DNA of 64,000 nt from a phage, in sequence record OZ346189.1, one strand, 5' to 3'. Below, piece by piece: positions 1 to 64,000 of this stretch; positions within the stretch are counted from its first letter, which is position 1; each line of letters begins with the position of its first letter. The notes under the pieces are model-generated. The model was not told the DNA's origin. It made no database searches and saw only the letters and a program-made list of their open reading frames with translations. The position numbers and the translations under genes were made by a program.

Positions 1-22
1 GCTGTCAAGAGAGGCAGAAACC

Positions 23-730
23 GTGACAACAATGTCACCTACTCCTAGCGGATTTATCAAGCTTACCAACAGAGAAAGATTCAATGAGGGCAGGGATGTT
101 GAGAAAGACTCAGAGTATCGCTTAAGAGCTTCCAGCACAAAACAGTTAACATCTAAGGCTACCCGTCCTGCAATCCTTAGCGCTGTAAGCGAGGTGAAAG
201 GTGTTGAGAAAGTGAGAGTGTTCTCCAACAACACCGATAAAACTGATGCTAAAGGTATACCTCCTTACAAGTTCCAAGTGGTTGTGTTTGGTGGTGCAAC
301 GGAGGACATTTGCCAGGCACTTTACCAAACTATAGCTTGTACGAACAGGACTTATGGTAATATTTTCTACGATGTCACTACATCTGACGGTCAAACTGAA
401 AGAATTTATTACTCCAAGGCAAATACCTACCGCCTAGATGTAAGAATTACCTACTCCGGTGCTGCGCTTTCTACAACCGAAAAAGATGCCATTGTAGAGG
501 CTCTTTTGCAGGTTGTTAACGGACTGGATGTTGCAGATACGTTGTATAATATCCAATTGGTAGGTGCTGCATCTGCTGCTGTGTCAATAGGTAGATTTAA
601 TAGACTGGTAATTCAAGTTAAACCAGTAGGGGCTTCTGATGAAGCTTACACTACAAACGATATTGTTGCGAACATGACCGAGGTGTTTGACCTCGACGAA
701 AGTAATATAACTTTCCAACAAACTATTTAA
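23..730 (+). CDS. virion structural protein of the tail/baseplate module, function unknown
   Basis: 235-aa ORF, GTG start at 23 after RBS gagaggcag; first gene of a co-directional block of tail genes; true start could lie upstream of the window. Confidence 0.5.
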   Translation: MTTMSPTPSGFIKLTNRERFNEGRDVEKDSEYRLRASSTKQLTSKATRPAILSAVSEVKGVEKVRVFSNNTDKTDAKGIPPYKFQVVVFGGATEDICQALYQTIACTNRTYGNIFYDVTTSDGQTERIYYSKANTYRLDVRITYSGAALSTTEKDAIVEALLQVVNGLDVADTLYNIQLVGAASAAVSIGRFNRLVIQVKPVGASDEAYTTNDIVANMTEVFDLDESNITFQQTI

Positions 731-741
731 GGCGGCGAGAT

Positions 742-1428
742 ATGGCAGAGATTAAGTCGGATGTTAACCACATCCACACTCTGCCAGATTTTGTTCAGGG
801 AGGTCTTGACTACCTACCTGGAGATTTTCTGGCTGAGAAGGTTAATTTAGTCACATTCTTAACCGTATACCTTAAAAGGTTGGAGGATGTTGATAAGATG
901 CTGGTAGGTTTGGCTGAAGGAAGATTGCTTAACAATGCCAGCGGAAGATACCTTGACGAAGTTGGTAATCAACTTGGTATTCTTAGGAATGGACTTTCAG
1001 ATGCTGATTTTCGTGCCACACTAATTATTCAGCAGGCCGCAGCATCAAGGGGCGGGACTCGCGAAGATGTCATCTCCACCTTGCGACAATTGTTCGGAAG
1101 AGACAATTTCGATACGTGGAAAGGAGACAACTTCAGGTTTGACATAAATATTAGAAAAACTTGCTTTGACATATTGCAGTCTATCGATCAGATCTTAGAT
1201 ATGCTACCATTGCCTTGTCATTTGCGTCTTACAGAATCGCAAGGGCAAGCTTTTGGTTTTGAAGGGGACTCTACAGCTCTGGGCTTCGGATCAGTGTGGG
1301 AAGAAAACCAATTCGGAGTTGGTGGGCTGGCTACTTTGCTATATGTTCCTGACGTAAGACCTGATTGGGACACCACAACCATTTATTGTGAAAGTATTAC
1401 AGTAAACGCAACTAGACAGGAGGGTTAA
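742..1428 (+). CDS. hypothetical structural protein
   Basis: 228-aa ORF, tightly packed with neighbours, RBS ggcggcgaga 6 nt upstream of ATG. Confidence 0.5.
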   Translation: MAEIKSDVNHIHTLPDFVQGGLDYLPGDFLAEKVNLVTFLTVYLKRLEDVDKMLVGLAEGRLLNNASGRYLDEVGNQLGILRNGLSDADFRATLIIQQAAASRGGTREDVISTLRQLFGRDNFDTWKGDNFRFDINIRKTCFDILQSIDQILDMLPLPCHLRLTESQGQAFGFEGDSTALGFGSVWEENQFGVGGLATLLYVPDVRPDWDTTTIYCESITVNATRQEG

Positions 1429-3500
1429 TGGCAACAGCTGTTTTTAAACCTTACCGTGATTACTCTACAATGGCTGCACAGTTTCATTACCGCACAGTTC
1501 AGGATACTGCCGTTCCTGGTAGAGATTATGATCATGTTGAGGGCGATGTAACTATCCCAGTTGGGGCAACCAGTATTGAGATCCCAGTGGAAATTGTTGA
1601 CAAATTACCCAACAGGTTGCCAAGAAGCTTCTTTATGGAGTTTTCATCAAAATCTCAAGGAGTGATGATTGGAACACAAAGGGCGAAATGTACAATAGTT
1701 TCAGATGAGAATCTTGACAGGATATCTTGGGATACTGTTGAGGAGAGAATGTTTCACCCAAGATATTGGGTTACAACCACTCAGCAGACTGAAAGTACCT
1801 GTATTGTTGCAGATAACAACTGTTGTATTAACCGTTTAGTGTCAAGAACATATGGAGGTATGGCTGGGTGCATTTGGGAAACAGTTGACAAGTATGACCA
1901 TTTCGGTATTGGGTTTGATGATCACTATGAGATGAGAAACACCAAGCTTTGGTTCAGAATGTCAATAACCAACGCCAGCAACTTCTCCACTCCTGAAAAG
2001 ATGATTATGACTGTAGACCTTGTTGATGGCACAATCATCTATGTTCCTTTAGCTCAATATGCTGTCAGCATCTCAGAGGATAAAAATGTTGCAGAAATTC
2101 ATATTGATTTTGAGGACTGCGTCGGGATGGACCAGAACAACAACATGATGGGTGTTGATCCTCGGCAGGTGAGAAGGATTTTAATACCACTTATGCCTAA
2201 AGACTGGGTAAGTAATAGCACAGATCCAAGAACGGAAAATGTAGAGTGTGAGTTGCGCCTAGATCTGCTTCAGCCAGACACAGGCTGGAAAATGATGCAA
2301 CTTAATAATATCCAGGTGAGAGAGCACGACGTTGGGATCTGCACCGCATATGACGATATGTGGAACGTGTCCCCTTTAAGGGTGTTGAACAATATCAAGC
2401 GTCTGGGCTATACCGGAACCATAAACCATTATGTTGGTATGAGTCATTATTATGACTACACATGGTCAGGAACCCAATGGTCTATAAACAGAACAGGAGC
2501 GCTAAACGCTGCAGCTTATAAATGGCATGATGATTTTATGTACAATGCCAAACGACATAACTTCGACGTTATGCAATCTGTAAGTTTTGAGCTTTTCAGC
2601 GATGCCTGCCCGTTGGAATGGACCCAAAGAGACTGGAACGATAACTACGCTAAAACAGGGTATACACCTTGTAGCTACCTCCTGTCTCCAACCATTGAAG
2701 AGGGTATGAATTTCCTTACTGCAGTATTTAAGAATTTTGCATCAGCCGCTATGAGAAACAACCTGCCAGTGATTATGCAGGTTGGTGAACCGTGGTGGTG
2801 GTACAATACCGATACTCGTAGACCTTGTATTTATGATTACCCTACAAAACAGGCGTTTTATGATGAGACAGGCGAGTATGCATTAGATATTGGGACTATT
2901 GACGATCCTAAAACTGGCGGTGTTTACGATAAGTATGTAGCATTTTGTCGTGGTAAGCTTGGCGCTCGTATTGCTGCTATTTCAAAGGCAATAAAGGCAC
3001 ACGCTGCATCAGCTCAGATGACAGCTCTGCTGTTTTTCCCAACCATTATGGAAACCGAGCTTACGCAAAAGCTTAACCTTGCTGACCAATATAAAAAGGA
3101 AGCAGGTGCTCTTGATTTCTTCTGCACCGAGTGCTACGATTGGGTGATGCAGGGAGGTATTGAAAAGGCAAAAGAGTCTGTAAACATACCTATCGTTAAG
3201 TTAGGTTGGCAACCGTCTGAAATACAATACCTTGCAGGGTTCGTTCCTAGTAAAGAGCTTGCTCCGGTATATGGTTACGACCCAACTAGGAATTACCAAG
3301 AATTTTTATGGAGATGTATTTGCGGAAACATGGCAACTATAGAGTATAGATACCCTGAGGTAAAACAGTATGTGTGGGCATACCCGCAAGTAATGTCTGA
3401 CAGCATCACTGTTACCGCTAGAGATTCTACCGTGCTTCATATGGGGCAGGTTGCTCTGAAAGGGTATGTAGAAGATGTTGTCCCGCCAGACTTCTCATAA
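1428..3500 (+). CDS. large tail/baseplate-associated protein
   Basis: 690-aa ORF; ATG overlaps the upstream stop (taATGg), typical translational coupling in late operons. Confidence 0.55.
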   Translation: MATAVFKPYRDYSTMAAQFHYRTVQDTAVPGRDYDHVEGDVTIPVGATSIEIPVEIVDKLPNRLPRSFFMEFSSKSQGVMIGTQRAKCTIVSDENLDRISWDTVEERMFHPRYWVTTTQQTESTCIVADNNCCINRLVSRTYGGMAGCIWETVDKYDHFGIGFDDHYEMRNTKLWFRMSITNASNFSTPEKMIMTVDLVDGTIIYVPLAQYAVSISEDKNVAEIHIDFEDCVGMDQNNNMMGVDPRQVRRILIPLMPKDWVSNSTDPRTENVECELRLDLLQPDTGWKMMQLNNIQVREHDVGICTAYDDMWNVSPLRVLNNIKRLGYTGTINHYVGMSHYYDYTWSGTQWSINRTGALNAAAYKWHDDFMYNAKRHNFDVMQSVSFELFSDACPLEWTQRDWNDNYAKTGYTPCSYLLSPTIEEGMNFLTAVFKNFASAAMRNNLPVIMQVGEPWWWYNTDTRRPCIYDYPTKQAFYDETGEYALDIGTIDDPKTGGVYDKYVAFCRGKLGARIAAISKAIKAHAASAQMTALLFFPTIMETELTQKLNLADQYKKEAGALDFFCTECYDWVMQGGIEKAKESVNIPIVKLGWQPSEIQYLAGFVPSKELAPVYGYDPTRNYQEFLWRCICGNMATIEYRYPEVKQYVWAYPQVMSDSITVTARDSTVLHMGQVALKGYVEDVVPPDFS

Positions 3501-3512
3501 TCAGGAGATAAA

Positions 3513-4553
3513 ATGTCAAAACCTAGTTTTCCATTAGAGATTTGGGCAGAGGAGGATCAGGTTCTGCCTAACACCCACAGACAGAACAGGCTACGCCCGA
3601 TTGATGATTTGTGGAGAAAAGGTTGGGATCTTGGTCAAAAGCCCTCATGTGAAGAACTTAACTATATTTTCAATATGCTCGGAACTTGGGCAAAATACAT
3701 TGCTGACGAGCAGATCCCCGCTCAAGAAGGCCGTTATCTGGTACGTGATAATAACTTGAGTGATCTTTTGAACATTCCTGTTGCCCGTAGAAACCTTGGG
3801 ATTATTACTAAGGAAGAGGCAGACGCCAGGTATGTAAAAGTTACAGGTGATACAATGACAGGCCCATTGGGTTTGCAACGTATCAACTTTAAAGCTGCAG
3901 AGTCAGATAAGGCTTGGATAGAGACAACTATTGGCCCAGATAAGACAACTCTCGACTTTGGGTTAAGTGATAATACCGGGTCGTTTGATGATGGTGGTAC
4001 ATCTACAGTGGATGCGTTCCGTTGGAGATTCCAGCCAACTCAGCCGGATATTAATCCAGAGTTCACTTTGATGTACCTTAACGCGATCACGGCTAACCGT
4101 GCGCTGTTGAAAGTGGTAGGCAATGTTGAAGTTGTCGATAACATGAGGTGCAATAACCTTACTATCAGCAATACAGCGACATTCACCAACTGTAATGTGG
4201 CTAGTCAGTTGACGGCTGGGTCAGTGTATGTTAATGGTGGTGCAAGTTGTGACAGTATGGTTGTAAGAAGCCAGCACTGTGTTGTCGGTAACAGAAATGT
4301 GGTTCGCTCTGTGAACGGAGTGACGGCTAACGGTAACGGTGATGTAACGATCACTATCCCGCAGACAGGTGTGCAAGACATCAGAATCGGTGCAAGACTT
4401 GTGGACGGAGTTTCTGAATCTCCAATCCGCAACGGCTACGTTGTCACAGGCTGGCATTTCGGTGACAAAAAAGAGATGCGTGGTTCAACCTACTGGGCAG
4501 GACCTTTACAAAAACTTGTAAATGGTCAATGGATCACTGTTAATTATGCATAG
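3513..4553 (+). CDS. tail fibre protein, cassette 1
   Basis: 346-aa ORF; N-terminus (PLEIWAEEDQVL) and C-terminus (QKLVNGQWITVNYA) are shared with the paralogue at 5565..6611, central region divergent. Confidence 0.6.
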   Translation: MSKPSFPLEIWAEEDQVLPNTHRQNRLRPIDDLWRKGWDLGQKPSCEELNYIFNMLGTWAKYIADEQIPAQEGRYLVRDNNLSDLLNIPVARRNLGIITKEEADARYVKVTGDTMTGPLGLQRINFKAAESDKAWIETTIGPDKTTLDFGLSDNTGSFDDGGTSTVDAFRWRFQPTQPDINPEFTLMYLNAITANRALLKVVGNVEVVDNMRCNNLTISNTATFTNCNVASQLTAGSVYVNGGASCDSMVVRSQHCVVGNRNVVRSVNGVTANGNGDVTITIPQTGVQDIRIGARLVDGVSESPIRNGYVVTGWHFGDKKEMRGSTYWAGPLQKLVNGQWITVNYA

Positions 4554-4567
4554 ATCGGAGGACTAGC

Positions 4568-5152
4568 ATGAAAATACTTCAAGAGTTTAAACTTTACCAA
4601 CCGGGATCTGGCGAATACCGCACCAACAAGGAAACCAAGGAGCTGACCCCTCAAGAGGTTGAGGATTACACAGCATACACTGGGTATTTTTTACGTAATG
4701 ATGATGGCGATTGGTATGTGCAGTCACGAACATTACGACAAGAAAATCCGGGGTGTATCTTCCTACTTGTTGACGAGAAGGGAATTCTTAAGACATCTAC
4801 AGAAGAACCTGATGCCTTATGGCCTGCTCCAGGTCTTCGTGTGGTTATCGCCAAAAAAGAAGAGGTACCAGAAAACATTATGCTTCACCACGACGCTTTG
4901 CGTTTAGTTGGTGATGAATTTGTCACAGACAATGAATTCTTTGTTCAACAGGCAGAGGGTGTCATAGAGACAGAACTTGCTTGGGCTACTGCTAGAATTG
5001 GTGCCTATCAAGACATGATTGACCTTGAATATGATCTTACTGATGACCAGAAACGTAACATCAGAGATTTGAAAATGTACAGGGTAAAACTTCTTGAAAT
5101 AGATACATCTAAAGCCCCTGACATTTTCTTCCCGGAGCGACCTACCCTCTAA
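4568..5152 (+). CDS. hypothetical protein, possible tail-fibre accessory/assembly factor
   Basis: 194-aa ORF immediately downstream of the tail-fibre gene, RBS ggaggact. Confidence 0.45.
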   Translation: MKILQEFKLYQPGSGEYRTNKETKELTPQEVEDYTAYTGYFLRNDDGDWYVQSRTLRQENPGCIFLLVDEKGILKTSTEEPDALWPAPGLRVVIAKKEEVPENIMLHHDALRLVGDEFVTDNEFFVQQAEGVIETELAWATARIGAYQDMIDLEYDLTDDQKRNIRDLKMYRVKLLEIDTSKAPDIFFPERPTL

Positions 5153-5163
5153 GAGGAGGTGTT

Positions 5164-5478
5164 GTGGAGTTGGATTTGGCGGCATTGTACGGTATCTGCA
5201 TGGGTACCGTTGTCCCGATCTGTGTATGGGCTTTCAACCAGTGGCACACCAAATGGAAAGGCATTTCCAAGAGGTTGGATGAGCTGGAGAAAGACCTCAT
5301 CTTAGTGAAAAACAGTATGGTTACAAAAGATAAACTTGATTCCGTTATCGAGACCCGGTTAAGTAAGCTAGAGGCCGATATTAACGACCTTAAGCAGGAT
5401 GTCAGGACAGATGTCTCCGGTATCCGAGCTGATGTACAAAAGATTTTGCACATGCTCGTAGAGCATAGTAAAAGGTAA
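5164..5478 (+). CDS. small membrane-anchored coiled-coil protein
   Basis: 104-aa ORF, GTG start after RBS gaggaggt; hydrophobic N-terminal segment followed by heptad-like charged region. Confidence 0.4.
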   Translation: MELDLAALYGICMGTVVPICVWAFNQWHTKWKGISKRLDELEKDLILVKNSMVTKDKLDSVIETRLSKLEADINDLKQDVRTDVSGIRADVQKILHMLVEHSKR

Positions 5479-5487
5479 ACAAAGGTC

Positions 5488-5520
5488 AGAACGGAAAGGA
5501 CTCCGTTCTTGCATTTTGTT
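5488..5520 (+). terminator. rho-independent terminator
   Basis: stem agaacgg/ccgttct followed by tgcattttgtt. Confidence 0.5.
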
Positions 5521-5564
5521 CCCTAAAGTGTTAAAATAGTCCTAAGGAATTTTCTCAGGAGAAC

Positions 5565-6611
5565 GTGATGACTAAACCAGTTATCCCTCTTGATATTTGG
5601 GCCAATCAGGATGTTGTGCTTGAAAATACGGGAGAGTTGAATAAGTCTCAACCAAAAAAAGAAGAGAGATTGAAAGGTTGGGATATGACACAAAGAGTGG
5701 CATGTGAAGTTGTTAACTTTGAACTTCACATGCTTTCTGCGTGGTTGAAGCATTTAACAGAAGATGTTGTCCCAGGATGGGATAATAGATTCTTAAGGGT
5801 CACTAATAATCTAGCAGACGTTCCAGACAAAGCTGCTGCACGTCAAGTTCTCAATGTATACTCACCTGAAGAAATGGACGATCTATATGTTGACAAGTCT
5901 GGAGACATAATGACTCAGACTCAAACTTTAGGTCTTCAAAGAATCGAGTTTGCATCTGCGTCAACAGACAGTGCGGCAATATATACCACCATAACTCCAG
6001 ACAAGACGACGATGGATTTCTGGATTATGGACAACATCGGTGGTGCTGACGGCACAGACCTTGATGATCCTTCTCACCAAATAGATGGGTTCCGTTGGAG
6101 ATTTCAACCTTCTGGTGGGCAGCCTGTGTTTTCAGCTATGAAGCTCAATGCTATAACTGCCAACCGTGCAAGACTGGCTATCCAAGGAAATCTTGAATGC
6201 AACGATGCAAAAAGTTCCTCTGCAAATGCCAATGCGGTCACGATACCAAGAGCCACTGTTAATGGACAACAATCCTGCGGAAGCGCTCAAATAGGTGGAA
6301 GAGTTGATTGTAACGATGAAACCGTCAGGGGCCAATATGCAACAGTTGGTGGAAGAAACGTGGTCCGCAGGGTAAATGGTAACGGCGCAGACAGTAGCGG
6401 TAACCTTACTATCCCTATGCCTAGCAGAGGGGTTGATGATGTAAGGATAGCAAACCGTTTTAAAACCACCTACAGAGAGTCAAGAGTCTACCCTGGACAT
6501 GTGATGTGCTCTGGTAACTACGCTTATAAACACCCTTATCAAGGTGATTACTGGACAGGTGCTATCCAAAAACTTGTAAATGGTCAATGGATCACTATAT
6601 CTTATGCTTAA
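5565..6611 (+). CDS. tail fibre protein, cassette 2 (paralogue of 3513..4553)
   Basis: 348-aa ORF; conserved N- and C-terminal ends with cassette 1; identical 30-nt DNA stretch at 6567..6596 and 4509..4538. Confidence 0.6.
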   Translation: MMTKPVIPLDIWANQDVVLENTGELNKSQPKKEERLKGWDMTQRVACEVVNFELHMLSAWLKHLTEDVVPGWDNRFLRVTNNLADVPDKAAARQVLNVYSPEEMDDLYVDKSGDIMTQTQTLGLQRIEFASASTDSAAIYTTITPDKTTMDFWIMDNIGGADGTDLDDPSHQIDGFRWRFQPSGGQPVFSAMKLNAITANRARLAIQGNLECNDAKSSSANANAVTIPRATVNGQQSCGSAQIGGRVDCNDETVRGQYATVGGRNVVRRVNGNGADSSGNLTIPMPSRGVDDVRIANRFKTTYRESRVYPGHVMCSGNYAYKHPYQGDYWTGAIQKLVNGQWITISYA

Positions 6612-6622
6612 AAAGAGGGTAA

Positions 6623-6889
6623 ATGAAACTAACTCAGTTTTTATGGGGACTGGTTGCGGCATCTGATGACCCTACGAAAGTGTCCCAAACTAAGCTATGG
6701 TCGAACATAGGCATGGCGGTGATGACTGGGGTGTTTATTCATATGGGGTATAATGATACGCTTCCTGAATGGTATGCGTGGATATACGCGCCTTCAGTAG
6801 CTTGCCCCCAGCTTATTAGCAAATTCATCTCGCTCCGGTGGGGTTGCCAGCACCCTGACCACGTTAAAAACGAAGAGCAAAAAGCTTAA
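6623..6889 (+). CDS. hypothetical protein
   Basis: 88-aa ORF with RBS agagggtaa. Confidence 0.4.
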   Translation: MKLTQFLWGLVAASDDPTKVSQTKLWSNIGMAVMTGVFIHMGYNDTLPEWYAWIYAPSVACPQLISKFISLRWGCQHPDHVKNEEQKA

Positions 6890-6898
6890 GGAGAAATC

Positions 6899-8644
6899 AT
6901 GGCGCAAGACATGACAAGCTTTGAGCAGGCGGTAGATCAAGTAATTGTTGATTCTGAACGTTTGCACCTGATTGTCAACGGTAACGCTGTGGATGAAGTT
7001 GTCGTAGAGGATGGGACCACCATCCCTACGGTACGAAAAGCCATGCTTGACACCCTTTATTTTAAAACGCCACCGATCCCTTGGGCGTATGGTGCATCCA
7101 CAACAGTTTTTAACCAGCTGTACGAGTTTAAAGGGGACACAGGCCCTCAGTGGTGGTACGCTCCCGCAGCATCAAAATCTAACCCGGTTAGAATGCCAGC
7201 AGATCCTTCACAATCTCCAAACTGGAGATTATATACCGATTCTGCAGTAATGGCAAAATACTACGCAAAACTTAACAGTCCGAGGTTCGAAGGTGACCCG
7301 CGAGTACCTACGCCTCCAATGGACGACAAATCCGAGTCTATAGCAAACACAGAGTTTGTTGTTGACTATGTGGATAGCATATTTGAAGCCATGGAGGGAA
7401 TGAAAGTTACTGTAGGGTCTTTGGTGGTAAAAGGTCTTACAGAACTTGCTAACACTATAGTTGGTGGCACACTCACCTTACATGGGCCTGTTAATGGAGC
7501 AGATTCTACTGCACGCTTCAGGAACCTAATCCTCACGGCAAATACTTCTACACTTACTTTTGCGTGGAGTGATCCTAAGCATGCAGACTGGAGAAGCACA
7601 GAGCTGCAACCTCATGAAGTGTCCACCCACAGGGTTATAGCTGACACTATAACTTCTGGGAAACCAGTGGCTAATAATAACGATGTGCATTTTGATGGTC
7701 TAGGTAATAACTTTTTTGACTACGTGTACATTCGTGGTAATGCCATGAAGGCAGCAACCGAACCGACATTGCAGGTAGATGGAACCACCAGGGTTAAGAA
7801 CCTTGAGGTGACAGGCACTGTTACAGGGATAACCTACTCTGTCGATGGCACCATGATTTACCCTAGCTATATTGAAAGCACGGGGGACGCATTAATAAAT
7901 GGTGATTTAGAAGTTGGCGGATCTGTAGTTATTCGAGGTACAGTCTCTATCCAAAACATAGCTCTGAATACCCTAAGAGTCAATGAGCGTGCAACTTTTG
8001 AAGGGGAAGGGCTTACAGCCAACAAAGGTGTAATTACCGAGCTGACAACCACTACTTTAACTGCAACAACTGCAAACTCTGAAAACTGCAACGTTACCAG
8101 AAACTTGCAGGTAAATGGAGATGTTAGTTTAAACGCAGCAGGGACGGGCACCACCTACCTTCACAACCTTGAAATATCCGGCACAGTGACTGGGTGGCTG
8201 CCAGACTTCTCTAATGTCAACTTTGTTTGTAATGGCATTAACTCCAGTGGCAAGATAACCACCTCTCAAGAAATTGAGGCGGGTAAAACCATTACTGCCC
8301 CTACTTTCCACGCAGGAAAGGTAGATTTTGATTTAGAGGAGGTTGACGCGTCCAGTGGGACATGGACACCTAACGGGCAGGCCAGTATGTATGTTGTCCA
8401 CGCGAAAGGGGATTTTACAATAGGACAATGGCCTGGTACATCAGCGGAAGATAAACCTTATCCATTCACTGCGGTTATCTATGTCATTCAGGATGCTGTA
8501 GGTCACAACGTGACTTTGCACGATAAGTATGCTATCCTGTCGGCAACGCCTGTTATTAATAACAAGGCTAATAGTGTTACCTTGCTGCAATTAACATATT
8601 GTGGTGTTGGTGATATCGTAGACGTAGTAATTGCACAACGTTAA
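6899..8644 (+). CDS. tail fibre / tail spike protein
   Basis: 581-aa ORF rich in T/G/N/V repeats typical of beta-structured fibre shafts; RBS aaggagaaatc. Confidence 0.55.
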   Translation: MAQDMTSFEQAVDQVIVDSERLHLIVNGNAVDEVVVEDGTTIPTVRKAMLDTLYFKTPPIPWAYGASTTVFNQLYEFKGDTGPQWWYAPAASKSNPVRMPADPSQSPNWRLYTDSAVMAKYYAKLNSPRFEGDPRVPTPPMDDKSESIANTEFVVDYVDSIFEAMEGMKVTVGSLVVKGLTELANTIVGGTLTLHGPVNGADSTARFRNLILTANTSTLTFAWSDPKHADWRSTELQPHEVSTHRVIADTITSGKPVANNNDVHFDGLGNNFFDYVYIRGNAMKAATEPTLQVDGTTRVKNLEVTGTVTGITYSVDGTMIYPSYIESTGDALINGDLEVGGSVVIRGTVSIQNIALNTLRVNERATFEGEGLTANKGVITELTTTTLTATTANSENCNVTRNLQVNGDVSLNAAGTGTTYLHNLEISGTVTGWLPDFSNVNFVCNGINSSGKITTSQEIEAGKTITAPTFHAGKVDFDLEEVDASSGTWTPNGQASMYVVHAKGDFTIGQWPGTSAEDKPYPFTAVIYVIQDAVGHNVTLHDKYAILSATPVINNKANSVTLLQLTYCGVGDIVDVVIAQR

Positions 8645-8654
8645 TATATATCTA

Positions 8655-8680
8655 ACCGCTCCTGACGGGGCGGTTTTCTT
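8655..8680 (+). terminator. rho-independent terminator
   Basis: stem aaccgc/gcggtt with ttttctt tail directly after the stop. Confidence 0.5.
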
Positions 8681-8694
8681 ATCTGGAGAACACA

Positions 8695-10749
8695 ATGCTT
8701 CCAATCCCTTTGCTAAAACTTGGTCGTCATTTCCTCGATAAGAGGGGTGGAATTAAGGAACTTGCTGTTCTGTCATACCCAATAGACAACAGTGATGGTA
8801 CAAGCAACACAGTATCCTATGTAAATAGCTTAGCTATACTTTTTGATGATGGTCAGCTTAATATTACTGGCTATAATAGGTTCGGAGAGTGTCGGACTGG
8901 AGATCTTGATACAATAAACTATCCTAATGAGGCAGCTTGGAACGTAGACCATGTTTGGAGAGCTGACCGTGCATTTGTAATCCGCACATTCGATAATAAA
9001 TTTTTCTATATTGGTTGCACAGCTGGTCTTATCGGATCGGAGGCAGCAGGTGGAAACGATGTTTGTGTCAGAGAGTGGACACCTTTGCCGGAACAGATCG
9101 TAACAGGGTTGCATTTGGACACCCATCCTGAGAGACTTGTTGAAGTAATGGGTGGCGTAAACAATACAGTGTGGGTAATTGCTGCACCAGAGGCTGATGG
9201 TATGCTTCACCTGTACGGCTCTGGCAATAATACTTACGGCTCTCTTCATGTTGACAAAAGTCAACACGCTACTCCAGTTAAGATCGGTGAAACATCTGAA
9301 AGTCCAGAGACAGGTCCTTGGAAAAATCCAAGAATTAATTGTGAAGTTCATGACAACTCGGTTATTTTTGGTGGTCCTAACGGATTCTGGATTGCAGGTT
9401 ACGATTTCTTAAGAAATAACAGCAAAAACACACTAGTTTATCCAGCCGAGCATGTGACTCTTGACCAGTTTAAAGGCATCCCGGTGGGCGAGACATGGAA
9501 AGGGTTCATGTGTGGACCTAATGGTGCAATTATAGCCACAGAAAGGATGCACAAACCTGATGACCAGCAGCTTGTTAACGTATTCTACGGGCAAGACGTC
9601 TGGGGAGATGACACATGGCGTTCCTTAAATATCACCTACACCCATGAGGTGATAATGGCTCGTGGATACGGCACAAGTGGCATTTTCTTCAATAATGGCA
9701 CTAAACAGTATCGTGGATTCTCTCGCAACTTGTGTAATGATATTGGTGCACAATCTGCAAACAATAGCCCTAGGGCTAATTTTATCCACTATCAGGCTCT
9801 TGCTACAGCTAAATATGTTGAGCAACGCCTGCCAGTTAGCTGGACAGAGAGTGTTTATTTCCAAGGCATCCACAGGGAAGGTTTCTTAGGAACCTTTACT
9901 GTTGTTAATGGCAAACTTTGGTGGTCAGGCATCCCAAGGGGGAGTTTTGCAGGATCTAACAACCTCTTTGGCGGCAGACTTAACAGCCAAGGGTTCACAG
10001 AGATTCCGGAGAATTGGTATAAAAATGTCCCGGTAGATAGCTGGGGTATCGAAGACATCTTTGATGTCAATGGTGTGAGCAATGTTAGCAACATTTACAT
10101 CGGAGATACTGTCAAGATGAAATTGAAACCTCAGCCGGAGGGTGCTACGTTCATTATTGACAAGATTGAGTTGGTAAATGCTGCAGGCACTGTTGTTACA
10201 GATGCAAACTATCAGTTCTCCACTAACTGGAACCATGGTGGTGCTAACGAAGTTGTGGTCACCCAGTATAACCGTAACATCAACAGACGTGGTTTGTATT
10301 CTATCAAGATCACCTACCATGACAAGCATGGCACTGGAAGAACCTATACGACAAGAACTTTGAACTGGAACACTATAGTTCCTGCGTACCCGTCCAACGG
10401 CAAGTGGCATACCGTTGGTAGAAACAAGCAGTTCCATGTTAACGATACTGTATACTTTGGGCTGAATGGGACCCAGCCTGCAGTAGAAGGGGATACATCG
10501 TATATGGTCAGACTCCACAGAATGGATGCTGGATCAGTCACTTATGATGTGACCCAAGAGATCTACGATCAAAGACGTGCCACGTATGACAATATTGTAA
10601 AAACACAAGCCTTGTGGGAGTTCAATCCTAATGGCAAGGGTGGTAAAATGTTGCAGGTTAATGAGCAGAACGGAACGTCGTTGACTGTTCACGAACACCC
10701 AGACCCTTGGCCTGATCCTGGAAACCTCACCCGGGAGCTCGTACACTGA
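8695..10749 (+). CDS. hypothetical structural protein
   Basis: 684-aa ORF in the late module, RBS tctggagaacacaATG. Confidence 0.5.
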   Translation: MLPIPLLKLGRHFLDKRGGIKELAVLSYPIDNSDGTSNTVSYVNSLAILFDDGQLNITGYNRFGECRTGDLDTINYPNEAAWNVDHVWRADRAFVIRTFDNKFFYIGCTAGLIGSEAAGGNDVCVREWTPLPEQIVTGLHLDTHPERLVEVMGGVNNTVWVIAAPEADGMLHLYGSGNNTYGSLHVDKSQHATPVKIGETSESPETGPWKNPRINCEVHDNSVIFGGPNGFWIAGYDFLRNNSKNTLVYPAEHVTLDQFKGIPVGETWKGFMCGPNGAIIATERMHKPDDQQLVNVFYGQDVWGDDTWRSLNITYTHEVIMARGYGTSGIFFNNGTKQYRGFSRNLCNDIGAQSANNSPRANFIHYQALATAKYVEQRLPVSWTESVYFQGIHREGFLGTFTVVNGKLWWSGIPRGSFAGSNNLFGGRLNSQGFTEIPENWYKNVPVDSWGIEDIFDVNGVSNVSNIYIGDTVKMKLKPQPEGATFIIDKIELVNAAGTVVTDANYQFSTNWNHGGANEVVVTQYNRNINRRGLYSIKITYHDKHGTGRTYTTRTLNWNTIVPAYPSNGKWHTVGRNKQFHVNDTVYFGLNGTQPAVEGDTSYMVRLHRMDAGSVTYDVTQEIYDQRRATYDNIVKTQALWEFNPNGKGGKMLQVNEQNGTSLTVHEHPDPWPDPGNLTRELVH

Positions 10750-10910
10750 AAATTGTCAGCCATGATGCAGGATATTTCGGAATACGCTGGGAAGCTACAG
10801 TAAGATATGTCGACGGGACAACAAACAACATAGGGATTACACTTGGCGGCACTAGTGAAGATAACTCGCTGAAAATTGCCTACACGCCCAGAGGTATCTC
10901 TATTGATAGT

Positions 10911-13900
10911 ATGGATGTTGTTCGCAATGGCTACGGCGATGTGAATGTCAAAGTTACTCTTGGCGAACATCTTGGTGGGGAAAGGATCATCATGTATGCC
11001 TTTGATCATGATCCACGCACCAATGGAACTTATGCAAATCAGGCATGGAGTTACCTGATAAATGCACCTGAGCCGAATACTAAAGAGTTCTACTATGGTA
11101 TGAAGCGAGATGTGTGCAAGAAAACAGGAACACATGACTGGATTGCTATCTGCGTTAAAGATGAGCGCACAGCTTGGGATGAGCCTGTTAACAGATGGTT
11201 CATAGGTATTCCTACCAGAAGTGATAAGTATGTCGCAGAATATATTGTATGCATGGGCGGTACCAACCTAAACATGTGTTGGAACGAAGATGTAAACAAA
11301 TACTCTGATTATGACTATATGAGGGATTACTCTTGTAATTTGTGGTTTAACCAAACTACAGGTTACCCTCCAAGACAGGCGAGAGTAAACCCTGCAATCT
11401 TCACAGACACGCAGGTTTTCTTGACAAAACAGGCCAACGAGGTTCAGACCTTCAAGAATAAATACGATCCTAACAAGTGGTTCTACAACTGTTACGGCGC
11501 ATTTTTCTGGGGACCTGGTGAGTTACCTGGTGGGGGATCTTGCTTGAATGAGGCAACTTACGCAAGTGACTACATCATGGGGCAGGTCAAGAAGTATAAG
11601 ATAATCCCCGGTCCTGAGACTTTGGGCAATGCCGTTGACCCTTATATCATCATGACTGCACTGAGATCAAACATGGATGGGACATCCATGTCCATGCAAA
11701 TTCCGGTAACAAGCGGATACAAACGTGTTGTGATGATCATTAAGTGCGACCTGATAGGTAAACAAGTTCTTGCAGAAAACGGGACATCCACACATCCTTT
11801 TGAGATCGCTCTGCACTATCAGTTTGCTGACTCACCTTTTGCAGGGGATAAGAGAATATCTGATACAGACGCACAGCGTTGTAAGAAAGTATTGTTGGGT
11901 GCAGGTTGGTGGTGGTATGAGTTTGATTTAACAGACAAATTCACCGACACGTCTAAAGTTGTAACAGGACTTCGTCTAGACCTTGGCGAGAACATGCACA
12001 AAGCTGTTTGTGATGGCACCTATGGTGACCCTACAATATACCTAAAATATGTTTCTTTTGAGCATCCGGAAGATGTTGTCTACGGTCCAAAACTGAGATT
12101 GTTTGGCAGCTGGATTGCAAAAGATAGGGTAGGCATGGGTAAGAAGGTAAGAGGGCTCTTGGTTGATGCAGGAACAGAAGACATGCTGGTTAATGCAGTG
12201 TGGCCTGAATTACCTGGGACTCAGTGGGACAACTCAGCCAAATCTATAAACTGGTTTAACATTCATAGGGCCATGTGGACCACTAACTGCTACTTGTGGA
12301 GAGAGCTTAACGATCAGGCCTTTGGATTCAGCGATGGTAGAAGGATGGCGATCATTTGCTGGACAACACTGCAAAGATGTTATGACCATGACTATGAGAT
12401 TGGGGGCAGGGCATGGAAAAATATCAGGGATAGAATCATAACCAATTTTGCAGACGACAACGGTGGTGGAGCACATAACTTTGGCACAAGCCGACTCATC
12501 CATTTGAACGGATCCTCAGCCTACAAGAAAGAAGGTTACTCTGGGTCTATGATCGAGTGGGGTCTGGTGAAAGATGCTCGCGTATTGATGGGCCAGCAAC
12601 TTGCTGCCGCAATAGGTCCCAGCGCAGTGCAGTCGGTTAAACCAGCGTGGTTCGATATTCCATTGTGGTCACCCGGAACACCGGGAACTGCTGCAATCAA
12701 CCCTACCACTGGGGATCTAGAAATCTCCTGGGAGGACTTGAAGCAGGTCGGTGGTTGGGACAAAACAGGGTACCAGGTTCAGTGGTGGAGAGCTGATGGA
12801 TCTTTAGCTGCTGATGAGTTTGTTAAGGACAATTTCTACACTATGTCCTCTGCAAAAGCACAGCAATTATTTGGTCAGGCAACTCCGTCAACGATCACCA
12901 TGTCTATGTGCTGTAAAGACAACAGGACTGGAGCTTTGGGGCCAAGGGTTGCTAAAGTTTTCTCAGGTATTAAATGGAATCTACCTGTCCAAAGTATTTC
13001 ATGGAAGCAAATAGGTGATAACAAGCTGCTGGTTACCCCTGCCTGTCAGTTCAACGCAACTCTTAACGTTGATCCTGCTGTTGCGGCAAACTCAGCTAAA
13101 GCTTCTGACTTCTCTGTGTCTAACACTGCTATGGCAGATGTGAGGAAGATTGACACACTGAACGCCAGAATTACCTGTAAAAACACTTATGGCACATTCC
13201 AAATCATCAACAACTTCACAGATGCTGATTCTAAGGTAGTAAGGACAGCAAGCCAGACTCTGAGTTTAGGGACTCTGGCCTATGCGGCCCTGATCACCGA
13301 ACAGTCGGCAACACTCCAAGGAGGCGGTGTAGGCAAGTCCATTGCAACACCTGTGTGGAAGCCAAATGAGTGGGTTGTGTTTGATTTGACTGTGGACTTC
13401 TCCAGCGATAATAACTGGACATGGGTAAGGAATTGTTTGTCACAATTGATGGGCGGTCCAAGCTCCGTTAGTGATAGTCACGACTCTACTGACCCGAGTG
13501 TGTTCCAGGTAGGTAAAACTCACCCAGAGACTGGAGAAACGTTGCCTGACAGGAAGTATGCGTTGGTTTGCATCTCTTACGGGAAGGCAGATGTCACATT
13601 CTCAGGGACACACACTTATAACGGAACTTACAACTTCTCAAGGAAGTATAGTCTCAAAGCAGGGAACATTATAGACGAGGTCGGTGTGCTGTATAATCCG
13701 GGCAACGGCATAGGGATTGTGGGCGGTAAACTGCAGATGCAGGAACCTTCTATCACCCCTTCCAACGTATCCGGGATTAGAAAGACTTGGGAAAGTAGTA
13801 ATACCAACATTGCAACAGTGGATGCCACCACAGGGCTGGTAACATTTAAAGCTACTGGGAATGTCACCATAAAGTTTGTAGTTAGAGATGATGCAGGCCG

Positions 13901-14321
13901 CAAAACGTCTTCAACATCGTTTACTGTCAGACAGATGGCACCTCAGTGGTTTATTTGGGAAGGAAATCCTCTTGACGGGGCTTACCCTAGACCTGCAGGA
14001 ACGTCCAATATGAGGGTCTTTACCGGTCCGGTCATGAACAATCCGACCACAACCACCAACCCTACATTTTTTGGTGCTTACATACCTGAAATTATTGGCC
14101 TACCAAGGAACCAGATACAACTGCTTTTCGGAGCAGGTGTTGATGGTCTAGCCACTTTTGGGTACAGTGACAACATTGATGCAGCCAGAAGCTCGGGTTG
14201 GATTGGATTTAAGTTTCAGTGGAACCCTGGTGGTAGAACATTAGGTGTTGCAAGCATAGGTGTTATGCTACCTGGTAACCAGCAATACCATCTCGAAGCT
14301 TATACAAACTTCCCTAGTTAA
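10911..14321 (+). CDS. large tail-associated protein with bacterial Ig-like (Big_2-type) domain
   Basis: 1136-aa ORF; segment VSGIRKTWESSNTNIATVDATTGLVTFKATGNVTIKFVV fits the Big_2 pattern; last gene before a strong terminator. Confidence 0.55.
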   Translation: MDVVRNGYGDVNVKVTLGEHLGGERIIMYAFDHDPRTNGTYANQAWSYLINAPEPNTKEFYYGMKRDVCKKTGTHDWIAICVKDERTAWDEPVNRWFIGIPTRSDKYVAEYIVCMGGTNLNMCWNEDVNKYSDYDYMRDYSCNLWFNQTTGYPPRQARVNPAIFTDTQVFLTKQANEVQTFKNKYDPNKWFYNCYGAFFWGPGELPGGGSCLNEATYASDYIMGQVKKYKIIPGPETLGNAVDPYIIMTALRSNMDGTSMSMQIPVTSGYKRVVMIIKCDLIGKQVLAENGTSTHPFEIALHYQFADSPFAGDKRISDTDAQRCKKVLLGAGWWWYEFDLTDKFTDTSKVVTGLRLDLGENMHKAVCDGTYGDPTIYLKYVSFEHPEDVVYGPKLRLFGSWIAKDRVGMGKKVRGLLVDAGTEDMLVNAVWPELPGTQWDNSAKSINWFNIHRAMWTTNCYLWRELNDQAFGFSDGRRMAIICWTTLQRCYDHDYEIGGRAWKNIRDRIITNFADDNGGGAHNFGTSRLIHLNGSSAYKKEGYSGSMIEWGLVKDARVLMGQQLAAAIGPSAVQSVKPAWFDIPLWSPGTPGTAAINPTTGDLEISWEDLKQVGGWDKTGYQVQWWRADGSLAADEFVKDNFYTMSSAKAQQLFGQATPSTITMSMCCKDNRTGALGPRVAKVFSGIKWNLPVQSISWKQIGDNKLLVTPACQFNATLNVDPAVAANSAKASDFSVSNTAMADVRKIDTLNARITCKNTYGTFQIINNFTDADSKVVRTASQTLSLGTLAYAALITEQSATLQGGGVGKSIATPVWKPNEWVVFDLTVDFSSDNNWTWVRNCLSQLMGGPSSVSDSHDSTDPSVFQVGKTHPETGETLPDRKYALVCISYGKADVTFSGTHTYNGTYNFSRKYSLKAGNIIDEVGVLYNPGNGIGIVGGKLQMQEPSITPSNVSGIRKTWESSNTNIATVDATTGLVTFKATGNVTIKFVVRDDAGRKTSSTSFTVRQMAPQWFIWEGNPLDGAYPRPAGTSNMRVFTGPVMNNPTTTTNPTFFGAYIPEIIGLPRNQIQLLFGAGVDGLATFGYSDNIDAARSSGWIGFKFQWNPGGRTLGVASIGVMLPGNQQYHLEAYTNFPS

Positions 14322-14329
14322 CAGGAGGC

Positions 14330-14367
14330 AAATAAAAAAGGGGCCAGACGGCCCCTTTCTTTTTATA
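14330..14367. terminator. bidirectional rho-independent terminator between convergent gene blocks
   Basis: aaataaaaaaggggccagacggcccctttctttttat: GC stem flanked by A-run and T-run. Confidence 0.65.
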
Positions 14368-14368
14368 A

Positions 14369-14569
14369 TTAGTAATATTCCCAACACGACCCATCTTCAG
14401 ACGGCTGGACACGCTTACCTTCATGATCGACATAGGTGTAACCACAGCCTTCACAGATAACAGGGGCCGCATAACCTTCCTTCCACTGGTCCTCTGTGAT
14501 CAGTCCTTTCAGATCTCCGCAGTCACGACCAAACAACTCTTCAGAACAATCTTTGCAAAAATCAGCCAT
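14369..14569 (-). CDS. small Cys-rich zinc-ribbon-like protein
   Basis: 66-aa ORF with CxxC...CxxC pairs (CKDC, CEGC). Confidence 0.45.
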   Translation of the reverse strand: MADFCKDCSEELFGRDCGDLKGLITEDQWKEGYAAPVICEGCGYTYVDHEGKRVQPSEDGSCWEYY

Positions 14570-14635
14570 CTCTATCAGTCTCCATATTTAACCAATCTAT
14601 ATTACATATTGCCGAAGAAACAGTATTTCATTTCA

Positions 14636-14854
14636 TCACAGATCTCCAACAACTTCCCAAATACCCCAGTGAGCATCTATATCCTTGATAAAGTATCTTT
14701 CTCCACGGTTTGTCCACACACCTATCCCAACTTTACCATCTATCCCATTGTATACATCTGCCTCATACTCTTTGCCCGGTGTAAAGTGTACACCCATCAT
14801 AAGGGCTGTTATTCCGTTAGGATTTTTAAATTTAACAAATTTTACTTTGCTCAT
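14636..14854 (-). CDS. hypothetical protein
   Basis: 72-aa ORF, co-directional and tightly spaced. Confidence 0.45.
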   Translation of the reverse strand: MSKVKFVKFKNPNGITALMMGVHFTPGKEYEADVYNGIDGKVGIGVWTNRGERYFIKDIDAHWGIWEVVGDL

Positions 14855-14855
14855 A

Positions 14856-15185
14856 TTACTTAATCCTTGCAGTTACAGTAGCGCTATACCCCATGTAGTT
14901 ATGAGACATAAAGAATGTAAGCCCTTTAAGTTCAGGATTCTTTCTAAGAAATCGTTTCAATTTTCGAATGCAATTAACACCATGATCATAGTTTGAGAAA
15001 TTAAATTTAATACCCTGCTCCATCATAGTGCACACTTCTTCATGGGTATGCCATTGTCTATCGTGGTCACAAAACCAGTAACCAATACCTTCTTTTTCTT
15101 GGATATGCAATCCCCAAAATACTTTATGCATTGGATATTTTGGTTTTCTACCATGATAATGTAGTTTAATATTCACATGTGCCAT
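14856..15185 (-). CDS. hypothetical protein
   Basis: 109-aa ORF; RBS ggagtaac upstream on minus strand; own promoter upstream. Confidence 0.5.
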   Translation of the reverse strand: MAHVNIKLHYHGRKPKYPMHKVFWGLHIQEKEGIGYWFCDHDRQWHTHEEVCTMMEQGIKFNFSNYDHGVNCIRKLKRFLRKNPELKGLTFFMSHNYMGYSATVTARIK

Positions 15186-15219
15186 TTTTTTGTTACTCCG
15201 TTCTGTATCTGTGATAATG

Positions 15220-15249
15220 AGAATAGCAAACTGGGGTGTGTGCTGTCAA
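15220..15249 (-). promoter_or_regulatory. sigma70-like promoter (minus strand)
   Basis: minus strand reads ttgaca-N18-tattct about 30 nt upstream of the 14856..15185 start. Confidence 0.4.
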
Positions 15250-15354
15250 CAACATTTTTAAGCGTTTTGGGGAAGTTTTTTGAAAGGTGGGTGTAATCCC
15301 AAGAGAGGGTGGAGTTATTGAAGGCACAGGCCTCTTTTGAGGCCTTAAAATCGA

Positions 15355-15735
15355 TTATGACACTTTGACGTAGCGCTCTGACAGAGCTGGAAAGCCAAAA
15401 GCAGTACCTACACTGCCGTACGCTATCCACCATTGAAGTTCATCGTGACACCATTTTCCGATCAGAAAGGTGCTTGGGTAGCGGGTCAGTATTTTGGCAT
15501 AAGCTTTAGGGTCTGCATCCTCTGGGATAATGATGCTTGGAACATCTTTGTTATGACCACAGCAGCAGTTTAGAGTTTTCAATCCTGCCGCCCATAGACT
15601 CATGATAGGCTTAGCCATGCACTTATCAAGGCACACACGTTTTTTGCCGTCTCGAAGTTTTTTAGGCACATCGACGATAACATTTGGATGCTTGGCACCT
15701 TTCACTTTCCAATTATAGGATTTACACTTGCACAT
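15355..15735 (-). CDS. Cys-rich protein, probable metal-binding
   Basis: 126-aa ORF with CKCK and NCCCGHN cysteine clusters. Confidence 0.5.
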   Translation of the reverse strand: MCKCKSYNWKVKGAKHPNVIVDVPKKLRDGKKRVCLDKCMAKPIMSLWAAGLKTLNCCCGHNKDVPSIIIPEDADPKAYAKILTRYPSTFLIGKWCHDELQWWIAYGSVGTAFGFPALSERYVKVS

Positions 15736-15765
15736 TTAATCAGTCTCCGTCTAGAAAGCAATACT

Positions 15766-15936
15766 TTACTTAAAATCTTTGTCACCTATTACGATTGCAC
15801 GAATCCACTCATTGTGATGTTCAATGGCGGTAAGGTGTAACATAATGCAGTGATTGTCATTACTAAACACGGTGCGGTAAGCTTTGGCAGCACCATGATA
15901 TAACTTCCACATCAGGTAATGATATCTTCGCCTCAT
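15766..15936 (-). CDS. small hypothetical protein (56 aa)
   Basis: ORF below the track cut-off, found by manual translation; RBS ggagtaaagag upstream. Confidence 0.3.
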   Translation of the reverse strand: MRRRYHYLMWKLYHGAAKAYRTVFSNDNHCIMLHLTAIEHHNEWIRAIVIGDKDFK

Positions 15937-15942
15937 GACTCT

Positions 15943-16413
15943 TTACTCCGGTTCAGGATCTGGGTAATCTTCAATAATAAAGGGCCATCCGTTCCGCTTA
16001 GCCTCAGACTTATACTCAATCTCCTTCATTGCAAACTCTAACTGATTCTTAGCCGGAATACATGCCGGAGAATCATCAATCCAGATATCTGGGTAGATAT
16101 CAAACTGCGCCAGATAGGCTGCCTTCTGAACACCACCAGTATAAAACACACCAACATCAAGCTCCTTGCGCCAATACTCAATGTCTACATTGTCTTGAGT
16201 AATGAATCGGAAAGTCACAAGGTAGACTGTCCACCCCTCCTTCTTCAGATCCCTGATCAGGCGGGAGAAGATGAAAGGGCTCGCATTAAACGTTCCATCA
16301 AAGTCAATGGCAATGATGTGCGTGCCGTGGCGAGTCTCATATGGATTGCTCGTGGTAAGATTGCTGTAATTAAAAGGGACTTCTTCCCCGCAGTAGCTGT
16401 AGTCCATATTCAC
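15943..16413 (-). CDS. HAD-superfamily phosphatase / nucleotidase-like protein
   Basis: 156-aa ORF with HAD motif I IAIDFDGT (DxDGT). Confidence 0.55.
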   Translation of the reverse strand: MNMDYSYCGEEVPFNYSNLTTSNPYETRHGTHIIAIDFDGTFNASPFIFSRLIRDLKKEGWTVYLVTFRFITQDNVDIEYWRKELDVGVFYTGGVQKAAYLAQFDIYPDIWIDDSPACIPAKNQLEFAMKEIEYKSEAKRNGWPFIIEDYPDPEPE

Positions 16414-16685
16414 ACCTTCTCGTTGATAAATTTACGGGCGGTTTGGTGAGTTGTTTCTGCTGTCTTCAGAATGATATTAATTTTATTGTCAAGATCATTC
16501 ATCTCAGCAGTTAATTCAGGGATTTCTCCAGCATGCATGGTGAAATCATACATAGACATGCCCAGAATCTCATTGATGCGACGGTTGCATTCTGCAGCAC
16601 GCTGGTTCATTTTCCAAGCTAACACCAAAGCCTCCTGCGTAGCCTCTAGTGCAAAATCTAATACGTCGGCCTCTTCTTTCGTCAT
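16410..16685 (-). CDS. hypothetical protein
   Basis: 91-aa ORF, overlapping stop/start with neighbours. Confidence 0.45.
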   Translation of the reverse strand: MTKEEADVLDFALEATQEALVLAWKMNQRAAECNRRINEILGMSMYDFTMHAGEIPELTAEMNDLDNKINIILKTAETTHQTARKFINEKV

Positions 16686-16742
16686 CTTAGTCTCTCCTGT
16701 TGTATTGTTGGTAGGTGTATGAATACCTTATAACTCACCTTT

Positions 16743-17309
16743 TTATTCAAACTGCAATAGTAAGTCCACCACCGCGCTAGGTCTGTCAACAAATTCCCCA
16801 GGTCCACATGCCCACAGAGGGTATCCGTCCACATACCGCCAAATCCAACCTGCAGTGTGGAGTTCGAGCAGGGCAGTACCGTCCTTACTGTCAACCACTC
16901 TTTCCCACAGTGTTGGGCAGCGAAGCTTGAGAATCGGATCACCTCCCTTATACCCGTCCATGTAGATACCCATTGCAAAGTTCAGCATCATCTTTTTGTG
17001 CACTGATCTCTTACTGAGGGTGCTCATCACTTCCTCTTTGTGAATGTTTGTAAGCTTCTCTTTGGCTACCCGCAGATCGTTGCAACCATTGTTCAGCAAA
17101 TCTTCCAGACACTTGATCCGGAGGTCGTGAATGTCTTTGTCGTGTACCGTTGGCACAGGGTCGTAGCGGTATAGCACTGTTGATACAAGGTTGCTCGGGT
17201 GTGGGTCTGACAACAACCCATAGCCCCAATACTCTTCTGTATCTGAAAGGACAAGGCACCCAATGTCTCTGTCAAGCTTTCCTGTGTTGTAAGCCACATT
17301 GACCGCCAT
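16743..17309 (-). CDS. hypothetical protein
   Basis: 188-aa ORF. Confidence 0.5.
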   Translation of the reverse strand: MAVNVAYNTGKLDRDIGCLVLSDTEEYWGYGLLSDPHPSNLVSTVLYRYDPVPTVHDKDIHDLRIKCLEDLLNNGCNDLRVAKEKLTNIHKEEVMSTLSKRSVHKKMMLNFAMGIYMDGYKGGDPILKLRCPTLWERVVDSKDGTALLELHTAGWIWRYVDGYPLWACGPGEFVDRPSAVVDLLLQFE

Positions 17310-17311
17310 GA

Positions 17312-17557
17312 CTATAGCTCCACTAGCAAAGTGCTTTCAAAGTGCCGTTCATGCAGACCGTTGTAAGGGACCACCTCCACAACGCCATCACGGACATATG
17401 GGGCCATCATGGTGGTATAATCTCCAAACGGGTTGGTATTGTCACTAACCACAACCACCTTCTGCCCTTCCTTGGCAGAGTGCCAAATAGATCTGCACTT
17501 CATCAGGTGTTCGAGAGCTCCAGGTAAAATTTTGTTACGTTCTTTACGGGTCTTCAT
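17312..17557 (-). CDS. hypothetical protein
   Basis: 81-aa ORF. Confidence 0.45.
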   Translation of the reverse strand: MKTRKERNKILPGALEHLMKCRSIWHSAKEGQKVVVVSDNTNPFGDYTTMMAPYVRDGVVEVVPYNGLHERHFESTLLVEL

Positions 17558-18003
17558 AACAGGTATAGCTCCTTATGAAAGTGATCTTTTAATTTCTCAC
17601 TGAGAAACTTCTTGATACCTTCCTCTAAAGTGTTTTCGATGTAGTCCAGCTTAACTGCTTCGATGGACATATCATAGATCGCCAGCTCTAAGCTGTCAAG
17701 TCCCATCATAGCATGAACCATAAGATTTTCATCTTCAGATACATTCAGGGGACTTCCTATAACATCTGGAGGCAGAATAGTTTCCCAATTATTCTGGGTG
17801 GTAGTTCTCCCTCCCTCTGCTTTACGGCGCAGTTCGAATGTGTTCTTAGTATAAAACACTTCATAAGAAACGATACGACTGTCGCTCTCATAATAAACGA
17901 AGTTCAGGTAGGAGCCTAGCCGCAGTCGGCAAACTTCCACCCCAAACCATTGTTTCTTATAAGAATTCAGGCTAATGCTGTCGCATTCACGTTTGCTCAA
18001 CAC
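17554..18003 (-). CDS. hypothetical protein
   Basis: 149-aa ORF, ATGA overlap with downstream gene. Confidence 0.5.
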   Translation of the reverse strand: MLSKRECDSISLNSYKKQWFGVEVCRLRLGSYLNFVYYESDSRIVSYEVFYTKNTFELRRKAEGGRTTTQNNWETILPPDVIGSPLNVSEDENLMVHAMMGLDSLELAIYDMSIEAVKLDYIENTLEEGIKKFLSEKLKDHFHKELYLL

Positions 18004-18019
18004 GGCTATCTCCTTTTTG

Positions 18020-18253
18020 TTAATCTTCGTAAATCAGGATTTCTGCTTTAGGTTTTCGTGCTTTCAGGTCCAGCTCTATCCAGTGCACCATAGCTGTTTC
18101 AAGAAAAACAGCTTGGATGCATCCGTCCTCAGCGTGCCCCACCAACATAACGAGATCTTCACCTTCGTCATCTGCATCACGAACATAAAGAATCTCTCCA
18201 GATTCGAAGTCTTTCACAACCTGATTGCTAGATAATTTTCGAATTTTTGCCAT
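18020..18253 (-). CDS. hypothetical protein
   Basis: 77-aa ORF. Confidence 0.45.
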   Translation of the reverse strand: MAKIRKLSSNQVVKDFESGEILYVRDADDEGEDLVMLVGHAEDGCIQAVFLETAMVHWIELDLKARKPKAEILIYED

Positions 18254-18254
18254 A

Positions 18255-18518
18255 TCAGAAACCCTCTAAAAAGCTCTTGTAGAAAACAATCTCAGTATCC
18301 ACACCAGTCACAATCTTGTCGTTCCTGATTTCATCGGTAAGATAGGTGTCAAAACGCAGAACCTGTGTGGTGTTGTCACACATCCACTCAGCTGTGACCA
18401 TTGCGAAAATCTTAGCATCTTCATTATCTGGTGTGAATGTTACCACCTCACCGCACTTAAACTTTTCGATAGGCTGAGTGTTAGCTTTCGGTTCTGCGAT
18501 AGTGATTTTTGTGGTCAT
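18255..18518 (-). CDS. hypothetical protein
   Basis: 87-aa ORF. Confidence 0.45.
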   Translation of the reverse strand: MTTKITIAEPKANTQPIEKFKCGEVVTFTPDNEDAKIFAMVTAEWMCDNTTQVLRFDTYLTDEIRNDKIVTGVDTEIVFYKSFLEGF

Positions 18519-18784
18519 TATTCTTCCTCCATAGTTTCACCAAATACTTCGATACGAGCATCGAGCTCGGTTGCTTTCAGCTCCCCAACAAAATATTTTA
18601 GTTCTTTCTCGTCCAGATCGTAAGCCCACACACAAGAAGAACATGCAGATTTCACAATCAGCAGCGTAGATACACGACCTGACTCTGTGATCATGCTCAC
18701 AATGGTTCCCACAGGGAACGTGTTGATAGCTTTTTTAACTGGGCGTTCAGCTTTAATTACTACCTCTGTTGCCATAAATAACAT
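18518..18784 (-). CDS. hypothetical protein
   Basis: 88-aa ORF. Confidence 0.45.
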   Translation of the reverse strand: MLFMATEVVIKAERPVKKAINTFPVGTIVSMITESGRVSTLLIVKSACSSCVWAYDLDEKELKYFVGELKATELDARIEVFGETMEEE

Positions 18785-18790
18785 CCTCTC

Positions 18791-20251
18791 TTACTTAGCG
18801 TACTCGATTAATTCCACAGTTTTACCAAAGCTAGGGATATAATTTTTATTATACCCTTCGGTTAGAACCCATAAAGTATCGTACTTTTTCCACTTGTTGT
18901 CAACAGCCTTTTGTTCAAAGTTATGCTCAAAGTATAGGTCGGTCAGGACGATGACATCTTTTGCATTTGGTATGTTGGCATCCAGATACTCGAACACGCA
19001 AGCAGCTGTTGTTCCCCATGTTGAGTGGACCTCATAGTTGATCATTTCGTCTATGTTGCCGCGAGTGTATACTTTAACCTCTCCAACCTCAGTTGACCAA
19101 CAGAACATTGTAACCTTAAATTCTTTATACAGATTGCACAATCCGGTGATTTCATTGAACATTTTCTTTAAAGTTCTTTGAGAGATCGAGCCAGAAACGT
19201 CTAAAGCCACCACAATATCTATAGTGTTTTCCGGATTACGACCAGGAACAATAACGTGCTGGTTCTTGTTTATAGCTCCGACTTTTCGCATTGTGCTGGT
19301 CAAAGACCCAGATCGGCGACCAGGTTTTCTGTAGGTCAGTTCGGCCTTTCTTTTAGACAACATACGCTGCTTGATGATGTCTATATAATTGATTACAGGC
19401 TTACCTCTATTCTTGACAAACTCACGAACCGCCTCAGGGCAACGACCTCCGGAAGCTTGCATTGCTGCCTCAAGCATGTCACCAGAGTCCTGCATGGCCT
19501 GATCTTTATCAGATTGGCTGATTACTGGTTGCGGCTGATCATACCCCATAGCCTTTCCAAGATCATCACTAGTACCACCGTTCCCACTCATGTGATCATC
19601 GGTTTGTCGTTTATCTCCTTGGGAGTTCTCGCCTTTACCGTTCTTACTTTTACCGCTATTCTTATCTCTTTGTTTATCAAGAACTGCATAGACGTTCTCA
19701 GCAATCCATCCATGAAACTTCATGTCGCAGTAGCAACTAGCTAAGAAGCCAAAAGGCTTACCTTTTACGAACTCAGTGCTTTTCCCCTTCGGGAAGAAAA
19801 CACAAGGAGGCTTGCTAAAGTCAACCACAAGACCTGTGTTGATAACGTGATCACAAGCAATATTGAACAGTTCCGGCTCAAAGCTTTTACCACGGACCAG
19901 ATGATCACAGATAATGTGCCCCACCTCATGTGACAGAAGAAAGGCCACCTCTTTCACAGATTTTGGGGAATAGAAAACCTCAGCCATCTCAAACTGCTTG
20001 TCAGTCAGAGATGATTTAAGAATGGTTTTACGCTCATCTGCCAACCCCATAATGAACTCAGGGCTGTAGTAGATGCGTTTATGGTCTGTTGCCATAGTGG
20101 AGCACCATGTGTGGTTTTCTACGAACTGCAACCCTGACAACAGTGTGCCATAAAACGGCAGCTTTTCAAGAAGGTACATGCGAGCGGCCTGCAGCATTCG
20201 CAAGGCATCATCTTTTTGTGCGGTAATGATTTCTGAACTTCTGCTATCCAT
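18791..20251 (-). CDS. metallopeptidase-like (HExxH) / von Willebrand factor A domain protein, MoxR-partner type
   Basis: HEVGHIICDH zinc-peptidase motif and VVALDVSGS MIDAS-like (DxSxS) motif; track start TTG at 20272 lies inside a GC hairpin, ATG at 20251 (MDSRSS...) preferred. Confidence 0.6.
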   Translation of the reverse strand: MDSRSSEIITAQKDDALRMLQAARMYLLEKLPFYGTLLSGLQFVENHTWCSTMATDHKRIYYSPEFIMGLADERKTILKSSLTDKQFEMAEVFYSPKSVKEVAFLLSHEVGHIICDHLVRGKSFEPELFNIACDHVINTGLVVDFSKPPCVFFPKGKSTEFVKGKPFGFLASCYCDMKFHGWIAENVYAVLDKQRDKNSGKSKNGKGENSQGDKRQTDDHMSGNGGTSDDLGKAMGYDQPQPVISQSDKDQAMQDSGDMLEAAMQASGGRCPEAVREFVKNRGKPVINYIDIIKQRMLSKRKAELTYRKPGRRSGSLTSTMRKVGAINKNQHVIVPGRNPENTIDIVVALDVSGSISQRTLKKMFNEITGLCNLYKEFKVTMFCWSTEVGEVKVYTRGNIDEMINYEVHSTWGTTAACVFEYLDANIPNAKDVIVLTDLYFEHNFEQKAVDNKWKKYDTLWVLTEGYNKNYIPSFGKTVELIEYAK

Positions 20252-20260
20252 TAAAACTCC

Positions 20261-20281
20261 AGAAGGGGCCAATGGCCCCTG
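20261..20281 (-). terminator. GC hairpin between 20285..21337 and the vWA gene (terminator or attenuator)
   Basis: aggggccattggcccct on the minus strand followed by tctggagtttta. Confidence 0.4.
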
Positions 20282-20284
20282 TCA

Positions 20285-21337
20285 TTATTTAACGTGCTTG
20301 AAAATACCAGCCAACTCGGTCATTGTCATGCGAGTGGTCTTCATAAGGTCTGTCATAGCCTTTTCCATGATTGGAGATACTACCATGAAGTTACCTTTGG
20401 TGAAACCTTTGTTCCAGTCGGTAACTAATAGTGGTTTAAGTCCGGCCCCGAGACGCTCACCAGTTAAAGCACAACATTTTCGAATGTATGTGCTCTTAAA
20501 CTGGCTGAAGGACAGATCAACTTTCATACCTGCATCGTAGAACGTCTGGCAATAGAAAGTGTAAGCTTTGGCAATCTCAACATCGTCAGGCAGTGCAGGA
20601 ACCTCTTCTGTAAGCTCTTCTTCGACCCCTTGAGGCTCTTTTTCCTCTTCGTAAGCCTGTTGCGTCATCTCTTCAATCTCCTCTACTACAGGCTCGTTTA
20701 CAATGTCAGAAATGTGCTTGTTGGCTCCACGATTAGCCATGAAGTTTTTAAAATCCTGCATTGGTGACATATCTTCTTCCTCTTCGTCAAAAAGTGCTAG
20801 TTTATCTTCTTCTGTCCCATATTGCAAGATGAAATCTTCAAAAGTATAATCACCTTTCAATTTCTCCATACGCTCTTCGCTCAGGTGAAGCATCATCTGC
20901 TGGACAATTTTTCGATCAGTTTTGTCTTTTATCAATATTGCAGTCTTTTTATCTACCAGACAGTCTTTCAGAGCGTTGCACCTCAACCCTACCACACAAC
21001 AATTGTCAATTGCGTAAGGACCTTCATCATCTATCCGCTCCAGAGATGGGTAGAAAGGATTCCCCAGCCCGTTTTCATCTGTGTGCATGTCAAAAGGTAT
21101 AAGGGTATAGTCGCATACTCCATCTCCTAAAAGTTTTTTACCAAATAGGAGGTATTCTTCCCATGACAGGTCGAACTCTATATCTCGTTTCCGTGCGTTA
21201 TTCTGTTTGCGTCTATATTTTTTGAGCAAGCGCTCTAACTCTTCTGGTGTATAATATTTTTCAAGATTCATGAGTCGTCTCTCGTGCTCTGTAAGTGAAG
21301 AAATCGTATCAATTGTCTCAACAGATGTCAACATCAA
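20285..21337 (-). CDS. hypothetical protein
   Basis: 350-aa ORF, first gene of the leftward block. Confidence 0.5.
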   Translation of the reverse strand: MMLTSVETIDTISSLTEHERRLMNLEKYYTPEELERLLKKYRRKQNNARKRDIEFDLSWEEYLLFGKKLLGDGVCDYTLIPFDMHTDENGLGNPFYPSLERIDDEGPYAIDNCCVVGLRCNALKDCLVDKKTAILIKDKTDRKIVQQMMLHLSEERMEKLKGDYTFEDFILQYGTEEDKLALFDEEEEDMSPMQDFKNFMANRGANKHISDIVNEPVVEEIEEMTQQAYEEEKEPQGVEEELTEEVPALPDDVEIAKAYTFYCQTFYDAGMKVDLSFSQFKSTYIRKCCALTGERLGAGLKPLLVTDWNKGFTKGNFMVVSPIMEKAMTDLMKTTRMTMTELAGIFKHVK

Positions 21338-21344
21338 AAACGTG

Positions 21345-21373
21345 TTGACTTTACTCTAACTCTACAATATAGT
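21345..21373 (+). promoter_or_regulatory. sigma70-like promoter
   Basis: ttgact-N17-tatagt about 40 nt upstream of 21414. Confidence 0.5.
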
Positions 21374-21413
21374 GCACCCATTCGAAAGAAAACTAACATA
21401 GGAGCACTTACTT

Positions 21414-22313
21414 ATGGCAAATCTTAACAGTTTTAGTACGCGGTGGAAACAGGACATAACAACCAATCTTTCAGCTGGGGACATCCTTTCTGCAATTTAC
21501 GAGGCTTTAGATGATAAAGCTACTTCAAAAGCGGTTTGTACCAACCCGCTAATTCCTGTAGTGATGAAGGTTATTGAGCGTAGATTGGTATCTGGGTCTG
21601 ATAAGTGGACATATTTAGATAATGAAGGACACACCTATTCCAATGGGTACGTCGATATAAAAGTAGAATACGCGGTATCATACCGCCGGAGCGGTTCTGT
21701 AACTTTCAACTTCTCTGGAGGTTTTCGATCTCTGGCTACCTCACCTTTTGTTTCCTCAGAGGAGAAGTATGAGCTGCCATTTCTTTGGATGATGGCTAAC
21801 GCGACAGGAAAAACCCCCGTTAGCATCCGAGTAAAATACAACTACAACGGATCTAGTAAGATCTATGCCGAAAGTGTCTCAGCAAGTTTTTATTTTGTGA
21901 TGGGAGATGGAATCCTCAAACATATAAAGATGTGCGATATGCATGATGTTATAAATGAAGTGACTGATAAGAATGTTCTAGTGAAAGACCTCAACAATTT
22001 TTATACACCCGGAGACTATTACGTCAGCCGTCCACTGTGCATCTTTAATGCCGCACACCCTCTAGGTGAGTATTTGATCGCCAATAGCGATATTGCCAAT
22101 AACCGATTCGAGGTAGCAAGAGTTCAGAATGAGGTATTGACATCTTGCAAGAGTGGTGATAAGTTTACCGAAGAAGAGATGAGTGTTTTAGAAATGATGG
22201 GATATAAGTGTAGCCTTTGGGTAGATGAGGTGTTTAATGATTGCATCTATGGACAGGATATTTACCCATTAAAGAAGTATACTGATACAAGTTTAATTTA
22301 TGCGAGGGTTTGA
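21414..22313 (+). CDS. hypothetical protein
   Basis: 299-aa ORF, RBS aggagcac. Confidence 0.5.
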   Translation: MANLNSFSTRWKQDITTNLSAGDILSAIYEALDDKATSKAVCTNPLIPVVMKVIERRLVSGSDKWTYLDNEGHTYSNGYVDIKVEYAVSYRRSGSVTFNFSGGFRSLATSPFVSSEEKYELPFLWMMANATGKTPVSIRVKYNYNGSSKIYAESVSASFYFVMGDGILKHIKMCDMHDVINEVTDKNVLVKDLNNFYTPGDYYVSRPLCIFNAAHPLGEYLIANSDIANNRFEVARVQNEVLTSCKSGDKFTEEEMSVLEMMGYKCSLWVDEVFNDCIYGQDIYPLKKYTDTSLIYARV

Positions 22314-22588
22314 CTACGATGAAGTCGTGTGGTAATGTATATTACGTCGGTGAACATGTTCAGGCAGACAGTGTGTGGAAATCTATTAAGTCCACCACTG
22401 ACGATGCCTTTCTGAGTGGACTATGTTTCCCCAATCCGGGAGACATCCTCCCTCATCCTGGAGATTTTGTTGTCAACAAGATGGACGGTTATACCGTGTG
22501 CCTGATGGTTGAAAAAATCTTTTTAGACACTAGACACAATCACCGTCTTGTGTTAAAATTTCAAGAATGTAAAATGACAATTGCCTAA
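22310..22588 (+). CDS. hypothetical protein
   Basis: 92-aa ORF overlapping the upstream stop. Confidence 0.4.
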   Translation: MTTMKSCGNVYYVGEHVQADSVWKSIKSTTDDAFLSGLCFPNPGDILPHPGDFVVNKMDGYTVCLMVEKIFLDTRHNHRLVLKFQECKMTIA

Positions 22589-22601
22589 GGAGACCTTACC
22601 G

Positions 22602-22958
22602 ATGTCTAAAGTTACTTATCGTGCAGCTATTTACTGCAATGAACACCCAATTAACAATGATGGTCACTGCCTTTTTAAAGAAAATCAGTTGGGATGTATT
22701 GTCCTCCCTGATGAAGGGAAAGGTTATCTGATTGCATTGACAGGGTTTGAACCTGAAGCTCTGGAAGCCAATCTGGACTACCTGGTAGAAGAGGGTGCTG
22801 CAGACCTGGTTGCCAATGGCTTCTCCATAAGCCTTGACGAAGTGGAGCGCTTCATGGGCAATTACCGTGTAGTGCGTGAGTTTACTATCGAGGTGGAAAC
22901 TCCAGAGTGGGGTAGCCATGAAACTAATGCCGAAGAAAAAGAAGAGGAGGTAGAATAA
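22602..22958 (+). CDS. hypothetical acidic protein
   Basis: track ORF 22581..22958; ATG at 22602 sits behind RBS taaggaga and is preferred. Confidence 0.45.
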   Translation: MSKVTYRAAIYCNEHPINNDGHCLFKENQLGCIVLPDEGKGYLIALTGFEPEALEANLDYLVEEGAADLVANGFSISLDEVERFMGNYRVVREFTIEVETPEWGSHETNAEEKEEEVE

Positions 22959-23215
22959 TGAAAGTGCAGATCTTGACTAATGCCGAGAAGATGTTTATTA
23001 AAGATACACCTTTTGAAGCTGGTGAGCTCCAGTTCATTTATTTTGTTGACTTAGATAAGGTGTTCCCTGCACTGAATCTTGGTCTGGATGAAGTTCCTCA
23101 TAAGGTTTTGTGCCAAGTTGTTCGTGCATTAGCGGCAGATGGGGAGTTCCACACCCTTGAAGATGTCCAGACCTACGGGTATCTTGAACTACAACGAGAA
23201 GAAGAGGTGGACTGA
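22958..23215 (+). CDS. hypothetical protein
   Basis: 85-aa ORF, ATGA-type overlap with upstream gene. Confidence 0.45.
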   Translation: MKVQILTNAEKMFIKDTPFEAGELQFIYFVDLDKVFPALNLGLDEVPHKVLCQVVRALAADGEFHTLEDVQTYGYLELQREEEVD

Positions 23216-23217
23216 TA

Positions 23218-23598
23218 ATGGCCCGGTGGAAGACAACAGTTGACCTTCATGATCAGTGGTTAGGACGCATCACTGAAGACGGGAAGCTAGTGGAGTGGGA
23301 CAATAAGCATGTTAGCGAGTTGGCAAGTATTGTGGCTGGCAAGTTACGCTCCAAGTTCCCTGAACAACTGGATCCTGATAGTTCAAAGTTCGATCCTGAG
23401 TTGGAGGATGTTGTATACTACTTCGACACCGTTGATGACTACGACGCGTGGTTTGCAGCACGGGAGCTTTACCCACAAGGCTCTGCTATGCGTCAGATGG
23501 AAGAAGATTATCCTCCGTGTGAGCAATTCAATAGTGCAATGACTTGCCTCTATGATTGGGCAGATAAGAACCTTGTCTGGATTCGGACTGCATTTTAG
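23218..23598 (+). CDS. hypothetical protein
   Basis: 126-aa ORF. Confidence 0.45.
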   Translation: MARWKTTVDLHDQWLGRITEDGKLVEWDNKHVSELASIVAGKLRSKFPEQLDPDSSKFDPELEDVVYYFDTVDDYDAWFAARELYPQGSAMRQMEEDYPPCEQFNSAMTCLYDWADKNLVWIRTAF

Positions 23599-23642
23599 TG
23601 GGCAGGAATGGCGGCAAGGATGCTGCTTAAGGAGTAGTAGAG

Positions 23643-23912
23643 ATGTTATACCAGCAATATGAACTTCGTGCAGAAAAAGAGTTAAATTTTGACAAAGATA
23701 TTCACAGATATTATTATGGGAAAGTTAGAGGGCAAGCAAGAAAGTGTACTCCAACACTCTTTTATGCCAGCAGACGACTAGCGCCAGAAGAGGCAACAGC
23801 AGAAAGGGTTGCGTACAACTGGAGAGTCACGTATGATATTGACAGATCCGATGTGATATCTGTTTTGGAAAACTTTGAAAACACTTACACACAAGTAGAG
23901 GACTTTTACTAA
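23643..23912 (+). CDS. hypothetical protein
   Basis: 89-aa ORF, RBS aaggagtagtagag. Confidence 0.45.
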   Translation: MLYQQYELRAEKELNFDKDIHRYYYGKVRGQARKCTPTLFYASRRLAPEEATAERVAYNWRVTYDIDRSDVISVLENFENTYTQVEDFY

Positions 23913-25096
23913 TGTCAAGAAACGTATTCGAAAGTGGTCAAATCACTGTCCGTGAGTTGCCAGCTATTATTCAGTTTGCCCAACGTCATAGCCGATCTGT
24001 CCTAATTTTGGGACCAATGGGTGTGGGTAAAAGCCAGGTGATGAAGCAGATCGCTGATAATATGTTCGGTGAGCGAGATGACAACCTTGTTGACGTGCGA
24101 CTGTCAGATAAAGATCCTGCCGACTTATCTGGGCTACCTATCCCTGTAGAGGCGGATGGAACTACACGTACAGTGTTTGCAATTCCAGAATTTTGGCCTG
24201 CGGATCCTGACTGGAGCGGAATTATCTTTCTGGATGAGCTCACTCATGCAGATAACTACCTGCAAAAGGTTGCAATGCAAATTATGCTTGACCACAAGTG
24301 CGGTACCTATGCATTCCCTAAGGGTTCTGTTTTTGTGGCTGCTGGTAACCGTTCTACAGATGGTGCGGTTCTTTCGGCGCTCGAAGCCCCTCTGGCTAAC
24401 CGTTTTATCATTGTAGAGGTTACAAGCAATGCAGAGGTGTTTATTGAGGACTACGCATTCCTTAATGGGGTGCACTCCTCTGTAATTGGATATCTGAAAA
24501 GAGTTCCATCAGCTATCGATAATTATGAGGCCATGGCTGAGATTAATTGTCCATCTTTTGCCACACCGCGATCTTGGGTTGCTGCATCTGATATCTTGCA
24601 CGATTTTGACAGCGGTATTATTTCTGACGCTATGGCCCGTGTTCTTCTGCAAGGTGCTATTGGTCACACTGCAGCGGTAGAGATCTGGACATACCACACC
24701 AAGAAACGCAATTTACCTGAAATCGGTCGGATTATGGCAGGTGGTTGCAAAGAATACGTAGGTCCTAAGCAGCCAGACATTTTGTGGATTCTTGGATCTG
24801 AAGGTTGTATCGCTATTCGTAATATGATGGAAAATGCAAGTATCTCAGACGAAGATCTTGTCAGCTGCGTGGCAAACTTCCTCGATTTCCTTTGGGAAAA
24901 CTTCAAGGACGAGAACCGAGATTTTGTATTCTCAGTCTTTATGGCGATGATGAAACCTAATGCCTTAGGAAATGCCTTGCTTATCGGCAAAGGGCGTGAC
25001 AAGATTGTTGCTCAGCTGATCAAAGCATACCCAAACCTGATGAAGATTGTAAAAGAGTTTGGTGAAGAGTTTAGCGCCATTTTGGCTAAAGCTTAA
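23912..25096 (+). CDS. AAA+ ATPase, MoxR-like
   Basis: Walker A LILGPMGVGKS, Walker B IIFLDELTHA, sensor-1-like VAAGN. Confidence 0.7.
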   Translation: MSRNVFESGQITVRELPAIIQFAQRHSRSVLILGPMGVGKSQVMKQIADNMFGERDDNLVDVRLSDKDPADLSGLPIPVEADGTTRTVFAIPEFWPADPDWSGIIFLDELTHADNYLQKVAMQIMLDHKCGTYAFPKGSVFVAAGNRSTDGAVLSALEAPLANRFIIVEVTSNAEVFIEDYAFLNGVHSSVIGYLKRVPSAIDNYEAMAEINCPSFATPRSWVAASDILHDFDSGIISDAMARVLLQGAIGHTAAVEIWTYHTKKRNLPEIGRIMAGGCKEYVGPKQPDILWILGSEGCIAIRNMMENASISDEDLVSCVANFLDFLWENFKDENRDFVFSVFMAMMKPNALGNALLIGKGRDKIVAQLIKAYPNLMKIVKEFGEEFSAILAKA

Positions 25097-25105
25097 GGGG
25101 GTTGT

Positions 25106-25486
25106 ATGGCTAAAGTAGGTAAGCGGGGAAACTACCTGGTGGTATTGACCGAGGAGCCGGAGAAGGAGTACGAATGCAGCTCCACTTGCGTGATCGATAT
25201 CCGAGAAAAAGATGTAGATGAAATCTGGTTTAAAATATTAGACGCTTGCGACAGCAGTGATTATTTCTTCATCTATGTCAACGATAAGGCTGGATTCTTC
25301 CATGACGACGGAGAGTTGCCGTATGAAATCTATGAACTTGTAGAGGCTTGCCATCGTGGAGATGCGGAGTTGTTTGGCTTACGGCTGAAAAGCGGTAAAT
25401 TCTTCTATCAAGATGAGTGCATGAATCTTCATAACTTTGTAGAGGGAACTTGCAACGATGGAGAGATTTTGGCACACTACGATTAA
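25106..25486 (+). CDS. hypothetical acidic protein
   Basis: 126-aa ORF, RBS aagggggttgt. Confidence 0.45.
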   Translation: MAKVGKRGNYLVVLTEEPEKEYECSSTCVIDIREKDVDEIWFKILDACDSSDYFFIYVNDKAGFFHDDGELPYEIYELVEACHRGDAELFGLRLKSGKFFYQDECMNLHNFVEGTCNDGEILAHYD

Positions 25487-25496
25487 TTTCTAATAC

Positions 25497-25525
25497 CACC
25501 CCGCTTCGGCGGGGATTTTCTATTT
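25497..25525 (+). terminator. rho-independent terminator
   Basis: ccccgcttcggcgggg stem-loop followed by attttctattt. Confidence 0.55.
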
Positions 25526-25534
25526 GGAGTTATT

Positions 25535-26035
25535 GTGAAAATTAAGATCTTTGCTATTATTTTGAGCGCATTTTTATCGCTGCCTGTTGTTGCAGCACCA
25601 AAACAAAAAGTATATCATACTTGCAAGCCCTCAGATACTAAGGAAAACATTTTGGCATGTAATATCTACAGGGAGGCTAGAGGGGATGGCACGATGGGTA
25701 TGCTGGCATCAGGGTTTGCCACACTAAACAGGAAATCTCACCCCAAATACCCAGACACTATAAGAAAGATTGTCTACCAACCTAACCAGTTTTCGTGGAC
25801 AAACCACGGCAAAACTTTTAAGGTGACAGAAAAAGATTCATGGGATCACGCTAAAAGTCTTGCAAAGATGCTTCTAAAGGTCTATAATAACAACCATGTT
25901 GCATACATGGCTATGGACATAACAGGTGGAGCAACACACTACCATACAACCAAAGTACGACCGAAATGGGCAAAAAAGATGCAGAGGACAGCTCAATTCG
26001 GGAGTCATATCTACTACAAGGAGCGCAATAAATGA
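25535..26035 (+). CDS. secreted cell-wall hydrolase, SleB/CwlJ-like (candidate endolysin)
   Basis: N-terminal signal peptide (MKIKIFAIILSAFLSLPVVAAP) and NIYREARGDG motif of the SleB hydrolase family. Confidence 0.55.
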   Translation: MKIKIFAIILSAFLSLPVVAAPKQKVYHTCKPSDTKENILACNIYREARGDGTMGMLASGFATLNRKSHPKYPDTIRKIVYQPNQFSWTNHGKTFKVTEKDSWDHAKSLAKMLLKVYNNNHVAYMAMDITGGATHYHTTKVRPKWAKKMQRTAQFGSHIYYKERNK

Positions 26036-28014
26036 TTGTAAACAGTAATGAAACTAAAGCAGTACTAACCGGAAATATGGAGGTCACCAGGGGCTCAATT
26101 TCTCTGAACAAAGAGACTTTTGGGCTAATCATTAAAGGGATTTACGAAGATAAGGTGCTGGCAAGCTGCCGTGAACCAATCTTCAATGCTGTGGACTCCC
26201 ATGTTGAGTCTGGACGGGGTGATGTACCGATCATCATTCACTCTCCTACAGACCTTGAACCATACTTCTTTGTGCAGGACGTTGGATTGGGCATGTCGGA
26301 AGAGATGGTCCGCAACACTTTCATGAACCTCGGGGAGTCAACCAAGCGCAACAGCAACGCTCTGGTAGGTAATAAAGGTGTAGGTTCAAAGGCCCCGTTC
26401 AGCATGGTGGACACTTTCGATGTGATCAGTGTGCACAACGGTGTTGAAAGCACATATCTGTTGTTCTTGGATCAGGGTATCCCAAACGTTACCAAGATCC
26501 GCGAGCGAAAGACTGAAGAGCACAACGGGGTAAAAGTTCAGTTCCATGTTAAGAAAGAGCATGTTCTGAAATATCGCACTGCTATTGCGTCATGCCTACG
26601 CTATGCAAAGTTTCCGTTTACCGTTACCGACCCTATGACCAGTAAGATGCTGGAAGGTGACAAGGTTGAGGCGCAGTATCGCTACGAGAAAGATGGTTGG
26701 AAAATGACTATCCTGAAAGGTTATACCAGCTCTGATGAGAGCCGTGTGGTGATGGGACACCAACCTTACCGCTCTAAGTTTCTGGAAACATTGACAGACT
26801 ACCCTGCAATCTGTGTAGAGATCCCTATCGGGGATTGCAATATTAACCCTGGGCGCGAATGGACCATAGAGGGGCACGACGATGGTGGATTCCAGGATCG
26901 CCTGGAGGCCTTTGTCAAAGAAGGTATACGTCTTCGTGGGGCAGAAGTTGTTGCGGAATTGGAGACAGCAAAAACATCCTCAGAAGCACGTGAGATGATG
27001 AAGAACAGTGGAGTGTTCGGACACATCTTCGGCAAAAACTTTATGTGGAACCGTTGGGAAGAAACAGGGCTTGGCGACTTAGGCGATTGTGAAATTTTCG
27101 CTGGCGGCTTAAATAAAGGCCGCATAGGCTATGCTCGTTACGGAAAGTCGGAGTTCTTACGAGGTGTATACCTTGTATTTAACGACGGAGACGGCAAATA
27201 TAACCGAAATAAGTGTAACTACTTAAGCGAGATCACCGGACGCAACGTTTTCTATTGCCGTAACACGGATCTGATGGAAGAGTTTAAAGAAGCGGCACAC
27301 CACCCGTTCTTTGCAGATACGGTCAAATTGTTATCAGAGCTCCCTCGCCGTCCTGTAAAGAAAGGTGAAACAAAAACTCACTATGAGCCAGGGTATTGGG
27401 TTAAAAAACTTGAGAAAGATGGTTACTTCCGTCGTGAGCGTATTACTAAGGCAGAGTTCAAGAAGATTAAGCACTGCATTCCTTATGAGGGTGATATCCA
27501 ACGTGGAAGTTGTTGGCTGGGACAGCTAAGTAACATCTACCAGCAAAATTATGACCGTGTGCGTGCGGCACTCCAGATTCCTGAAGGGGAAGATCTGTAC
27601 CTGGTATCAGAATCTCGTCTGCTTTGGACTGATCCTGATTGCCAGTATGTTACAGAGAAAAATGTGGAACATTTGTTGAAAGAGGACGCCTGGAAATTCT
27701 TACTGACTCGCGCAGCAAATGAAACTTCATATGACAGCCTGTATAGACAATTAGGGAAAATTATCCCCATGCAAGATTTTGGAAATTATCGGCCACATTT
27801 CCACAAGTGGGAAGGTAACACCGCGTGGAAGCACAGTGAGCTAAATCATCGTGCCAAAATCTTAATCGCCAACCGAGTCAAGTGCGGGAAGGCCTATATT
27901 GCAAGATTGGAAAAGAAATATCCACTTTTGAAGCATGTGGGCTTGAAATATTGGGACACTCCTGCTATGATTGAATACCGTGAACTGATCGACGCAAAGA
28001 ATAACACCAAATAA
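26032..28014 (+). CDS. rIIA: rIIA-like protein with N-terminal GHKL-type ATPase fold
   Basis: N-box-like EPIFNAVDSH, G1-like FVQDVGLGMS and G2-like GNKGVGSKAPF...TFDVISVHNG, collinear with T4 rIIA motifs as recalled from memory; followed by an rIIB-like gene. Confidence 0.65.
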   Translation: MIVNSNETKAVLTGNMEVTRGSISLNKETFGLIIKGIYEDKVLASCREPIFNAVDSHVESGRGDVPIIIHSPTDLEPYFFVQDVGLGMSEEMVRNTFMNLGESTKRNSNALVGNKGVGSKAPFSMVDTFDVISVHNGVESTYLLFLDQGIPNVTKIRERKTEEHNGVKVQFHVKKEHVLKYRTAIASCLRYAKFPFTVTDPMTSKMLEGDKVEAQYRYEKDGWKMTILKGYTSSDESRVVMGHQPYRSKFLETLTDYPAICVEIPIGDCNINPGREWTIEGHDDGGFQDRLEAFVKEGIRLRGAEVVAELETAKTSSEAREMMKNSGVFGHIFGKNFMWNRWEETGLGDLGDCEIFAGGLNKGRIGYARYGKSEFLRGVYLVFNDGDGKYNRNKCNYLSEITGRNVFYCRNTDLMEEFKEAAHHPFFADTVKLLSELPRRPVKKGETKTHYEPGYWVKKLEKDGYFRRERITKAEFKKIKHCIPYEGDIQRGSCWLGQLSNIYQQNYDRVRAALQIPEGEDLYLVSESRLLWTDPDCQYVTEKNVEHLLKEDAWKFLLTRAANETSYDSLYRQLGKIIPMQDFGNYRPHFHKWEGNTAWKHSELNHRAKILIANRVKCGKAYIARLEKKYPLLKHVGLKYWDTPAMIEYRELIDAKNNTK

Positions 28015-28024
28015 GGAGACAGCT

Positions 28025-29230
28025 ATGATTTTCATCTACGAACATTTCAAAACTCGTAAAGAAGCACGCGACCGCCGTGCAGAACTTGAGAAGAAGGGTT
28101 TCACATGTGCTATTGAGAAAGGTACTACAACATGGACACTGGCAGTAGGTGCCCCAGAGCTGTTTGATCCTGACCGAGACAGTGTCTGCTATACCCGTGA
28201 GGATTTTGAAACCCGCGAAGAGGCCCGTTTATTCCGCTACGGACTGGAAGACAACGGTAAGTACGCCATGATCTTAGATTCAGGTGAAGGTTCCGTTAAA
28301 CGTTGGGGCGTGGTATACCCACTGTGTGTTGTTCACGGTGTGGGGGTCACTGGGGTAGCAATCAAGTCAGAAGAACCTTTAGTAGAAGTCAAAGATCCGG
28401 TGCTGGAAGTGGTGAGCAGTGTGTCTCAGCAACAGTCTCGAAGCATCGAGCCTTTGGTAGTTATTTGCGGGGAACTCCTCCAAATCACCTGCAACGAAGG
28501 CATTTTTGAAATTCGCCGCAGCGAAAGTGAGGAAGTTTACCAGAAAGTCTTCGACCATATTTCTGTTCAGGAATATGATGAGGCAATTGGTGAAATCCTT
28601 GTCTGGCTGGAACGCAAGAATGAGTTCACCACACTTGCAGACAACCTGATCATGAAAGATGGTAAGCTCTACTACTACGGTGTAGAGATGCGATCCACCA
28701 TTGCAAAGAAAATTGAGGAAGATTATGTAGATGGAACACTGGACGACCGATATGTTAAATTCCTTGTCCGTCTGCTACGCAACCCGTCTGCAAAATCTGT
28801 GAACATGCTCTACGATTTCATGCAGGCTAATGACATCCAGGTTGCAGAAGATGGTCGAATCATTTGCTATAAGGGGGTTCAGTTTAACGGGAGCAGGTGG
28901 GTGGATTGGCACAGCGGTAAAGTTCCACAATACCAGGGTGCTTTTGTGTCCATGCCTCGTAACTTTGTAGAAGATGATCCGGAAGCTGCGTGTTCTTATG
29001 GCCTGCACTGCGCCAGCAAAGAGTATGCAGCGGGCTATGGCACTGTAATGATGGTTATGGTTGACCCTGCGGATGTGGTTAGTGTGCCATACCAACACAA
29101 CAGTGCTAAGTGCCGTGCATGCCGCTACGAAATCGTAGCAGCACCGGAATCACGCAAAGATGGCGATCCGATTGAATACGTAGTTGACCGTGATGGTAAC
29201 ATCATCGACATTATCTACGAGGAGGCGTAA
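28025..29230 (+). CDS. rIIB: rIIB-like protein
   Basis: C-terminal CSYGLHCASKEY ... VDPADVVSVP ... AKCRACRYEIV matches the recalled T4 rIIB C-terminal signature; synteny with rIIA. Confidence 0.6.
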   Translation: MIFIYEHFKTRKEARDRRAELEKKGFTCAIEKGTTTWTLAVGAPELFDPDRDSVCYTREDFETREEARLFRYGLEDNGKYAMILDSGEGSVKRWGVVYPLCVVHGVGVTGVAIKSEEPLVEVKDPVLEVVSSVSQQQSRSIEPLVVICGELLQITCNEGIFEIRRSESEEVYQKVFDHISVQEYDEAIGEILVWLERKNEFTTLADNLIMKDGKLYYYGVEMRSTIAKKIEEDYVDGTLDDRYVKFLVRLLRNPSAKSVNMLYDFMQANDIQVAEDGRIICYKGVQFNGSRWVDWHSGKVPQYQGAFVSMPRNFVEDDPEAACSYGLHCASKEYAAGYGTVMMVMVDPADVVSVPYQHNSAKCRACRYEIVAAPESRKDGDPIEYVVDRDGNIIDIIYEEA

Positions 29231-30600
29231 TGGAAAAAGGGCAGTATGACGTAGGCACAGATGCTGCCCTCATTGCAATCATGAGTGGTGAGAATGTCTT
29301 CGTTTCAGGACCTGCAGGTTGTGGGAAGACGTATCTCATCAACATGATCCAGTCAATGTATGGAGACTCTTGCATAACGGTTGCCCCGACAGGGGTAGCC
29401 GCTTTAAACGTTAATGGAGCAACAGCACACCGAACATTCGATCTTGCAGCAGGTGTGAGCATGGAGTCGGACTGGACCGCAATAAGGGCAAAAACAGCAA
29501 AGCCTTTGAAAAGCAAGGCATTTACCATCCTAATTATCGATGAAATCTCTATGATCCGTGCTGATAAGTTTATAGAGATGGATAGGAAACTCCGCTTCCT
29601 TCGAAAAAATGACAAACCTTTCGGAGGCATACAGGTCATATTGTTTGGCGATTTTTACCAGGCACCTCCTGTTGTCTCTTCTATGGAGAAGGAAGCCTAC
29701 TTCAACTTCTACCATACGGACCTGTGTTGCTACACCGAATCTTGGAAAGAGCTTGACCTCCACAACATAGCCCTAATAGATCAGTTCCGACAGGAGTCTA
29801 TTCGATTTGCCACAATGCTCAACTGTGTTCGTGAGGGTCGTCGCATAAAAGAGGTTGTAGCAGAACTTAATGCTCGCTGTTACAAAGGTGGTGTACCAAC
29901 AGATGCTCTCACAATTTGCGCCACCAACAAACAAGCAGAGGAAGTAAACAGAAGGTTCTATGATGCCATCAACGCCCCAGAGAAGGTATACACTGGTGAA
30001 ATGAAGGGTAAGTTTCCCTCCACCCTGCCAGTTGAGCAGGAGATGAAGTTGAAAATTGGCATGAAAGTTATGATAACCGCCAACGATGTTGACCCGACGC
30101 ACAAAGTACCTTATTATGTTAACGGAACACGTGCCACAATTGTTAAATTTAAGAACAAGGCGGTGGTGGTAGAGCTTGAAGATGGAACACAGGTTGACAT
30201 AGAGCAGAGGTTGTGGGAGAATAACGAGTATAAGCCCTCTCAGAGATACAACATTGCAGAAAGGAAGATGGAGAAGTTTATAGAGAGGGTAGTGATTGGG
30301 TCATACAAGCAACTTCCTCTGAAATCTGGGTACGCCGTAACATCTCATAAAAGTCAAGGACTTACGCTAGATTGTTACAACCTAGACCTTGGAAAGAACG
30401 GAGCTTTCTCTCCTGGGATGACGTATGTCGCTTTGAGTAGAGTTAAGACAATACAAGGAATAAACTTGTTGCGTCCCCTAAGAGAAGTTGACATTATTGT
30501 TGACCCGCGAGTAGTAGAGTTTTACAATACAACATTCCCTGACTTAGACAAAATTGTCAGGAAAGATTTTGAAACCAGAGCAGAAGAGGGGGACGTATGA
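29230..30600 (+). CDS. SF1B DNA helicase, Dda/Pif1/RecD-like
   Basis: Walker A GPAGCGKT, Walker B ILIIDEIS, motif ILFGDFYQAPPV, motif VTSHKSQG. Confidence 0.75.
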   Translation: MEKGQYDVGTDAALIAIMSGENVFVSGPAGCGKTYLINMIQSMYGDSCITVAPTGVAALNVNGATAHRTFDLAAGVSMESDWTAIRAKTAKPLKSKAFTILIIDEISMIRADKFIEMDRKLRFLRKNDKPFGGIQVILFGDFYQAPPVVSSMEKEAYFNFYHTDLCCYTESWKELDLHNIALIDQFRQESIRFATMLNCVREGRRIKEVVAELNARCYKGGVPTDALTICATNKQAEEVNRRFYDAINAPEKVYTGEMKGKFPSTLPVEQEMKLKIGMKVMITANDVDPTHKVPYYVNGTRATIVKFKNKAVVVELEDGTQVDIEQRLWENNEYKPSQRYNIAERKMEKFIERVVIGSYKQLPLKSGYAVTSHKSQGLTLDCYNLDLGKNGAFSPGMTYVALSRVKTIQGINLLRPLREVDIIVDPRVVEFYNTTFPDLDKIVRKDFETRAEEGDV

Positions 30601-30938
30601 GTTTGTGGAGAAATATCGTTAACTACGTGTGTGGCAATCCGACTCCTGAAGAGAAGGATGTTGTGATTCACGATTTTACTAAAAGATCTCGTGAAAAAGA
30701 TTTACTGCTAACAAAGGTGACCGATAAAGATCCTGCAGTAGGGGACTGGGCAGGTTTTGCGTTTACATCGGACAAATACACCTTTAACAAAGGTGACTAC
30801 CTTGTTGTGGATTTTAACGAAGACATTGAGGGTGCTGAACCTTACTATCAAACCCTTATTGTTGCAGGGTGTGTTAATCTCTCTGCAGGTATGCACAGTT
30901 TGATTCTTTTTGAGCTTGACTCTGAAGACCTTGAGTAG
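30597..30938 (+). CDS. hypothetical protein
   Basis: 113-aa ORF overlapping the helicase stop. Confidence 0.4.
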   Translation: MSLWRNIVNYVCGNPTPEEKDVVIHDFTKRSREKDLLLTKVTDKDPAVGDWAGFAFTSDKYTFNKGDYLVVDFNEDIEGAEPYYQTLIVAGCVNLSAGMHSLILFELDSEDLE

Positions 30939-30999
30939 TAAGATGTGAGTATAAAGGGGAGGCACTCCTCCCCACAAAAACTAAGGAGAGCACCAAACG

Positions 31000-32325
31000 A
31001 TGAGTAAAACCAAATTAGAACTAACCTGGATAGGTAAAAACGAGCGCAAAAAGTTAGAGCCGCACATTTTGTTAGAAGATTCTAGCAAGTCTTACCACAG
31101 CCAGAAAGTGACCGAAAACGATATTTTTGATAATAAACTGATTTTTGGAGATAACTTATTAGCATTGAAGGCGCTAGAGCAAGAGTATGCAGGCAAAGTG
31201 AAGTGTGTTTACATAGACCCACCATTCAATACTGGAAGGGCTTTTGAGCACTACGATGATAGCCTTGAGCATTCCATTTGGCTGGGCTTAATGAGGGATA
31301 GGTTAGAAATAATTCGTAATCTTCTAAGTGATGATGGGGTAATATTCGTTCACTTAGATGATTGCGAAATGGCGTATTTAAAAGTTTTGATGGACGAGAT
31401 TTTTGGTCGTGCAAATCAGTTAAATACCATATCGATGACCACAAATTCCCCTTCGGGATTTAAGGCAACAGGAGCCACAGTTTTCTCCACAGCAAACTTT
31501 TTGCTTGTATATGCAAAAGATCGCACCCAGAAACCGCTTAACAAAATCTATATACCTAAAGGGTATGATACAGGATATAACAAATACCTATTAAACCCGG
31601 ATGACCATTATAAAAATTGGACGTGGTGCGGTATTGCCGATGCGTTTGCAAAGGCCAATGGCTATAAAGATGCAAAAGAGGCCAAGAAAAAACTGCCTGA
31701 TACATTCGATGATGAATTAGCACAATTCGCAATTGATAATGCAGAACGTGTATTTCAATCTGTTGCAATCGGCGGTGGTGCTAAAATAAAGAGAAAAGAA
31801 ACTATCGAGAAGTCAAAGAAAGATAGGGATAAGGTTTATGTACATCCAAATGAAGATGTTGAAGGATTTTATATCGTAAATGGTAGGCAAATGGTCTTTT
31901 ACTCCAACAGGCTTTTGGAAATTGACGGTGATATGCAACCTGCGGAACTAATAACTGATGTTTGGACAGACATTAGTTGGAATGGAATAGCAAATGAAGG
32001 CGGCGTTAGTTTCAAAAATGGGAAAAAACCAGAAGCGCTTTTGAAGCGAATTTTCGAAATGTGTACGCGAGAAGGCGATTTGGTATTGGATTCATTCGGT
32101 GGTTCGGGAACTACTGCTGCTGTAGCTCACAAGATGAAAAGACGTTGGATCTCAATCGAGCTAGGTGATCATTGTCATACCCATATTATTCCGCGCTTGG
32201 AAAAAGTGATCGATGGTGAAGATCAAGGTGGTATTTCTAAGTCTGTAAACTGGGAAGGTGGTGGTGGCTTCCGCTATTACAAACTTACCCCGACCTTAAT
32301 TGCGAAAGATAAGTCTGACCAATAA
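31000..32325 (+). CDS. DNA amino-methyltransferase (N6-adenine or N4-cytosine), beta-class
   Basis: catalytic motif IV VYIDPPFNTG precedes AdoMet motif I LDSFGGSGTT (order IV then I). Confidence 0.75.
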   Translation: MSKTKLELTWIGKNERKKLEPHILLEDSSKSYHSQKVTENDIFDNKLIFGDNLLALKALEQEYAGKVKCVYIDPPFNTGRAFEHYDDSLEHSIWLGLMRDRLEIIRNLLSDDGVIFVHLDDCEMAYLKVLMDEIFGRANQLNTISMTTNSPSGFKATGATVFSTANFLLVYAKDRTQKPLNKIYIPKGYDTGYNKYLLNPDDHYKNWTWCGIADAFAKANGYKDAKEAKKKLPDTFDDELAQFAIDNAERVFQSVAIGGGAKIKRKETIEKSKKDRDKVYVHPNEDVEGFYIVNGRQMVFYSNRLLEIDGDMQPAELITDVWTDISWNGIANEGGVSFKNGKKPEALLKRIFEMCTREGDLVLDSFGGSGTTAAVAHKMKRRWISIELGDHCHTHIIPRLEKVIDGEDQGGISKSVNWEGGGGFRYYKLTPTLIAKDKSDQ

Positions 32326-32339
32326 AGAGTACAATCAAA

Positions 32340-32644
32340 TGATGAAACGTTATAAACCATACACTTTTGAAATCGATTTCGAACTTGACGATATGTTCAC
32401 TGTGGAAGCTCAGGCAGTTGTCCAGTTGCCAGACCCAGAGTGCCGTGATTCTGATGTTGACTATTACGGATTTAGACAAATTACCGATGTGCATGTTTAC
32501 CACAACGGTGAAGAGGTGGACTTCCACCAACTGCCAAACGATTTGCGACACTCAATTTACAAACGTGCAGCCCGTGAACTAGAGTCCTATCTGGATGCAG
32601 CGACGACAGCAGCTGCATTTGCTGAAGAAGTGGGAGGTTTCTGA
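32340..32644 (+). CDS. hypothetical protein
   Basis: track ORF 32300..32644 overlaps the MTase; internal ATG at 32340 preferred. Confidence 0.4.
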
Positions 32645-33039
32645 TGATTACAGGTGTGAAGGTTATCCAATACCACTTAACCAAATTGGAAGATGCTGAA
32701 AAAGAGCTTGCAGAAGTTCTGAATAGTGGATATACTTTGCTATCATGCGCCTGCTCAGACACCTACGCTGTGTGGACACTTATCCGGAAGGAGGAGCCTG
32801 CAGGGATCTTGGTGCCAAACCCTAAGATTATCAGTGAAGTGGATGACTGCTCTCAGGACGGCCTGTCAGAAGGCTGGGAAGTATGGGAAGGTGGTGAAAA
32901 CCCTGCACCAGGTAAGTGGGTAAAATACAAACTACGTAGCGGTGCACAGCACGCTGGATACTCTGATAACCTGGACTGGAGTCATTCTTCACCGGAATCA
33001 TTGGTAAGTGCATATGATATCGTTGCTTTTCAGGAATAA
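32644..33039 (+). CDS. hypothetical protein
   Basis: 131-aa ORF. Confidence 0.45.
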   Translation: MITGVKVIQYHLTKLEDAEKELAEVLNSGYTLLSCACSDTYAVWTLIRKEEPAGILVPNPKIISEVDDCSQDGLSEGWEVWEGGENPAPGKWVKYKLRSGAQHAGYSDNLDWSHSSPESLVSAYDIVAFQE

Positions 33040-33051
33040 GGAGAGAGTGTT

Positions 33052-33534
33052 ATGTCAGATTTTATGTGGAAAGTAGGTTATGCCTCTCCTGAAATGTGCG
33101 AGGCTTGCTTTGTAAAAATAGGCCGCGAGGATATTGACAAAGTGATCTTTAAGTTTCGTGATGTATCTGTGATCGGCAACCGAGTGCTTAAGCACTTAAA
33201 GAATCTGAAGCTCACCAAAAAGAAGTTCTTCGGACTTTTCGAAGAGAAAGTTGATGCTTGGACCCATTGCATTCAGGAAGCTAAATCTCACTACAGTGCT
33301 ATCGTTACCCCAGAACGGGTAGCCAAGATGGAAGGATTCATCAACAGCACAGAGTTTGAGTGCCTAAAGGCTGCCCTTAATAGTTATCCAAAGTGCCTCA
33401 AACACCTTGACAAGTATGTAGAAAAGGATGGGGAAATGTACCTAACCCTGGACGCATATTATGAGATGCAAGAAATTTTAAATTTAGATTTGACATTGGT
33501 ATCCACCGAGTATACAATAGGTATCCGGGTTTAA
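33052..33534 (+). CDS. hypothetical protein
   Basis: 160-aa ORF, RBS aaggagagagtgtt. Confidence 0.45.
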   Translation: MSDFMWKVGYASPEMCEACFVKIGREDIDKVIFKFRDVSVIGNRVLKHLKNLKLTKKKFFGLFEEKVDAWTHCIQEAKSHYSAIVTPERVAKMEGFINSTEFECLKAALNSYPKCLKHLDKYVEKDGEMYLTLDAYYEMQEILNLDLTLVSTEYTIGIRV

Positions 33535-33540
33535 CACTAG

Positions 33541-33567
33541 GCCCTGCCCGAAAGGGTGGGGCTTTTT
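33541..33567 (+). terminator. rho-independent terminator (copy 1 of a repeated hairpin)
   Basis: gccctgcccgaaagggtggggc followed by ttttt; identical hairpin at 44924..44945. Confidence 0.55.
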
Positions 33568-33585
33568 GCATTAGGAGACAGCAAA

Positions 33586-34350
33586 TTGAAATTCATCTAC
33601 AAAGAACACTACCACAAAGGTGTTGTGTGGAGTCTATTTGACGGGTCTGGTGGTGCAGTTATTGACTGGGCAAAAGCTGGGTACCTGTGCCTGTGCTTTA
33701 ATGCAGAAGGTGCTGACCACGGCAGTTATGCAGAGGTGATAACCGATCATCCTAACATTCACTATGTGGATTATTGGATTGACCCATGGTTCCCTCAGGA
33801 AACTTTTTGCATGTATCCAGCTCCAGACTTTATTCTTGCATTTCCTCCGTGCACGCATTTAGCGGTATCAGGTGCTGCACATTTTAAGAAAAAGCTGGCT
33901 AAGGATCCTTTGATCCAAATTAATGCTGTAAAGGATGCTCGGGTTGCGGAAGAGTTGGGAGAGATTTACGATTGCCCGTGGCATGTAGAGAATCCTGTAG
34001 GGGTTATGTCCACACTGTGGCGAAAACCTGATTACCGTTTTCATCCTTCGGATTATGGTGGGTATTTACCGGAGGATGATGTAAACCCCTGGTTTCCTGA
34101 ATTTATAGCTCCACGTGATGCCTACCCAAAAATAACTTGCGGCTGGATAGGCAATGGATTTATAATCCCGGCCACAAAACCTGTCCCGCAAATAGTTGAC
34201 GCGGTTAGCGGGTATTCCATGCAACACGCCAAGCTGGGTGGAAAGAGTGCAAGAACGAAGATGATCCGAAGCCTCACGCCACGTGGCTGGGCAAAAGCCG
34301 TATTCTTAGCAAACGAGCCTGTAGTAAGGAGCAGAATTAATGGGAAGTAA
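33586..34350 (+). CDS. small DNA (cytosine-5)-methyltransferase-like protein, atypical catalytic motif
   Basis: motif I LFDGSGG, motif IV PPCT (Cys kept, Gln replaced by Thr), motif VI VENPVG; track start GTG 33556 lies in the terminator hairpin, TTG 33586 behind RBS aggaga preferred. Confidence 0.55.
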   Translation: MKFIYKEHYHKGVVWSLFDGSGGAVIDWAKAGYLCLCFNAEGADHGSYAEVITDHPNIHYVDYWIDPWFPQETFCMYPAPDFILAFPPCTHLAVSGAAHFKKKLAKDPLIQINAVKDARVAEELGEIYDCPWHVENPVGVMSTLWRKPDYRFHPSDYGGYLPEDDVNPWFPEFIAPRDAYPKITCGWIGNGFIIPATKPVPQIVDAVSGYSMQHAKLGGKSARTKMIRSLTPRGWAKAVFLANEPVVRSRINGK

Positions 34351-36418
34351 ATTTATGGCATCTGCATACAACCGTTTCGGTGAGCCAAACCCGAAAGCAA
34401 TTAAGTATAAAAGTGGGGGAAGTGTGAAACGAGACTATCGTGATGAAAAAGAGGTTGAAACTGTAGAGACTGTTTTAGAAAATACTAAAATCGTCCCTGT
34501 CCCACAACAAAATATCGGTCTGATGGCTGCACAATATTTTGGTGTGCGATCAGCATTGTCCCAAGAAGACGGTGTGACAGTCACTGCAACATATTTCCCA
34601 TATTACGACCGATACGGAAATCTGTCCGGTTTCAAAAAGCGTGACTGGACTATTCCTAAAGAACAAAGGGGCCACTTCTCCGTTGTTGGCATAGTAAAGG
34701 CCAACTCCCAGATGTTTGGTCAAAAGCTGTGTGCATCTTCCAACAACCGTAAGCAGATTAACGTTTGTGAGGGAGAAGGTGATGTTATTGCAGCATGGCA
34801 GGCTGCATATCAGATACAAGTAAAAGGGATTCTCACCAACGCTAAAGCCCCGGCAAAGGTGAAGCAGTGGGCTAAAGAGGTCCAGGACGGGATCGACGCA
34901 GTTATCAACGGTGGTGATCTGGCAGGAAAACCCTGCCTGCCTTTTGTTGGAATTAACTGTGGATGTGCAAACGCAGTAGATACTTTTGCAAACAATGAGA
35001 AGTTTATCCGTAGCTATGGAACAGTTGTGCTGGCAATGGATAACGATGCAGCTAACGAGGTAGAGAAGCAAAAACACGTCATTAAAGGTGTTGAGGCCAC
35101 GCACAATATCGCAGCATTTTTGATGGCTGATAACGTTTACCACGTAGAATACCCTGGTGAAGTAAATGACCCTGACGGGGTAAAAGATATCCGTGACATG
35201 CTGAAGGCTAAAAAGCTGGAAGATATTGTCAACATGTTCCGGCACCCTGTTAAATATGTGCCTGATGCTGTGTCGGATTTAGAAGACTTCTCTATCGAGT
35301 CTTTGCGGAAAAAGACTTCCAACGGGGTAGATATCAGCGCAGAGTTCCCAAAACTGCAAAAAATGCTAAAAGGCTTGCACAAAGGGACACTCGTAATGCT
35401 TACAGGGCCATCAGGGGGCGGTAAAACAACTGTAGCTAAAAAACTGGAACATTGTATTGCAAGATACCTAATGGACCCGACATGCCCGAAGGCTGATGAC
35501 TATGAAGAGGATGATCGTCTATGTATGATCCATCTTGAGGAGGACCCAGAGGAAGCAATTAACTCCTTGTATGCAAACCAGTTAGGGTTTGATGTTAAAG
35601 AGTTTGTTGAAGATCCTAGCCAGTTTTTAACTGATCAAGAACACGCAGAGATTCACCAATCATGGGCAAAAGCTGGAAAAATCAAAGTGTTCAAACATTT
35701 CGGATCTATTCCGGTGGACGAGTTGATTACCAAGCTTAAGCAAATGGTTTGCCTGTACCATTGCCGTTATATTGTGCTGGATCACCTATCCATGGTAATT
35801 TCAGGGCTTAATGTTAAGGATGAGCGAAAAGAACTGGACATGGCTATGACTCAGCTGGCTGCGTTTTGTAAGCAGTTTAACGTGTTTATCTTGGTGATCG
35901 CTCACCTCAAACGTACAGAGATTGTGCCTCCTAAGGACAAGGATGGTAACCCGTTACCTTTCTGGTATCCTGTGCGAAAAGAGAATTTGCGAGGATCGGC
36001 GGGGCTTGAACAGTTGAGTTGGGTAGTCATAGGTGTCGAGGCCGAAGAAATGGTGGATCGTTCTCGTGGACGTGTCCGTCTGGTAGGTCTTAAAAACCGT
36101 CCAGCAAAAACTCTAGGTATTGCTGACACTTTGGTTATGGACCCGCACACAGGTAAGTTCCATGATGCCAGTAATTGGTACTGGGACAAAGAAATGCAAA
36201 TGTTTACAGACGGAGAAGGTGGGGAGGTTGTTTGGAGACCTCAGGCTATGTTTGAGGATCAGGAGCATGCAGTTGTAGAAACACCTATGGGCAAGGTTGT
36301 GGCTGATAAGGTTGTAACTCCTACTGTTAAGCCTGTTGACACGCAGGAAGACCTCCAGTACGATGATCCATCCTCTGACCCGGTCCCTGGTTTTGAGGAT
36401 GATGAAACGCCTTTTTAA
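34340..36418 (+). CDS. bifunctional DNA primase-helicase (T7 gp4-like)
   Basis: N-terminal Toprim-like EGEGDVIAAW and LAMDNDAANE; C-terminal helicase Walker A GPSGGGKTT and IVLDHLSMV. Confidence 0.8.
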   Translation: MGSKFMASAYNRFGEPNPKAIKYKSGGSVKRDYRDEKEVETVETVLENTKIVPVPQQNIGLMAAQYFGVRSALSQEDGVTVTATYFPYYDRYGNLSGFKKRDWTIPKEQRGHFSVVGIVKANSQMFGQKLCASSNNRKQINVCEGEGDVIAAWQAAYQIQVKGILTNAKAPAKVKQWAKEVQDGIDAVINGGDLAGKPCLPFVGINCGCANAVDTFANNEKFIRSYGTVVLAMDNDAANEVEKQKHVIKGVEATHNIAAFLMADNVYHVEYPGEVNDPDGVKDIRDMLKAKKLEDIVNMFRHPVKYVPDAVSDLEDFSIESLRKKTSNGVDISAEFPKLQKMLKGLHKGTLVMLTGPSGGGKTTVAKKLEHCIARYLMDPTCPKADDYEEDDRLCMIHLEEDPEEAINSLYANQLGFDVKEFVEDPSQFLTDQEHAEIHQSWAKAGKIKVFKHFGSIPVDELITKLKQMVCLYHCRYIVLDHLSMVISGLNVKDERKELDMAMTQLAAFCKQFNVFILVIAHLKRTEIVPPKDKDGNPLPFWYPVRKENLRGSAGLEQLSWVVIGVEAEEMVDRSRGRVRLVGLKNRPAKTLGIADTLVMDPHTGKFHDASNWYWDKEMQMFTDGEGGEVVWRPQAMFEDQEHAVVETPMGKVVADKVVTPTVKPVDTQEDLQYDDPSSDPVPGFEDDETPF

Positions 36419-36480
36419 TGTTTAACAAAGAGTGGGAGGGGTAGTACAACCGCCTCCCCTTTAAGGAGAACGTTTATACT

Positions 36481-39400
36481 ATGAGTATGTGGAATTTTGA
36501 CTTTGAGGCCTCAGGTCTTCTGGACGAGGAAGATCTTTACTACCATTGTGGCCTGTTTAAAGAGTTGAATAAAAATAATTTTATGTTGTTTTTGCCTATC
36601 AATGATAGATCTCATTACAGTGAAGAGGAGGTTGAAAAAGCAAAACAATTTATGCTGGCAAAGCAAGATATCTATCCTAGCTGCTCTGTCCGTATTGCGG
36701 ATTTCAGCCAGCTTGAATGGTGGTTAACCGGGAACTCCGATTGGTCACCCACATCATTAAGTTGTCACAACTGTTTTAGTTATGACTTTATCTTGATGGA
36801 GAAGCTGTCTGGTATTCATTTTGATATGTTCCGTGATCCCAAGTGTATGGGGACAATCAATAATCATCAGGTGAACCTGTTCGACACTCTGCCAATGAGT
36901 CGTATACTATGGCCCGACAGACCGTTACCTAAAGGATGCCCTGATTCTGTATACAATCCTGTTACAAAACGTATGCAGCAGGTAGGTCCTCATGGCCTAA
37001 TGGCGTGGGGGTACGCTTTAGGAAACCAGAAGGTTAAAATTGATGACTGGAGAAATTTACCTCTGTGGAAGTATGTTGATCGTGTATTCGAGGACGTTAT
37101 CATCCAGGAGCTGCTCTGGAAAGAGCTGGTAGCGGAATCAAAAGGTGTATTCTACGGCAAATCTGACATGCAGAACTTTATGTACGATCCAGCCAAAGAG
37201 AAGCCGAAAGGGTTCAAGAAGATTACCTGGAAGAATGCATTACGCCGAGGCATGCTGCAGCACTTCCTGATGGAGCTGCAGGCCCGTCAGGGTGTATACT
37301 TCGACATAGATGGAGCTATTGCTTTACGTGACCGTTGCGATGCGTGGATGAAAGAAATCGCTGATCGTGTTGAACCACAACTACCTTTAAAAGAGCTGTC
37401 AATGTCTCAGCGGCCCAAGTTCCCTGAAAAGCCGTTTAACCAAGACGGGACAATCTCTAATAATGGTTGGAAATGGTTAAAAGATAAGCTTGGCTATCCT
37501 GTAGACATGAGTGCTTTAGAGTTCAAAGCCCCGCCTAAGCGAGCATTTACCTCTACAGGAGATGTCAGCAAGATGGGGATAAAATGGTGTGAAGAGATGG
37601 GCTGCAAAGACCCCGATAAGATGGCTGATTTCTTGAGAGGCTATATTAAGGGCACCTCCACACCACAACCCTTACCTAAAGAGCTGATGGATCAGGCAAT
37701 AAGTGATCTGCAGCAGAAGCGAATGCCTGACTGCAAGATACCTATGAAAATCAGCAATCAGGACGACATCAAGCGATACCTAATCAGTGCTGGTTGGCTC
37801 CCAACAATGTGGAGAACTAAAGATGTAACTAAAGACAGCAAGAAGAAAGCTTTACCTGATGCAGATGTTGATGCACGAGTATATGCATATATGGACGAGC
37901 TTTTGGAGTCAGAGTATTGTGACCTAATTATCAACTTCTGGAACAAAACTGATGCTAAGTTCCAGACAACCGTGCACAAGTTCCGAAGCTTTCCTAACTC
38001 CGAAAGGATTAAAAAGGAAGTATTCGGGAAAATACGTAGAAAAGCCAGGGCACTTATTACTTCTCCGCAACTGAAAGATACGTTTGGACACCTATGCCCA
38101 AATCTTGAAAAATTGAACGGAGAGATGGCTAAAGATATCGTCTTGTGGTTATCATTGCGAAACCGCAGATCGGTCCTTGATCCAATCAAGGAGGATAAGG
38201 TTGATACTGGTCTTCTTAATCACCCACGTTTGAAGATTGACCATAAGCTTCCTGCTAAAAGCTCTGGATTAACAAACACTTCCAGACAGAAACACAGTAT
38301 TTGTGCAAACATGCCTAAACCATCTCCTAAAGTGGTTATGGGTAAAGAGATGCGTAGTCTGTGGGGTGTTCCTCCGGGATACTTTGAGATCGGTATTGAC
38401 GGGTCCAACTTAGAGCAGCTTATCGGGGCTTGGGGTGCCTTTGAGTTCGACAACGGCCTGTATTATGATGTTGTAAGTAATGGCGATGCACACTGTTATT
38501 CAGGAGATACACAAATTCTCACGGAGAAAGGGTGGGTGAGGTTTGAAGATCTTGATCCGGGAACACAAGTGTTCCAGTACGATCACAACACCTCGTCAAT
38601 GAACCTTGTTACTCCATTAAATTACGTTAAGCGTAGTTATTGTGGGGATATGTATCATTTCCACAACAGTAGTGTGGATTTTATGGTTACAGATCAACAC
38701 AGGATGCTGACTGTGGATCACAGAAGCAATAAATTGTTTGAAGATTTGGCAAAAGACCTGAAAGCAGGTAAAGGGTCTAATTCAGGAAGAAGGTTTATCC
38801 ATGCGGCAGAGTTTTATGGGAATACAACCTTATCTCCTGCCCAGGTTAATTTGCTTATTGCTATTCACGATGATGGGCACTTGCATACAAATAAGGACGG
38901 CAGCATCGTGTGCAGGATTCAGGTCGGAAAGGGAAGAAAAGTTGCAACGCTTTTAGATACTTTTTCTGCTCTAAGCCTTAGTTATGTAGAGCAGAGCGGG
39001 AAAACCACAAAAGGGGGCTTACTGGCGAGAAGGTTCCAATTCCACGTTCCGTCCTGGGTATTTGAGTTTTTGGACAACAATAAGGATTTCACCTATAACC
39101 TGATGAACCTTGATAAAGAATCTAAAAACCTGTTTATAGCTTCTTTATCTAACTGGGACGGGTGGGTATCTTCCGAAGGTGGAAAGGTTGCTTACTACTC
39201 CCAGGCCGAGTGCAGGAAGAAATCTGTAGAGGTGGTGTCTGCGCTGGCTACTCAGTGTGGTTTACGGAATAATACGGTGGCGATTCACAAAAAAGGTCGT
39301 GCCGTGCAGCACAGAATCACAATTGGTAGCAAACAGAGAGCAGGGTTGCTGACACTATCTAAAGAGTCTGTCGAGGTGAGCGGTTCTTTGGTTTATTGCG

Positions 39401-40503
39401 TTACCGTCCCTTCTGGAGCAATCATTGTGAGAAGGAATGGTAAAGTGGCAGTGTGCGGTAACTGTAATAACGCCAAAGCTTACTCTTCTGTAGCAGGCAA
39501 GGAGATTTCCCGTAACGATGGTAAACCTATCACGTATGGGGTTATGTATGGGGCACAAAAAGATAAAGTTGCAGATATGCTGGACATCTCCCCAGAGTTG
39601 GGACAAAGGGTAATCGATGCACTCTGGGATGCCAACCCAGGTCTTAAGGGGCGCAAAGAGGATCTGGAGAAATTCTGGGAAGCAACAGGTAAGAAGTTTA
39701 TCTACTCTTTTGATGGTCATGCTATCTGGACCCGATCTAAACACTCTTTACTTAATGCATACCAACAAAATGGCGGTGCATCGTTGTGTGACTTAGTTGG
39801 AATACTCATGCACCACCAGATGGTGAAGCGTGGGTGGTACGATGAAGGTGTTCGTCGTATTATTTATTACCATAAATAACATTGTGGCTTCATAGAGTAA
39901 TCTATGTCGAATAACCTCTTTAACTGCGGGAAGCCTAAACCTTATGGCAAGGTAATCCGCAACGAAGCGCTCAAAAGAGCGAACGCTCAGAGGCCATTCC
40001 GAAAGGAAGTAGACCAGCAAGTGCGGTCGAAATGGGAGGATTCCTGTGGTTGCTTATCATAGGAATATGAGATGGTCCGATCCTACGTGAAAACGTATGG
40101 CTATGCACGTAATGGTGCGGGGTAGCTTAACGACCTACCTGAACTATTGGATGAGTACCAACTTCAAGTGCCTGACACACCGAAGTATAAGACTGTGTAC
40201 ACCTTCGACACAATTGAAGAACTGGAAGCATTTAAGGCAGAGCAGGAAGCCAAACTTCATGTGTTCGACGGTCATAAGTACAAAAAGGCACGCAAGGATG
40301 AGGACGGAAACGAAGTGGTTGACAGAGACGGAAACACGGTGTACGATCCTATCCTGAACGATGACGGAAAGCTTGAACTTATCTGGAGCCCTGTGGGTGA
40401 AATGGTGGTACATTGCTTCTGGCAAGCTTCTAAAATGATGGGAGTCCCGTTCCAGATCACAGGTGAATACTTGTGTGGTCGTAATTGGGGTAATTGTCAC
40501 TAA
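36481..40503 (+). CDS. DNA polymerase, family A (T7-like), interrupted by an intein and a putative group I intron; exons 36481..39873 and 40150..40503
   Basis: Exo motif FDFEASGL; motif A region GIDGSNLEQL...NGDAH; post-intein AKAYSSVAG...ITYGVMYGA; exon 1 ends ...IIYYH; exon 2 starts DEYQLQV and ends RNWGNCH, like the T7 PNWAICH terminus. Confidence 0.75.
38494..39462 (+). mobile_element. intein (323 aa) with LAGLIDADG-type homing endonuclease domain, in the polymerase motif A region
   Basis: in-frame insertion between NGDAH and CNNAKAY; starts CYSGDTQIL, ends VAVCGN with +1 Cys; internal LLIAIHDDGHL and FIASLSNWDGW motifs. Confidence 0.65.
39874..40149 (+). ncRNA. putative ORF-less group I intron splitting the polymerase HDE motif C
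   Basis: exon 1 ends in U (39873), element ends in G (40149); intron GUGG (nt 11-14) pairs with exon CCAU (P1, U-G at splice site) and intron CAUU (nt 7-10) pairs with exon-2 GAUG (P10); in-frame stops exclude an intein. Confidence 0.55.
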
Positions 40504-40552
40504 TGTAAACTATCAACACATGGAAGTGTTGTTGAGCAAAGAGGAGACTTTT

Positions 40553-40837
40553 ATGGTAGTAGAACCAACAAAAACATTTACATCCATGACTATCCCTGTT
40601 ATTATGCAGGTGGAGTGTGTTCAGGTATCTCAAGTGTGGCCTGGCACCAAAATCCCAACAGGGCCTGATTTCTTTCAGGTTGGGAAAGTGTACAATGTCT
40701 GGAAGGCACCAGATTGTTACCCTTTCATTAAAGATGACCGTGGGATGCTGTGGTATCTTGGAAATGACTTGACACTGCACCTTGGGAATGCTATTATTGC
40801 AGTATTCAGACTTAACAAGAAGGAGACCGATCAATGA
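40553..40837 (+). CDS. small protein, paralogue family 2
   Basis: track ORF 40463..40837 overlaps pol exon 2; ATG 40553 behind RBS agaggaga preferred; motif FFQVGKVYNV...GMLWYLGND. Confidence 0.45.
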   Translation: MVVEPTKTFTSMTIPVIMQVECVQVSQVWPGTKIPTGPDFFQVGKVYNVWKAPDCYPFIKDDRGMLWYLGNDLTLHLGNAIIAVFRLNKKETDQ

Positions 40838-41061
40838 CGACTTTGGTTAAAGCCACCTTTGTAGAAGAAAAGATGACAGACATGTCATTCTTTAAAGAAG
40901 GAAAGACCTACGAGGTTTATTCCGATAAAGCTCGTGCAAACAAAATGATTAAAGACGAGGAAGGGGTTGACTGGTATATCTCTCACCTGGCAAACGGTGA
41001 GTATCATATCTACGGAACCACTTTGCTTGCCAAGTTTGTAGTTGTTGAAGAGGACCTATGA
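40834..41061 (+). CDS. small protein, paralogue family 2
   Basis: 75 aa; FFKEGKTYEVYSD...GVDWYISHLANG resembles neighbours. Confidence 0.45.
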   Translation: MTTLVKATFVEEKMTDMSFFKEGKTYEVYSDKARANKMIKDEEGVDWYISHLANGEYHIYGTTLLAKFVVVEEDL

Positions 41062-41252
41062 AAGTAAAGTATCTTGCTGAAGGTATGAATAGGTATTTTA
41101 CCCTTGGTGAAGAATATTGGCCCTTTACAAACAACGGCGATGTCTACGTGAAAGATAATTTCGGCACGCCGTGGTTTCTGCACTCTAATGGGCTGGGATA
41201 CTCCATTTACTGCGGTGCAGTGAACAACACAACTCTTGCAGAGTTCGTTTAG
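41058..41252 (+). CDS. small protein, paralogue family 2
   Basis: 64 aa; FTLGEEYWPF...GTPWFLHSNG. Confidence 0.4.
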   Translation: MKVKYLAEGMNRYFTLGEEYWPFTNNGDVYVKDNFGTPWFLHSNGLGYSIYCGAVNNTTLAEFV

Positions 41253-41262
41253 AGGAGGTAGG

Positions 41263-41634
41263 ATGTTAGTAAAAGGTACCCACACAGTCAAACAACGTAT
41301 TGAAGTTGAGATTGATGATTGTGAGCTGAAGCATATTTTACGGTCATGCTCCAACGTTTTGCTCCTTAGTATTCTTCAGGAGCGAGCGGAGAACGAGTTC
41401 TTAAATGCATTGGCAGGCCGTCCCGGTGACTTCTGTGTGCGTAAGCGTGGTGACAACAAGTCGTGGTTGTGGGAGATCGATGCCGACTGGGATTACCACA
41501 AAAATGAGGGTATAGATGAGCCTATTCGTGAACTGACGGACAAAGAGATTCAGATGTACAATGAAGTTTGTCATTGGGCAACACGCCAACAAATTTACCT
41601 AGACCCTGTGTGGCTGATTGAAAATAGTCGTTGA
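41263..41634 (+). CDS. hypothetical protein
   Basis: ATG 41263 behind RBS gaggaggt (track ORF starts at 41236). Confidence 0.45.
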   Translation: MLVKGTHTVKQRIEVEIDDCELKHILRSCSNVLLLSILQERAENEFLNALAGRPGDFCVRKRGDNKSWLWEIDADWDYHKNEGIDEPIRELTDKEIQMYNEVCHWATRQQIYLDPVWLIENSR

Positions 41635-41659
41635 CAAGAAGTAAGGTTAGATGTAAGAT
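41631..41659 (+). promoter_or_regulatory. sigma70-like promoter
   Basis: ttgaca-N17-taagat upstream of 41711. Confidence 0.45.
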
Positions 41660-41710
41660 ACTCCTCACAAACAGAGTATTGATTGTTAAATAATTAAGGA
41701 GACCTCTAAG

Positions 41711-41965
41711 ATGAAAATCATGTTGAAACCAGAATGCGTTGCAAACGACCGAGCTTTTAAAGATTGCACACTTGGCGCTACTTATGAAGCAGAGTTTTGT
41801 GAGAACCCTTTGGTAAAAGCCCTTTTGGAAGAAGGGGCCCCTCTATCACAAGAAGAGCTTGATGAGCTGGAAAACTCAGCACAGTGCCTTACCTTTAAAG
41901 ATGATGAAGGAGACTCTGTCTGGTGCACTGTTAACGAAGTAGTTTTTGTAAAAACTGAACATTAA
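41711..41965 (+). CDS. small acidic protein, paralogue of 42029..42289
   Basis: 84 aa; DRAFKDCTLGATYEA...DDEGDSVWCTVNEVVFV. Confidence 0.45.
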   Translation: MKIMLKPECVANDRAFKDCTLGATYEAEFCENPLVKALLEEGAPLSQEELDELENSAQCLTFKDDEGDSVWCTVNEVVFVKTEH

Positions 41966-41968
41966 TAC

Positions 41969-42006
41969 TTGACAACAGCGATAGGACCTAATACAATGGT
42001 CCTATC
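41969..42006 (+). promoter_or_regulatory. sigma70-like promoter with hairpin overlapping the -10 box
   Basis: ttgaca-N17-tacaat; inverted repeat ataggacc/ggtcctat spans the -10 region. Confidence 0.45.
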
Positions 42007-42028
42007 AAAACGAAAGGGGACCACAGCA

Positions 42029-42289
42029 ATGACCAAACAATATCAACGAATTAAAGCCAAGGTTAAGCCAGACTATCTAGAGAAGGACTCTGCTTTTCGG
42101 GACTGCACAGCTGACAAAGTTTACACAGGGGCCGTCCTGTTGAACGATAAACTTGAAGTAGATGTGCTGGGTAAAGAGGCCGTTATCGAGGATGACAACG
42201 GTGACTGTGTTTTCTGCACCACACGAGAGCTAGAAGTCTTAGAATATTTCGGTGAAATCTTCAACTCCTTAGACGACGAGGAAGCGTGA
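42029..42289 (+). CDS. small acidic protein, paralogue of 41711..41965
   Basis: ATG 42029 behind RBS aaagggga, downstream of the promoter at 41969; DSAFRDCTADKVYTG...DDNGDCVFCTTRELEVL. Confidence 0.4.
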   Translation: MTKQYQRIKAKVKPDYLEKDSAFRDCTADKVYTGAVLLNDKLEVDVLGKEAVIEDDNGDCVFCTTRELEVLEYFGEIFNSLDDEEA

Positions 42290-42678
42290 TGAAAAATATT
42301 TGGGATATCGATATCTTTGAAGCCTCTAAGCTTGACGGTGCTGATGGAGTGATTATGGTGTCTGATGGCAAGGCAACACTAACTTCCGGAGATATCATCT
42401 ATGCCTTGGACGAGCTGGCGCTTCTGAAATCTACCGGTAACACTTTGGAGGAGCGTCTTCAAGGATTCGCTTTCAAAGAAGGTACAAATACAGCCATGAT
42501 GTGCACCACACGGACAGTTCAGGTTGGTAACGGTGTCTATATGATTATTGCTGTGTGTCCTAAATTCAGCAACGTCAACAAAGATGATGCTGACGCGGTC
42601 AACGATGTGGTTGTTCTCTTCGTGGGTGACGCTATGGCAGATCTGATGAATGCAGGAGAAGCAGCAAATGAAGACTGA
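42286..42678 (+). CDS. hypothetical protein
   Basis: 130-aa ORF, ATGA overlap. Confidence 0.45.
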   Translation: MMKNIWDIDIFEASKLDGADGVIMVSDGKATLTSGDIIYALDELALLKSTGNTLEERLQGFAFKEGTNTAMMCTTRTVQVGNGVYMIIAVCPKFSNVNKDDADAVNDVVVLFVGDAMADLMNAGEAANED

Positions 42679-42970
42679 AAACATCACCCCAGCAGGGTTC
42701 TTAAAAGTATACCGTGAACTGCTATATACTACAGAGGACAGTGTTCTAGAGTATCCAGAATATCTTTTGCTGTATAAGTATCTGCAGGAGGCTGGTGAAA
42801 ATCTGCCAGTTAGTGCAGAAGGTGGTCCAAACTGGATATACAGCGCATGGAGAAAGGTTGACATTCTCCCAGACCCAGGTAAAGATATGGTAGTTTGGCA
42901 GCTTATCAACAACATCGGGATTCCAATCTTTGATGAAGCTGTTAAAATCTATTTTGAACTTGACGATTAA
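42668..42970 (+). CDS. hypothetical protein
   Basis: ATG 42668 behind RBS caggagaag (track ORF starts at 42650). Confidence 0.4.
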   Translation: MKTENITPAGFLKVYRELLYTTEDSVLEYPEYLLLYKYLQEAGENLPVSAEGGPNWIYSAWRKVDILPDPGKDMVVWQLINNIGIPIFDEAVKIYFELDD

Positions 42971-42987
42971 TATCAGGAGACCTTAAG

Positions 42988-43233
42988 ATGACTGAAGCAG
43001 TTGCTCGCGCAGGACAGAAAGTACGTTGTGTTGAAGTAGGTTTTGGTGGCAAAGGGTGTCAAAACTTGACTCAAGGCAAGGAATATGCTGTTATCTCTGG
43101 TGGTGGCGACGAAAGTATTGTGTTCGAGGGCCACATCCTGGATGCTGAAAACTTTGAAATCTTTGACGACGATGGGGATCCGATCACCTGCCTGCTGGAC
43201 GGGAATTGGGGAACTTTCGAAGTGATTGGCTAA
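42988..43233 (+). CDS. small protein, paralogue family 2
   Basis: 81 aa; LTQGKEYAVISGGGDESIVFEGHILD. Confidence 0.45.
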   Translation: MTEAVARAGQKVRCVEVGFGGKGCQNLTQGKEYAVISGGGDESIVFEGHILDAENFEIFDDDGDPITCLLDGNWGTFEVIG

Positions 43234-43316
43234 CAAATACCTATTGTAATTTACAGAAGGGGATGCTAAAATAGTGTCTCCTTCTATGTTGTTCAAATAA
43301 AATCGGAGATTCCATA

Positions 43317-43685
43317 ATGGAACAAATGAACGATCAAGAGTCGGTTGCGATGAACGAGCAAGAACAACCTCAAGAATTTTTCTTAGGGTTAAGTAAAGAT
43401 CAAGTGTCTCTTTTGCTAGTGCTTTCTTCTTTCATGGGAAGACTTCAGGAGCTCACACAACAACCGGAGGCTGAACAATTATTTCAGGCTCTGCGTGAAG
43501 AAGAAAAATATCGTCGTTTGGACTATGCCTTAGGTTGGGTAGCTCAACAACGAGATATGCTGATGGCCCTCTCTGGGACCACAAGTTTTGCAATGGGCCT
43601 GTTGGCTCAAGTTCAGGACAAATTAATTCAAGCAGGGTTTGCACACACGGCAAACACTAACGAAGAACAAGGAGACAAAGAATGA
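43317..43685 (+). CDS. hypothetical protein
   Basis: 122-aa ORF, RBS ggagattcc. Confidence 0.45.
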   Translation: MEQMNDQESVAMNEQEQPQEFFLGLSKDQVSLLLVLSSFMGRLQELTQQPEAEQLFQALREEEKYRRLDYALGWVAQQRDMLMALSGTTSFAMGLLAQVQDKLIQAGFAHTANTNEEQGDKE

Positions 43686-44908
43686 GCGTTATTCAACAAT
43701 TCGCTAACCCGATGAATCCGCGTGAAACTGTTTTACTGGCTCACGGCATGATTAAACGCGTCAGCATCAAGCCTATCAAAGGTGCTGATCCTACAACAGG
43801 TATTAAAACCACTGTGTGGCAAGGTAAGAAAATTGAATCCAGCCACACCATCTCTTTACTGATTTCTGAACTGGATTCCTCTGATAACCTACTTCAAGGT
43901 GGTGAAGAAGTTTGGATCAGTATGGGCGATAAGCTGCTTAAACCGGGTCATCAAGACTCTGTCTCTGTTAAAATTGATGACAAGTGGGAAACCGTAACGC
44001 CAGGATGGATCGTAAATATCCCTTTGAAGGCAAACGAGCATAACGGTAAGACCTACTACAAAGGCTCACTGGCTAAGATGGTTAAGCTGGGTGCAGGAGA
44101 GGCTCCAGCAGCGACTCAGCAGCAAAAACAGCAACAAGGTGCACAATCACAAGGCCAGAAGCAGAAACCTCAGCAGAATGCCAATCAGGACGTTTTACGC
44201 ATCTATGGTGATGTGACTCAGATTGTTGGCAACGTGGTTACTGTAAATGACCACAAGATTGGCGAAGGTGCTATGGTTGTAACTGATGAGCAGCTTAAAG
44301 ACCTGGTGGTAGGTGGTCGTGTTGCAGCCATTGTTGACAAAGACACTGGAAACATTATCAGTGGTTTCAAGGCCTATCCTCCTAAGGCAGAGAACGGCAC
44401 TCAAGGCTCCGGTGGCAAGCGTAAATCCTCTTACGACCCTATCGGTGTGGAAACGGGGCATAGCATCAATGCGTTGCAGATCATCCTGGATCGCGGGTTT
44501 AAGGTAGACGACCCACTGGGCGTGGCTAAAACACTGCACGTAGTCACCATTGAGCTTAAGAAAGAGTATGCTCAAGCCACCAACCGAACTGAAGATGAAG
44601 TAGGTGCCAGTGTCGGTAATGCGGTGTTGAACGCTTGTCGCCGTATTGACAAGAAAACGAAAGTTGATGATTTTGCAGCGGCAATTACTGCAGAAGCAAA
44701 AGATGTCTTGACTAATCTGGCTGAGCCGTTGTACGATTGGATCAAGAACGGTGCTGGGTCAACTGACCATCAAGAACCTCAGGCTGCCAAACAGGAAGCA
44801 GCTCCACAGCAAAACACTGTAGACGCTCCTCCTGTAAATGATGGGGAAGATGACCCGATGGATCAGAATCCAGCACAGTACGCCTTTGATGATGACATCC
44901 CTTTTTAA
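43682..44908 (+). CDS. putative ssDNA-binding protein with host-SSB-like acidic C-terminal tip
   Basis: 408 aa; Gln-rich linker; C-terminus ends AFDDDIPF, identical in its last six residues to the E. coli SSB tail. Confidence 0.45.
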   Translation: MSVIQQFANPMNPRETVLLAHGMIKRVSIKPIKGADPTTGIKTTVWQGKKIESSHTISLLISELDSSDNLLQGGEEVWISMGDKLLKPGHQDSVSVKIDDKWETVTPGWIVNIPLKANEHNGKTYYKGSLAKMVKLGAGEAPAATQQQKQQQGAQSQGQKQKPQQNANQDVLRIYGDVTQIVGNVVTVNDHKIGEGAMVVTDEQLKDLVVGGRVAAIVDKDTGNIISGFKAYPPKAENGTQGSGGKRKSSYDPIGVETGHSINALQIILDRGFKVDDPLGVAKTLHVVTIELKKEYAQATNRTEDEVGASVGNAVLNACRRIDKKTKVDDFAAAITAEAKDVLTNLAEPLYDWIKNGAGSTDHQEPQAAKQEAAPQQNTVDAPPVNDGEDDPMDQNPAQYAFDDDIPF

Positions 44909-44923
44909 CAATTAGTTAACATA

Positions 44924-44952
44924 GCCCTGCCCGAAAGGGTGGGGCATTTTTG
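44924..44952 (+). terminator. rho-independent terminator (copy 2 of the repeated hairpin)
   Basis: gccctgcccgaaagggtggggc followed by atttttg. Confidence 0.55.
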
Positions 44953-44970
44953 TATAAGGAGATCTGAAAA

Positions 44971-45387
44971 ATGACATTAGAAGATATCATTGTTAAACCT
45001 GAGAACTATGACCAATACAACCTGTCAACTCAATCTGTAGACCTTGGATGCGCCACAGTTAGTGCGTGGCTGGTTAATGGAAAAGAGCTGGACAAGTGCT
45101 TAGAAGCTCACATGTCTGTTAACAAGTTTCTGGATGAAAATACTCACTGGCTTGAGGGTGCTGGAGTATATGCTTCATGGTTGGAGAGCATGGGCTTTGA
45201 CTATCAATCTGATGAAGGGTGGTGGAGCTATCTGGCTATCTGTCCAGAAACACTGCAATGCTTCATGAAATACTCTGAAGATCTTGAGTACCGAGCGGTG
45301 GTTGATAGTGCTATTGCCCGTTATAGCCGTAAACCTTTTTCCCATGACATTAAAACTGTGGAAGAATTTGTTGAAGTTTTCTGTTGA
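44971..45387 (+). CDS. hypothetical protein
   Basis: 138-aa ORF, RBS aaggagatc. Confidence 0.45.
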   Translation: MTLEDIIVKPENYDQYNLSTQSVDLGCATVSAWLVNGKELDKCLEAHMSVNKFLDENTHWLEGAGVYASWLESMGFDYQSDEGWWSYLAICPETLQCFMKYSEDLEYRAVVDSAIARYSRKPFSHDIKTVEEFVEVFC

Positions 45388-45412
45388 CACAGGTTGAAAG
45401 GTGTGCAATTAT
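45384..45412 (+). promoter_or_regulatory. sigma70-like promoter
   Basis: ttgaca-N17-aattat overlapping the stop of 44971..45387. Confidence 0.4.
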
Positions 45413-45483
45413 AACTTCATAAAACGGGAGGACGCGATGAACGAAGAAAACTGGGATGTATAACTAACAGGAGACCACTGCCC

Positions 45484-45681
45484 ATGATTTATCGAATCCG
45501 TGTAAGAGAAGATGCACCAGGCTGTTACTTTGACTGGCGTGGGTGGTGGTTTCTCCACCCAATGGATGGACTCACAGATAGAATGCTGGATGCTGCCCTT
45601 TATACAGATACCGACATAGAATATAATCTCTATCTGAAGGACGGTATAGATAACGGTCTATTTGAAGCAATTCCTGTGTAA
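45484..45681 (+). CDS. hypothetical protein
   Basis: 65-aa ORF, RBS caggagacc. Confidence 0.4.
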   Translation: MIYRIRVREDAPGCYFDWRGWWFLHPMDGLTDRMLDAALYTDTDIEYNLYLKDGIDNGLFEAIPV

Positions 45682-45749
45682 GAGACTGTGATAGCCATGT
45701 TTTATGATCTTCCTGTAGCACCACCACCTGTTGAACCTGGAGAACTAAG

Positions 45750-46169
45750 ATGATCTATGAAATGCCAAAACTGATTCGTGACGATGCCCAAAACCACACC
45801 ATTATTATGGGTAAACGCATGAATATCCTTTGCCGTAACGATTTCTGTGGTGTAGAATACGTTGCAGACTACTTCGGTGAGAATGGTAAACACCCTGTTC
45901 AGTTCTTCCTTGACCATGAGGATAACATTATCTGGGAGTTTGAAACTGAAGATATCCGCAACCTCTTCATCTTCCTCGGTGTCAAGGTTAAGGCCAATTT
46001 CGCGGAAGGTGAGTGCGACGATTGTGGATTTTATGAGGTGACAGACTTCTATCTCCCGAGTGGCAAGAACATTTACTATGAGAGTCACTTCGGAAACACC
46101 AACATGCCTCAAAGCTGGGAAGAATTTTTCAGTATCGTAGAAGAGGAGCTGGCATACCGTGATTATTGA
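45750..46169 (+). CDS. hypothetical protein
   Basis: 139-aa ORF. Confidence 0.45.
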   Translation: MIYEMPKLIRDDAQNHTIIMGKRMNILCRNDFCGVEYVADYFGENGKHPVQFFLDHEDNIIWEFETEDIRNLFIFLGVKVKANFAEGECDDCGFYEVTDFYLPSGKNIYYESHFGNTNMPQSWEEFFSIVEEELAYRDY

Positions 46170-46617
46170 TACTGTAAAGGGAGATTTAATCTCCCTTTTT
46201 AAGAGCGGTGCTGGTCACCTAATCCACGGTTGTAACTGCTTCCACACAATGGGTAAGGGCATAGCAAAACAGATTGCCCGTGAGTTTCCTCAAGCATTGT
46301 CAGCCGACAAAGAGACCAGACACGGTTGCCTAAGTAAACTGGGTGCGTTCTCCCGATGGGAGCACTTATCTCCGAGAGGTATTGTCTACGGAATCAATCT
46401 GTATACTCAGTTCTACCCAGGGCCTAATGCTGAATATTTCTCAATCCTGAAAGGCTTTGAGCTAGTCAATGAGGTATTCGAGGGATCGACTTTACCATTC
46501 TACATCCCTAAGATCGGATGCGGCATAGGCGGTTTGAAGTGGGAGCACGTAGAGGACGTTATTAACCTCGCCACTTTTGATATAGATATTATCGTGGTGG
46601 AGTACAAAGAGTGTTGA
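46159..46617 (+). CDS. macro-domain protein (ADP-ribose binding/processing)
   Basis: GDL...AGHLIHGCNCFHTMGKGIAKQI fits the macro-domain pattern GDI...DAIVNAAN...GGGV.GAI; later IPKIGCGIGG fits the second glycine-rich motif. Confidence 0.5.
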   Translation: MIIDTVKGDLISLFKSGAGHLIHGCNCFHTMGKGIAKQIAREFPQALSADKETRHGCLSKLGAFSRWEHLSPRGIVYGINLYTQFYPGPNAEYFSILKGFELVNEVFEGSTLPFYIPKIGCGIGGLKWEHVEDVINLATFDIDIIVVEYKEC

Positions 46618-46642
46618 CAGCTGACTTTTGAGATGGTATAGT
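46614..46642 (+). promoter_or_regulatory. sigma70-like promoter
   Basis: ttgaca-N17-tatagt upstream of 46674. Confidence 0.5.
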
Positions 46643-46673
46643 CACCACAACGATTGAGAGAGGGAGCACCACT

Positions 46674-46874
46674 ATGGAGACTAAAATCTTAATTCTGGCT
46701 GTGATAGATACGACCGAAGGGGCCGTGTTCGAATCTGCAGGAGGGTATTTCTACCTGCCCTACGGAAAAATAACTTCCGAACCGAGTAAAGATTCAATCC
46801 TTAAAGTGTTCCCTTGTGCTTTCTGGCTGGAGATTCTGGTAGAAGATTGCAGAGGATTGGGGAGAGAATTATGA
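46674..46874 (+). CDS. hypothetical protein
   Basis: 66-aa ORF, RBS gagagagggag. Confidence 0.4.
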   Translation: METKILILAVIDTTEGAVFESAGGYFYLPYGKITSEPSKDSILKVFPCAFWLEILVEDCRGLGREL

Positions 46875-47065
46875 GAAACAAGAAAGAGCTTTACTCTGGC
46901 GAGTGGATCAACGATCAACAGGTCGGAGAGGTAACCTGCTTCCGGTGTTTTACTCGGTACAATCTTAAAACTGCACCAAAAAGTGTTCCAAAGACTGACG
47001 GTTATTACATAAAAGAACCTCATTGCCCAAAATGTAAATGCCGATTGTACTGGAGCAATCTATAA
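46871..47065 (+). CDS. zinc-ribbon protein
   Basis: ATG 46871 behind RBS ggggagag; CFRCF...CPKCKC cysteine pairs. Confidence 0.4.
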   Translation: MRNKKELYSGEWINDQQVGEVTCFRCFTRYNLKTAPKSVPKTDGYYIKEPHCPKCKCRLYWSNL

Positions 47066-47069
47066 GAGG

Positions 47070-47098
47070 TTGACATCTGAAAACTGCAGTGTATAGTA
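47070..47098 (+). promoter_or_regulatory. sigma70-like promoter
   Basis: ttgaca-N17-tatagt upstream of 47129. Confidence 0.5.
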
Positions 47099-47128
47099 TA
47101 CACATAAACTAACAGAGAGCGATGTATT

Positions 47129-47320
47129 ATGGTAATTTTTAACCGGGATGGTATCATAGTTAGACAGCACCCGTTCCTTGAATACTATCAAATTGAGCAA
47201 TGGTGCTACGGGGATTGCAGTCACTCCTATGGGCAAAGTTGGGGATATCGTACAGTTTTTGAATCAACAGACCTTGACAAAGTAAGACAGAAAGTTTTAG
47301 AACTTATTAACAACAAGTGA
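47129..47320 (+). CDS. hypothetical protein
   Basis: 63-aa ORF. Confidence 0.35.
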   Translation: MVIFNRDGIIVRQHPFLEYYQIEQWCYGDCSHSYGQSWGYRTVFESTDLDKVRQKVLELINNK

Positions 47321-47329
47321 GTATGATAT

Positions 47330-47662
47330 ATGGTAACATTAGAAAGACGTAAAGCTATCGCCGCCACACTGGCAGACATCTTTTGGGATTGCAACTTAAA
47401 AGATACCAGAAATTGTGGCGCATCTGTAGATGTATTATTCCCACGGCCCACCATTGTTGCAATGGGAAACCTGTTAAACGTAGTGTACGGAGCATGGGAC
47501 AAAGAAGGTGGATTCTATATCTGGCAACCTGACTACAGAGCCTGGAAAGAGGTAAGGGGTGCGGTTGACTTTGGGCCTGCAAGTGCTAAGATGGATGGCT
47601 GGGAAATTTATGTTGGAAACGACATGAAGCTGAAAGGCGAGATTGTTTACTGGTTACCTTAA
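47330..47662 (+). CDS. hypothetical protein
   Basis: 110-aa ORF. Confidence 0.4.
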   Translation: MVTLERRKAIAATLADIFWDCNLKDTRNCGASVDVLFPRPTIVAMGNLLNVVYGAWDKEGGFYIWQPDYRAWKEVRGAVDFGPASAKMDGWEIYVGNDMKLKGEIVYWLP

Positions 47663-47682
47663 GAGAATGCAGGAGATAAAGT

Positions 47683-47928
47683 ATGAACAAAGGGTGGACA
47701 TTTGTAGACGGCGTTGAAAACATGCCTCTAGGAAAGTATATTGTAGCCATGGCAGATGAGAATGGCAAGGTTGATTTCGGAGCTTGCGAGGTTGTTCTTG
47801 CAGGATCTGGTGACTATGCTCACAAAACTGGGATAATTAACGGTCATTTCTACTTTGATTACAACCCTGTTGTGGCGTATATGGCTATGCCAGAGTTCGA
47901 GCTCCCAAAGGAGGGTGCGGATGTTTAA
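47683..47928 (+). CDS. small protein, paralogue family 2
   Basis: 81 aa; MPLGKYIVAMADENGKVDFG; RBS caggagata. Confidence 0.45.
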   Translation: MNKGWTFVDGVENMPLGKYIVAMADENGKVDFGACEVVLAGSGDYAHKTGIINGHFYFDYNPVVAYMAMPEFELPKEGADV

Positions 47929-48118
47929 GCTTAAATCTGCATGGAACATCGCTGTGGGGGACGAGATCCGCATCCCAGGTGGAAAGACCATTATGAAGAT
48001 ATCTCGTATCGAGTACGAAGGTGATCGTGTATTTCATATCTTTGCAGAAGATGGTCGAGAAATTTATATACAGGCAGGCTCTCACATCTATATTCGTAAG
48101 AAAGGGGACGACAAATGA
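47924..48118 (+). CDS. small protein
   Basis: ATG 47924 behind RBS ggagggtg (track ORF starts at 47855). Confidence 0.4.
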   Translation, partial: FKLKSAWNIAVGDEIRIPGGKTIMKISRIEYEGDRVFHIFAEDGREIYIQAGSHIYIRKKGDDK

Positions 48119-48444
48119 CAGAGATCATCATTTCAACTGCAGGGTATGTGTTCCTGACAATCATTGCACTGACCATTTTGGTGGTGGTATATGGAATTGT
48201 TATTCTCCCTATTCTTGAGACAATTAGTTTGTGTCGGTGTTGGAGAAAGGCTTACGGTCCACAGCCGTGGAAGGACTGGCCCCACCTGGTGCACATAGCG
48301 TTCTCTTATGCTTATGATCACGCCAGCAGTGCATGCATAACCGGGTATCACGCCCACAACTGGAGCTGGGAAGGGTTGAGGAAATGGAATGTTACAAAGA
48401 CCATACCTCTGCGCATGTACAAACCTAAAAACAAAGACAGCTGA
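48115..48444 (+). CDS. small membrane protein
   Basis: 109 aa with hydrophobic N-terminal helix (YVFLTIIALTILVVVYGIVILPIL). Confidence 0.45.
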   Translation: MTEIIISTAGYVFLTIIALTILVVVYGIVILPILETISLCRCWRKAYGPQPWKDWPHLVHIAFSYAYDHASSACITGYHAHNWSWEGLRKWNVTKTIPLRMYKPKNKDS

Positions 48445-48473
48445 TACTTGAAAATCCCTGGCATATCAAGTGT

Positions 48474-48510
48474 AAGGAGGATTTCTAAAATGGATTTCCT
48501 CCTTTTGATA
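48474..48510 (+). terminator. terminator-like hairpin
   Basis: aaggagg / cctcctt inverted repeat followed by ttgatattt. Confidence 0.35.
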
Positions 48511-49047
48511 TTTCACCGGGCCAGATATTTTAAAATTCTTAGAAAATCAGAAAATGGATCGAAAACTAAAATGGATTTTTCAAGACAGGCACGATAAGAT
48601 GTGCTGCTCATTCTATCGTTCGCACCGTACTTTAAGTCACTATTCCAGATTTTTCCGCACATACTCTCACCCTTCTACCAGAACTTTCCCAGCTTACCTC
48701 TGACCTTTTATAACAATAAGTCCATTATTATCAGAAAGTTTCGGCACATCTCTTTCGGTACTCGATCTGTTTTTCATTTCAAAGACCTGATTTTCTGAAA
48801 ATTTTTCTCGATAAATTTCTTAGTACTCGATCTGTTTTTCGTTTTCTGAATCGGATTTTCTGGAAATCGTTCCAGCCCTCGACCTGAAATTTTTGGGGAC
48901 GAAATCGATTTTTCGTTTTCAGAAATGGATTTTTAAAATTTCTATATGGGAATATTTTATGGGATACTGTTTTATAGGAAATTGTTACGGAGGGTAATTA
49001 GCATGCTAATTAAATTTATTAAATGCGAGGAGTTCTCATTTAGAATT

Positions 49048-49066
49048 TTGAATGATAATCATTCTC
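49048..49066. promoter_or_regulatory. Fur-box-like palindrome 1
   Basis: ttgAATGATAATCATTcTC: 12-nt core ATGATAATCATT identical to the Fur consensus GATAATGATAATCATTATC core, about 15/19 overall. Confidence 0.35.
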
Positions 49067-49140
49067 GTTTGCAGAATAACGGGCAGGCCCGGTGATTGTC
49101 TCCCGGCCCCTGTTGCCCCGGCTTGTTATTATAGTATCAC
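49049..49140. repeat. direct repeat unit R1
   Basis: aatgataat..ttctcgtttgcag...tgattgtctccc shared with R2. Confidence 0.4.
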
Positions 49141-49178
49141 ACAGGACAAAGAAAGCAAGGATTTTTTGCATAAATTTT

Positions 49179-49280
49179 TAAATGATAATGATAACCGTTC
49201 TCATTTTATGCAGCGCCCATCCCCGGTGGTTGTCTCCCCCGTCACCGGTGCCTGCCGTCCTTTCGATAGGTATATTGTGC
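49179..49280. repeat. direct repeat unit R2
   Basis: aatgataatgataaccgttctcattttatgcag...ggttgtctccc, imperfect copy of R1. Confidence 0.4.
49184..49202. promoter_or_regulatory. Fur-box-like palindrome 2
   Basis: GATAATGATAAcCgTTcTC: about 16/19 to the Fur consensus. Confidence 0.35.
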
Positions 49281-49640
49281 CACCTGGCGGGGCCGCTGTC
49301 AACACTTCTTCAAAAATTTTTTCTAACATAATGCACCAACCGCTGCAACCTGGCGGGGCCAGCCTGGCAGGACCTGACTGACCAGGTAGGAGAGAGTGAA
49401 AACTTGCAAACCTGGTAGGCCTATGCTACAGGGCAGGTAACAATTGAAGAGGAGGTACAAAAATGAAAAGTAATATAATCCCCTGGAAAATGTAGCGATC
49501 AACGCCGCTGAAGTTATCACCCTGGTTGAAAAGGCTATGGCGGGAGCGTTGGAACATAAAGAAGAGTACGAAAAATGATGGTTAACCTGGCAGGGGCGGC
49601 GGCTGGAGAATTCTTCCCAAAAAATAATTCTAACTAATGG

Positions 49641-49668
49641 TTGACAGCTCGGAGAGTTCTGTTATTCT
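49641..49668 (+). promoter_or_regulatory. sigma70-like promoter
   Basis: ttgaca-N16-tattct about 55 nt upstream of 49722. Confidence 0.5.
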
Positions 49669-49721
49669 TATCCTCGCAAGGTGAACAACACCACACTAAT
49701 TAACAGAGAGGATAAAAAATC

Positions 49722-49919
49722 ATGAACGCCTACGGAATTAAAGTACGTCGCAACACTCACCAGGCCGTCACCGATCAAATGGTTTGCCAGGTGGACGTAA
49801 CCATCAACAACGGGCAAGGCCTTTATAAATTCCGTCGCGGTCAGAGCTATACCCGGCAACAGCTTAATCGTTGCGCCCTGACAAAAGGCCAGATCAACCA
49901 CTGGTTTAATAAAAAATAA
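49722..49919 (+). CDS. small basic protein
   Basis: 65 aa, RBS agagaggat. Confidence 0.45.
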   Translation: MNAYGIKVRRNTHQAVTDQMVCQVDVTINNGQGLYKFRRGQSYTRQQLNRCALTKGQINHWFNKK

Positions 49920-49922
49920 GTA

Positions 49923-49951
49923 TTGACATATAGTCTGACACCAAATACACT
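49923..49951 (+). promoter_or_regulatory. sigma70-like promoter
   Basis: ttgaca-N17-tacact. Confidence 0.5.
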
Positions 49952-49983
49952 AAAAGCACAAAAGACACTAAGAGGATAAAATC

Positions 49984-50382
49984 ATGAAAACCACTACCTT
50001 TAATTTTGATAATGCGGACTTTTCTTTTTCTGATGTCAAGAACTGCCGCCGGGATCGTGGATTTTACAAGGCTTATAATCTGGTGGGCCTGGACGATGAC
50101 AATAATTTGCACGAAGTAGCTGAGATCCGGTATTATGCCGCCGCCAGCGGGAACACTCAATACTGCGTTTTTTGGATTCACGACAACAAGAACAATAAGT
50201 ACGGTTATACTGGCGGGAAGGCGAGCGGTCACGGTTACGATAAAGCTAATGCAGCACTTGAGAGCGCATTAAATGCTATGGGGATCACTGCCAACGGCTG
50301 GATCTATGAAGAAGAGTTTTTGTCGGCACTTGCTGACCACCTGGGCTATAAAAAGCACATTGTAACATGCGCCCACGAATAA
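49984..50382 (+). CDS. hypothetical protein
   Basis: 132 aa, RBS taagaggat. Confidence 0.5.
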   Translation: MKTTTFNFDNADFSFSDVKNCRRDRGFYKAYNLVGLDDDNNLHEVAEIRYYAAASGNTQYCVFWIHDNKNNKYGYTGGKASGHGYDKANAALESALNAMGITANGWIYEEEFLSALADHLGYKKHIVTCAHE

Positions 50383-50388
50383 AAATTG

Positions 50389-50445
50389 TTGACACGCTGC
50401 AAAATTCAAGTAAACTAGTCACAAAAGGCGGGAATGTTTCCCGCC
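50389..50445 (+). promoter_or_regulatory. sigma70-like promoter plus 5'-terminal stem-loop
   Basis: ttgaca-N16-taaact, then hairpin ggcgggaatgtttcccgcc (50427..50445) at the predicted transcript 5' end. Confidence 0.5.
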
Positions 50446-50464
50446 AACACAAAGGAAAAAGATC

Positions 50465-50869
50465 ATGAATAAGAACGTACGCCGCATCATGAACGAACTG
50501 GCAAACGATGAAAAAATTATTGACATGCATTTGATCAACATTTGCCGCCGTTGTGTAACATATAACAACCGCGCCGCAAAAGCGCGTGAGATGAACGCAA
50601 AAGGCACCTTAAAGCCATTCCAGGTGGTGGTAAAGGCCATTAAAGATGTAGCTAATACGGCAAACCAGGTACAGGGGAACACCAACGAGAGTACCAATAT
50701 TGATCCGGCTTACATCATGAAACGGATCCGGACCTGCAAGAACAAAGAGCAAGTGTATAATGTCATAGACTGGTTGGATTCTATGGGCGATGTGGTGTAC
50801 AATAGATTCTCGGCAGCTATTGAGATCCAGCTTGACAGGTTAGACGGTAAAGTACTTAAAACTTACTAA
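50465..50869 (+). CDS. hypothetical protein
   Basis: 134 aa, RBS aaaggaaaaag. Confidence 0.5.
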   Translation: MNKNVRRIMNELANDEKIIDMHLINICRRCVTYNNRAAKAREMNAKGTLKPFQVVVKAIKDVANTANQVQGNTNESTNIDPAYIMKRIRTCKNKEQVYNVIDWLDSMGDVVYNRFSAAIEIQLDRLDGKVLKTY

Positions 50870-50918
50870 ATTTATTTTTAGATGGCCTTGACTCCAGGGC
50901 CATCAATAAAGTAAATTA
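50870..50918. repeat. conserved intergenic hairpin element, copy 1
   Basis: atttatttttagatggccttgactccagggccatcaataaagtaaatt; copies at 51491 and 55228. Confidence 0.6.
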
Positions 50919-50949
50919 ATCTCAGCTAAGCGAAAAAGGGGGCTTTAAG

Positions 50950-51069
50950 ATGAGCACTACACGCCAATACACAAAGGTAACTATTATCGCCTGCGTTGTC
51001 GGTTACATCCTGGCGCAAATGTTAATGAGTAGCGCTAACAGTTTTGCAAAATTTTTCTTAAATTTTTAA
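50950..51069 (+). CDS. small hydrophobic peptide (39 aa)
   Basis: below track cut-off; RBS aaaaggggg; TIIACVVGYILAQMLM hydrophobic core. Confidence 0.35.
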   Translation: MSTTRQYTKVTIIACVVGYILAQMLMSSANSFAKFFLNF

Positions 51070-51097
51070 TTGACAAGCTAACTTAGATTGATATACT
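51070..51097 (+). promoter_or_regulatory. sigma70-like promoter
   Basis: ttgaca-N16-tatact, then weak hairpin cgggaaaacttccc. Confidence 0.5.
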
Positions 51098-51148
51098 TAA
51101 ACACGTAAACGGGAAAACTTCCCAGAACACACAAAAGGAGAAAACACC

Positions 51149-51490
51149 ATGACTACTATGACCGCCGCAGAAAAAGCTATTCAGATCGCCGCACTGAAAA
51201 AACAGATCGCAGACCTTGAGAACAAGATCGATAACTTTGAAATCGACGAGGACAAGTACGACGAAAACTATGATGAATGGTTAGACGAGATCTACGGCGA
51301 AATTATGATCGGAAACATTTCTTTTCTTCCGTCGCGTATCCTCAAGGAGCTAGATCCTATCACTTACCGCTGCGGATTTAGCGACTACATCGACAGCCTG
51401 GATATTGAGGACGATGAAGAATACCAGGAATTACAGACAGAGTTAGAAGAAGCAAAAGAAGAGCTTGCAGAACTGGAAGAAAACGAGTAA
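51149..51490 (+). CDS. acidic coiled-coil protein
   Basis: 113 aa, very acidic (DEDKYDENYDEW, EDDEEYQELQTELEEAKEELAELEE). Confidence 0.5.
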   Translation: MTTMTAAEKAIQIAALKKQIADLENKIDNFEIDEDKYDENYDEWLDEIYGEIMIGNISFLPSRILKELDPITYRCGFSDYIDSLDIEDDEEYQELQTELEEAKEELAELEENE

Positions 51491-51537
51491 GATTATTTTT
51501 AGATGGCCTTGACTCCAGGGCCATCAATAAAGTAAAC
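51491..51537. repeat. conserved intergenic hairpin element, copy 2
   Basis: gattatttttagatggccttgactccagggccatcaataaagtaaac. Confidence 0.6.
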
Positions 51538-51579
51538 TTTATACTGTTAACACTGAACTAATGCATAGGAGTTAAAACC

Positions 51580-51825
51580 ATGGCAGCACTAATCACCAAA
51601 TATTATGCCCCTACCAACACCAAAAGCGCCCGTATCATGGTAAAAGGCTTCGGACGTAAAAAGGTGTACACCTGGGATTATGCCTTAGACACGGAAGACA
51701 ACTACACCAACGCGATGACCGATTTTATTAATGATCTGAACACGCGGATCTTGACAAATTATAAAATTACCGATATTGCCTATATAGGGGAAGGCGGGAT
51801 CTGTTTTGTCGGTATCGTCAAATAA
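51580..51825 (+). CDS. hypothetical protein
   Basis: 81 aa, RBS taggagtta. Confidence 0.45.
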   Translation: MAALITKYYAPTNTKSARIMVKGFGRKKVYTWDYALDTEDNYTNAMTDFINDLNTRILTNYKITDIAYIGEGGICFVGIVK

Positions 51826-51837
51826 GCTGTTTTTTCG

Positions 51838-51875
51838 GTGGTCCTGGTAGCAGGGCCATCTATAAAGATAGTTTA
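51838..51875. repeat. degenerate copy of the intergenic hairpin element
   Basis: ggtggtcctggtagcagggccatctataaagatagttt shares the 3' half cagggccatc.ataaag. Confidence 0.4.
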
Positions 51876-51899
51876 TCAATACAATGAAAGGAGAAAGTA

Positions 51900-52254
51900 C
51901 ATGATCAGCGGGGCAAGTTTTATTATTGGCGCTATTGCTACGGCTTTAATTGTAAACAAGATCCAATCTAAAAACGAAAAAGATAGCAACGCCCTTACAG
52001 AATACCCGTTTTGGGTATTCAACGACAATGAAGACTATATTATCAAGTACAAGAATGAGAAGGGCGACCAGGTAACACCGCGACCGATCCCGGCTTACAA
52101 GATGCAAGAAACACTATACCGCCTAAAGGCTGGAGGCGCAAAAATCGTAGACTTTTGGGGATACGATCACACAGATCAGGAAGTTATAAAGCGCCGTATC
52201 CGGGCTATTCAGGCCAATATTGAAGTTAGCAAGGGGGGAATATATGAAGATTAA
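51900..52254 (+). CDS. membrane-anchored protein
   Basis: ATG 51900 behind RBS gaaaggagaaag; N-terminal hydrophobic helix ASFIIGAIATALIV. Confidence 0.45.
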
Positions 52255-52441
52255 TTTTGAGAAGATTGTAAAGCGATCTCATGCTTCCGAAGAGCTGCCG
52301 GAACGCCGCCAGCGCAACAATAAACTGAATAAGCCAAAAAGATTTGGGAAGATCTGGCGGAATCATTATGATCGCAAATTACCGGGCCTGCTTTTGGAAC
52401 GTGAACGACAGGCGGAACGATACCGCCACAAAGGCAAATAA
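52244..52441 (+). CDS. small basic protein
   Basis: ATG 52244 behind RBS aagggggga; Arg/Lys-rich. Confidence 0.4.
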   Translation: MKINFEKIVKRSHASEELPERRQRNNKLNKPKRFGKIWRNHYDRKLPGLLLERERQAERYRHKGK

Positions 52442-52622
52442 CAACCAACGCCCCGCCATTGTGCGGGGCTTTTTATTTCTATCCTACGAATAGCGCCCCC
52501 GGTTGGCCCTGTAAGCGCCAAAAAGGCCCCACCTATGCAATCGCCCCCCTTTAACCTGAAAACATCGCTTAGGGCCGTTTTATGGCGTTAAAAATATCAT
52601 TGATAGTGATTTTATTTAAAGC

Positions 52623-52654
52623 TTGACATCTTAAACAGGTTAGCTATACTAACC
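52623..52654 (+). promoter_or_regulatory. sigma70-like promoter with inverted repeat across the -10 box
   Basis: ttgaca-N17-tatact; ggttag/ctaacc flank the -10. Confidence 0.5.
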
Positions 52655-52682
52655 ACATCAAAGAGAGAAAGGAGTAAACGCC

Positions 52683-52943
52683 ATGCGTAAATTAAAAAAT
52701 TTTGATAAAGTTGATGTTGTCCTGAATAATTTTTACTACTGCAACAACAAGGCCATTTGGTGGCGTGATAGTTCCACCGATAAAGTCAAGGCGCGCTTTC
52801 TCCAGGGGCACTGGCAAGGCCGTCCAGTGATTAAAATCATGGGGCAATTGGTAGCGTTTAAAAATTGCCGCCGTGTTGATGACGTTGAGGAGATTTTAAA
52901 CATTTTGCGCCACAATAATTTAAAAAATAGTGTTGACAAGTAA
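52683..52943 (+). CDS. hypothetical protein
   Basis: 86 aa, RBS aaaggagtaaacgcc. Confidence 0.45.
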   Translation: MRKLKNFDKVDVVLNNFYYCNNKAIWWRDSSTDKVKARFLQGHWQGRPVIKIMGQLVAFKNCRRVDDVEEILNILRHNNLKNSVDK

Positions 52944-52989
52944 ATCTCAATAAGTATAATTAAACACACAGGCGGGAAAACTTCCCGCC
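52933..52989 (+). promoter_or_regulatory. sigma70-like promoter plus 5'-terminal stem-loop
   Basis: ttgaca-N16-tataat, then hairpin ggcgggaaaacttcccgcc (52971..52989). Confidence 0.55.
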
Positions 52990-53017
52990 ACTAACAAAGA
53001 AAACAGGAGAAAATATC

Positions 53018-53641
53018 ATGACCACCGTTAACATTACCACAGGTTACAATTTAGCTTTCGACGTGCTGACCGACGAACAAAAAGAAAAAGCCGTTGAAAT
53101 GGTCCGCGAAAGAGAAGAACACAGCGGGGATAACTTTTTTGCAGAAAGTGTAATTGAAGACTATAAAGAATATATCTTTCCAGAGTATGGCCTTGAAGAT
53201 ACCGAAGTACATTGGTCCGGCTTTTGGTGCCAGGGCGACGGCGCATCAATCAGTGCGGAAAACGTGGATTTAGAAAAATTCTTGCGTAAAGTCAAGTCTC
53301 TGACTAAATTCCGCTCAATTCGTCACTTGTTCGGCACAATGCACGATGGCGAGCTATCCGCAAGTGTTGAGCGCGATCCATATAGCCGTTATAGTCACGA
53401 AAACACTGTAAGCGGGTACATCGATACTACATGGCTAGACCTGACCGCCAAACAAGAAAACAAAGTGGAAGACCTGGAAGAACTGATCACCGAGACGGTA
53501 CGGGAGCTATCCCGCAAGGTTTACGTAGACCTGGAGGAGGCCTATCTAGAACAGTTCACCGCAGAAAACCTGATCGGCCTTATCGAGGCCAATGATTGGC
53601 GGTTTGATGTCGATGAATATGGTGAGATGACTTTTTCATAA
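53018..53641 (+). CDS. hypothetical protein
   Basis: 207 aa, RBS acaggagaaaat. Confidence 0.5.
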   Translation: MTTVNITTGYNLAFDVLTDEQKEKAVEMVREREEHSGDNFFAESVIEDYKEYIFPEYGLEDTEVHWSGFWCQGDGASISAENVDLEKFLRKVKSLTKFRSIRHLFGTMHDGELSASVERDPYSRYSHENTVSGYIDTTWLDLTAKQENKVEDLEELITETVRELSRKVYVDLEEAYLEQFTAENLIGLIEANDWRFDVDEYGEMTFS

Positions 53642-53649
53642 ATAAAGTG

Positions 53650-53707
53650 TTGCAATAGCCTAAAAACCTGCTATATTAAAACTCAAGGGGGCAAGACGTT
53701 TGCCCCC
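53650..53707 (+). promoter_or_regulatory. sigma70-like promoter plus 5'-terminal stem-loop
   Basis: ttgcaa-N17-tatatt, then hairpin gggggcaagacgtttgccccc (53687..53707). Confidence 0.5.
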
Positions 53708-53731
53708 ACACAAAACAAAGAGGAAAACATC

Positions 53732-54112
53732 ATGAAAAACACTACTAAAGCTATTGACACTGTTATGTTTAACCTGGTTACATTCCGTGAAGATATGAAA
53801 GATCTTCCACGTGAAACAGTGTGCGATCACATTGAAAACTATCGCAAACTAATCAAAGAGTTGCCTTTAAAACGTGACCAGTATGCGGCTAACGCTATGC
53901 TTAACGCCATGATCAAAAAGATGATTCAGTGTGATTTAACTCTGGCCTATGATTATGCAGGTGGTCGTTTTGCAGTATACAATCAGCCCGTGCCTGGTAT
54001 GAGCACCACCGAAGAATTGCACGCGTTAAATCTGAAACAAGATGTATGGGATAACATGCCCCGCGTGGTGGTGTGGGCAGAAAGCGGAAAGATTTACGGC
54101 GATAATTTTTAA
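53732..54112 (+). CDS. hypothetical protein
   Basis: 126 aa, RBS aagaggaaaac. Confidence 0.5.
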   Translation: MKNTTKAIDTVMFNLVTFREDMKDLPRETVCDHIENYRKLIKELPLKRDQYAANAMLNAMIKKMIQCDLTLAYDYAGGRFAVYNQPVPGMSTTEELHALNLKQDVWDNMPRVVVWAESGKIYGDNF

Positions 54113-54176
54113 TCAGGTAACAGGCGGCATATTTGCCGCCTTATTGTTAAACAGAACTGCAAAAGAGGTACATAGA

Positions 54177-54548
54177 ATGGAATTTATTATTTTGGCTGTA
54201 GTAGTTGCCTTGTTCAACGCCTGGATCGCTGGCAAGATAGGTAGATCCGCTTTTCTATGGTTTGTTATATCTATTTTCCTGGGAGTGGTTGCAACTATTG
54301 TATTGGTTATCCTTGCAATTGTTGACAAGGGCGATAATAGAAAGGGTAAAGTGTTTTCCGACCTGTATGACGCACAAACGTTTGTCAACGCCTATTATAG
54401 TGATCTTCCAGTCTCCCTACGCTGCAGCCTGGCACAACAGGTTTTTGATGAGGCTAAAACCAGAGACCAAGCCCATGAGATATGTTTAACTGAAGCGGAT
54501 CGCCTATTTGAGAGGAATAGAAAATATGTGGACCAGCCGTTTAAATAA
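54177..54548 (+). CDS. two-helix membrane protein
   Basis: ATG 54177 behind RBS aagaggtaca; IILAVVVALFNAWIAG and FLWFVISIFLGVVATIVLVILAIV hydrophobic segments. Confidence 0.45.
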   Translation: MEFIILAVVVALFNAWIAGKIGRSAFLWFVISIFLGVVATIVLVILAIVDKGDNRKGKVFSDLYDAQTFVNAYYSDLPVSLRCSLAQQVFDEAKTRDQAHEICLTEADRLFERNRKYVDQPFK

Positions 54549-54747
54549 CGCCACGTTAATTAATCCCTTTAGTGAAGATTTGAAGCCAGCCGCCTGGCGT
54601 GACGGATTCAATAACGAACGCTTTATTTTCAGGCCTGATCTTGAGGAATTTTATAACAATGGATCGAACAACAGCGGAGATAATTTTTCTTGTGGTGTGC
54701 GTGGTGATAGGACTCCTGGGGGCCATTGTAAACCACGTCACTACTAA
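54526..54747 (+). CDS. hypothetical protein (alternative: 41-aa membrane peptide at 54659..54784 in another frame)
   Basis: ATG 54526 behind RBS gagagga; the overlapping frame encodes a hydrophobic peptide, so assignment is uncertain. Confidence 0.3.
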   Translation: MWTSRLNNATLINPFSEDLKPAAWRDGFNNERFIFRPDLEEFYNNGSNNSGDNFSCGVRGDRTPGGHCKPRHY

Positions 54748-55026
54748 CAGGAGGGAAGGGGGAGACGATGACAACCAAGGATAAGCCATGCGCTGATAAG
54801 GTGCGCCGTGTTATGGTATGGCTTGAGATTATCGCCCTTGAAATATTGTTAGGCGTAGGGATGTACTTTATCGCTGTAAGTAACTAAGAGCGGCCCCCGA
54901 TCATGGGGGCCTATCTTTTTAAAAAATTTTTCTTCCGGGGTGTTGCAATCCGGTCCGGAATGTGGATAATAACAATCAACGGGGAGCTAATCCCCACCAC
55001 CACAAAAACCAGAAAGGAGAAACAAA

Positions 55027-55227
55027 ATGAGCAACAATATCCGCGTTATTAACTTCAAAAAAGAAGAAAAAATTGCCGTGCTGATTGACGGTCAAGAAAT
55101 CTTCAAGGGCGACTATGAAGATCATCAAACGGCGATTAGTATCACTCGCGTGATTGGTTATCATAATTTCTACCCCCAAGGCGCTGAGGCAGCAGTTAAA
55201 CGAATCAAAGAGATTGTAGGCCTGTAA
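55027..55227 (+). CDS. hypothetical protein
   Basis: 66 aa, RBS aaaggagaaac. Confidence 0.45.
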   Translation: MSNNIRVINFKKEEKIAVLIDGQEIFKGDYEDHQTAISITRVIGYHNFYPQGAEAAVKRIKEIVGL

Positions 55228-55277
55228 AATTTATTTTTAGATGGCCTTGACTTCAGGGCCATCGATAAAGTAAATTT
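55228..55277. repeat. conserved intergenic hairpin element, copy 3
   Basis: aatttatttttagatggccttgacttcagggccatcgataaagtaaattt. Confidence 0.6.
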
Positions 55278-55320
55278 AAACCCTGTTAAAATACCACGCA
55301 GTTAACAAGGAGTGATAGAC

Positions 55321-55620
55321 ATGTTTATCCAGGCTAATAATCTTTATTTCTTTGATGGTCAGATCGTAGATGGTGTGGAAGTGGAGATCACCGGGTGCCC
55401 TGGCGGTCAGGCTATGACTTTTCGGAATAATGCCTTTGATGATTCTCATATCGTTATGAGAATGGAAGTTACGAAGCTGGACGACAAGAAAACACTTATT
55501 GACTATTCTGTGAAAGATCATCCAGACTACCGCATGATCCATGGTGATTTGTGCATTGTTGACCGTGACAAGGTGGGCGGCATTGTGATCGCTATTGTGA
55601 ACGATGTTTTCTCAAACTAA
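55321..55620 (+). CDS. hypothetical protein
   Basis: ATG 55321 behind RBS aaggagtga. Confidence 0.45.
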   Translation: MFIQANNLYFFDGQIVDGVEVEITGCPGGQAMTFRNNAFDDSHIVMRMEVTKLDDKKTLIDYSVKDHPDYRMIHGDLCIVDRDKVGGIVIAIVNDVFSN

Positions 55621-55637
55621 TTTCAGCAGGCGATTTT

Positions 55638-55988
55638 ATGAAAGTCAAACTATATTACCTTAATGAGCTTAACCCCCTTGCCCAGGTCCGCGCCCTAGCT
55701 AATACCTTGATTTGTGAGAAATCTGTATATTGTGTTGAGCTTAACGCCATGCGTGAACGTCTCAAAGGTGGTTACTTTGACATCCATGCTGCAATCAACG
55801 GCCTGAATATGGAATTTATACGCTTACGTAACAGCCGCCGGAATCTGGCAAGAATGGAACAAGATCCGGCCCACCTTCGTAAGCTGGTTATTGAAAATCA
55901 TCTGATGTTTAATGCCGAGGGTGATTATTACCATTTTCACCGCAAACGCTGGTACCGTGGCGGCAATACAGGCAAGAATGCAAAATAA
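55638..55988 (+). CDS. hypothetical basic protein
   Basis: 116-aa ORF. Confidence 0.45.
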   Translation: MKVKLYYLNELNPLAQVRALANTLICEKSVYCVELNAMRERLKGGYFDIHAAINGLNMEFIRLRNSRRNLARMEQDPAHLRKLVIENHLMFNAEGDYYHFHRKRWYRGGNTGKNAK

Positions 55989-56019
55989 GGCCCCTAGCAG
56001 GGCCTGCAGCAATATAATC

Positions 56020-56055
56020 ACATAAAGGCCATGCGGTTGCATGGCCTTTATTATT
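56020..56055 (+). terminator. rho-independent terminator
   Basis: aaaggccatgcggttgcatggcctttattatttt. Confidence 0.6.
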
Positions 56056-56190
56056 TTGGCGTTACAACGGCATACGGGGCGCTTAAAAAATTTTTAAAGA
56101 AGTACTTGCATCATTCCCGACAATATGGATAATAAGAGTTGTCGAGGGGGAGGCCCCCAATCGTTGACCAGATAGATAGGAGTTAAAATC

Positions 56191-56475
56191 ATGGCTATTG
56201 TTACCGCTGGCGATGTAGTAGAAATGGAAGCAAAATACTTAAAAGCGGGTATGCACATCCTACGGAATGATCAAGAGTTATTATTAACGATGGTTGACTA
56301 TAATCACGGCCAGGATTATCCAAGCATCGACTACTTTTTTGAGTATGTTGATGAAGAGTTGAAAGAGGATGAGGCCTATTGCGGTGAGTTCTGCAACTTC
56401 TTTTGTCCTGATGAGGTTGTAAAGGTTATTTATCAACCTGGCGTAGCTTTCCCGCTGCACGCTATCAATAAATAA
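56191..56475 (+). CDS. hypothetical acidic protein
   Basis: 94 aa, RBS taggagtta; preceded by hairpin gggggaggccccc. Confidence 0.45.
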   Translation: MAIVTAGDVVEMEAKYLKAGMHILRNDQELLLTMVDYNHGQDYPSIDYFFEYVDEELKEDEAYCGEFCNFFCPDEVVKVIYQPGVAFPLHAINK

Positions 56476-56530
56476 ACCTGGCGGGGCCGAAAAGGCCCCC
56501 AATTATGAAAATAAAGAGAGGCAAATCATC

Positions 56531-56764
56531 ATGATGGAACAAATTAAACGCGCCGAGGCTATTAATGGCAACGTGATCTATTTTGTCAGCAAAAACGAAA
56601 AAGGCGTACCATATGCGGCAGTAATAGTACAACCTGACGGCGATTATTGGTTTACTGTGTACGGCGCTTATTCTTTTGGGCGTCCAGTGCATGATAAAAT
56701 TTTGAAAGTAGCGAACCCTACCGGGAAGAATATCACAGCAGAAAAATTTTTTGAAAATAGTTGA
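56531..56764 (+). CDS. hypothetical protein
   Basis: 77-aa ORF, RBS agagaggcaaatc. Confidence 0.45.
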   Translation: MMEQIKRAEAINGNVIYFVSKNEKGVPYAAVIVQPDGDYWFTVYGAYSFGRPVHDKILKVANPTGKNITAEKFFENS

Positions 56765-56789
56765 CATGACCATATAAGACTGTAATATA
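56761..56789 (+). promoter_or_regulatory. sigma70-like promoter
   Basis: ttgaca-N17-taatat, then weak hairpin gggggcaactaacccc. Confidence 0.5.
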
Positions 56790-56839
56790 TAAATCAAAGG
56801 GGGCAACTAACCCCACCAACTACAAAGAGGATAAAAATC

Positions 56840-57019
56840 ATGGCTATTATTGCAAAGACTGAGATCGTAGGCTTAGATTCTATTCTCCTCGCATATGAGG
56901 AAGCTATAGAAATGTATGTGGTTTCCTATGGTGAGTATATCCGTGAATATAAATCTATTGATCTGGCTTTTGAATGTTATATCCGCCAGGTTAATAAAGC
57001 GTACGATGATTATCGTTAA
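56840..57019 (+). CDS. small protein (59 aa)
   Basis: below track cut-off; RBS aagaggataaaaatc. Confidence 0.4.
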   Translation: MAIIAKTEIVGLDSILLAYEEAIEMYVVSYGEYIREYKSIDLAFECYIRQVNKAYDDYR

Positions 57020-57025
57020 AATAGT

Positions 57026-57082
57026 TTGACAACAGCCATCTTACAAAGCATAATACATAAGGCGGTGGAATGGTCCGCCACC
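57026..57082 (+). promoter_or_regulatory. sigma70-like promoter plus 5'-terminal stem-loop
   Basis: ttgaca-N17-cataat, then hairpin ggcggtggaatggtccgccacc (57061..57082). Confidence 0.5.
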
Positions 57083-57106
57083 TGGAACAAAGAAGAGGTA
57101 AACACC

Positions 57107-57352
57107 ATGAAAAGCAATAAAGGTTATAACGGTTACAAAAACAAAACTCATTGGAATGTAAGCCTTTGGATTAATAACGATGAGTCATTGTACCGGTTGG
57201 CCCAAGGCTTTATTAACGCCAATGCTAATCGTAATGATGCGGCGCGGGATATGATGCTTTTTCTGGAGCTAACCGGACAAGATAAGACCCCGGACGGCTT
57301 CAAGTACAGCACTACGGCGATCCGTGCCGCGATGGTTGGAATGAAACACTAA
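57107..57352 (+). CDS. hypothetical protein
   Basis: ATG 57107 behind RBS gaagaggtaaac (track ORF starts at 57026, upstream of the promoter). Confidence 0.45.
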   Translation: MKSNKGYNGYKNKTHWNVSLWINNDESLYRLAQGFINANANRNDAARDMMLFLELTGQDKTPDGFKYSTTAIRAAMVGMKH

Positions 57353-57429
57353 AAGCACATAGCTGCCTTACCCTGGGGCTGTGGTAGCGGCCCCATGAAT
57401 AAGGTTACTAACAGAAGAGAATAAACACC

Positions 57430-57534
57430 ATGAAACAGAAATTAATCGATGCAGTGATCTTGGTTATTGCCCTGGGTATTGGCCTGATTGCAACCATGTC
57501 TAATATGATCTTGTCTTCCAACGGTATCGGGTGA
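57430..57534 (+). CDS. small hydrophobic peptide (34 aa)
   Basis: below track cut-off; AVILVIALGIGLIATM single helix. Confidence 0.3.
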   Translation: MKQKLIDAVILVIALGIGLIATMSNMILSSNGIG

Positions 57535-57543
57535 GGTTGGCAA

Positions 57544-57759
57544 ATGATCACTAACAAAACAGGCAAAACGGAATTTTTACGCAACTTACAGATCGGCAAG
57601 CCTGAGATCTGGTACTGCACTAAAACACCACGTGACGAAATGAAAGACTTCACCGCCACGCTGCAACGGGTAAAGATATCTATCACGCAGAAAAAGGCCT
57701 TACTAGTGGTGGAAGGGGAGATCCCCCAAACCGTTGTTATAGTTGAGCGTACAGCATAG
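57544..57759 (+). CDS. hypothetical protein
   Basis: 71-aa ORF. Confidence 0.4.
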   Translation: MITNKTGKTEFLRNLQIGKPEIWYCTKTPRDEMKDFTATLQRVKISITQKKALLVVEGEIPQTVVIVERTA

Positions 57760-57850
57760 TTTAATTTATACAGATACCTGAAAATTAACCAACAAAGCAT
57801 AAACAGGCGGTTACCGCCGCCTTAAACGTAGCAGAAAGAGGATAGACACA

Positions 57851-58135
57851 ATGAAAAAGATGATCGCAGTGGTTACCCTGGTTGTTGGACTTAATGCGCC
57901 TGTAATGGCTAAAGAGCTGGCAAAAGAGGTTAATCTAACGGATATTCATGCCGTCAATCAAATCGGGGTTACTTATCGCTTATGCCTTGCCGCTAAAACT
58001 TTTAAGGACGGCACAACAGAGTACTACGGATTCGAGGGTATCCGGTGCGGTGAGCTTGCTCGCGACCTTAAGGAAGATCCAGACCTGGAGGATCTGCCCA
58101 TAACCGTGAACGGAAAAACTTACGTGAACCGTTAA
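57851..58135 (+). CDS. small secreted/periplasmic protein
   Basis: 94 aa with signal-peptide-like N-terminus MKKMIAVVTLVVGLNAPVMA; RBS agaaagaggatag. Confidence 0.45.
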   Translation: MKKMIAVVTLVVGLNAPVMAKELAKEVNLTDIHAVNQIGVTYRLCLAAKTFKDGTTEYYGFEGIRCGELARDLKEDPDLEDLPITVNGKTYVNR

Positions 58136-58138
58136 CCA

Positions 58139-58273
58139 TGAGAAAGATAATTATTACCATGGGGATCGTGGCGGCAATGTTGGCGATCTTTCCCTTTATG
58201 GTTAGGTATGTGCTGATTAATGTTGTCCTGGTAGTCAGCGATCTGGTGTTATATATTAACTCATTGTTTTAGG
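58139..58273 (+). CDS. small hydrophobic peptide (44 aa)
   Basis: below track cut-off; two hydrophobic stretches. Confidence 0.3.
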
Positions 58274-58469
58274 CGCGATAATGACAGCGGAAGAAGTTAA
58301 AAAAAGTACTGGCGGTACTGCGTTATCATAATCATTGCAAGGTGAAGAATGATCCTGATTATCTTGATTCATCCCTTGAAGAGGATACACTACAAGCCAT
58401 AAGCAACATGCAAGAATTGCTTAAGCGTATGACAGAGAAAAACCGACCGGACTACATAGGGGGTAAAAT

Positions 58470-58781
58470 ATGATCGCTATTACGCCAACCGTTTTAGATT
58501 GGTATCGGCAACGCATAGCGCCTCCGCTGGCTATCTTCAAAGATGCGGAAGCAAAACAACGCCGGATCTCAATACATGAGATCATCAACCTTAACGCTGG
58601 AGGCACACCATACCGCCCAGGACCTGGCCGTGAGATGGACAATACATTGGCGATCCTGAAGATACGCCGTAAACGGTCCTCCCTTACGCTGGATTCATTA
58701 CACACAATGCAGTCCCCGTTCCAGGTGACTGGGAAACGGATCGCCAGGTCCTGGACAAAGGCCAATGACCGGACCGTATAA
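58470..58781 (+). CDS. hypothetical protein
   Basis: 103-aa ORF, RBS gggggtaaaat. Confidence 0.45.
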   Translation: MIAITPTVLDWYRQRIAPPLAIFKDAEAKQRRISIHEIINLNAGGTPYRPGPGREMDNTLAILKIRRKRSSLTLDSLHTMQSPFQVTGKRIARSWTKANDRTV

Positions 58782-58999
58782 ATAAAAAGTGTTTTGGTAC
58801 TGATTTTGGGGTTGACTTGTTCGGCCCCTTTTGCTATTCTTATTAAACGGGCGGCACTTGGGAACAGGGGGAGACAATCACCAGGCCTGCCTGTCATATA
58901 AGAACTATAAAAACCGTTGACATCTGCCAGGGGGTGGGGTAACATTTATCTTGAAGGGGCAAAGGTGCCCACACAACAACCAGAAGAGAGGAAAACACT

Positions 59000-59272
59000 A
59001 TGTCAAGCTGGATTAATCAAGAAGTCGAATCACGTTTTAATGCTATTTGGGATCTCATCGAAAAAGAAGACGGCACATCAAGCCCCTACCTCAACAATTT
59101 GGAATTCCATTTTGTGGAAGCGATGAACGCAGAACATGATCACGAAGGTGGTGCGGACGAGTTCGCTAAAGGGTATGGCTTCAACAATGCCAACGAAATG
59201 ATCGAGGCGGTTGTACTCCAGGCTGAGGAAGATTATCAATTAAAAACGCTTGAATTCTGCCGCCGTAAGTAA
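59000..59272 (+). CDS. hypothetical acidic protein
   Basis: 90 aa, RBS agagaggaaaac, promoter-like ttgaca at 58917. Confidence 0.45.
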   Translation: MSSWINQEVESRFNAIWDLIEKEDGTSSPYLNNLEFHFVEAMNAEHDHEGGADEFAKGYGFNNANEMIEAVVLQAEEDYQLKTLEFCRRK

Positions 59273-59332
59273 TAAGATAATGACACGGGCCGGGAGGCCC
59301 ACTAATCAGAACCACACAAAGAGGTAAACATC

Positions 59333-59596
59333 ATGAAACGTCTTGATCAGCTTAAACTAGTTCAGTACATGGCCTACAAAGTTCTTGAAGTCCAAAAAGG
59401 TAGCAAAAAAGAGGTTTGCGAGAAAGCATATAAGATCTTTACCCGTAAAAAAGATGATTGGATGTTACGCCAGACCAAAAAAGCCGATATCCTGGGATAC
59501 CTGGAAGAAGAGATCCGACTTGAAGAACAAGAAGAGATCCGCCGTAGTGAGGCAGATTATCAGGCAGCTTGGGAAAACTGGATGAGCAACAAATAA
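59333..59596 (+). CDS. hypothetical protein
   Basis: 87 aa, RBS aagaggtaaac. Confidence 0.45.
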   Translation: MKRLDQLKLVQYMAYKVLEVQKGSKKEVCEKAYKIFTRKKDDWMLRQTKKADILGYLEEEIRLEEQEEIRRSEADYQAAWENWMSNK

Positions 59597-59662
59597 TACA
59601 ACAAGTTACATGGTCAGGGGCAATAAAGCCCCTTGATCACATAAAAATTATGCTATCCCTGG

Positions 59663-59691
59663 TTGACAGGGATCGGCAGTTTTGCTATATT
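59663..59691 (+). promoter_or_regulatory. sigma70-like promoter
   Basis: ttgaca-N17-tatatt with inverted repeat ccctg/caggg around the -35. Confidence 0.5.
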
Positions 59692-59740
59692 CTTTTTTGA
59701 AGGGAAGTTGTAAGAAAATTAACTAAGAGGTAAAAACACC

Positions 59741-60160
59741 ATGAACATTAAATCTAATAATCCGGCATATAGCTTTGATAACGCTTTTTGTCACGGTCCG
59801 GCGGCGAAAGGATTCGAAATCGATGGTAAACTAATTATTGTCAATGTTGACGGGGAAGAGGTTGCAGTATATCCGGTGGCAGACGTAAAAAGCCGTTTAC
59901 AATGCCGCATGGATGTTACCGCCTATCAGCTTGATCCGGTCCGCATAGTTGCCCTGGTCCTGGAAGAAGAAATTAAAGCCATGCACCATAGCAACAGATT
60001 TATTGGTGACGCGCAGGATAATATGAAAGTATGCCGCCATAAAGTTAATGAAGTGCTTAAAGAGTACGGCTATAAAGATCTTATGATCAAACGTGAGGAA
60101 AAATTCCGCTACCGTAACGACCTGGCAAATCGGATTTTTGAAATATACGAATCATTATAA
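59741..60160 (+). CDS. hypothetical protein
   Basis: 139 aa, RBS aagaggtaaaaac. Confidence 0.5.
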   Translation: MNIKSNNPAYSFDNAFCHGPAAKGFEIDGKLIIVNVDGEEVAVYPVADVKSRLQCRMDVTAYQLDPVRIVALVLEEEIKAMHHSNRFIGDAQDNMKVCRHKVNEVLKEYGYKDLMIKREEKFRYRNDLANRIFEIYESL

Positions 60161-60180
60161 TTTTTTAACTGAATTATCAA

Positions 60181-60204
60181 GGGGCTTAGGCCCCTTTCTT
60201 TTTG
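60181..60204 (+). terminator. rho-independent terminator closing the rightward small-gene array
   Basis: ggggcttaggcccc followed by tttctttttg. Confidence 0.6.
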
Positions 60205-60589
60205 TCTGCTCTTCCTCCTACCACAAACGGCCCAGCCTGGCAAGTGGAATAATTGACTAGCCATCAATCCCACACACTGTACAAATATACATGGAAAATA
60301 ACTATTGCATAATTTTTCATTGTGTGGTAGCAGGTCCATTTTTACCCGTTTTCTCTCTCAAAATTGCACGTAATGCCGCTATTGCACAAAATTTAACCTG
60401 ATGCACATCTTCAATATCTTGTCAACAACTAAAAATCTTTATAAGTCATACACTTACACACTCACAAAAGCGTGTTCTACGTGAAAAATCGAGTATAACT
60501 ATAGCCGCCAGATCTCAGAATTTACAAAGGCCATCATTAAAGCTTCAGTAAAATCAGTCATTCCTCACCTCTTGTTAGTCACTATACTA

Positions 60590-60853
60590 TCATTTATCCT
60601 TGTCGTCAAGAACTTTTTTAAATCTTTCAGGGATATCTCCCGTTCTTAGATAGTTCATGACCTCGCAAGGTTCCCACTTGAATTTCTTACAGAGCAGGGC
60701 GGCTGAGATTGTTTCATTGCGAAAAGAAAGGATATTAATATCCCACTCTGAGAACCCCAACTTCCGAAGGGTAGCTACAGAAATCCTCACCGCAACCCAG
60801 CAGCAAAAACATGCAACAAACGCCACTGCTACAACCCACATCAGGATGTTCAT
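60590..60853 (-). CDS. small membrane protein
   Basis: 87 aa with N-terminal hydrophobic helix ILMWVVAVAFVACFCCWVAV. Confidence 0.45.
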   Translation of the reverse strand: MNILMWVVAVAFVACFCCWVAVRISVATLRKLGFSEWDINILSFRNETISAALLCKKFKWEPCEVMNYLRTGDIPERFKKVLDDKDK

Positions 60854-60942
60854 ATAAGCACCTTACTGAAATACAAGACACAGTGTTAAGGTTACTGACC
60901 AGCAAATAATTAACAGTGCCGTTGCAACCTTGGCAAGATTTA

Positions 60943-61230
60943 TCATAGTGCCTCTAAGATTTCATATCCTTCGGGTCGGAATACAAGCCACTCCGTGGCT
61001 CCGTTTGGTCGATACGCTTTATACAGAACAACCTGGTCTCGGCACATGCACATGGCTACATAGTTTTCATCCACACCTGCAGCCTGCATTGCATCTTCTT
61101 CTCCGGCAACTGCTTTGCTTACAACTTCCTTGGTAGGCAGGTGTGCGATCAGCTCGTCACCATCATTAATTCCAAAATGGCTGAGTTCGCCGTTGGTATC
61201 TTTAATCTTAATCTTAACCAGATCTTTCAT
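60943..61230 (-). CDS. small acidic protein, paralogue family 1
   Basis: 95 aa; MKDLVKIKIK N-terminus, C-terminus PEGYEILEAL. Confidence 0.45.
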   Translation of the reverse strand: MKDLVKIKIKDTNGELSHFGINDGDELIAHLPTKEVVSKAVAGEEDAMQAAGVDENYVAMCMCRDQVVLYKAYRPNGATEWLVFRPEGYEILEAL

Positions 61231-61559
61231 TAGTCTTCCCCCAGGTTCAAAGGTCCTAAGATTTCATATGCCAGATTAGAAGTTACAAGAGGGTCTTCTG
61301 CGTCTTTAGTATTATACCACCCGTGAATAACCAGAGTCCCACTTTGTTTCATGTCCAACTGGAACTCTTCTGCCGTTTCCTCATCCAGCTCCAAGATTTC
61401 CATAAGGTATTTGATGTTAGGGAGGTATGCAGCTGTTACAGTCCCCTCTACCAGACCTTCAGGCCAACCTACATCTGGATGACAAGTAGGAACCAGATTG
61501 GTCAGCTTAATGGTGTACGCTTTTTCTGCACGAGCCTTCAGTAACGGGTCAATCTTCAT
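61230..61559 (-). CDS. small acidic protein, paralogue family 1
   Basis: 109 aa; translationally coupled with neighbours. Confidence 0.45.
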   Translation of the reverse strand: MKIDPLLKARAEKAYTIKLTNLVPTCHPDVGWPEGLVEGTVTAAYLPNIKYLMEILELDEETAEEFQLDMKQSGTLVIHGWYNTKDAEDPLVTSNLAYEILGPLNLGED

Positions 61560-61909
61560 TATTCGTCCTCCTCTTCGGTACCTGCTTCCAGTAATAAGTT
61601 AAGAATATCTTCTGCACAAGGCTCATAGAACTCTTGGCCTTCATTATCGATGATTTTGTAGTCATCTCCGCGAATAATCAGAGGATCACTCTCAAAATTA
61701 TCGAGACCTTTAACAACGACAACACGATCGATTGCCATCATTGTAAGAACTTTATCGACATCTTCCTCTGCTACACCATACTGCAGCAGAATGTCTTTGG
61801 TAGGAGGAACAGCATCCACCACAACACCGTTACCAAAACCTTCCGGTAAGTTAGCTAAAATATCTTCCGGAACCACACTAACATCAAAACCAGTAATTTC
61901 TACTTTCAT
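61559..61909 (-). CDS. small acidic protein, paralogue family 1
   Basis: 116 aa; MKVEITGF start, acidic tail TEEEDE. Confidence 0.45.
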   Translation of the reverse strand: MKVEITGFDVSVVPEDILANLPEGFGNGVVVDAVPPTKDILLQYGVAEEDVDKVLTMMAIDRVVVVKGLDNFESDPLIIRGDDYKIIDNEGQEFYEPCAEDILNLLLEAGTEEEDE

Positions 61910-62170
61910 TTACAGCACCTCTTCGTCAACTACTTCATAAAAATGGCCTGGGATTGCAATAGCGTTCTCACCTTCACCTACAAACACAGTTCCGTCAAGA
62001 ATCAACATCATAAGAGTTTCTGGAATATCCTCTTCCTGAACGTTGCCAAAACCTTTAATCAGCTCGTAGGTTGGAAGATTTACCTCTAAGATGTCACCAT
62101 CTTTAGAGCGGAAATCAACACCATCCTGAATCTCTGCCATTTCAAGGTTTTTCAGTTTAATCTTCATCAA
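61910..62170 (-). CDS. small acidic protein, paralogue family 1
   Basis: 86 aa; MMKIKL start, C-terminus HFYEVVDEEVL. Confidence 0.45.
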   Translation of the reverse strand: MMKIKLKNLEMAEIQDGVDFRSKDGDILEVNLPTYELIKGFGNVQEEDIPETLMMLILDGTVFVGEGENAIAIPGHFYEVVDEEVL

Positions 62171-62246
62171 TCAGTCTCCCGTCTTGTTAAGATGAAGGTA
62201 TTATTTCACACAGGGTTGGCGTTGTCAACACCTGTGTGCAAGAAAA

Positions 62247-62642
62247 TTACTGAAACAGTGCGGATAAATTACCTTCTGGTGGGAACTTATCTGCCAAAAA
62301 CGGTGTTAGCACAGTAGCCTTCTGAAGATCTGGGGTCCACTCGTTGTTCAGAACATCCCAGTAGTACGCAATGTTGCTGTGTGGGTGCCGCATTACGAAC
62401 TTTTTCCCTTCGTAGTCATCTGAAACCTCTACAGAAGAAATAACAACAGAATCTTCAAGGGTTTCTTCATAGAAAGATCCACCTTCAAATTTCCAACGAG
62501 ATGCAAGAGCTCCTGCCTTGAACGCTGCAGATAACGGACTGTCTGCAAGAACATACATTTCTTGCACTCTGTCGCTGCGATCTTTGCTTCTTACGTTGTA
62601 TACAGTATCTGAGCTATACTCAACACGGTATAGGCTTACCAT
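62247..62642 (-). CDS. hypothetical protein
   Basis: 131-aa ORF. Confidence 0.45.
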   Translation of the reverse strand: MVSLYRVEYSSDTVYNVRSKDRSDRVQEMYVLADSPLSAAFKAGALASRWKFEGGSFYEETLEDSVVISSVEVSDDYEGKKFVMRHPHSNIAYYWDVLNNEWTPDLQKATVLTPFLADKFPPEGNLSALFQ

Positions 62643-63001
62643 TACCGCACCTCCTCAATAACTTCCACATCTGAGCCCACCACAAATGCAAAAGGACAGG
62701 TTTCATGAAAGACATCCGGATCGCCGCCAAGCTTGCTAACAATCTCTCCACCACTAATAAACACAAGCTCACCGATATTCATCAGATTGCTGAAATAGTA
62801 CCCATAATGATTAAAGAATGCAGCAGGGTCAGGTAGACTAGTAGCCTCAAGCACTACATCAGTTGAGGTTACTTTCTTATCATAACCTCTCGCCTTTTGA
62901 GATGCAAGATCTGCAGAATCCTCAGGCGACCGGAGATGCACAGGAATTGTTTCACCAATAAAGCGTACTTTCATATTATCACCCAACAACCATAGCTTCA
63001 A
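62642..63001 (-). CDS. small acidic protein, paralogue family 1
   Basis: 119 aa; C-terminus VGSDVEVIEEVR. Confidence 0.45.
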   Translation of the reverse strand: MKLWLLGDNMKVRFIGETIPVHLRSPEDSADLASQKARGYDKKVTSTDVVLEATSLPDPAAFFNHYGYYFSNLMNIGELVFISGGEIVSKLGGDPDVFHETCPFAFVVGSDVEVIEEVR

Positions 63002-63242
63002 AAGGGGTCATGAACGAATAAACGGCATCATCATCTGCTTCAGGGAATGCTCCCAAAGACTTCATGTCTGAGCCCTTGACAAATACAAGGTTTTGATCAA
63101 AAGCTTCTTGAGGATCAATCCGATACATATTTCGTAGAATATCGCCTACCTCCTCATCAAGAGGTGAGTATGCTGTGCACGTTTTTCCGATCAAGCTTTG
63201 AGAATCAGGGTATCCACCTGAAGTTTTAAAATAAACAATCAT
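62979..63242 (-). CDS. small acidic protein
   Basis: 87-aa ORF. Confidence 0.4.
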   Translation of the reverse strand: MIVYFKTSGGYPDSQSLIGKTCTAYSPLDEEVGDILRNMYRIDPQEAFDQNLVFVKGSDMKSLGAFPEADDDAVYSFMTPFEAMVVG

Positions 63243-63333
63243 ATAGTATCACCTCTGGTAAGAGATTGGGATTCCTTTCCCACAAATAATTACAAACCTT
63301 CCTTATCGAGGAAGTATGCTAATCCAAGCAGGA

Positions 63334-63603
63334 TTATTCCTCTACAATCTCATACACATCCGGAGTTACAATCAACTCTTCTCCGTTACCCGGTGCAACA
63401 AACACCACCATGCCTTCAGGTGTGTGCTTTTTAGCCATCTCGATAACATCTTCTCGCAGAGCTGGCTCCATCAGATCAAAACCTTCACCCAGGGCATCAC
63501 GAACCACCTTCATATAGTCAACTGGTTGTGCTTCGACAATCATACCTTCAACCAGTCCACAGTTTTTGTCTGCCAGCTCAGTTTTGAATAATTTAATTTT
63601 CAT
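63334..63603 (-). CDS. small acidic protein, paralogue family 1
   Basis: 89 aa; MKIKLFK start, C-terminus TPDVYEIVEE. Confidence 0.45.
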   Translation of the reverse strand: MKIKLFKTELADKNCGLVEGMIVEAQPVDYMKVVRDALGEGFDLMEPALREDVIEMAKKHTPEGMVVFVAPGNGEELIVTPDVYEIVEE

Positions 63604-63740
63604 TTAGAGGTCTCCTCAATTATTTGATATTAATAGCCGTAACCTAACACATTAACTACAACTGCGATTGCAAACATAATTTCAAAGCATGCAATCTCTA
63701 CATTTGGAACTAATTTCTTGATCACACCCATTGTAGCACC

Positions 63741-63992
63741 TCATTCTCTAAAGTCAATCTTTACTTTGCCTTTCCCCTTACCTTTCTTTCCACCGCATTT
63801 AGCCAGTTGACGTGCTGCAACATCTACCATACGGTCAGTTGCCTCGTAAGCATCACTGCCTTTAGCTTTGGCAATAACTTCTTTTCCAGAATTGTCAAAA
63901 ATGAACGCCATAACTTCCTGGTGATCATTTTCAACTTTTACACTCACACGTGCATAGTTGGCAGAGGGATGCAAACGCTCCAGCTTAGACAT
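63741..63992 (-). CDS. small basic protein with Gly/Lys-rich tail
   Basis: 83 aa; C-terminus GGKKGKGKGKVKIDFRE. Confidence 0.4.
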   Translation of the reverse strand: MSKLERLHPSANYARVSVKVENDHQEVMAFIFDNSGKEVIAKAKGSDAYEATDRMVDVAARQLAKCGGKKGKGKGKVKIDFRE

Positions 63993-64000
63993 TTTGTGGG

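Follow-up and report, generated by a model that had tools for sequence, protein, structure and literature searches.

PeSLs (promoter-early stem-loops) have been described in T4-like phages as elements in which a sigma-70 promoter is combined with a GN-loop-CN stem-loop and an AT-rich region upstream. At their 3' end stand a Shine-Dalgarno site and ATG, they are associated with ORFans, and in one class the stem-loop lies downstream of the −10 box (PMC2839356, PMC4122927). Here we analysed a window of 64,000 nucleotides of phage DNA (record OZ346189.1) and read the cassettes of phage RB49 directly as a comparison.

The small-gene array and its cassettes

The phage is an rV5-like myovirus (Vequintavirus) with 97.6% identity to phage AlexBoehm, in which the matching region is annotated as 30 hypothetical proteins and a putative holin. 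Open reading frames and starts with a Shine-Dalgarno site delimit the array:

49641..60160, + strand: array of about 30 small genes with compact intergenic cassettes

An earlier note on this DNA had put the number of genes at about 25. All 20 array proteins tested belonged to PHROG families of unknown function. The region is a hyperplastic 'ORFan' small-gene array of an rV5-like phage, and is probably early. A literature search on rV5-like phages found no transcriptome study and no mapped transcript 5' ends.

Sigma-70-type promoters were accepted at a score of at least 9 out of 12. Thirteen such canonical promoters were found, each intergenic, each on the + strand, and with 11–19 A/T among the 20 nt that precede the −35 box. 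Counting three weak promoters inside a repeated element, only about half of the genes have their own promoter, not most of them as had been claimed. At 9 of the 13, a hairpin starts 6–12 nt past the −10 box, and the cassette runs in the order promoter, G-run/loop/C-run hairpin, A/C-rich leader, Shine-Dalgarno site and ATG:

50389..50464, + strand: cassette P50389, TTGACA-16-TAAACT, gap 10 nt, hairpin 50427-50445 GGCGGGAAtgtTTCCCGCC (−13.1 kcal/mol, z-score −4.3), leader aacacaaaggaaaaagatc, ATG 50465
51070..51148, + strand: cassette P51070, TTGACA-16-TATACT, gap 12 nt, degenerate hairpin 51110-51124 CGGGAAaacTTCCCA (GGGAA/TTCCC); promoter P192 in the rV5 annotation
52933..53017, + strand: cassette P52933, perfect TTGACA-16-TATAAT, gap 10 nt, hairpin 52971-52989 GGCGGGAAaacTTCCCGCC (−13.1 kcal/mol, z-score −5.7), ATG 53018
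53650..53731, + strand: cassette P53650, TTGCAA-16-TATATT, gap 9 nt, hairpin 53687-53707 GGGGGCAAgacgtTTGCCCCC (−14.4 kcal/mol, z-score −4.0), ATG 53732
54943..55026, + strand: cassette P54943, TTGCAA-16-GATAAT, gap 10 nt, hairpin 54981-54995 GGGGAgctaaTCCCC, ATG 55027
56106..56190, + strand: cassette P56106, TTGCAT-16-GATAAT, gap 12 nt, hairpin 56146-56158 GGGGGaggCCCCC, ATG 56191
56761..56839, + strand: cassette P56761, TTGACA-16-TAATAT, gap 10 nt, hairpin 56799-56814, ATG 56840
57026..57106, + strand: cassette P57026, TTGACA-17-CATAAT, gap 6 nt, hairpin 57061-57082 GGCGGTGGaatgGTCCGCCACC (−11.3 kcal/mol), ATG 57107
58917..58999, + strand: cassette P58917, TTGACA-17-TAACAT, gap 10 nt, hairpin 58956-58970 GGGGCAaaggTGCCC, ATG 59000; promoter P168 in the rV5 annotation

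The earlier note had named four of these hairpins (50427-50445, 52971-52989, 53687-53707 and 57061-57082) as perfect. All four are present, each behind a sigma-70-like promoter; the fourth is imperfect. Its 'at least four' cases understated the nine found here. The anatomy that it described was borne out: genes with their own promoter, a common leader, and a hairpin where the 5' end is predicted. The leader (..ACACAAAGGAGAAAACACCATG) was recovered as repeat families D2, D3 and D8. Inverted repeats over promoter boxes are likewise present, at 41981-42006 and 52638-52654 around the −10 box and at 59655-59673 around the −35 box. The latter two belong to the remaining four promoters:

49641..49668, + strand: promoter P49641, TTGACA-16-TATTCT, without a GC hairpin; P195B in rV5
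49923..49951, + strand: promoter P49923, TTGACA-17-TACACT, without a hairpin, leader unstructured; P195A in rV5
52623..52654, + strand: promoter P52623, TTGACA-16-TATACT, with inverted repeat GGTTAGctataCTAACC flanking the −10 box; P186 in rV5
59655..59691, + strand: promoter P59663, TTGACA-17-TATATT, with 7-bp inverted repeat ATCCCTGgttgaCAGGGAT around the −35 box

The layout recurs far above chance. Under strict criteria, a GC hairpin lies 6–12 nt past the −10 box at 8 of 13 promoters, compared with an expected rate of about 6% per promoter from an intergenic hairpin density of 19 per 2346 nt (hand-worked binomial p ~1e-7). Under looser criteria, such a hairpin accompanied 14 of 181 promoter-like matches on the opposite strand, and 1 of 16 in positions 1-48999 of the window. 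Folding z-scores for single hairpins were strong for three only (−4.0 to −5.7), with the others at −0.5 to −2.5; the significance lies in repeated position and polarity, rather than in any single hairpin. All 12 leader hairpins are G-first, and the four C-first intergenic hairpins comprise three that are terminator-like and the −35 repeat at 59655. Part of the constancy in spacing could be due to shared ancestry of the cassettes, not to selection.

The 8 nt past the hairpin hold 0–1 T in eight of the nine cassettes and 3 in P56106. Since the nine hairpins have no U-tract, they are not canonical terminators. The leaders were predicted by folding to be unstructured. Four similar hairpins have no recognisable promoter, at a distance from the ATG as in the cassettes. 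A second cassette type, D1, forms a long hairpin whose apex carries TTGACT, and four canonical intrinsic terminators stand in contrast to the leader hairpins:

56483..56499, + strand: G-first hairpin GGGGCCgaaaaGGCCCC, no recognisable promoter, ATG 56531 31 nt on; conserved in 17 loci with stem and loop variants
57375..57395, + strand: G-first hairpin (z-score −2.7), no promoter, start 57421 25 nt on
57805..57822, + strand: G-first hairpin AGGCGGttacCGCCGCCT, no promoter, ATG 57851 28 nt on
59287..59300, + strand: G-first hairpin GGGCCgggaGGCCC, GATAAT box 5 nt before without a usable −35 box, ATG 59333 32 nt on
50868..50917, + strand: D1, 50-nt structured intergenic repeat; further copies at 51489-51538, 51824-51873 and 55227-55276
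52450..52469, + strand: canonical intrinsic terminator, C-first stem, then TTTTTATTT
54892-54911, 56022-56051 and 60179-60196, + strand: further canonical intrinsic terminators

D1 folds at −20 to −24.5 kcal/mol. Most of the related genomes that were fetched carry three or four copies of D1, and its lower stem covaries.

Stem conservation and gene turnover

Across 17 related genomes, the stems were kept through compensatory changes while the loops varied, some flipping to the reverse complement. Both compensatory changes and indels preserve the stems of orthologous hairpins, and the adjoining flanks are near-invariant. At P50389, the MiataMamis orthologue is compensatory (GGCGGTTGAtacTCAGCCGCC), and in the related locus L003 the loop reads aca for tgt. 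The P52933 loop changes from aac to gtt in JohannBauhin, and in V18 and ECML-10 this cassette is a chimera carrying the 5' arm of P51070. P53650 orthologues have a 7–9 bp stem in all 15 distinct variants, with nearly constant flanks. P54943 orthologues (GGGGAGacaCTCCCC) retain the stem with an altered loop, and at P56106 MiataMamis shows a compensatory G-C to A-T change (GGAGGTgatGCCTCC). The best query match in L003 at the P56106 position is a 50-nt D1 copy, not a P56106-type hairpin. Most relatives have a better hairpin at P56761 (GGGGCaacaaGCCCC). Of the repeats around promoter boxes, that of P52623 was not retained in MiataMamis or L003 in the orthologue comparison. The repeat of P59663 changes from CCCTG/CAGGG to CCTTG/CAAGG in rV5 and Murica, a compensatory change for which I29 and V18 show the G·T intermediate.

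Within the array, P51070 and P52933 are paralogues (71% identity over 66 nt, repeat family D5), the hairpin of the former being a degenerate copy of the GGCGGGAA hairpin of the latter. A second intact copy is found in P50389, which has little similarity to P52933 beyond the hairpin and promoter boxes.

When 36 distinct hairpins from four phage lineages were pooled, 92.7% of cells were paired, compared with 73.5% in shuffles, and double changes were found in seven of the eight pairs. In these alignments, selection preserves the stems while their sequences and the loops drift. Because the stems are kept by compensation and the loops are variable, selection acts on nucleic-acid structure, and not on a loop-specific protein site. 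In a comparison of RNA- with DNA-level selection, stem mismatches comprised 23 G·T and 15 A·C.

Gene gain and loss between relatives has its breakpoints in hairpins, −35 boxes and repeated leaders. In YN3, the 5' arm of P57026 (GGCGGT) is joined to the 57805 hairpin and 57107-57759 is removed; I29 and JohannBauhin are missing 57121-57413, between two copies of the leader 'aaacaccATGAAA'. These comparisons show the cassettes to be the points at which related phages gain, lose and swap genes. That the cassette marks recombination breakpoints had been missed in the earlier note.

Possible roles of the leader hairpin

The reading that we favour, with about an even chance of being correct, is that these are PeSL-type cassettes in which the hairpin acts in RNA as a boundary element at the 5' end of each cistron. 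In each cassette, a near-consensus host sigma-70 promoter preceded by AT-rich sequence leads into a G-run/loop/C-run stem-loop, which is followed by an unstructured A/C-rich spacer and then a strong Shine-Dalgarno site and ATG. As the stem-loop lies 6–12 nt past the −10 box in this lineage, it would be the leader's first structure to be transcribed. Whether RNA polymerase initiates at the promoter of the cassette itself, or read-through RNA is cleaved within the AU-rich promoter sequence immediately before the hairpin, the downstream message would begin with a stable hairpin. Such a hairpin would hinder attack by RppH and 5'-end-dependent RNase E, and would prevent the ribosome-binding site from pairing with sequence further upstream; the recurring cassette sequence would also provide homology for modular gene shuffling.

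Secondary structure at the 5' end stabilises E. coli mRNA and protects it against RppH and RNase E, because both need single-stranded 5' ends (PMC3997798). The earlier note's idea of an mRNA stabiliser is compatible with the data, and a function as a 5' mRNA stabiliser or insulator is plausible. With the start predicted at 7±1 nt past the −10 box, the first hairpin nucleotide would fall at about +1 to +6, and most hairpins would leave 3–5 unpaired 5' nucleotides, for which protection from RppH and RNase E would be marginal. Stabilisation as the sole role is weakened by these nucleotides, by the four promoterless hairpins, and by the related phage CR9, in which the hairpin lies mostly inside the promoter spacer. 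A role requiring a 5'-terminal position cannot be general for this hairpin family.

In the original reading of PeSLs, the stem-loops attenuate or terminate transcripts begun at upstream cassettes, damping the build-up of read-through from serial strong promoters, and their place after their own promoter is incidental. An RB49 PeSL stem-loop without an obvious U-tract, placed between promoter and lacZ, is reported to have cut expression as strongly as rrnB T1 (PMC2839356), a result in favour of attenuation. Promoterless spacers too hold hairpins and placement relative to the promoter varies by lineage, and as there are only four T-tailed terminators over about 30 genes, read-through must be frequent. 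However, a U-tract follows none of the nine hairpins, the + strand terminator scan left all nine unflagged, and an efficient terminator would also abort transcripts from the cassette's own promoter, started 10 nt upstream. We consider this explanation unlikely for the array. It is very improbable that the hairpins instead stop antisense transcription from a convergent unit beyond 60.2 kb. The − strand scan does flag 50445-50427, 52989-52971, 53707-53687 and 56814-56800, and sequence after the hairpin on that strand is T-rich, being complementary to the A-rich stretch that separates the −10 box from the hairpin. A usable − strand T-tract is nevertheless present at only about half of the hairpins, a bidirectional terminator already stands at 60179-60196, and the promoter scan found no high-scoring − strand promoters within the array. 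The A-rich stretch is more simply explained as an AT-rich discriminator and start-site region.

The palindromes might also persist as DNA alone, as hot spots of recombination and template switching that spread with mobile promoter cassettes, among them the mini-circles reported for PeSLs, and play no part in RNA. This would account for breakpoints within hairpins and leaders, for chimeric hairpins with the crossover in the loop (V18 and ECML-10 at P52933; YN3 at P57026-57805), for slippage in the lengths of G-runs and C-runs, and for unrelated coliphage groups carrying the same genes with the same cassette type. Exact reverse-complement loops (tgt to aca, aac to gtt, gacgt to acgtc) point to template switching at a palindrome, which could itself bring symmetry back. 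Yet recombination requires homology, not pairing, and both the two-arm compensatory changes (P50389 in MiataMamis, P56106, the P59663 repeat) and the 4 of 13 promoters that function without a leader hairpin are left unexplained; such an origin seems rather improbable. We give little credence to recognition of the hairpin or palindrome by a phage or host protein, whether RNA-binding or a dimeric repressor with its operator at +3 to +22 that shuts off early promoters. A core CGGGAA-N3-5-TTCCCG does recur in cassettes of Vequintavirus, Phapecoctavirus, Justusliebigvirus and Asteriusvirus, the position just past the start would let an operator block RNA polymerase, and a variable centre suits two half-sites. 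Stems would be conserved between lineages in any case, since paired positions evolve slowly and G-C to C-G has no wobble intermediate. The earlier note's proposal of the shared hairpin as a regulator-binding site was not supported: the degenerate copy in P51070 lies in a paralogue of P52933, stems differ within one genome (GGCGGGAA, GGGGGCAA, GGGGA, GGGGG, GGCGGTGG, GGGCA), orthologous stems are altered by compensatory substitution, the loop sequence is unconserved and may be reverse-complemented, and no Rfam family matched the hairpins. Loops of 3–8 nt could not all be read by one and the same protein.

Relation to PeSLs and other phages

The small-gene arrays of phi92-like, phAPEC8-like and PBECO4-like coliphages are filled with this layout too, which is present at 15 of 17 promoters in Phapecoctavirus, 8 of 17 in Justusliebigvirus and 6 of 13 in Asteriusvirus. 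Over all loci, 74 of 75 hairpins were G-first. That the cassettes are of the PeSL type had escaped the earlier note. They match those of the T4-like phages RB49 and phi1, specifically the class whose stem-loop follows the −10 box. The kind of element is thus known, and the phage group is new for it.

Promoters and leader hairpins of the small-gene array

The stretch at window positions 49641-60160 forms a single long + strand unit with a convergent junction near 60.2 kb, as seen from GC skew and ORF layout. About 30 + strand genes of 31-207 codons each were counted in this array, rather than the approximately 25 of an earlier note. A PHROG scan placed the array proteins in families of unknown function in 20 of 20 cases, and the array annotation of Vequintavirus relatives consists almost entirely of hypothetical proteins. 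The stretch matched Escherichia phage AlexBoehm over its full length with 97.6% identity, and rV5, Murica and many other Vequintavirus genomes with 94-97% identity; gene content of the array varied among genomes that were 88-97% identical. Matches to 49641-60160 or 52600-57120 also included some 22 GenBank entries with the name 'Campylobacter phage' (MG0656xx, stated host Campylobacter jejuni), with 93-95% identity for the full-length matches listed and a partial match of 82% for A150. These records are probably rV5-like coliphages, mislabelled or co-isolated.

A consensus scan and our own scan identified 13 promoters at 9-12 of 12 consensus positions, seven of which have TTGACA and match at 10 or more. 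All were intergenic, on the + strand, and 60-90 nt before a start codon bearing a Shine-Dalgarno sequence. The presence of genes with their own promoters was thereby borne out, although the proportion was about half, and not most as had been claimed. The cassettes, named here by P and the window coordinate of the promoter, occupy 60-90-nt spacers between a stop codon and the following ATG, and the 20 nt upstream of the -35 box contain 11-19 A/T bases. Six sigma-70 promoters are marked in this stretch of the rV5 GenBank record (P49641, P49923, P51070, P52623, P58917 and P59663); P50389, P52933, P53650, P54943, P56106, P56761 and P57026 bear hairpins and carry no mark in that annotation. In the rV5 genome paper, 33 sigma-70 promoters and 20 terminators were predicted for the whole genome, with no mention of leader hairpins (PMC3606486).

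The seven unmarked promoters, together with P51070 and P58917, are followed downstream of the -10 box by a leader hairpin. Four of these nine hairpins had been named in the earlier note and were present exactly where it had placed them; the five further promoters have the same arrangement. Eight of the nine lie at 50427, 52971, 53687, 54981, 56146, 56799, 57061 and 58956. Between the -10 box and the start of pairing, the nine hairpins have gaps of 10, 12, 10, 9, 10, 12, 10, 6 and 10 nt, and their folding energies spanned -5.5 to -14.4 kcal/mol. Between hairpin and ATG, a distance of 19-32 nt, lies an A/C-rich leader with no predicted structure.

When a strict hairpin was defined as at least four consecutive pairs, at least four of them G-C, one was found 6-12 nt after the -10 box at eight of the 13 promoters. 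With 19 strict intergenic hairpins in 2346 nt, the expectation by chance is ~6% per promoter (binomial p about 1e-7, hand-worked). Controls under looser criteria gave a hairpin at 14 of 181 promoter-like sites on the other strand, taken over all loci, and at one of 16 promoters in window 1-48999. Single-sequence folding z-scores were impressive for three hairpins only. The signal lies in repeated position and polarity, not in individual fold strength, and the position and polarity statistics rule out a chance origin of the layout. The association of promoter and hairpin is real, statistically solid, and stronger than first reported.

The G-rich arm came first in 12 of 12 leader hairpins in the array. 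Four intergenic hairpins were C-first, three of them terminator-like and the fourth a repeat across the -35 box at 59655. A G-first stem is the same on both strands, and exchange of G-C for C-G lacks a wobble intermediate, so that the polarity can be accounted for without invoking function, and common ancestry of the cassette family is the best reading of it. G-first hairpins without a recognisable sigma-70 promoter were also observed, 25-32 nt before the next start codon:

56483-56499, G-first hairpin without promoter
57375-57395, G-first hairpin without promoter
57805-57822, G-first hairpin without promoter
59287-59300, G-first hairpin with a GATAAT box only

Inverted repeats across promoter boxes, also reported previously, were found in the window over the -10 box (41981-42006 and 52638-52654) and over the -35 box (59655-59673 and the D1 element). 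Two further spacers were observed. Window 52470-52620, between a terminator at 52450-52469 and P52623, comprises ~150 nt without an ORF and is fairly G+C-rich; at this point MiataMamis and the related contig L003 hold ~540 bp extra, in which MiataMamis annotates five small genes. The 218-nt non-coding spacer at 58782-58999 contains tandem promoters, TTGACT-17-TATTCT followed by P58917. The -35 box of the former lies inside a terminator-like hairpin at 58808-58828, and this promoter is predicted to yield a ~75-nt leader or small RNA.

The D1 element is a 50-nt structured intergenic repeat, which folds as a single long hairpin of -20 to -24.5 kcal/mol and is present at four places:

50868-50917, + strand, D1 repeat
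51489-51538, + strand, D1 repeat
51824-51873, + strand, D1 repeat
55227-55276, + strand, D1 repeat

Its upper stem has 10 bp (GATGGCCTTG/CAGGGCCATC) with TTGACT at the apex, and its lower stem is formed by T-rich sequence on the 5' side and A-rich sequence on the 3' side. Three or four copies, of two subtypes, were present in most of the related genomes retrieved, with covariation at the ends of the lower stem (AAATTT..AAATT vs AAGTTT..AAACT). The element is labelled a terminator in the Murica record; this identity was rejected, as T-rich sequence lies upstream and A-rich sequence downstream on both strands. D1 copies stored in reverse orientation folded ~6 kcal/mol worse, which hints at structure of the sense-strand RNA. 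Alone among these elements, D1 has a helix long enough (about 20 bp) for RNase III candidacy, and on this modelled fold it could be an RNase III site.

Variation and exchange of the cassettes

The homologous region was compared cassette by cassette in 17 Vequintavirus genomes or contigs, 88-97% identical. A protein-seeded search of IMG/VR had given two close loci, and pattern scans gave five stretches each from IMG/VR and metagenomes; as this yield was small, phage GenBank records were used as the source of variants. Across the 17 loci, the -10 box, linker and leader were nearly invariant, while the hairpins were the most variable part, and almost every variant folds. Orthologues of the P53650 hairpin comprised 15 distinct variants, every one with a stem of 7-9 bp (for example GGGGGCAA..TTGCCCCC, GGCGGGCGA..TTGCCCGCC and GGGGGCGAG..CTTGCCCCC), and the MiataMamis orthologue of the P50389 hairpin reads GGCGGTTGAtacTCAGCCGCC. 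The P56106 stem changed from GGGGG/CCCCC to GGAGGT/GCCTCC in an orthologue, and the -35 repeat of P59663 from CCCTG/CAGGG to CCTTG/CAAGG, with a G·T intermediate in two genomes. The lengths of the G-runs and C-runs differed between genomes; phage V18 (L012) has ~17 G at the orthologue of the P56106 hairpin (window 56146-56158), which could be real slippage or an assembly artefact.

A MAFFT alignment of the P53650 orthologues was not structure-aware, given the G-run and C-run indels, and pair counts were instead made on 36 distinct hairpins with three-base loops, pooled without gaps across four phage lineages. In this set, whose inner five pairs were selected to pair, 92.7% of cells were paired, compared with 73.5% when shuffled and 38-59% when the partner was slid; changes occurred on both sides in seven of eight pairs. 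The outer three pairs, on which no pairing had been imposed, were paired in 75-86% of sequences. Counts inside stems, made to tell RNA-level from DNA-level selection, gave 23 G·T vs 15 A·C quasi-pairs overall and about 13 vs 7 in true leader hairpins, and did not separate the two. A comparison of sense and antisense leader stability (76 vs 44 in favour of sense, p = 0.004) was discarded as evidence, because A/C-rich flanks skew the antisense fold and orthologues are not independent. The stem-loop is under selection and has a fixed place in a self-contained expression cassette.

In some relatives the stem was unchanged while the loop had turned into its exact reverse complement (tgt to aca, aac to gtt, gacgt to acgtc), so that loop identity and strand are free. 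The loops concerned were:

50435-50437, hairpin loop, flipped relative to related locus L003
52979-52981, hairpin loop, flipped relative to related locus L015
53695-53699, hairpin loop, flipped relative to related locus L013

Such flips are typical of template switching or inversion at a palindrome.

Rearrangements between whole cassettes were also found. P51070, with a degenerate hairpin, and P52933, with an intact GGCGGGAA hairpin, are paralogues (71% identity over 66 nt), and natural chimeras exist, since the P52933 of V18 and ECML-10 has the 5' arm of P51070. P50389, the other intact copy, shares little with P52933 beyond the hairpin and promoter boxes. When the window was compared with its relatives by BLAST, breakpoints fell in the -35 box of P56761, in the -35 box, hairpin and leader of P57026, and in the hairpins at 57805 and 58808; position 58829, just past hairpin 58808-58828, is a recurrent breakpoint between related genomes. 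In YN3, the 5' arm of the P57026 hairpin (GGCGGT) is joined to the 57805 hairpin and three genes are removed. I29 and JohannBauhin have lost 57121-57413 between two copies of the leader 'aaacaccATGAAA', YP-6 and ECML-10 lack gene 53018-53641 between the P52933 and P53650 cassettes, and contig L003 has a D1 copy in place of the P56106 hairpin. By comparison of these genomes, the cassettes are shown to act as recombination points among relatives.

Parts of the array, the genes at 53732-54112 and 56840-57019, are 70-83% identical to counterparts in Stephanstirmvirinae of the phi92-like and phAPEC8-like kinds and in PBECO4-like jumbo phages (Asteriusvirus). The layout was compared beyond Vequintavirus at one locus per group: L016 for Phapecoctavirus, L017 for Justusliebigvirus and L018 for Asteriusvirus. 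These arrays have TTGACA-16/17-TAnnnT, then after 8-14 nt a G-first hairpin, a purine-rich leader and ATG, an arrangement seen at 15 of 17, 8 of 17 and 6 of 13 promoters, respectively. Over all loci, 74 of 75 hairpins were G-first. A search for the hairpin motif in related phages, as the earlier note had proposed, recovered the core CGGGAA-N3-5-TTCCCG in all four groups, and the longer core GCGGGAA-N3-5-TTCCCGC occupies the same place after consensus promoters in no fewer than four groups of large enterobacterial myoviruses that are otherwise unrelated, namely rV5-like, phi92-like, phAPEC8-like and PBECO4-like phages. A complete cassette of 96 nt, used as a BLAST query, gave no matches in other phage groups. 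A 40-nt query of the phi92-type hairpin found 3-7 copies per Stephanstirmvirinae genome, and weaker matches in Vequintavirinae of Cronobacter, Klebsiella, Enterobacter and Pectobacterium. In Cronobacter phage CR9 (L035), the hairpin lies mostly inside the -35/-10 spacer, as in RB49. In the rV5 record NC_011041 (L025), ORF 167, inside the array, and ORFs 205 and 206, just upstream, are annotated as similar to RB49 hypothetical proteins, which fits an exchange of ORFans between phages carrying these cassettes.

Possible roles of the leader hairpin

We favour a role at the RNA level, with the hairpin marking the 5' boundary of the message for each cistron. Primary transcripts would begin 0-5 nt ahead of it, and read-through RNA cut in the AU-rich promoter stretch would also gain a hairpin-capped 5' end, which would explain the four promoter-less hairpins before an ATG. 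Given a start site 7±1 nt after the -10 box and gaps of 6-12 nt, the predicted number of unpaired 5' nucleotides is 0-5, mostly 3-5. RppH and RNase E need single-stranded ends, and 5' structure thus protects E. coli mRNAs (PMC3997798); RNase E is among the main agents of T4 early mRNA decay (PMC3014915). By analogy, the stabilising function raised in the earlier note is plausible for the leader hairpins. Against it, the 3-5 nt predicted to be unpaired would be marginal for 5' protection, and in CR9 and RB49 a hairpin that sits in the spacer cannot affect transcripts of its own promoter. For Vequintavirus and its relatives, literature searches yielded neither a transcriptome nor a map of start sites.

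The leader hairpins resemble intrinsic terminators in being short, GC-rich and within an intergenic spacer, and the authors who described promoter-early stem-loops (PeSLs) measured strong attenuation by one RB49 stem-loop (PMC2839356), which by analogy would count against a 5' boundary role. In the 8 nt after the leader hairpins, T was counted 0-1 times in eight of nine and three times at P56106, and a U-tract followed none of them. The four T-tailed terminators of the region are followed by T-rich runs (for example TTTTTATTT); those at 52450 and 54892 are C-first, that at 60179 is G-first, and that at 56022 shows no bias. The lack of a U-tract makes canonical termination by the leader hairpins unlikely, and identity as intrinsic terminators was rejected for all nine. 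A terminator scan flagged four leader hairpins as terminator-like on the - strand only, owing to the A-rich linker next to them. Hairpin promoters of the N4 type were dismissed, the promoters here being ordinary sigma-70 promoters.

REP sequences in E. coli operons and the RNase III-processed hairpins between T7 early genes are intercistronic stabilising hairpins. The leader hairpins are like both in placing structure between cistrons of a read-through RNA, where it could define stable processed ends, and unlike REP in having no known sequence similarity to it. As sites for RNase III they were rejected, because their stems of 5-9 bp are too short.

Alternatively, the hairpin could be bound by a protein, as the earlier note had also suggested for a shared, regulator-binding site; the putative target would then be the GGCGGGAAaacUUCCCGCC hairpin, as RNA or as duplex DNA. 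The suggestion found no support, as within one genome the stems are of six different kinds and loop length ranges from 3 to 8 nt. Between orthologues, flipped loops and compensatory changes in the stem also speak against a protein site, as does the Rfam scan of 49000-60500, which at a permissive threshold matched no family; its sole hit was a sub-threshold chance match to Clostridium-PBP (33.5 bits vs a gathering score of 94.4). A boxB-like RNA site and a palindromic operator are not supported, since neither a conserved loop nor a half-site with fixed spacing was found. We regard it as quite improbable that the shared hairpin core is a specific signal within a horizontally spread cis-regulatory code, whether a 'self' mark of early transcripts or an off-switch, and not just a structural spacer passed down by descent. 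As a 'self' mark it would let early transcripts escape a phage-induced or host mRNA-decay or shut-off activity; as an off-switch it would allow a shared factor, acting through the core, to silence early promoters. If such a signal did exist, a conserved cis-regulatory code would be travelling horizontally with the genes driven by it.

Relation to promoter-early stem-loops and 5' stabilisers

PeSL cassettes have been described in the T4-like phages RB49/phi1, PST/T4 and nt-1/KVP40 (Arbiol et al. 2010, PMC2839356; Comeau et al. 2014, PMC4122927). Each consists of a strong sigma-70 promoter with AT-rich sequence upstream, a GN-loop-CN stem-loop, the stop codon of the upstream gene at the 5' end and a Shine-Dalgarno sequence with ATG at the 3' end. 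The stem-loop may lie upstream of the -35 box, over it, in the spacer, over the -10 box or downstream of it. PeSLs sit in hyperplastic regions beside ORFans, and their recombination, sometimes within the loop, yields indels and mini-circles (PMC2839356; PMC4122927); for RB49/phi1, terminator/attenuator activity and encapsidated mini-circles were shown experimentally (PMC2839356). The array has near-consensus sigma-70 promoters with a GN-loop-CN stem-loop beside or over them, AT-rich sequence upstream, a 5' stop codon, a 3' Shine-Dalgarno sequence and start codon, and a hyperplastic ORFan setting, and its relatives differ by recombination between cassettes, with breakpoints listed case by case. 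Judged by these sequence features, the array cassettes are of the PeSL kind, in a phage group without prior description of them. The literature searched did not use the term 'PeSL' outside T4-like phages, and the restriction to T4-like phages reflects a limit of survey, not of mechanism.

PeSLs were proposed as a device by which T4-like phages shuffle accessory genes with their own expression signals. Its presence in rV5-like, and apparently in phi92-, phAPEC8- and PBECO4-like, phages would make it general in large enterobacterial myoviruses, and the cassettes would give ORFans a route between unrelated phage families. They are also compact, naturally varied expression parts, with strong promoter, 5' hairpin and leader, and the natural hairpin variants offer a clean series for testing the effect of 5' structure on the stability of phage early mRNA.

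The cassettes are like the PeSLs of T4-like phages in their CA-rich leader, their dense arrays between small ORFan genes, and the indel and replacement breakpoints inside cassettes, crossovers in the loop included. The published class downstream of the -10 box and those overlapping the -35 or -10 box (P59663, the 41981 repeat and D1) both occur here. They differ in that the host phage is a Vequintavirus, with the layout also in Stephanstirmvirinae and Asteriusvirus, and in that the downstream class dominates, whereas in the RB49 region, which we read directly, most hairpins (GGGGATC..GATCCCC) occupy the -35/-10 spacer and a single one lies downstream of the -10 box; the RB49 leaders are CA-rich, as they are here. 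Unlike in RB49/phi1, some hairpins here have no promoter. As far as they are described in PMC3997798, the ompA/papA 5' stem-loop mRNA stabilisers of E. coli (Emory, Bouvet and Belasco 1992), with synthetic 5' hairpins, are also among the closest systems. In them, too, a stable hairpin lies at or near the 5' end, which is predicted here, ahead of a leader that lacks structure and of a strong ribosome-binding site, and the effect would rest on structure rather than sequence. In contrast to those stabilisers, the 5' ends here are predicted, most hairpins would leave 3-5 unpaired nt, and the elements are repeated, recombining cassettes.

Follow-up and report, generated by a model that had tools for sequence, protein, structure and literature searches.

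The promoter-early stem-loop cassettes (PeSLs) of T4-like phages, described in RB49/phi1, T4/PST and KVP40/nt-1 (Arbiol et al. 2010, PMC2839356; Comeau et al. 2014, PMC4122927), and the RNase III sites among the early genes of phage T7 are the closest analogues of a 51-base sequence that occurs in four copies (c1 to c4; Table 1), all on the sense strand, between small early genes of an rV5-like (Vequintavirus) phage of E. coli, within the 64,000-nucleotide stretch of record OZ346189.1 analysed here (the window). Like this element, PeSLs are repeated intergenic motifs among small non-essential early genes, begin in an A/T-rich stretch at the stop codon of the preceding gene, combine sigma70-like -35 and -10 hexamers with a stable stem-loop that contains G-T pairs and may overlap the -35 box, bound the gene-content differences of close relatives and are exchanged with other phages. 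The two share no sequence homology, however, and the element, whose lineage is the Vequintavirinae, occurs four times per genome, a T4-type genome having about 50 PeSLs, and has a weak promoter part (9/12 matches, 18-bp spacer) where the RB49/phi1 promoters are near-consensus, and a 21-bp two-tier helix that pairs an upstream T-tract with the -10 region. The terminator and promoter activities and the mini-circles of PeSLs were demonstrated by experiment, whereas the functions of the element are predictions, and the canonical promoter and leader-hairpin units of the window are closer look-alikes of PeSLs than the element is.

The T7 sites R0.3, R0.5, R1, R1.1 and R1.3, when folded, have a lower stem and an internal loop topped by a G/C upper stem of 9-10 bp in which G-U pairs occur, a plan which, including the tetra- or pentaloop, is shared by the element. 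Both are present as several near-identical copies between early cistrons of polycistronic host-polymerase transcripts, with promoters interleaved in the same intergenic spaces, and, counting from the loop, pairs two and three of the element (U-A and U-G) are like the canonical distal box of R1.1, while those of c3 (U-A and C-G) are like R0.5. No sequence similarity is found, the lower stem of the element is longer (11 bp versus about 5) and its internal loop smaller (2x3), and cleavage is demonstrated for T7 but predicted for the element. No T7-like RNase III-stimulating kinase is known in rV5-like phages. The REP/BIME intercistronic hairpins of E. coli shield the mRNA upstream of them from 3' exonucleases and can influence how the upstream gene is translated. 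These are also stable hairpins just 3' of stop codons inside operons, but the element differs in sequence and size and comprises four copies in one phage genus with a promoter-like motif inside; as 5,426 E. coli genomes contain zero copies of it, its identity as a host REP or MITE was rejected.

A single repeat family of four 50-nt copies was identified by the repeat finder (50868-50917, 51489-51538, 51824-51873 and 55227-55276; 100, 94, 68 and 96% identity for c1, c2, c3 and c4, respectively), in agreement with the positions of all four copies in the first-pass annotation; three are near-identical, c3 is diverged, and the window holds no more. The core GATGGCC-N10-GGCCATC has exactly three exact occurrences in the window, with two mismatches in the diverged copy, and when up to three mismatches are allowed, 6 matches are obtained where 1.65 would be expected, and none of 100 shuffles yields as many as 6. 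A covariance model derived from the four window copies and run with filters off recovers only these copies from the 64-kb window (76-84 bits, E 1e-14 to 1e-16), where the next-best plus-strand match has 14 bits (E 2.6), and only the four syntenic sites from the complete rV5 genome. The element is absent from Rfam. In related phages it is conserved at the same sites, its copy number and positions being fixed in 121 phage records and all metagenome contigs found. The copies had been described as following the stop codons of unrelated genes. They do adjoin these codons, but overlap rather than follow them, since the TAA is inside the stem base in 4/4 copies; the flanking genes indeed fall into seven different PHROGs, all of unknown function.

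Table 1. Positions of the element copies and of the surrounding features in the window.
Feature	Position	Strand	Remarks
Copy c1	50868..50918	+	RNA -22.7 kcal/mol, z -6.9; 83.8 bits; stop codon of 134-aa gene (50867-50869) within stem base
Copy c2	51489..51539	+	RNA -21.8 kcal/mol, z -5.4; 83.5 bits; directly 3' of 113-aa gene (stop 51488-51490)
Copy c3, diverged	51824..51874	+	RNA -28.2 kcal/mol, z -6.8; minus strand only -9.2; 76.4 bits; 3' of 81-aa gene (stop 51823-51825)
Copy c4	55227..55277	+	RNA -24.7 kcal/mol, z -7.1; 82.4 bits; 3' of 66-aa gene (stop 55225-55227)
c1 lower stem	50868-50878/50908-50918	+	RNA fold
c1 internal loop	50879-50880 and 50905-50907	+	RNA fold
c1 upper stem	50881-50890/50895-50904	+	RNA fold
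c1 loop	50891-50894	+	RNA fold
Sigma70-like hexamers in c1	50888..50917	+	TTGACT 50888-50893, 18-bp spacer, TAAATT 50912-50917; 9/12 matches
Sigma70-like hexamers in c2	51509-51538	+	-10-like TAAACT; 9/12
Sigma70-like hexamers in c4	55247-55276	+	9/12
Canonical early promoter and GC leader hairpin	50389..50445	+	TTGACA-16-TAAACT, hairpin 50427-50445; drives gene ending in c1
Equivalent promoter and leader-hairpin unit	51070-51123	+	drives gene ending in c2
Equivalent promoter and leader-hairpin unit	54943-54999	+	drives gene ending in c4
Classical intrinsic terminator	52450..52479	+	GC stem and T-run; closes operon holding c2 and c3
Cassette between c1 and c2	50919..51488	+	39-aa ORF, canonical promoter, leader hairpin, 113-aa gene
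39-aa ORF of the cassette	50950-51069	+	
Canonical promoter of the cassette	51070-51097	+	
Leader hairpin of the cassette	51111-51123	+	
113-aa gene of the cassette	51149-51490	+	

The hairpin comprises an 11-bp A/U lower stem, where the upstream flanking T-run is paired with the downstream A-rich run, a 2x3 internal loop, a 10-bp G/C upper stem with the arms GAUGGCCUUG and CAGGGCCAUC, and a tetraloop; c3 retains both stems via compensatory and G-U changes. The inverted repeat tggcc/ggcca noted earlier is present, but as part of a far larger paired region, and of the ttgact assigned to the loop, ACT(C) lies there while TTG is paired. Plus-strand RNAs of the four copies fold with -22 to -28 kcal/mol (z -5.4 to -7.1), whereas in the minus strands C-A takes the place of G-U, which weakens the folds to -9 to -14.5 kcal/mol (z -1.4 to -2.2); with DNA parameters the folds have -5.3 to -11.6 kcal/mol and c3 loses the full fold.

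Compensatory changes are found at 4 of the 21 pairs among the four window copies. In a wider set of 46 copies (35 distinct) from 14 loci, pairing is 100% in the upper stem, 94% in the lower stem and 96.9% overall; with the partners shifted by 1-3 columns it does not exceed 57.3%. Cells with changes on both sides number 39 versus 13.3 in shuffles (0 of 500 reach 39), pairs with a change on both sides show no excess (4 versus 3.9), and the covariation signal largely separates c3 from the other three paralogues, thus representing few independent events. Substitutions in orthologous copies are confined to the loop, the first 3' internal-loop base and the covarying lower-stem pairs, while the flanks, coding and intergenic, are freely variable. 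The loop is the most variable part (ACUC, ACAC, ACGC, ACUU, GUAG, GCUG and GUUG are seen). Invariance that pairing does not call for is found at A45-U46 of the internal loop, at U18 and, within any one paralogue, along the entire upper stem. Selection, both purifying and compensatory, acts strongly on the 21-bp two-tier hairpin, which begins at the stop codon of the preceding gene, and the element is probably an RNA-level cis element selected on the sense transcript.

Every copy is located inside an operon whose limits are canonical promoters and true terminators, and has co-directional genes on both sides; at c1, c2 and c4 the preceding gene is the first one 3' of a strong promoter accompanied by a 5' leader hairpin, and the classical terminator closing the c2/c3 operon makes the elements internal to operons. 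The element resembles an intrinsic terminator as a G/C-rich stem-loop at a gene end, but its U-run comes before the stem, with an A-rich run after it, so that a U-tract after the stem is absent on both strands and termination is not predicted. In a terminator scan, the true terminators at 52450, 54892 and 56022 were called and the four element sites were not. An intrinsic terminator was rejected on these two grounds, as the first-pass annotation had anticipated from the T-run preceding the stem.

The element, with about an even chance, may be a cis-acting intercistronic cassette of early operons, where the core is the sense-RNA stem-loop, and most likely marks mRNA ends or processing points. 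By the most likely mechanism, the hairpin would define and protect the 3' end of the upstream cistron, either through a single host RNase III cut on the 3' side of the internal loop or as a plain barrier to 3' exonucleases combined with a read-through attenuator. Two helical turns with an internal loop constitute the RNase III substrate type that gives protective 3' hairpins (PMC1540722). In register with T7 R1.1, the cut is predicted after the invariant AU (between 50907 and 50908, 51528 and 51529, 51863 and 51864, and 55266 and 55267), and c1, c2 and c4 would yield stable monocistronic mRNAs with hairpin caps at both ends. That RNase III specifically recognizes the element is suggested by the analogy with T7, tentatively and at somewhat less than an even chance. 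A processing site, as formerly proposed, is compatible with the strongest evidence, namely the sense-RNA selection and the T7-type site geometry, and is a prediction only. No transcriptome was found in the literature for any rV5-like phage. In c1, c2 and c4, the A/T tract, the loop TTGACT and the TAAAyT 18 bp downstream might additionally, by a weaker inference, act as a weak sigma70-type promoter at which transcription restarts for the next gene, and this promoter together with the hairpin would resemble the promoter/stem-loop cassettes of T4-type phages.

The motif TTGACT-18-TAAAyT, with an A/T tract upstream, is present in c1, c2 and c4, and its hexamers suggest an active promoter as a possibility rather than a probability. 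The alternative that only the hairpin acts, either directing RNase III processing or stabilising the 3' end, the hexamers being incidental or a promoter relic without a transcription start, is considered unlikely. It would explain why c3 keeps the whole structure with a -35-like hexamer of just 3/6 (CTGGTA), failing the promoter criteria with its -10-like GATAGT kept, and why the one base by which TAAATT and TAAACT differ changes in concert with the base it pairs with, as predicted by pairing and not by -10 function. It also fits the chance-level 9/12 match with an 18-bp spacer (16 bp in the canonical promoters of the phage), a class with 25 members found versus 14.4 expected, more than half of which are chance, and the lack of any leader hairpin 3' of the elements in the window, unlike every nearby canonical promoter. 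However, c1, c2 and c4 hardly vary at the first two loop bases (A and C of TTGAC) but do at the sixth hexamer base (T/A/G) and the following base (C/T), which fits a -35 pattern; the upstream A/T tract matches the UP-element core AAAWWTWTTTT; ATAAAGTAAACT of the element recurs unchanged as the spacer and -10 region of the bona fide phi92 promoter TTGCAA-16-TAAACT (12-nt identity); and the 33-45 nt from TAAAyT to the next start codon suit a promoter. In KKE7M, a phi92-like phage of a different subfamily, the TAAATT of the element occupies the -10 position of the resident promoter relative to the leader hairpin. The promoter with a structured -35 suggested at first pass is thus possible but weak, the chance-level match and the failure of c3 being set against the phi92 identity.

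It is improbable that the element is a binding site for a phage or host protein (translational operator, nut/put-like antitermination or decay regulator) coordinating the early cistrons. The invariance of A45-U46, U18 and the upper stem within paralogues goes beyond pairing, and four dispersed copies in one temporal gene class would suit a regulon, but no candidate protein was identified, the usual recognition surface, the loop, is the part that varies most, and a position 30-45 nt upstream of the next ribosome-binding site is too far for a simple occlusion operator. Quite unlikely is an element acting as DNA, either a promoter with its -35 under the control of cruciform or hairpin extrusion or a palindrome to which a dimeric protein binds as its DNA operator, for which the perfect 7-bp inverted repeat GATGGCC/GGCCATC around the -35-like hexamer in three copies and the promoter annotation of the same stretch by PhagePromoter in the GenBank record of phage Gotham could be cited; in c3 the arms depend solely on G-U for their pairing, and the opposite strand has C-A mismatches instead, the minus-strand and DNA folds are weak, and compensatory changes in the A/U lower stem are unexpected for an operator, so that the operator suggested earlier is not supported. 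A selfish mobile element (MITE-, REP- or homing-type) spreading within or between genomes is highly improbable: near-identical copies stand beside unrelated genes and one inter-subfamily transfer, to KKE7M, is found, but the copies always occupy the same four contexts in fixed number, the 5,426 E. coli genomes have none, KKE7M received more than the element, and no transposase or homing nuclease is associated; the small mobile element once considered is not supported.

The intercistronic hairpin has, to judge by genome comparison, very probably been used as a crossover site in nature. The cassette between c1 and c2 is missing from phages ime, magaca and ECP26 and from one IMG/VR contig, where a single c1/c2 hybrid element is left, and the flanks of these hybrids (ime with magaca; ECP26; the IMG/VR contig) are each closest to a different cassette-bearing genome. 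The compared sequences show c1 and c2 to have recombined at least three times, with deletion of the cassette between them. Since the copies are near-identical and begin at the stop codon, crossovers remove or add whole gene cassettes with the reading frames intact. The promoter-gene-hairpin module 51069-51542 is present in KKE7M, transferred as a whole, with promoter homologies at both junctions, and not as the element alone. The deletions and this transfer make the recombination element of the first-pass annotation an evolutionary fact, and any 50-bp repeat might give rise to such events passively, as a by-product. A laboratory-evolved rV5 derivative is without c1 and c4 and the neighbouring genes, and these copies are thus dispensable in culture.

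The four repeats (c1 to c4) in the early region of this rV5-like phage are copies of a real and strongly conserved cis-acting RNA hairpin cassette of rV5-like early operons. The repeat finder reports a single family of four 50-nt copies, spread over 4.4 kb between ORFs of unknown function, where the core inverted repeat occurs three times exactly and once with two mismatches. The core pattern at up to three mismatches gives 6 matches against 1.65 expected. A covariance model built from c1 to c4 and searched with filters off recovers only these copies in the window (76–84 bits; next plus-strand match 14 bits), and, in the complete rV5 genome (138 kb), nothing beyond the four syntenic sites. Both tools thus bear out, far above chance, the three near-identical copies and one degenerate copy described in the first-pass annotation. 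Over 100 E. coli phages of the rV5 type (Vequintavirus, Vequintavirinae) share 94–96% identity with the surrounding 50–56 kb. All genes around the element lie on the plus strand. This strand is equivalent to the minus strand in the rV5 reference, where the locus belongs to a long early unit of small ORFs (179–194). The seven flanking proteins fall into seven different PHROGs, all of unknown function, and no Pfam domain was found in them.

Features of the early region and related segments (window coordinates)
Feature	Position	Gene ending at copy	Identity, repeat finder (%)	Predicted RNase III cut between	Operon placement
c1	50868..50918	134 aa	100	50907 and 50908	after first gene downstream of promoter 50389
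c2	51489..51539	113 aa	94	51528 and 51529	after first gene downstream of promoter 51070
c3 (diverged)	51824..51874	81 aa	68	51863 and 51864	after second gene of operon starting at 51070
c4	55227..55277	66 aa	96	55266 and 55267	after first gene downstream of promoter 54943
Canonical promoter + leader hairpin	50389-50445				
Canonical promoter + leader hairpin	51070-51123				
Canonical promoter + leader hairpin	52933-52989				
Canonical promoter + leader hairpin	53650-53707				
Canonical promoter + leader hairpin	54943-54999				
Canonical promoter + leader hairpin	56761-56810				
Canonical promoter + leader hairpin	58917-58965				
True terminator with T-run	52450				
True terminator with T-run	54892				
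True terminator with T-run (13-bp hairpin)	56022-56051				
Cassette between c1 and c2	50919-51488				
Segment carried by KKE7M	51069-51542				
rV5_ev146 deletion, 0.5 kb	50459-50961				
rV5_ev146 deletion, 6.5 kb	52392-58875				
Terminator-like hairpin, family D11	33541-33567				
Terminator-like hairpin, family D11	44924-44950				
Non-coding A/T-rich region	48450-49050				

A BLAST search with the 64-nt unit matches 121 phage records, all but one from Vequintavirus, with three detectable places in most of them, the fourth copy (c3) being too diverged for BLAST detection. Copy number and positions, which the first-pass annotation proposed to compare, are conserved in related phages, the same four contexts recurring across phage records, IMG/VR and metagenomes. 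No new context was found in metagenome and IMG/VR contigs, where longer patterns match only Vequintavirus contigs; a 14-base pattern scan of IMG/VR yields about 120 chance matches and one contig that the covariance model identifies as real. The gene for the 81-aa protein is scattered among unrelated phages that have no BLAST-level element, while that for the 134-aa protein is confined to the genus, and no older orthologous hairpins were obtained through these two flanking proteins. A PLSDB entry filed as a non-mobilizable E. coli plasmid (CP057073.1; 137,565 bp) contains the element three times and matches a Vequintavirus genome in size; it probably represents a phage genome, or a phage that the culture carried. 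Seventeen GenBank MG0656xx records labelled 'Campylobacter phage' (host C. jejuni) share 94–95% identity with E. coli rV5-like phages along all 6 kb of the query (window 50000-56000), while other MG0656xx records match phi92-like phages; the host labels of these records look doubtful.

The plus-strand RNA of each copy folds into a common two-tier hairpin, which contains an 11-bp A/U lower stem, an internal loop with 2 nt in its 5' strand and 3 nt in its 3' strand, a G/C upper stem of 10 bp with the arms GAUGGCCUUG/CAGGGCCAUC, and a tetraloop. The T-run noted in the first pass is paired with the A-rich run in the lower stem. Folding energies range from -21.8 to -28.2 kcal/mol (z -5.4 to -7.1). 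Owing to several G-U pairs in the hairpin, the reverse-strand fold is much weaker (-14.5 and -9.2 kcal/mol; z -2.2 and -1.4), and with DNA folding parameters c3 no longer reaches the full fold. Each of the four copies has the stop codon of its upstream gene at the foot of the lower stem, in alignment columns 5–8, which the codon also occupies in the orthologues.

Compensatory double changes are present in 4 of the 21 pairs among the four window copies. Selection on the fold was tested with 46 copies (35 distinct) from 14 loci, comprising the window, ten GenBank phages, two IMG/VR contigs and the phage KKE7M. Pairing is kept in 100% of the cells of the upper stem, 94% of the lower stem and 96.9% overall, and falls to 57.3% or less when the 3' partners are slid by 1–3 columns. 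Cells with changes on both sides number 39 against 13.3 in shuffles, none of 500 shuffles reaching 39, while the number of pairs with a double change (4) is not above that in shuffles. Much of this covariation signal comes from c3 versus the other three copies and therefore reflects few independent events. Clearly independent events are present at columns 9/57, where G-C, A-U and G-U alternate within c1, c2 and c4, and at columns 10/56, where C-G and U-A alternate among c3 orthologues. In each orthologous set (8–13 genomes), local conservation is highest across the element, and the upstream codons and the downstream spacer vary freely; substitutions among orthologues fall on loop positions 3–4, the first base of the 3' internal loop and the covarying stem base. 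Loop variants are often common to paralogues of one genome (ACAC in c1 and c2 of slur16 and V18; ACUU in c2 and c4 of isim and rV5), which suggests gene conversion between the copies.

Canonical promoters of the early region consist of TTGACA or TTGCAA, a 16-bp spacer and TAxxxT, followed about 10 nt downstream by a G/C leader hairpin and, at every one, by the conserved ribosome-binding region ACAAAGAGGAAAAC-ATG. These units form a second cassette family that is more PeSL-like (PeSL being the promoter/stem-loop cassette of T4-type phages) than the element, and their leader hairpins have terminator-like scores on the minus strand. The layout of promoters and terminators therefore places the elements inside transcripts. 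Downstream of each stem comes an A-rich run where a terminator would have a U-run, and for this reason the sites are not called as terminators.

The element most likely forms or processes mRNA 3' ends. Its closest structural match is the set of five early RNase III sites of phage T7 (R0.3, R0.5, R1, R1.1 and R1.3), which were folded with the same tool. These sites share with the element a 9–10 bp G/C upper stem with G-U pairs, an internal loop and an existence as a small family of near-identical copies between early cistrons; they have a loop of 4–5 nt and a short lower stem. Substrates of E. coli RNase III typically span two helical turns (Pertzev and Nicholson, PMC1540722), internal loops limit cutting to one strand and so leave a protective 3' hairpin, and positive determinants include a distal box with canonical U-A/U-G pairs (PMC1540722). 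The element, with 11 + 10 bp around a 2x3 internal loop, likewise spans about two turns between co-directional cistrons. The second and third pairs from its loop are U-A and U-G in c1, c2 and c4, as in R1.1 (the register to the cut being assumed), and U-A and C-G in c3, as in R0.5. If the register of R1.1 is kept, cleavage is predicted after the invariant A-U in the 3' internal loop. By this analogy the element may be an RNase III substrate, a reading that we hold tentatively; of the processing site proposed in the first pass, the RNase III-like geometry and the intercistronic position stand, while cleavage itself is predicted by resemblance. A passive exonuclease barrier or an attenuator would be an alternative mechanism at the RNA level. 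It is very improbable that the element, instead of being a substrate of generic host enzymes, is a regulatory RNA signal dedicated to a factor that the phage itself encodes. Such a signal could act as a temporal switch by which a set of early mRNAs is released or destroyed, or, as an abundant structured RNA, it could be a decoy for host RNA-targeting defence, for which the pseudo-ToxI RNA of the rV5-like phage phiTE is a precedent (PMC3475682). An intrinsic terminator is rejected, as the full hairpin has no U-run behind it, the upper stem runs into AAUAAAG and the terminator scan is silent at the element sites, in agreement with the first-pass view that this is not a standard terminator. The operator proposed in the first pass, like any palindromic DNA operator or cruciform, fails, since the arms of c3 need G-U wobble to match, AU/UA and UA/CG swaps occur in the lower stem, and the minus-strand and DNA folds are weak. 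A tRNA-like or other known RNA is also rejected, as an Rfam scan of 48–64 kb (E up to 1) gives no match on the elements, its only match being elsewhere and at chance level.

The -35-like hexamer is enclosed within the 21-bp hairpin, and the -10-like hexamer is part of the 3' arm. In c1, c2 and c4, 18 bp separate TTGACT from TAAATT or TAAACT, with 9 of 12 consensus matches and the critical second and sixth -10 bases; this class is chance-prone and weak alone, with 25 sites in the promoter scan against 14.4 expected. The spacer contrasts with the 16 bp of the phage's own promoters, and c3, which has CTGGTA in the -35 place and keeps a -10-like GATAGT or GATAAT, fails the promoter criteria. Among c1, c2 and c4, the hexamer bases located in the loop (A and C) hardly change, while variation is seen at the sixth base and the one after it. 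An A/T tract upstream of the hexamers fits the core of an UP element, and the PhagePromoter annotation in the GenBank record of phage Gotham marks the stretch as a promoter. A canonical phi92 promoter with leader hairpin, TTGCAA-tactgcaaaaATAAAGTAAACT, includes a 12-mer identical to the 3' end of the element, whose exact matches in the window are only those in the three elements c1, c2 and c4, and in KKE7M the element's TAAATT takes the exact -10 position of the resident promoter relative to the leader hairpin; these two findings raise the odds of a promoter. We regard active promoter function as possible, if rather doubtful, and the element possibly contains a weak restart promoter. The first-pass promoter with a structured -35 region may hold for the hexamers inside the hairpin of c1, c2 and c4, but the 9/12 match is chance-prone and c3 fails. 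An N4-type hairpin promoter, which needs the virion RNA polymerase, a 5–7 bp stem and a 3-nt loop, is rejected on these requirements. Automatic 'promoter' calls on the element rest on a weak motif inside a conserved RNA structure and should be read with caution in annotation.

PeSLs are repeated cassettes of A/T-rich sequence, each with its start at a stop codon. They join a sigma70-like promoter to a stem-loop, which may extend over the -35 box, contain G-T pairs and delimit the segments gained or lost between close relatives (PMC2839356; PMC4122927). They are the best conceptual match of the element, which is likewise repeated among small non-essential early genes, forms a stable stem-loop overlapping promoter-like boxes, starts at the upstream stop codon and bounds insertions and deletions among relatives. 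Unlike PeSLs, for which promoter and terminator/attenuator activity and the formation of mini-circles are demonstrated, it has an uncertain promoter part, only four copies and putative activities, and it lies outside T4-like phages. No prior account of the element was found in the rV5 genome paper, which lists only sigma70 promoters and terminators, in its promoter/terminator tables or in the rV5-like phage literature searched, and literature searches found no transcriptome of rV5-like phages.

The cassette between c1 and c2 (39-aa ORF, promoter at 51070 and 113-aa gene) is missing from ime, magaca, ECP26 and IMG/VR contig 2051223002, which contain a single hybrid element with a c1-type 5' side and a c2-type 3' side. 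The cassette-bearing genomes closest to their flanks are slur16 for ime (98.5% and 99.7%), rV5 for ECP26 (96.1%), and isim and V18 for the contig (98.1% and 98.8%), while the cassette-deleted genomes are only 84–94% identical among themselves; the simplest reading is therefore at least three exchanges within the element. KKE7M, a phi92-like Justusliebigvirus from another subfamily, carries the promoter, the 113-aa gene and the element at 94.7% identity. Compared with its insert-free relative muut, the left junction is inside the promoter spacer and the right one is at AGTAAAyT, common to the element and the resident -10. Through the c1/c2 hybrids and the KKE7M transfer, the recombination element suggested in the first pass holds, and a role as recombination joint is documented by these genome comparisons. 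The small mobile element suggested with it is not supported, as the 64-nt unit has no match in 5,426 E. coli genomes, which also rejects a host-derived REP or MITE, and the contexts are the same four throughout; since metagenome and IMG/VR contigs add no others, the element is a crossover site and not a spreading mobile element.

The laboratory-evolved rV5_ev146 (LR699804.1) has lost c1 and c4 through two early-region deletions, so these copies and their neighbours, about 7 kb of early genes, are dispensable in culture. An element-mediated origin of the deletions is rejected, as they are joined at 15–19 nt microhomologies elsewhere, such as ACACAAAGG in two leader regions.

Phages of the rV5 type are common isolates with uses in typing and therapy, yet their gene expression is almost unstudied, and the element provides four precise, testable landmarks for the cutting, stabilising or restarting of early polycistronic transcripts. 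The concept of a regulatory cassette as recombination joint, previously described for T4-type phages only, would extend to another large myovirus group; the repeated cassette loss and the cross-subfamily transfer of a promoter-gene-hairpin module are natural examples in its support.

The KKE7M locus (PQ356295.1, 6582-7055), compared with muut and phi92, lies upstream of a gp235 homologue, where three different -35/spacer arrangements precede one -10 and leader hairpin and phi92 has an extra gene; it is a natural example of promoter-mediated cassette swapping. The terminator at 56022 consists of ATAAAGGCCATGC-GGTT-GCATGGCCTTTAT and a T-run, and its stem has the AAAGGCCAT motif in common with the element. 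The two D11 hairpins, 96% identical and 11 kb apart, contain GCCCTGCCCGAAAGGGTGGGGC followed by a T-run. In the non-coding region of about 600 bp, repeats of 47–50 nt are dispersed at spacings of 65 and 74 and AAAATGGATTT motifs recur; it could be an origin/iteron-like or regulatory region.
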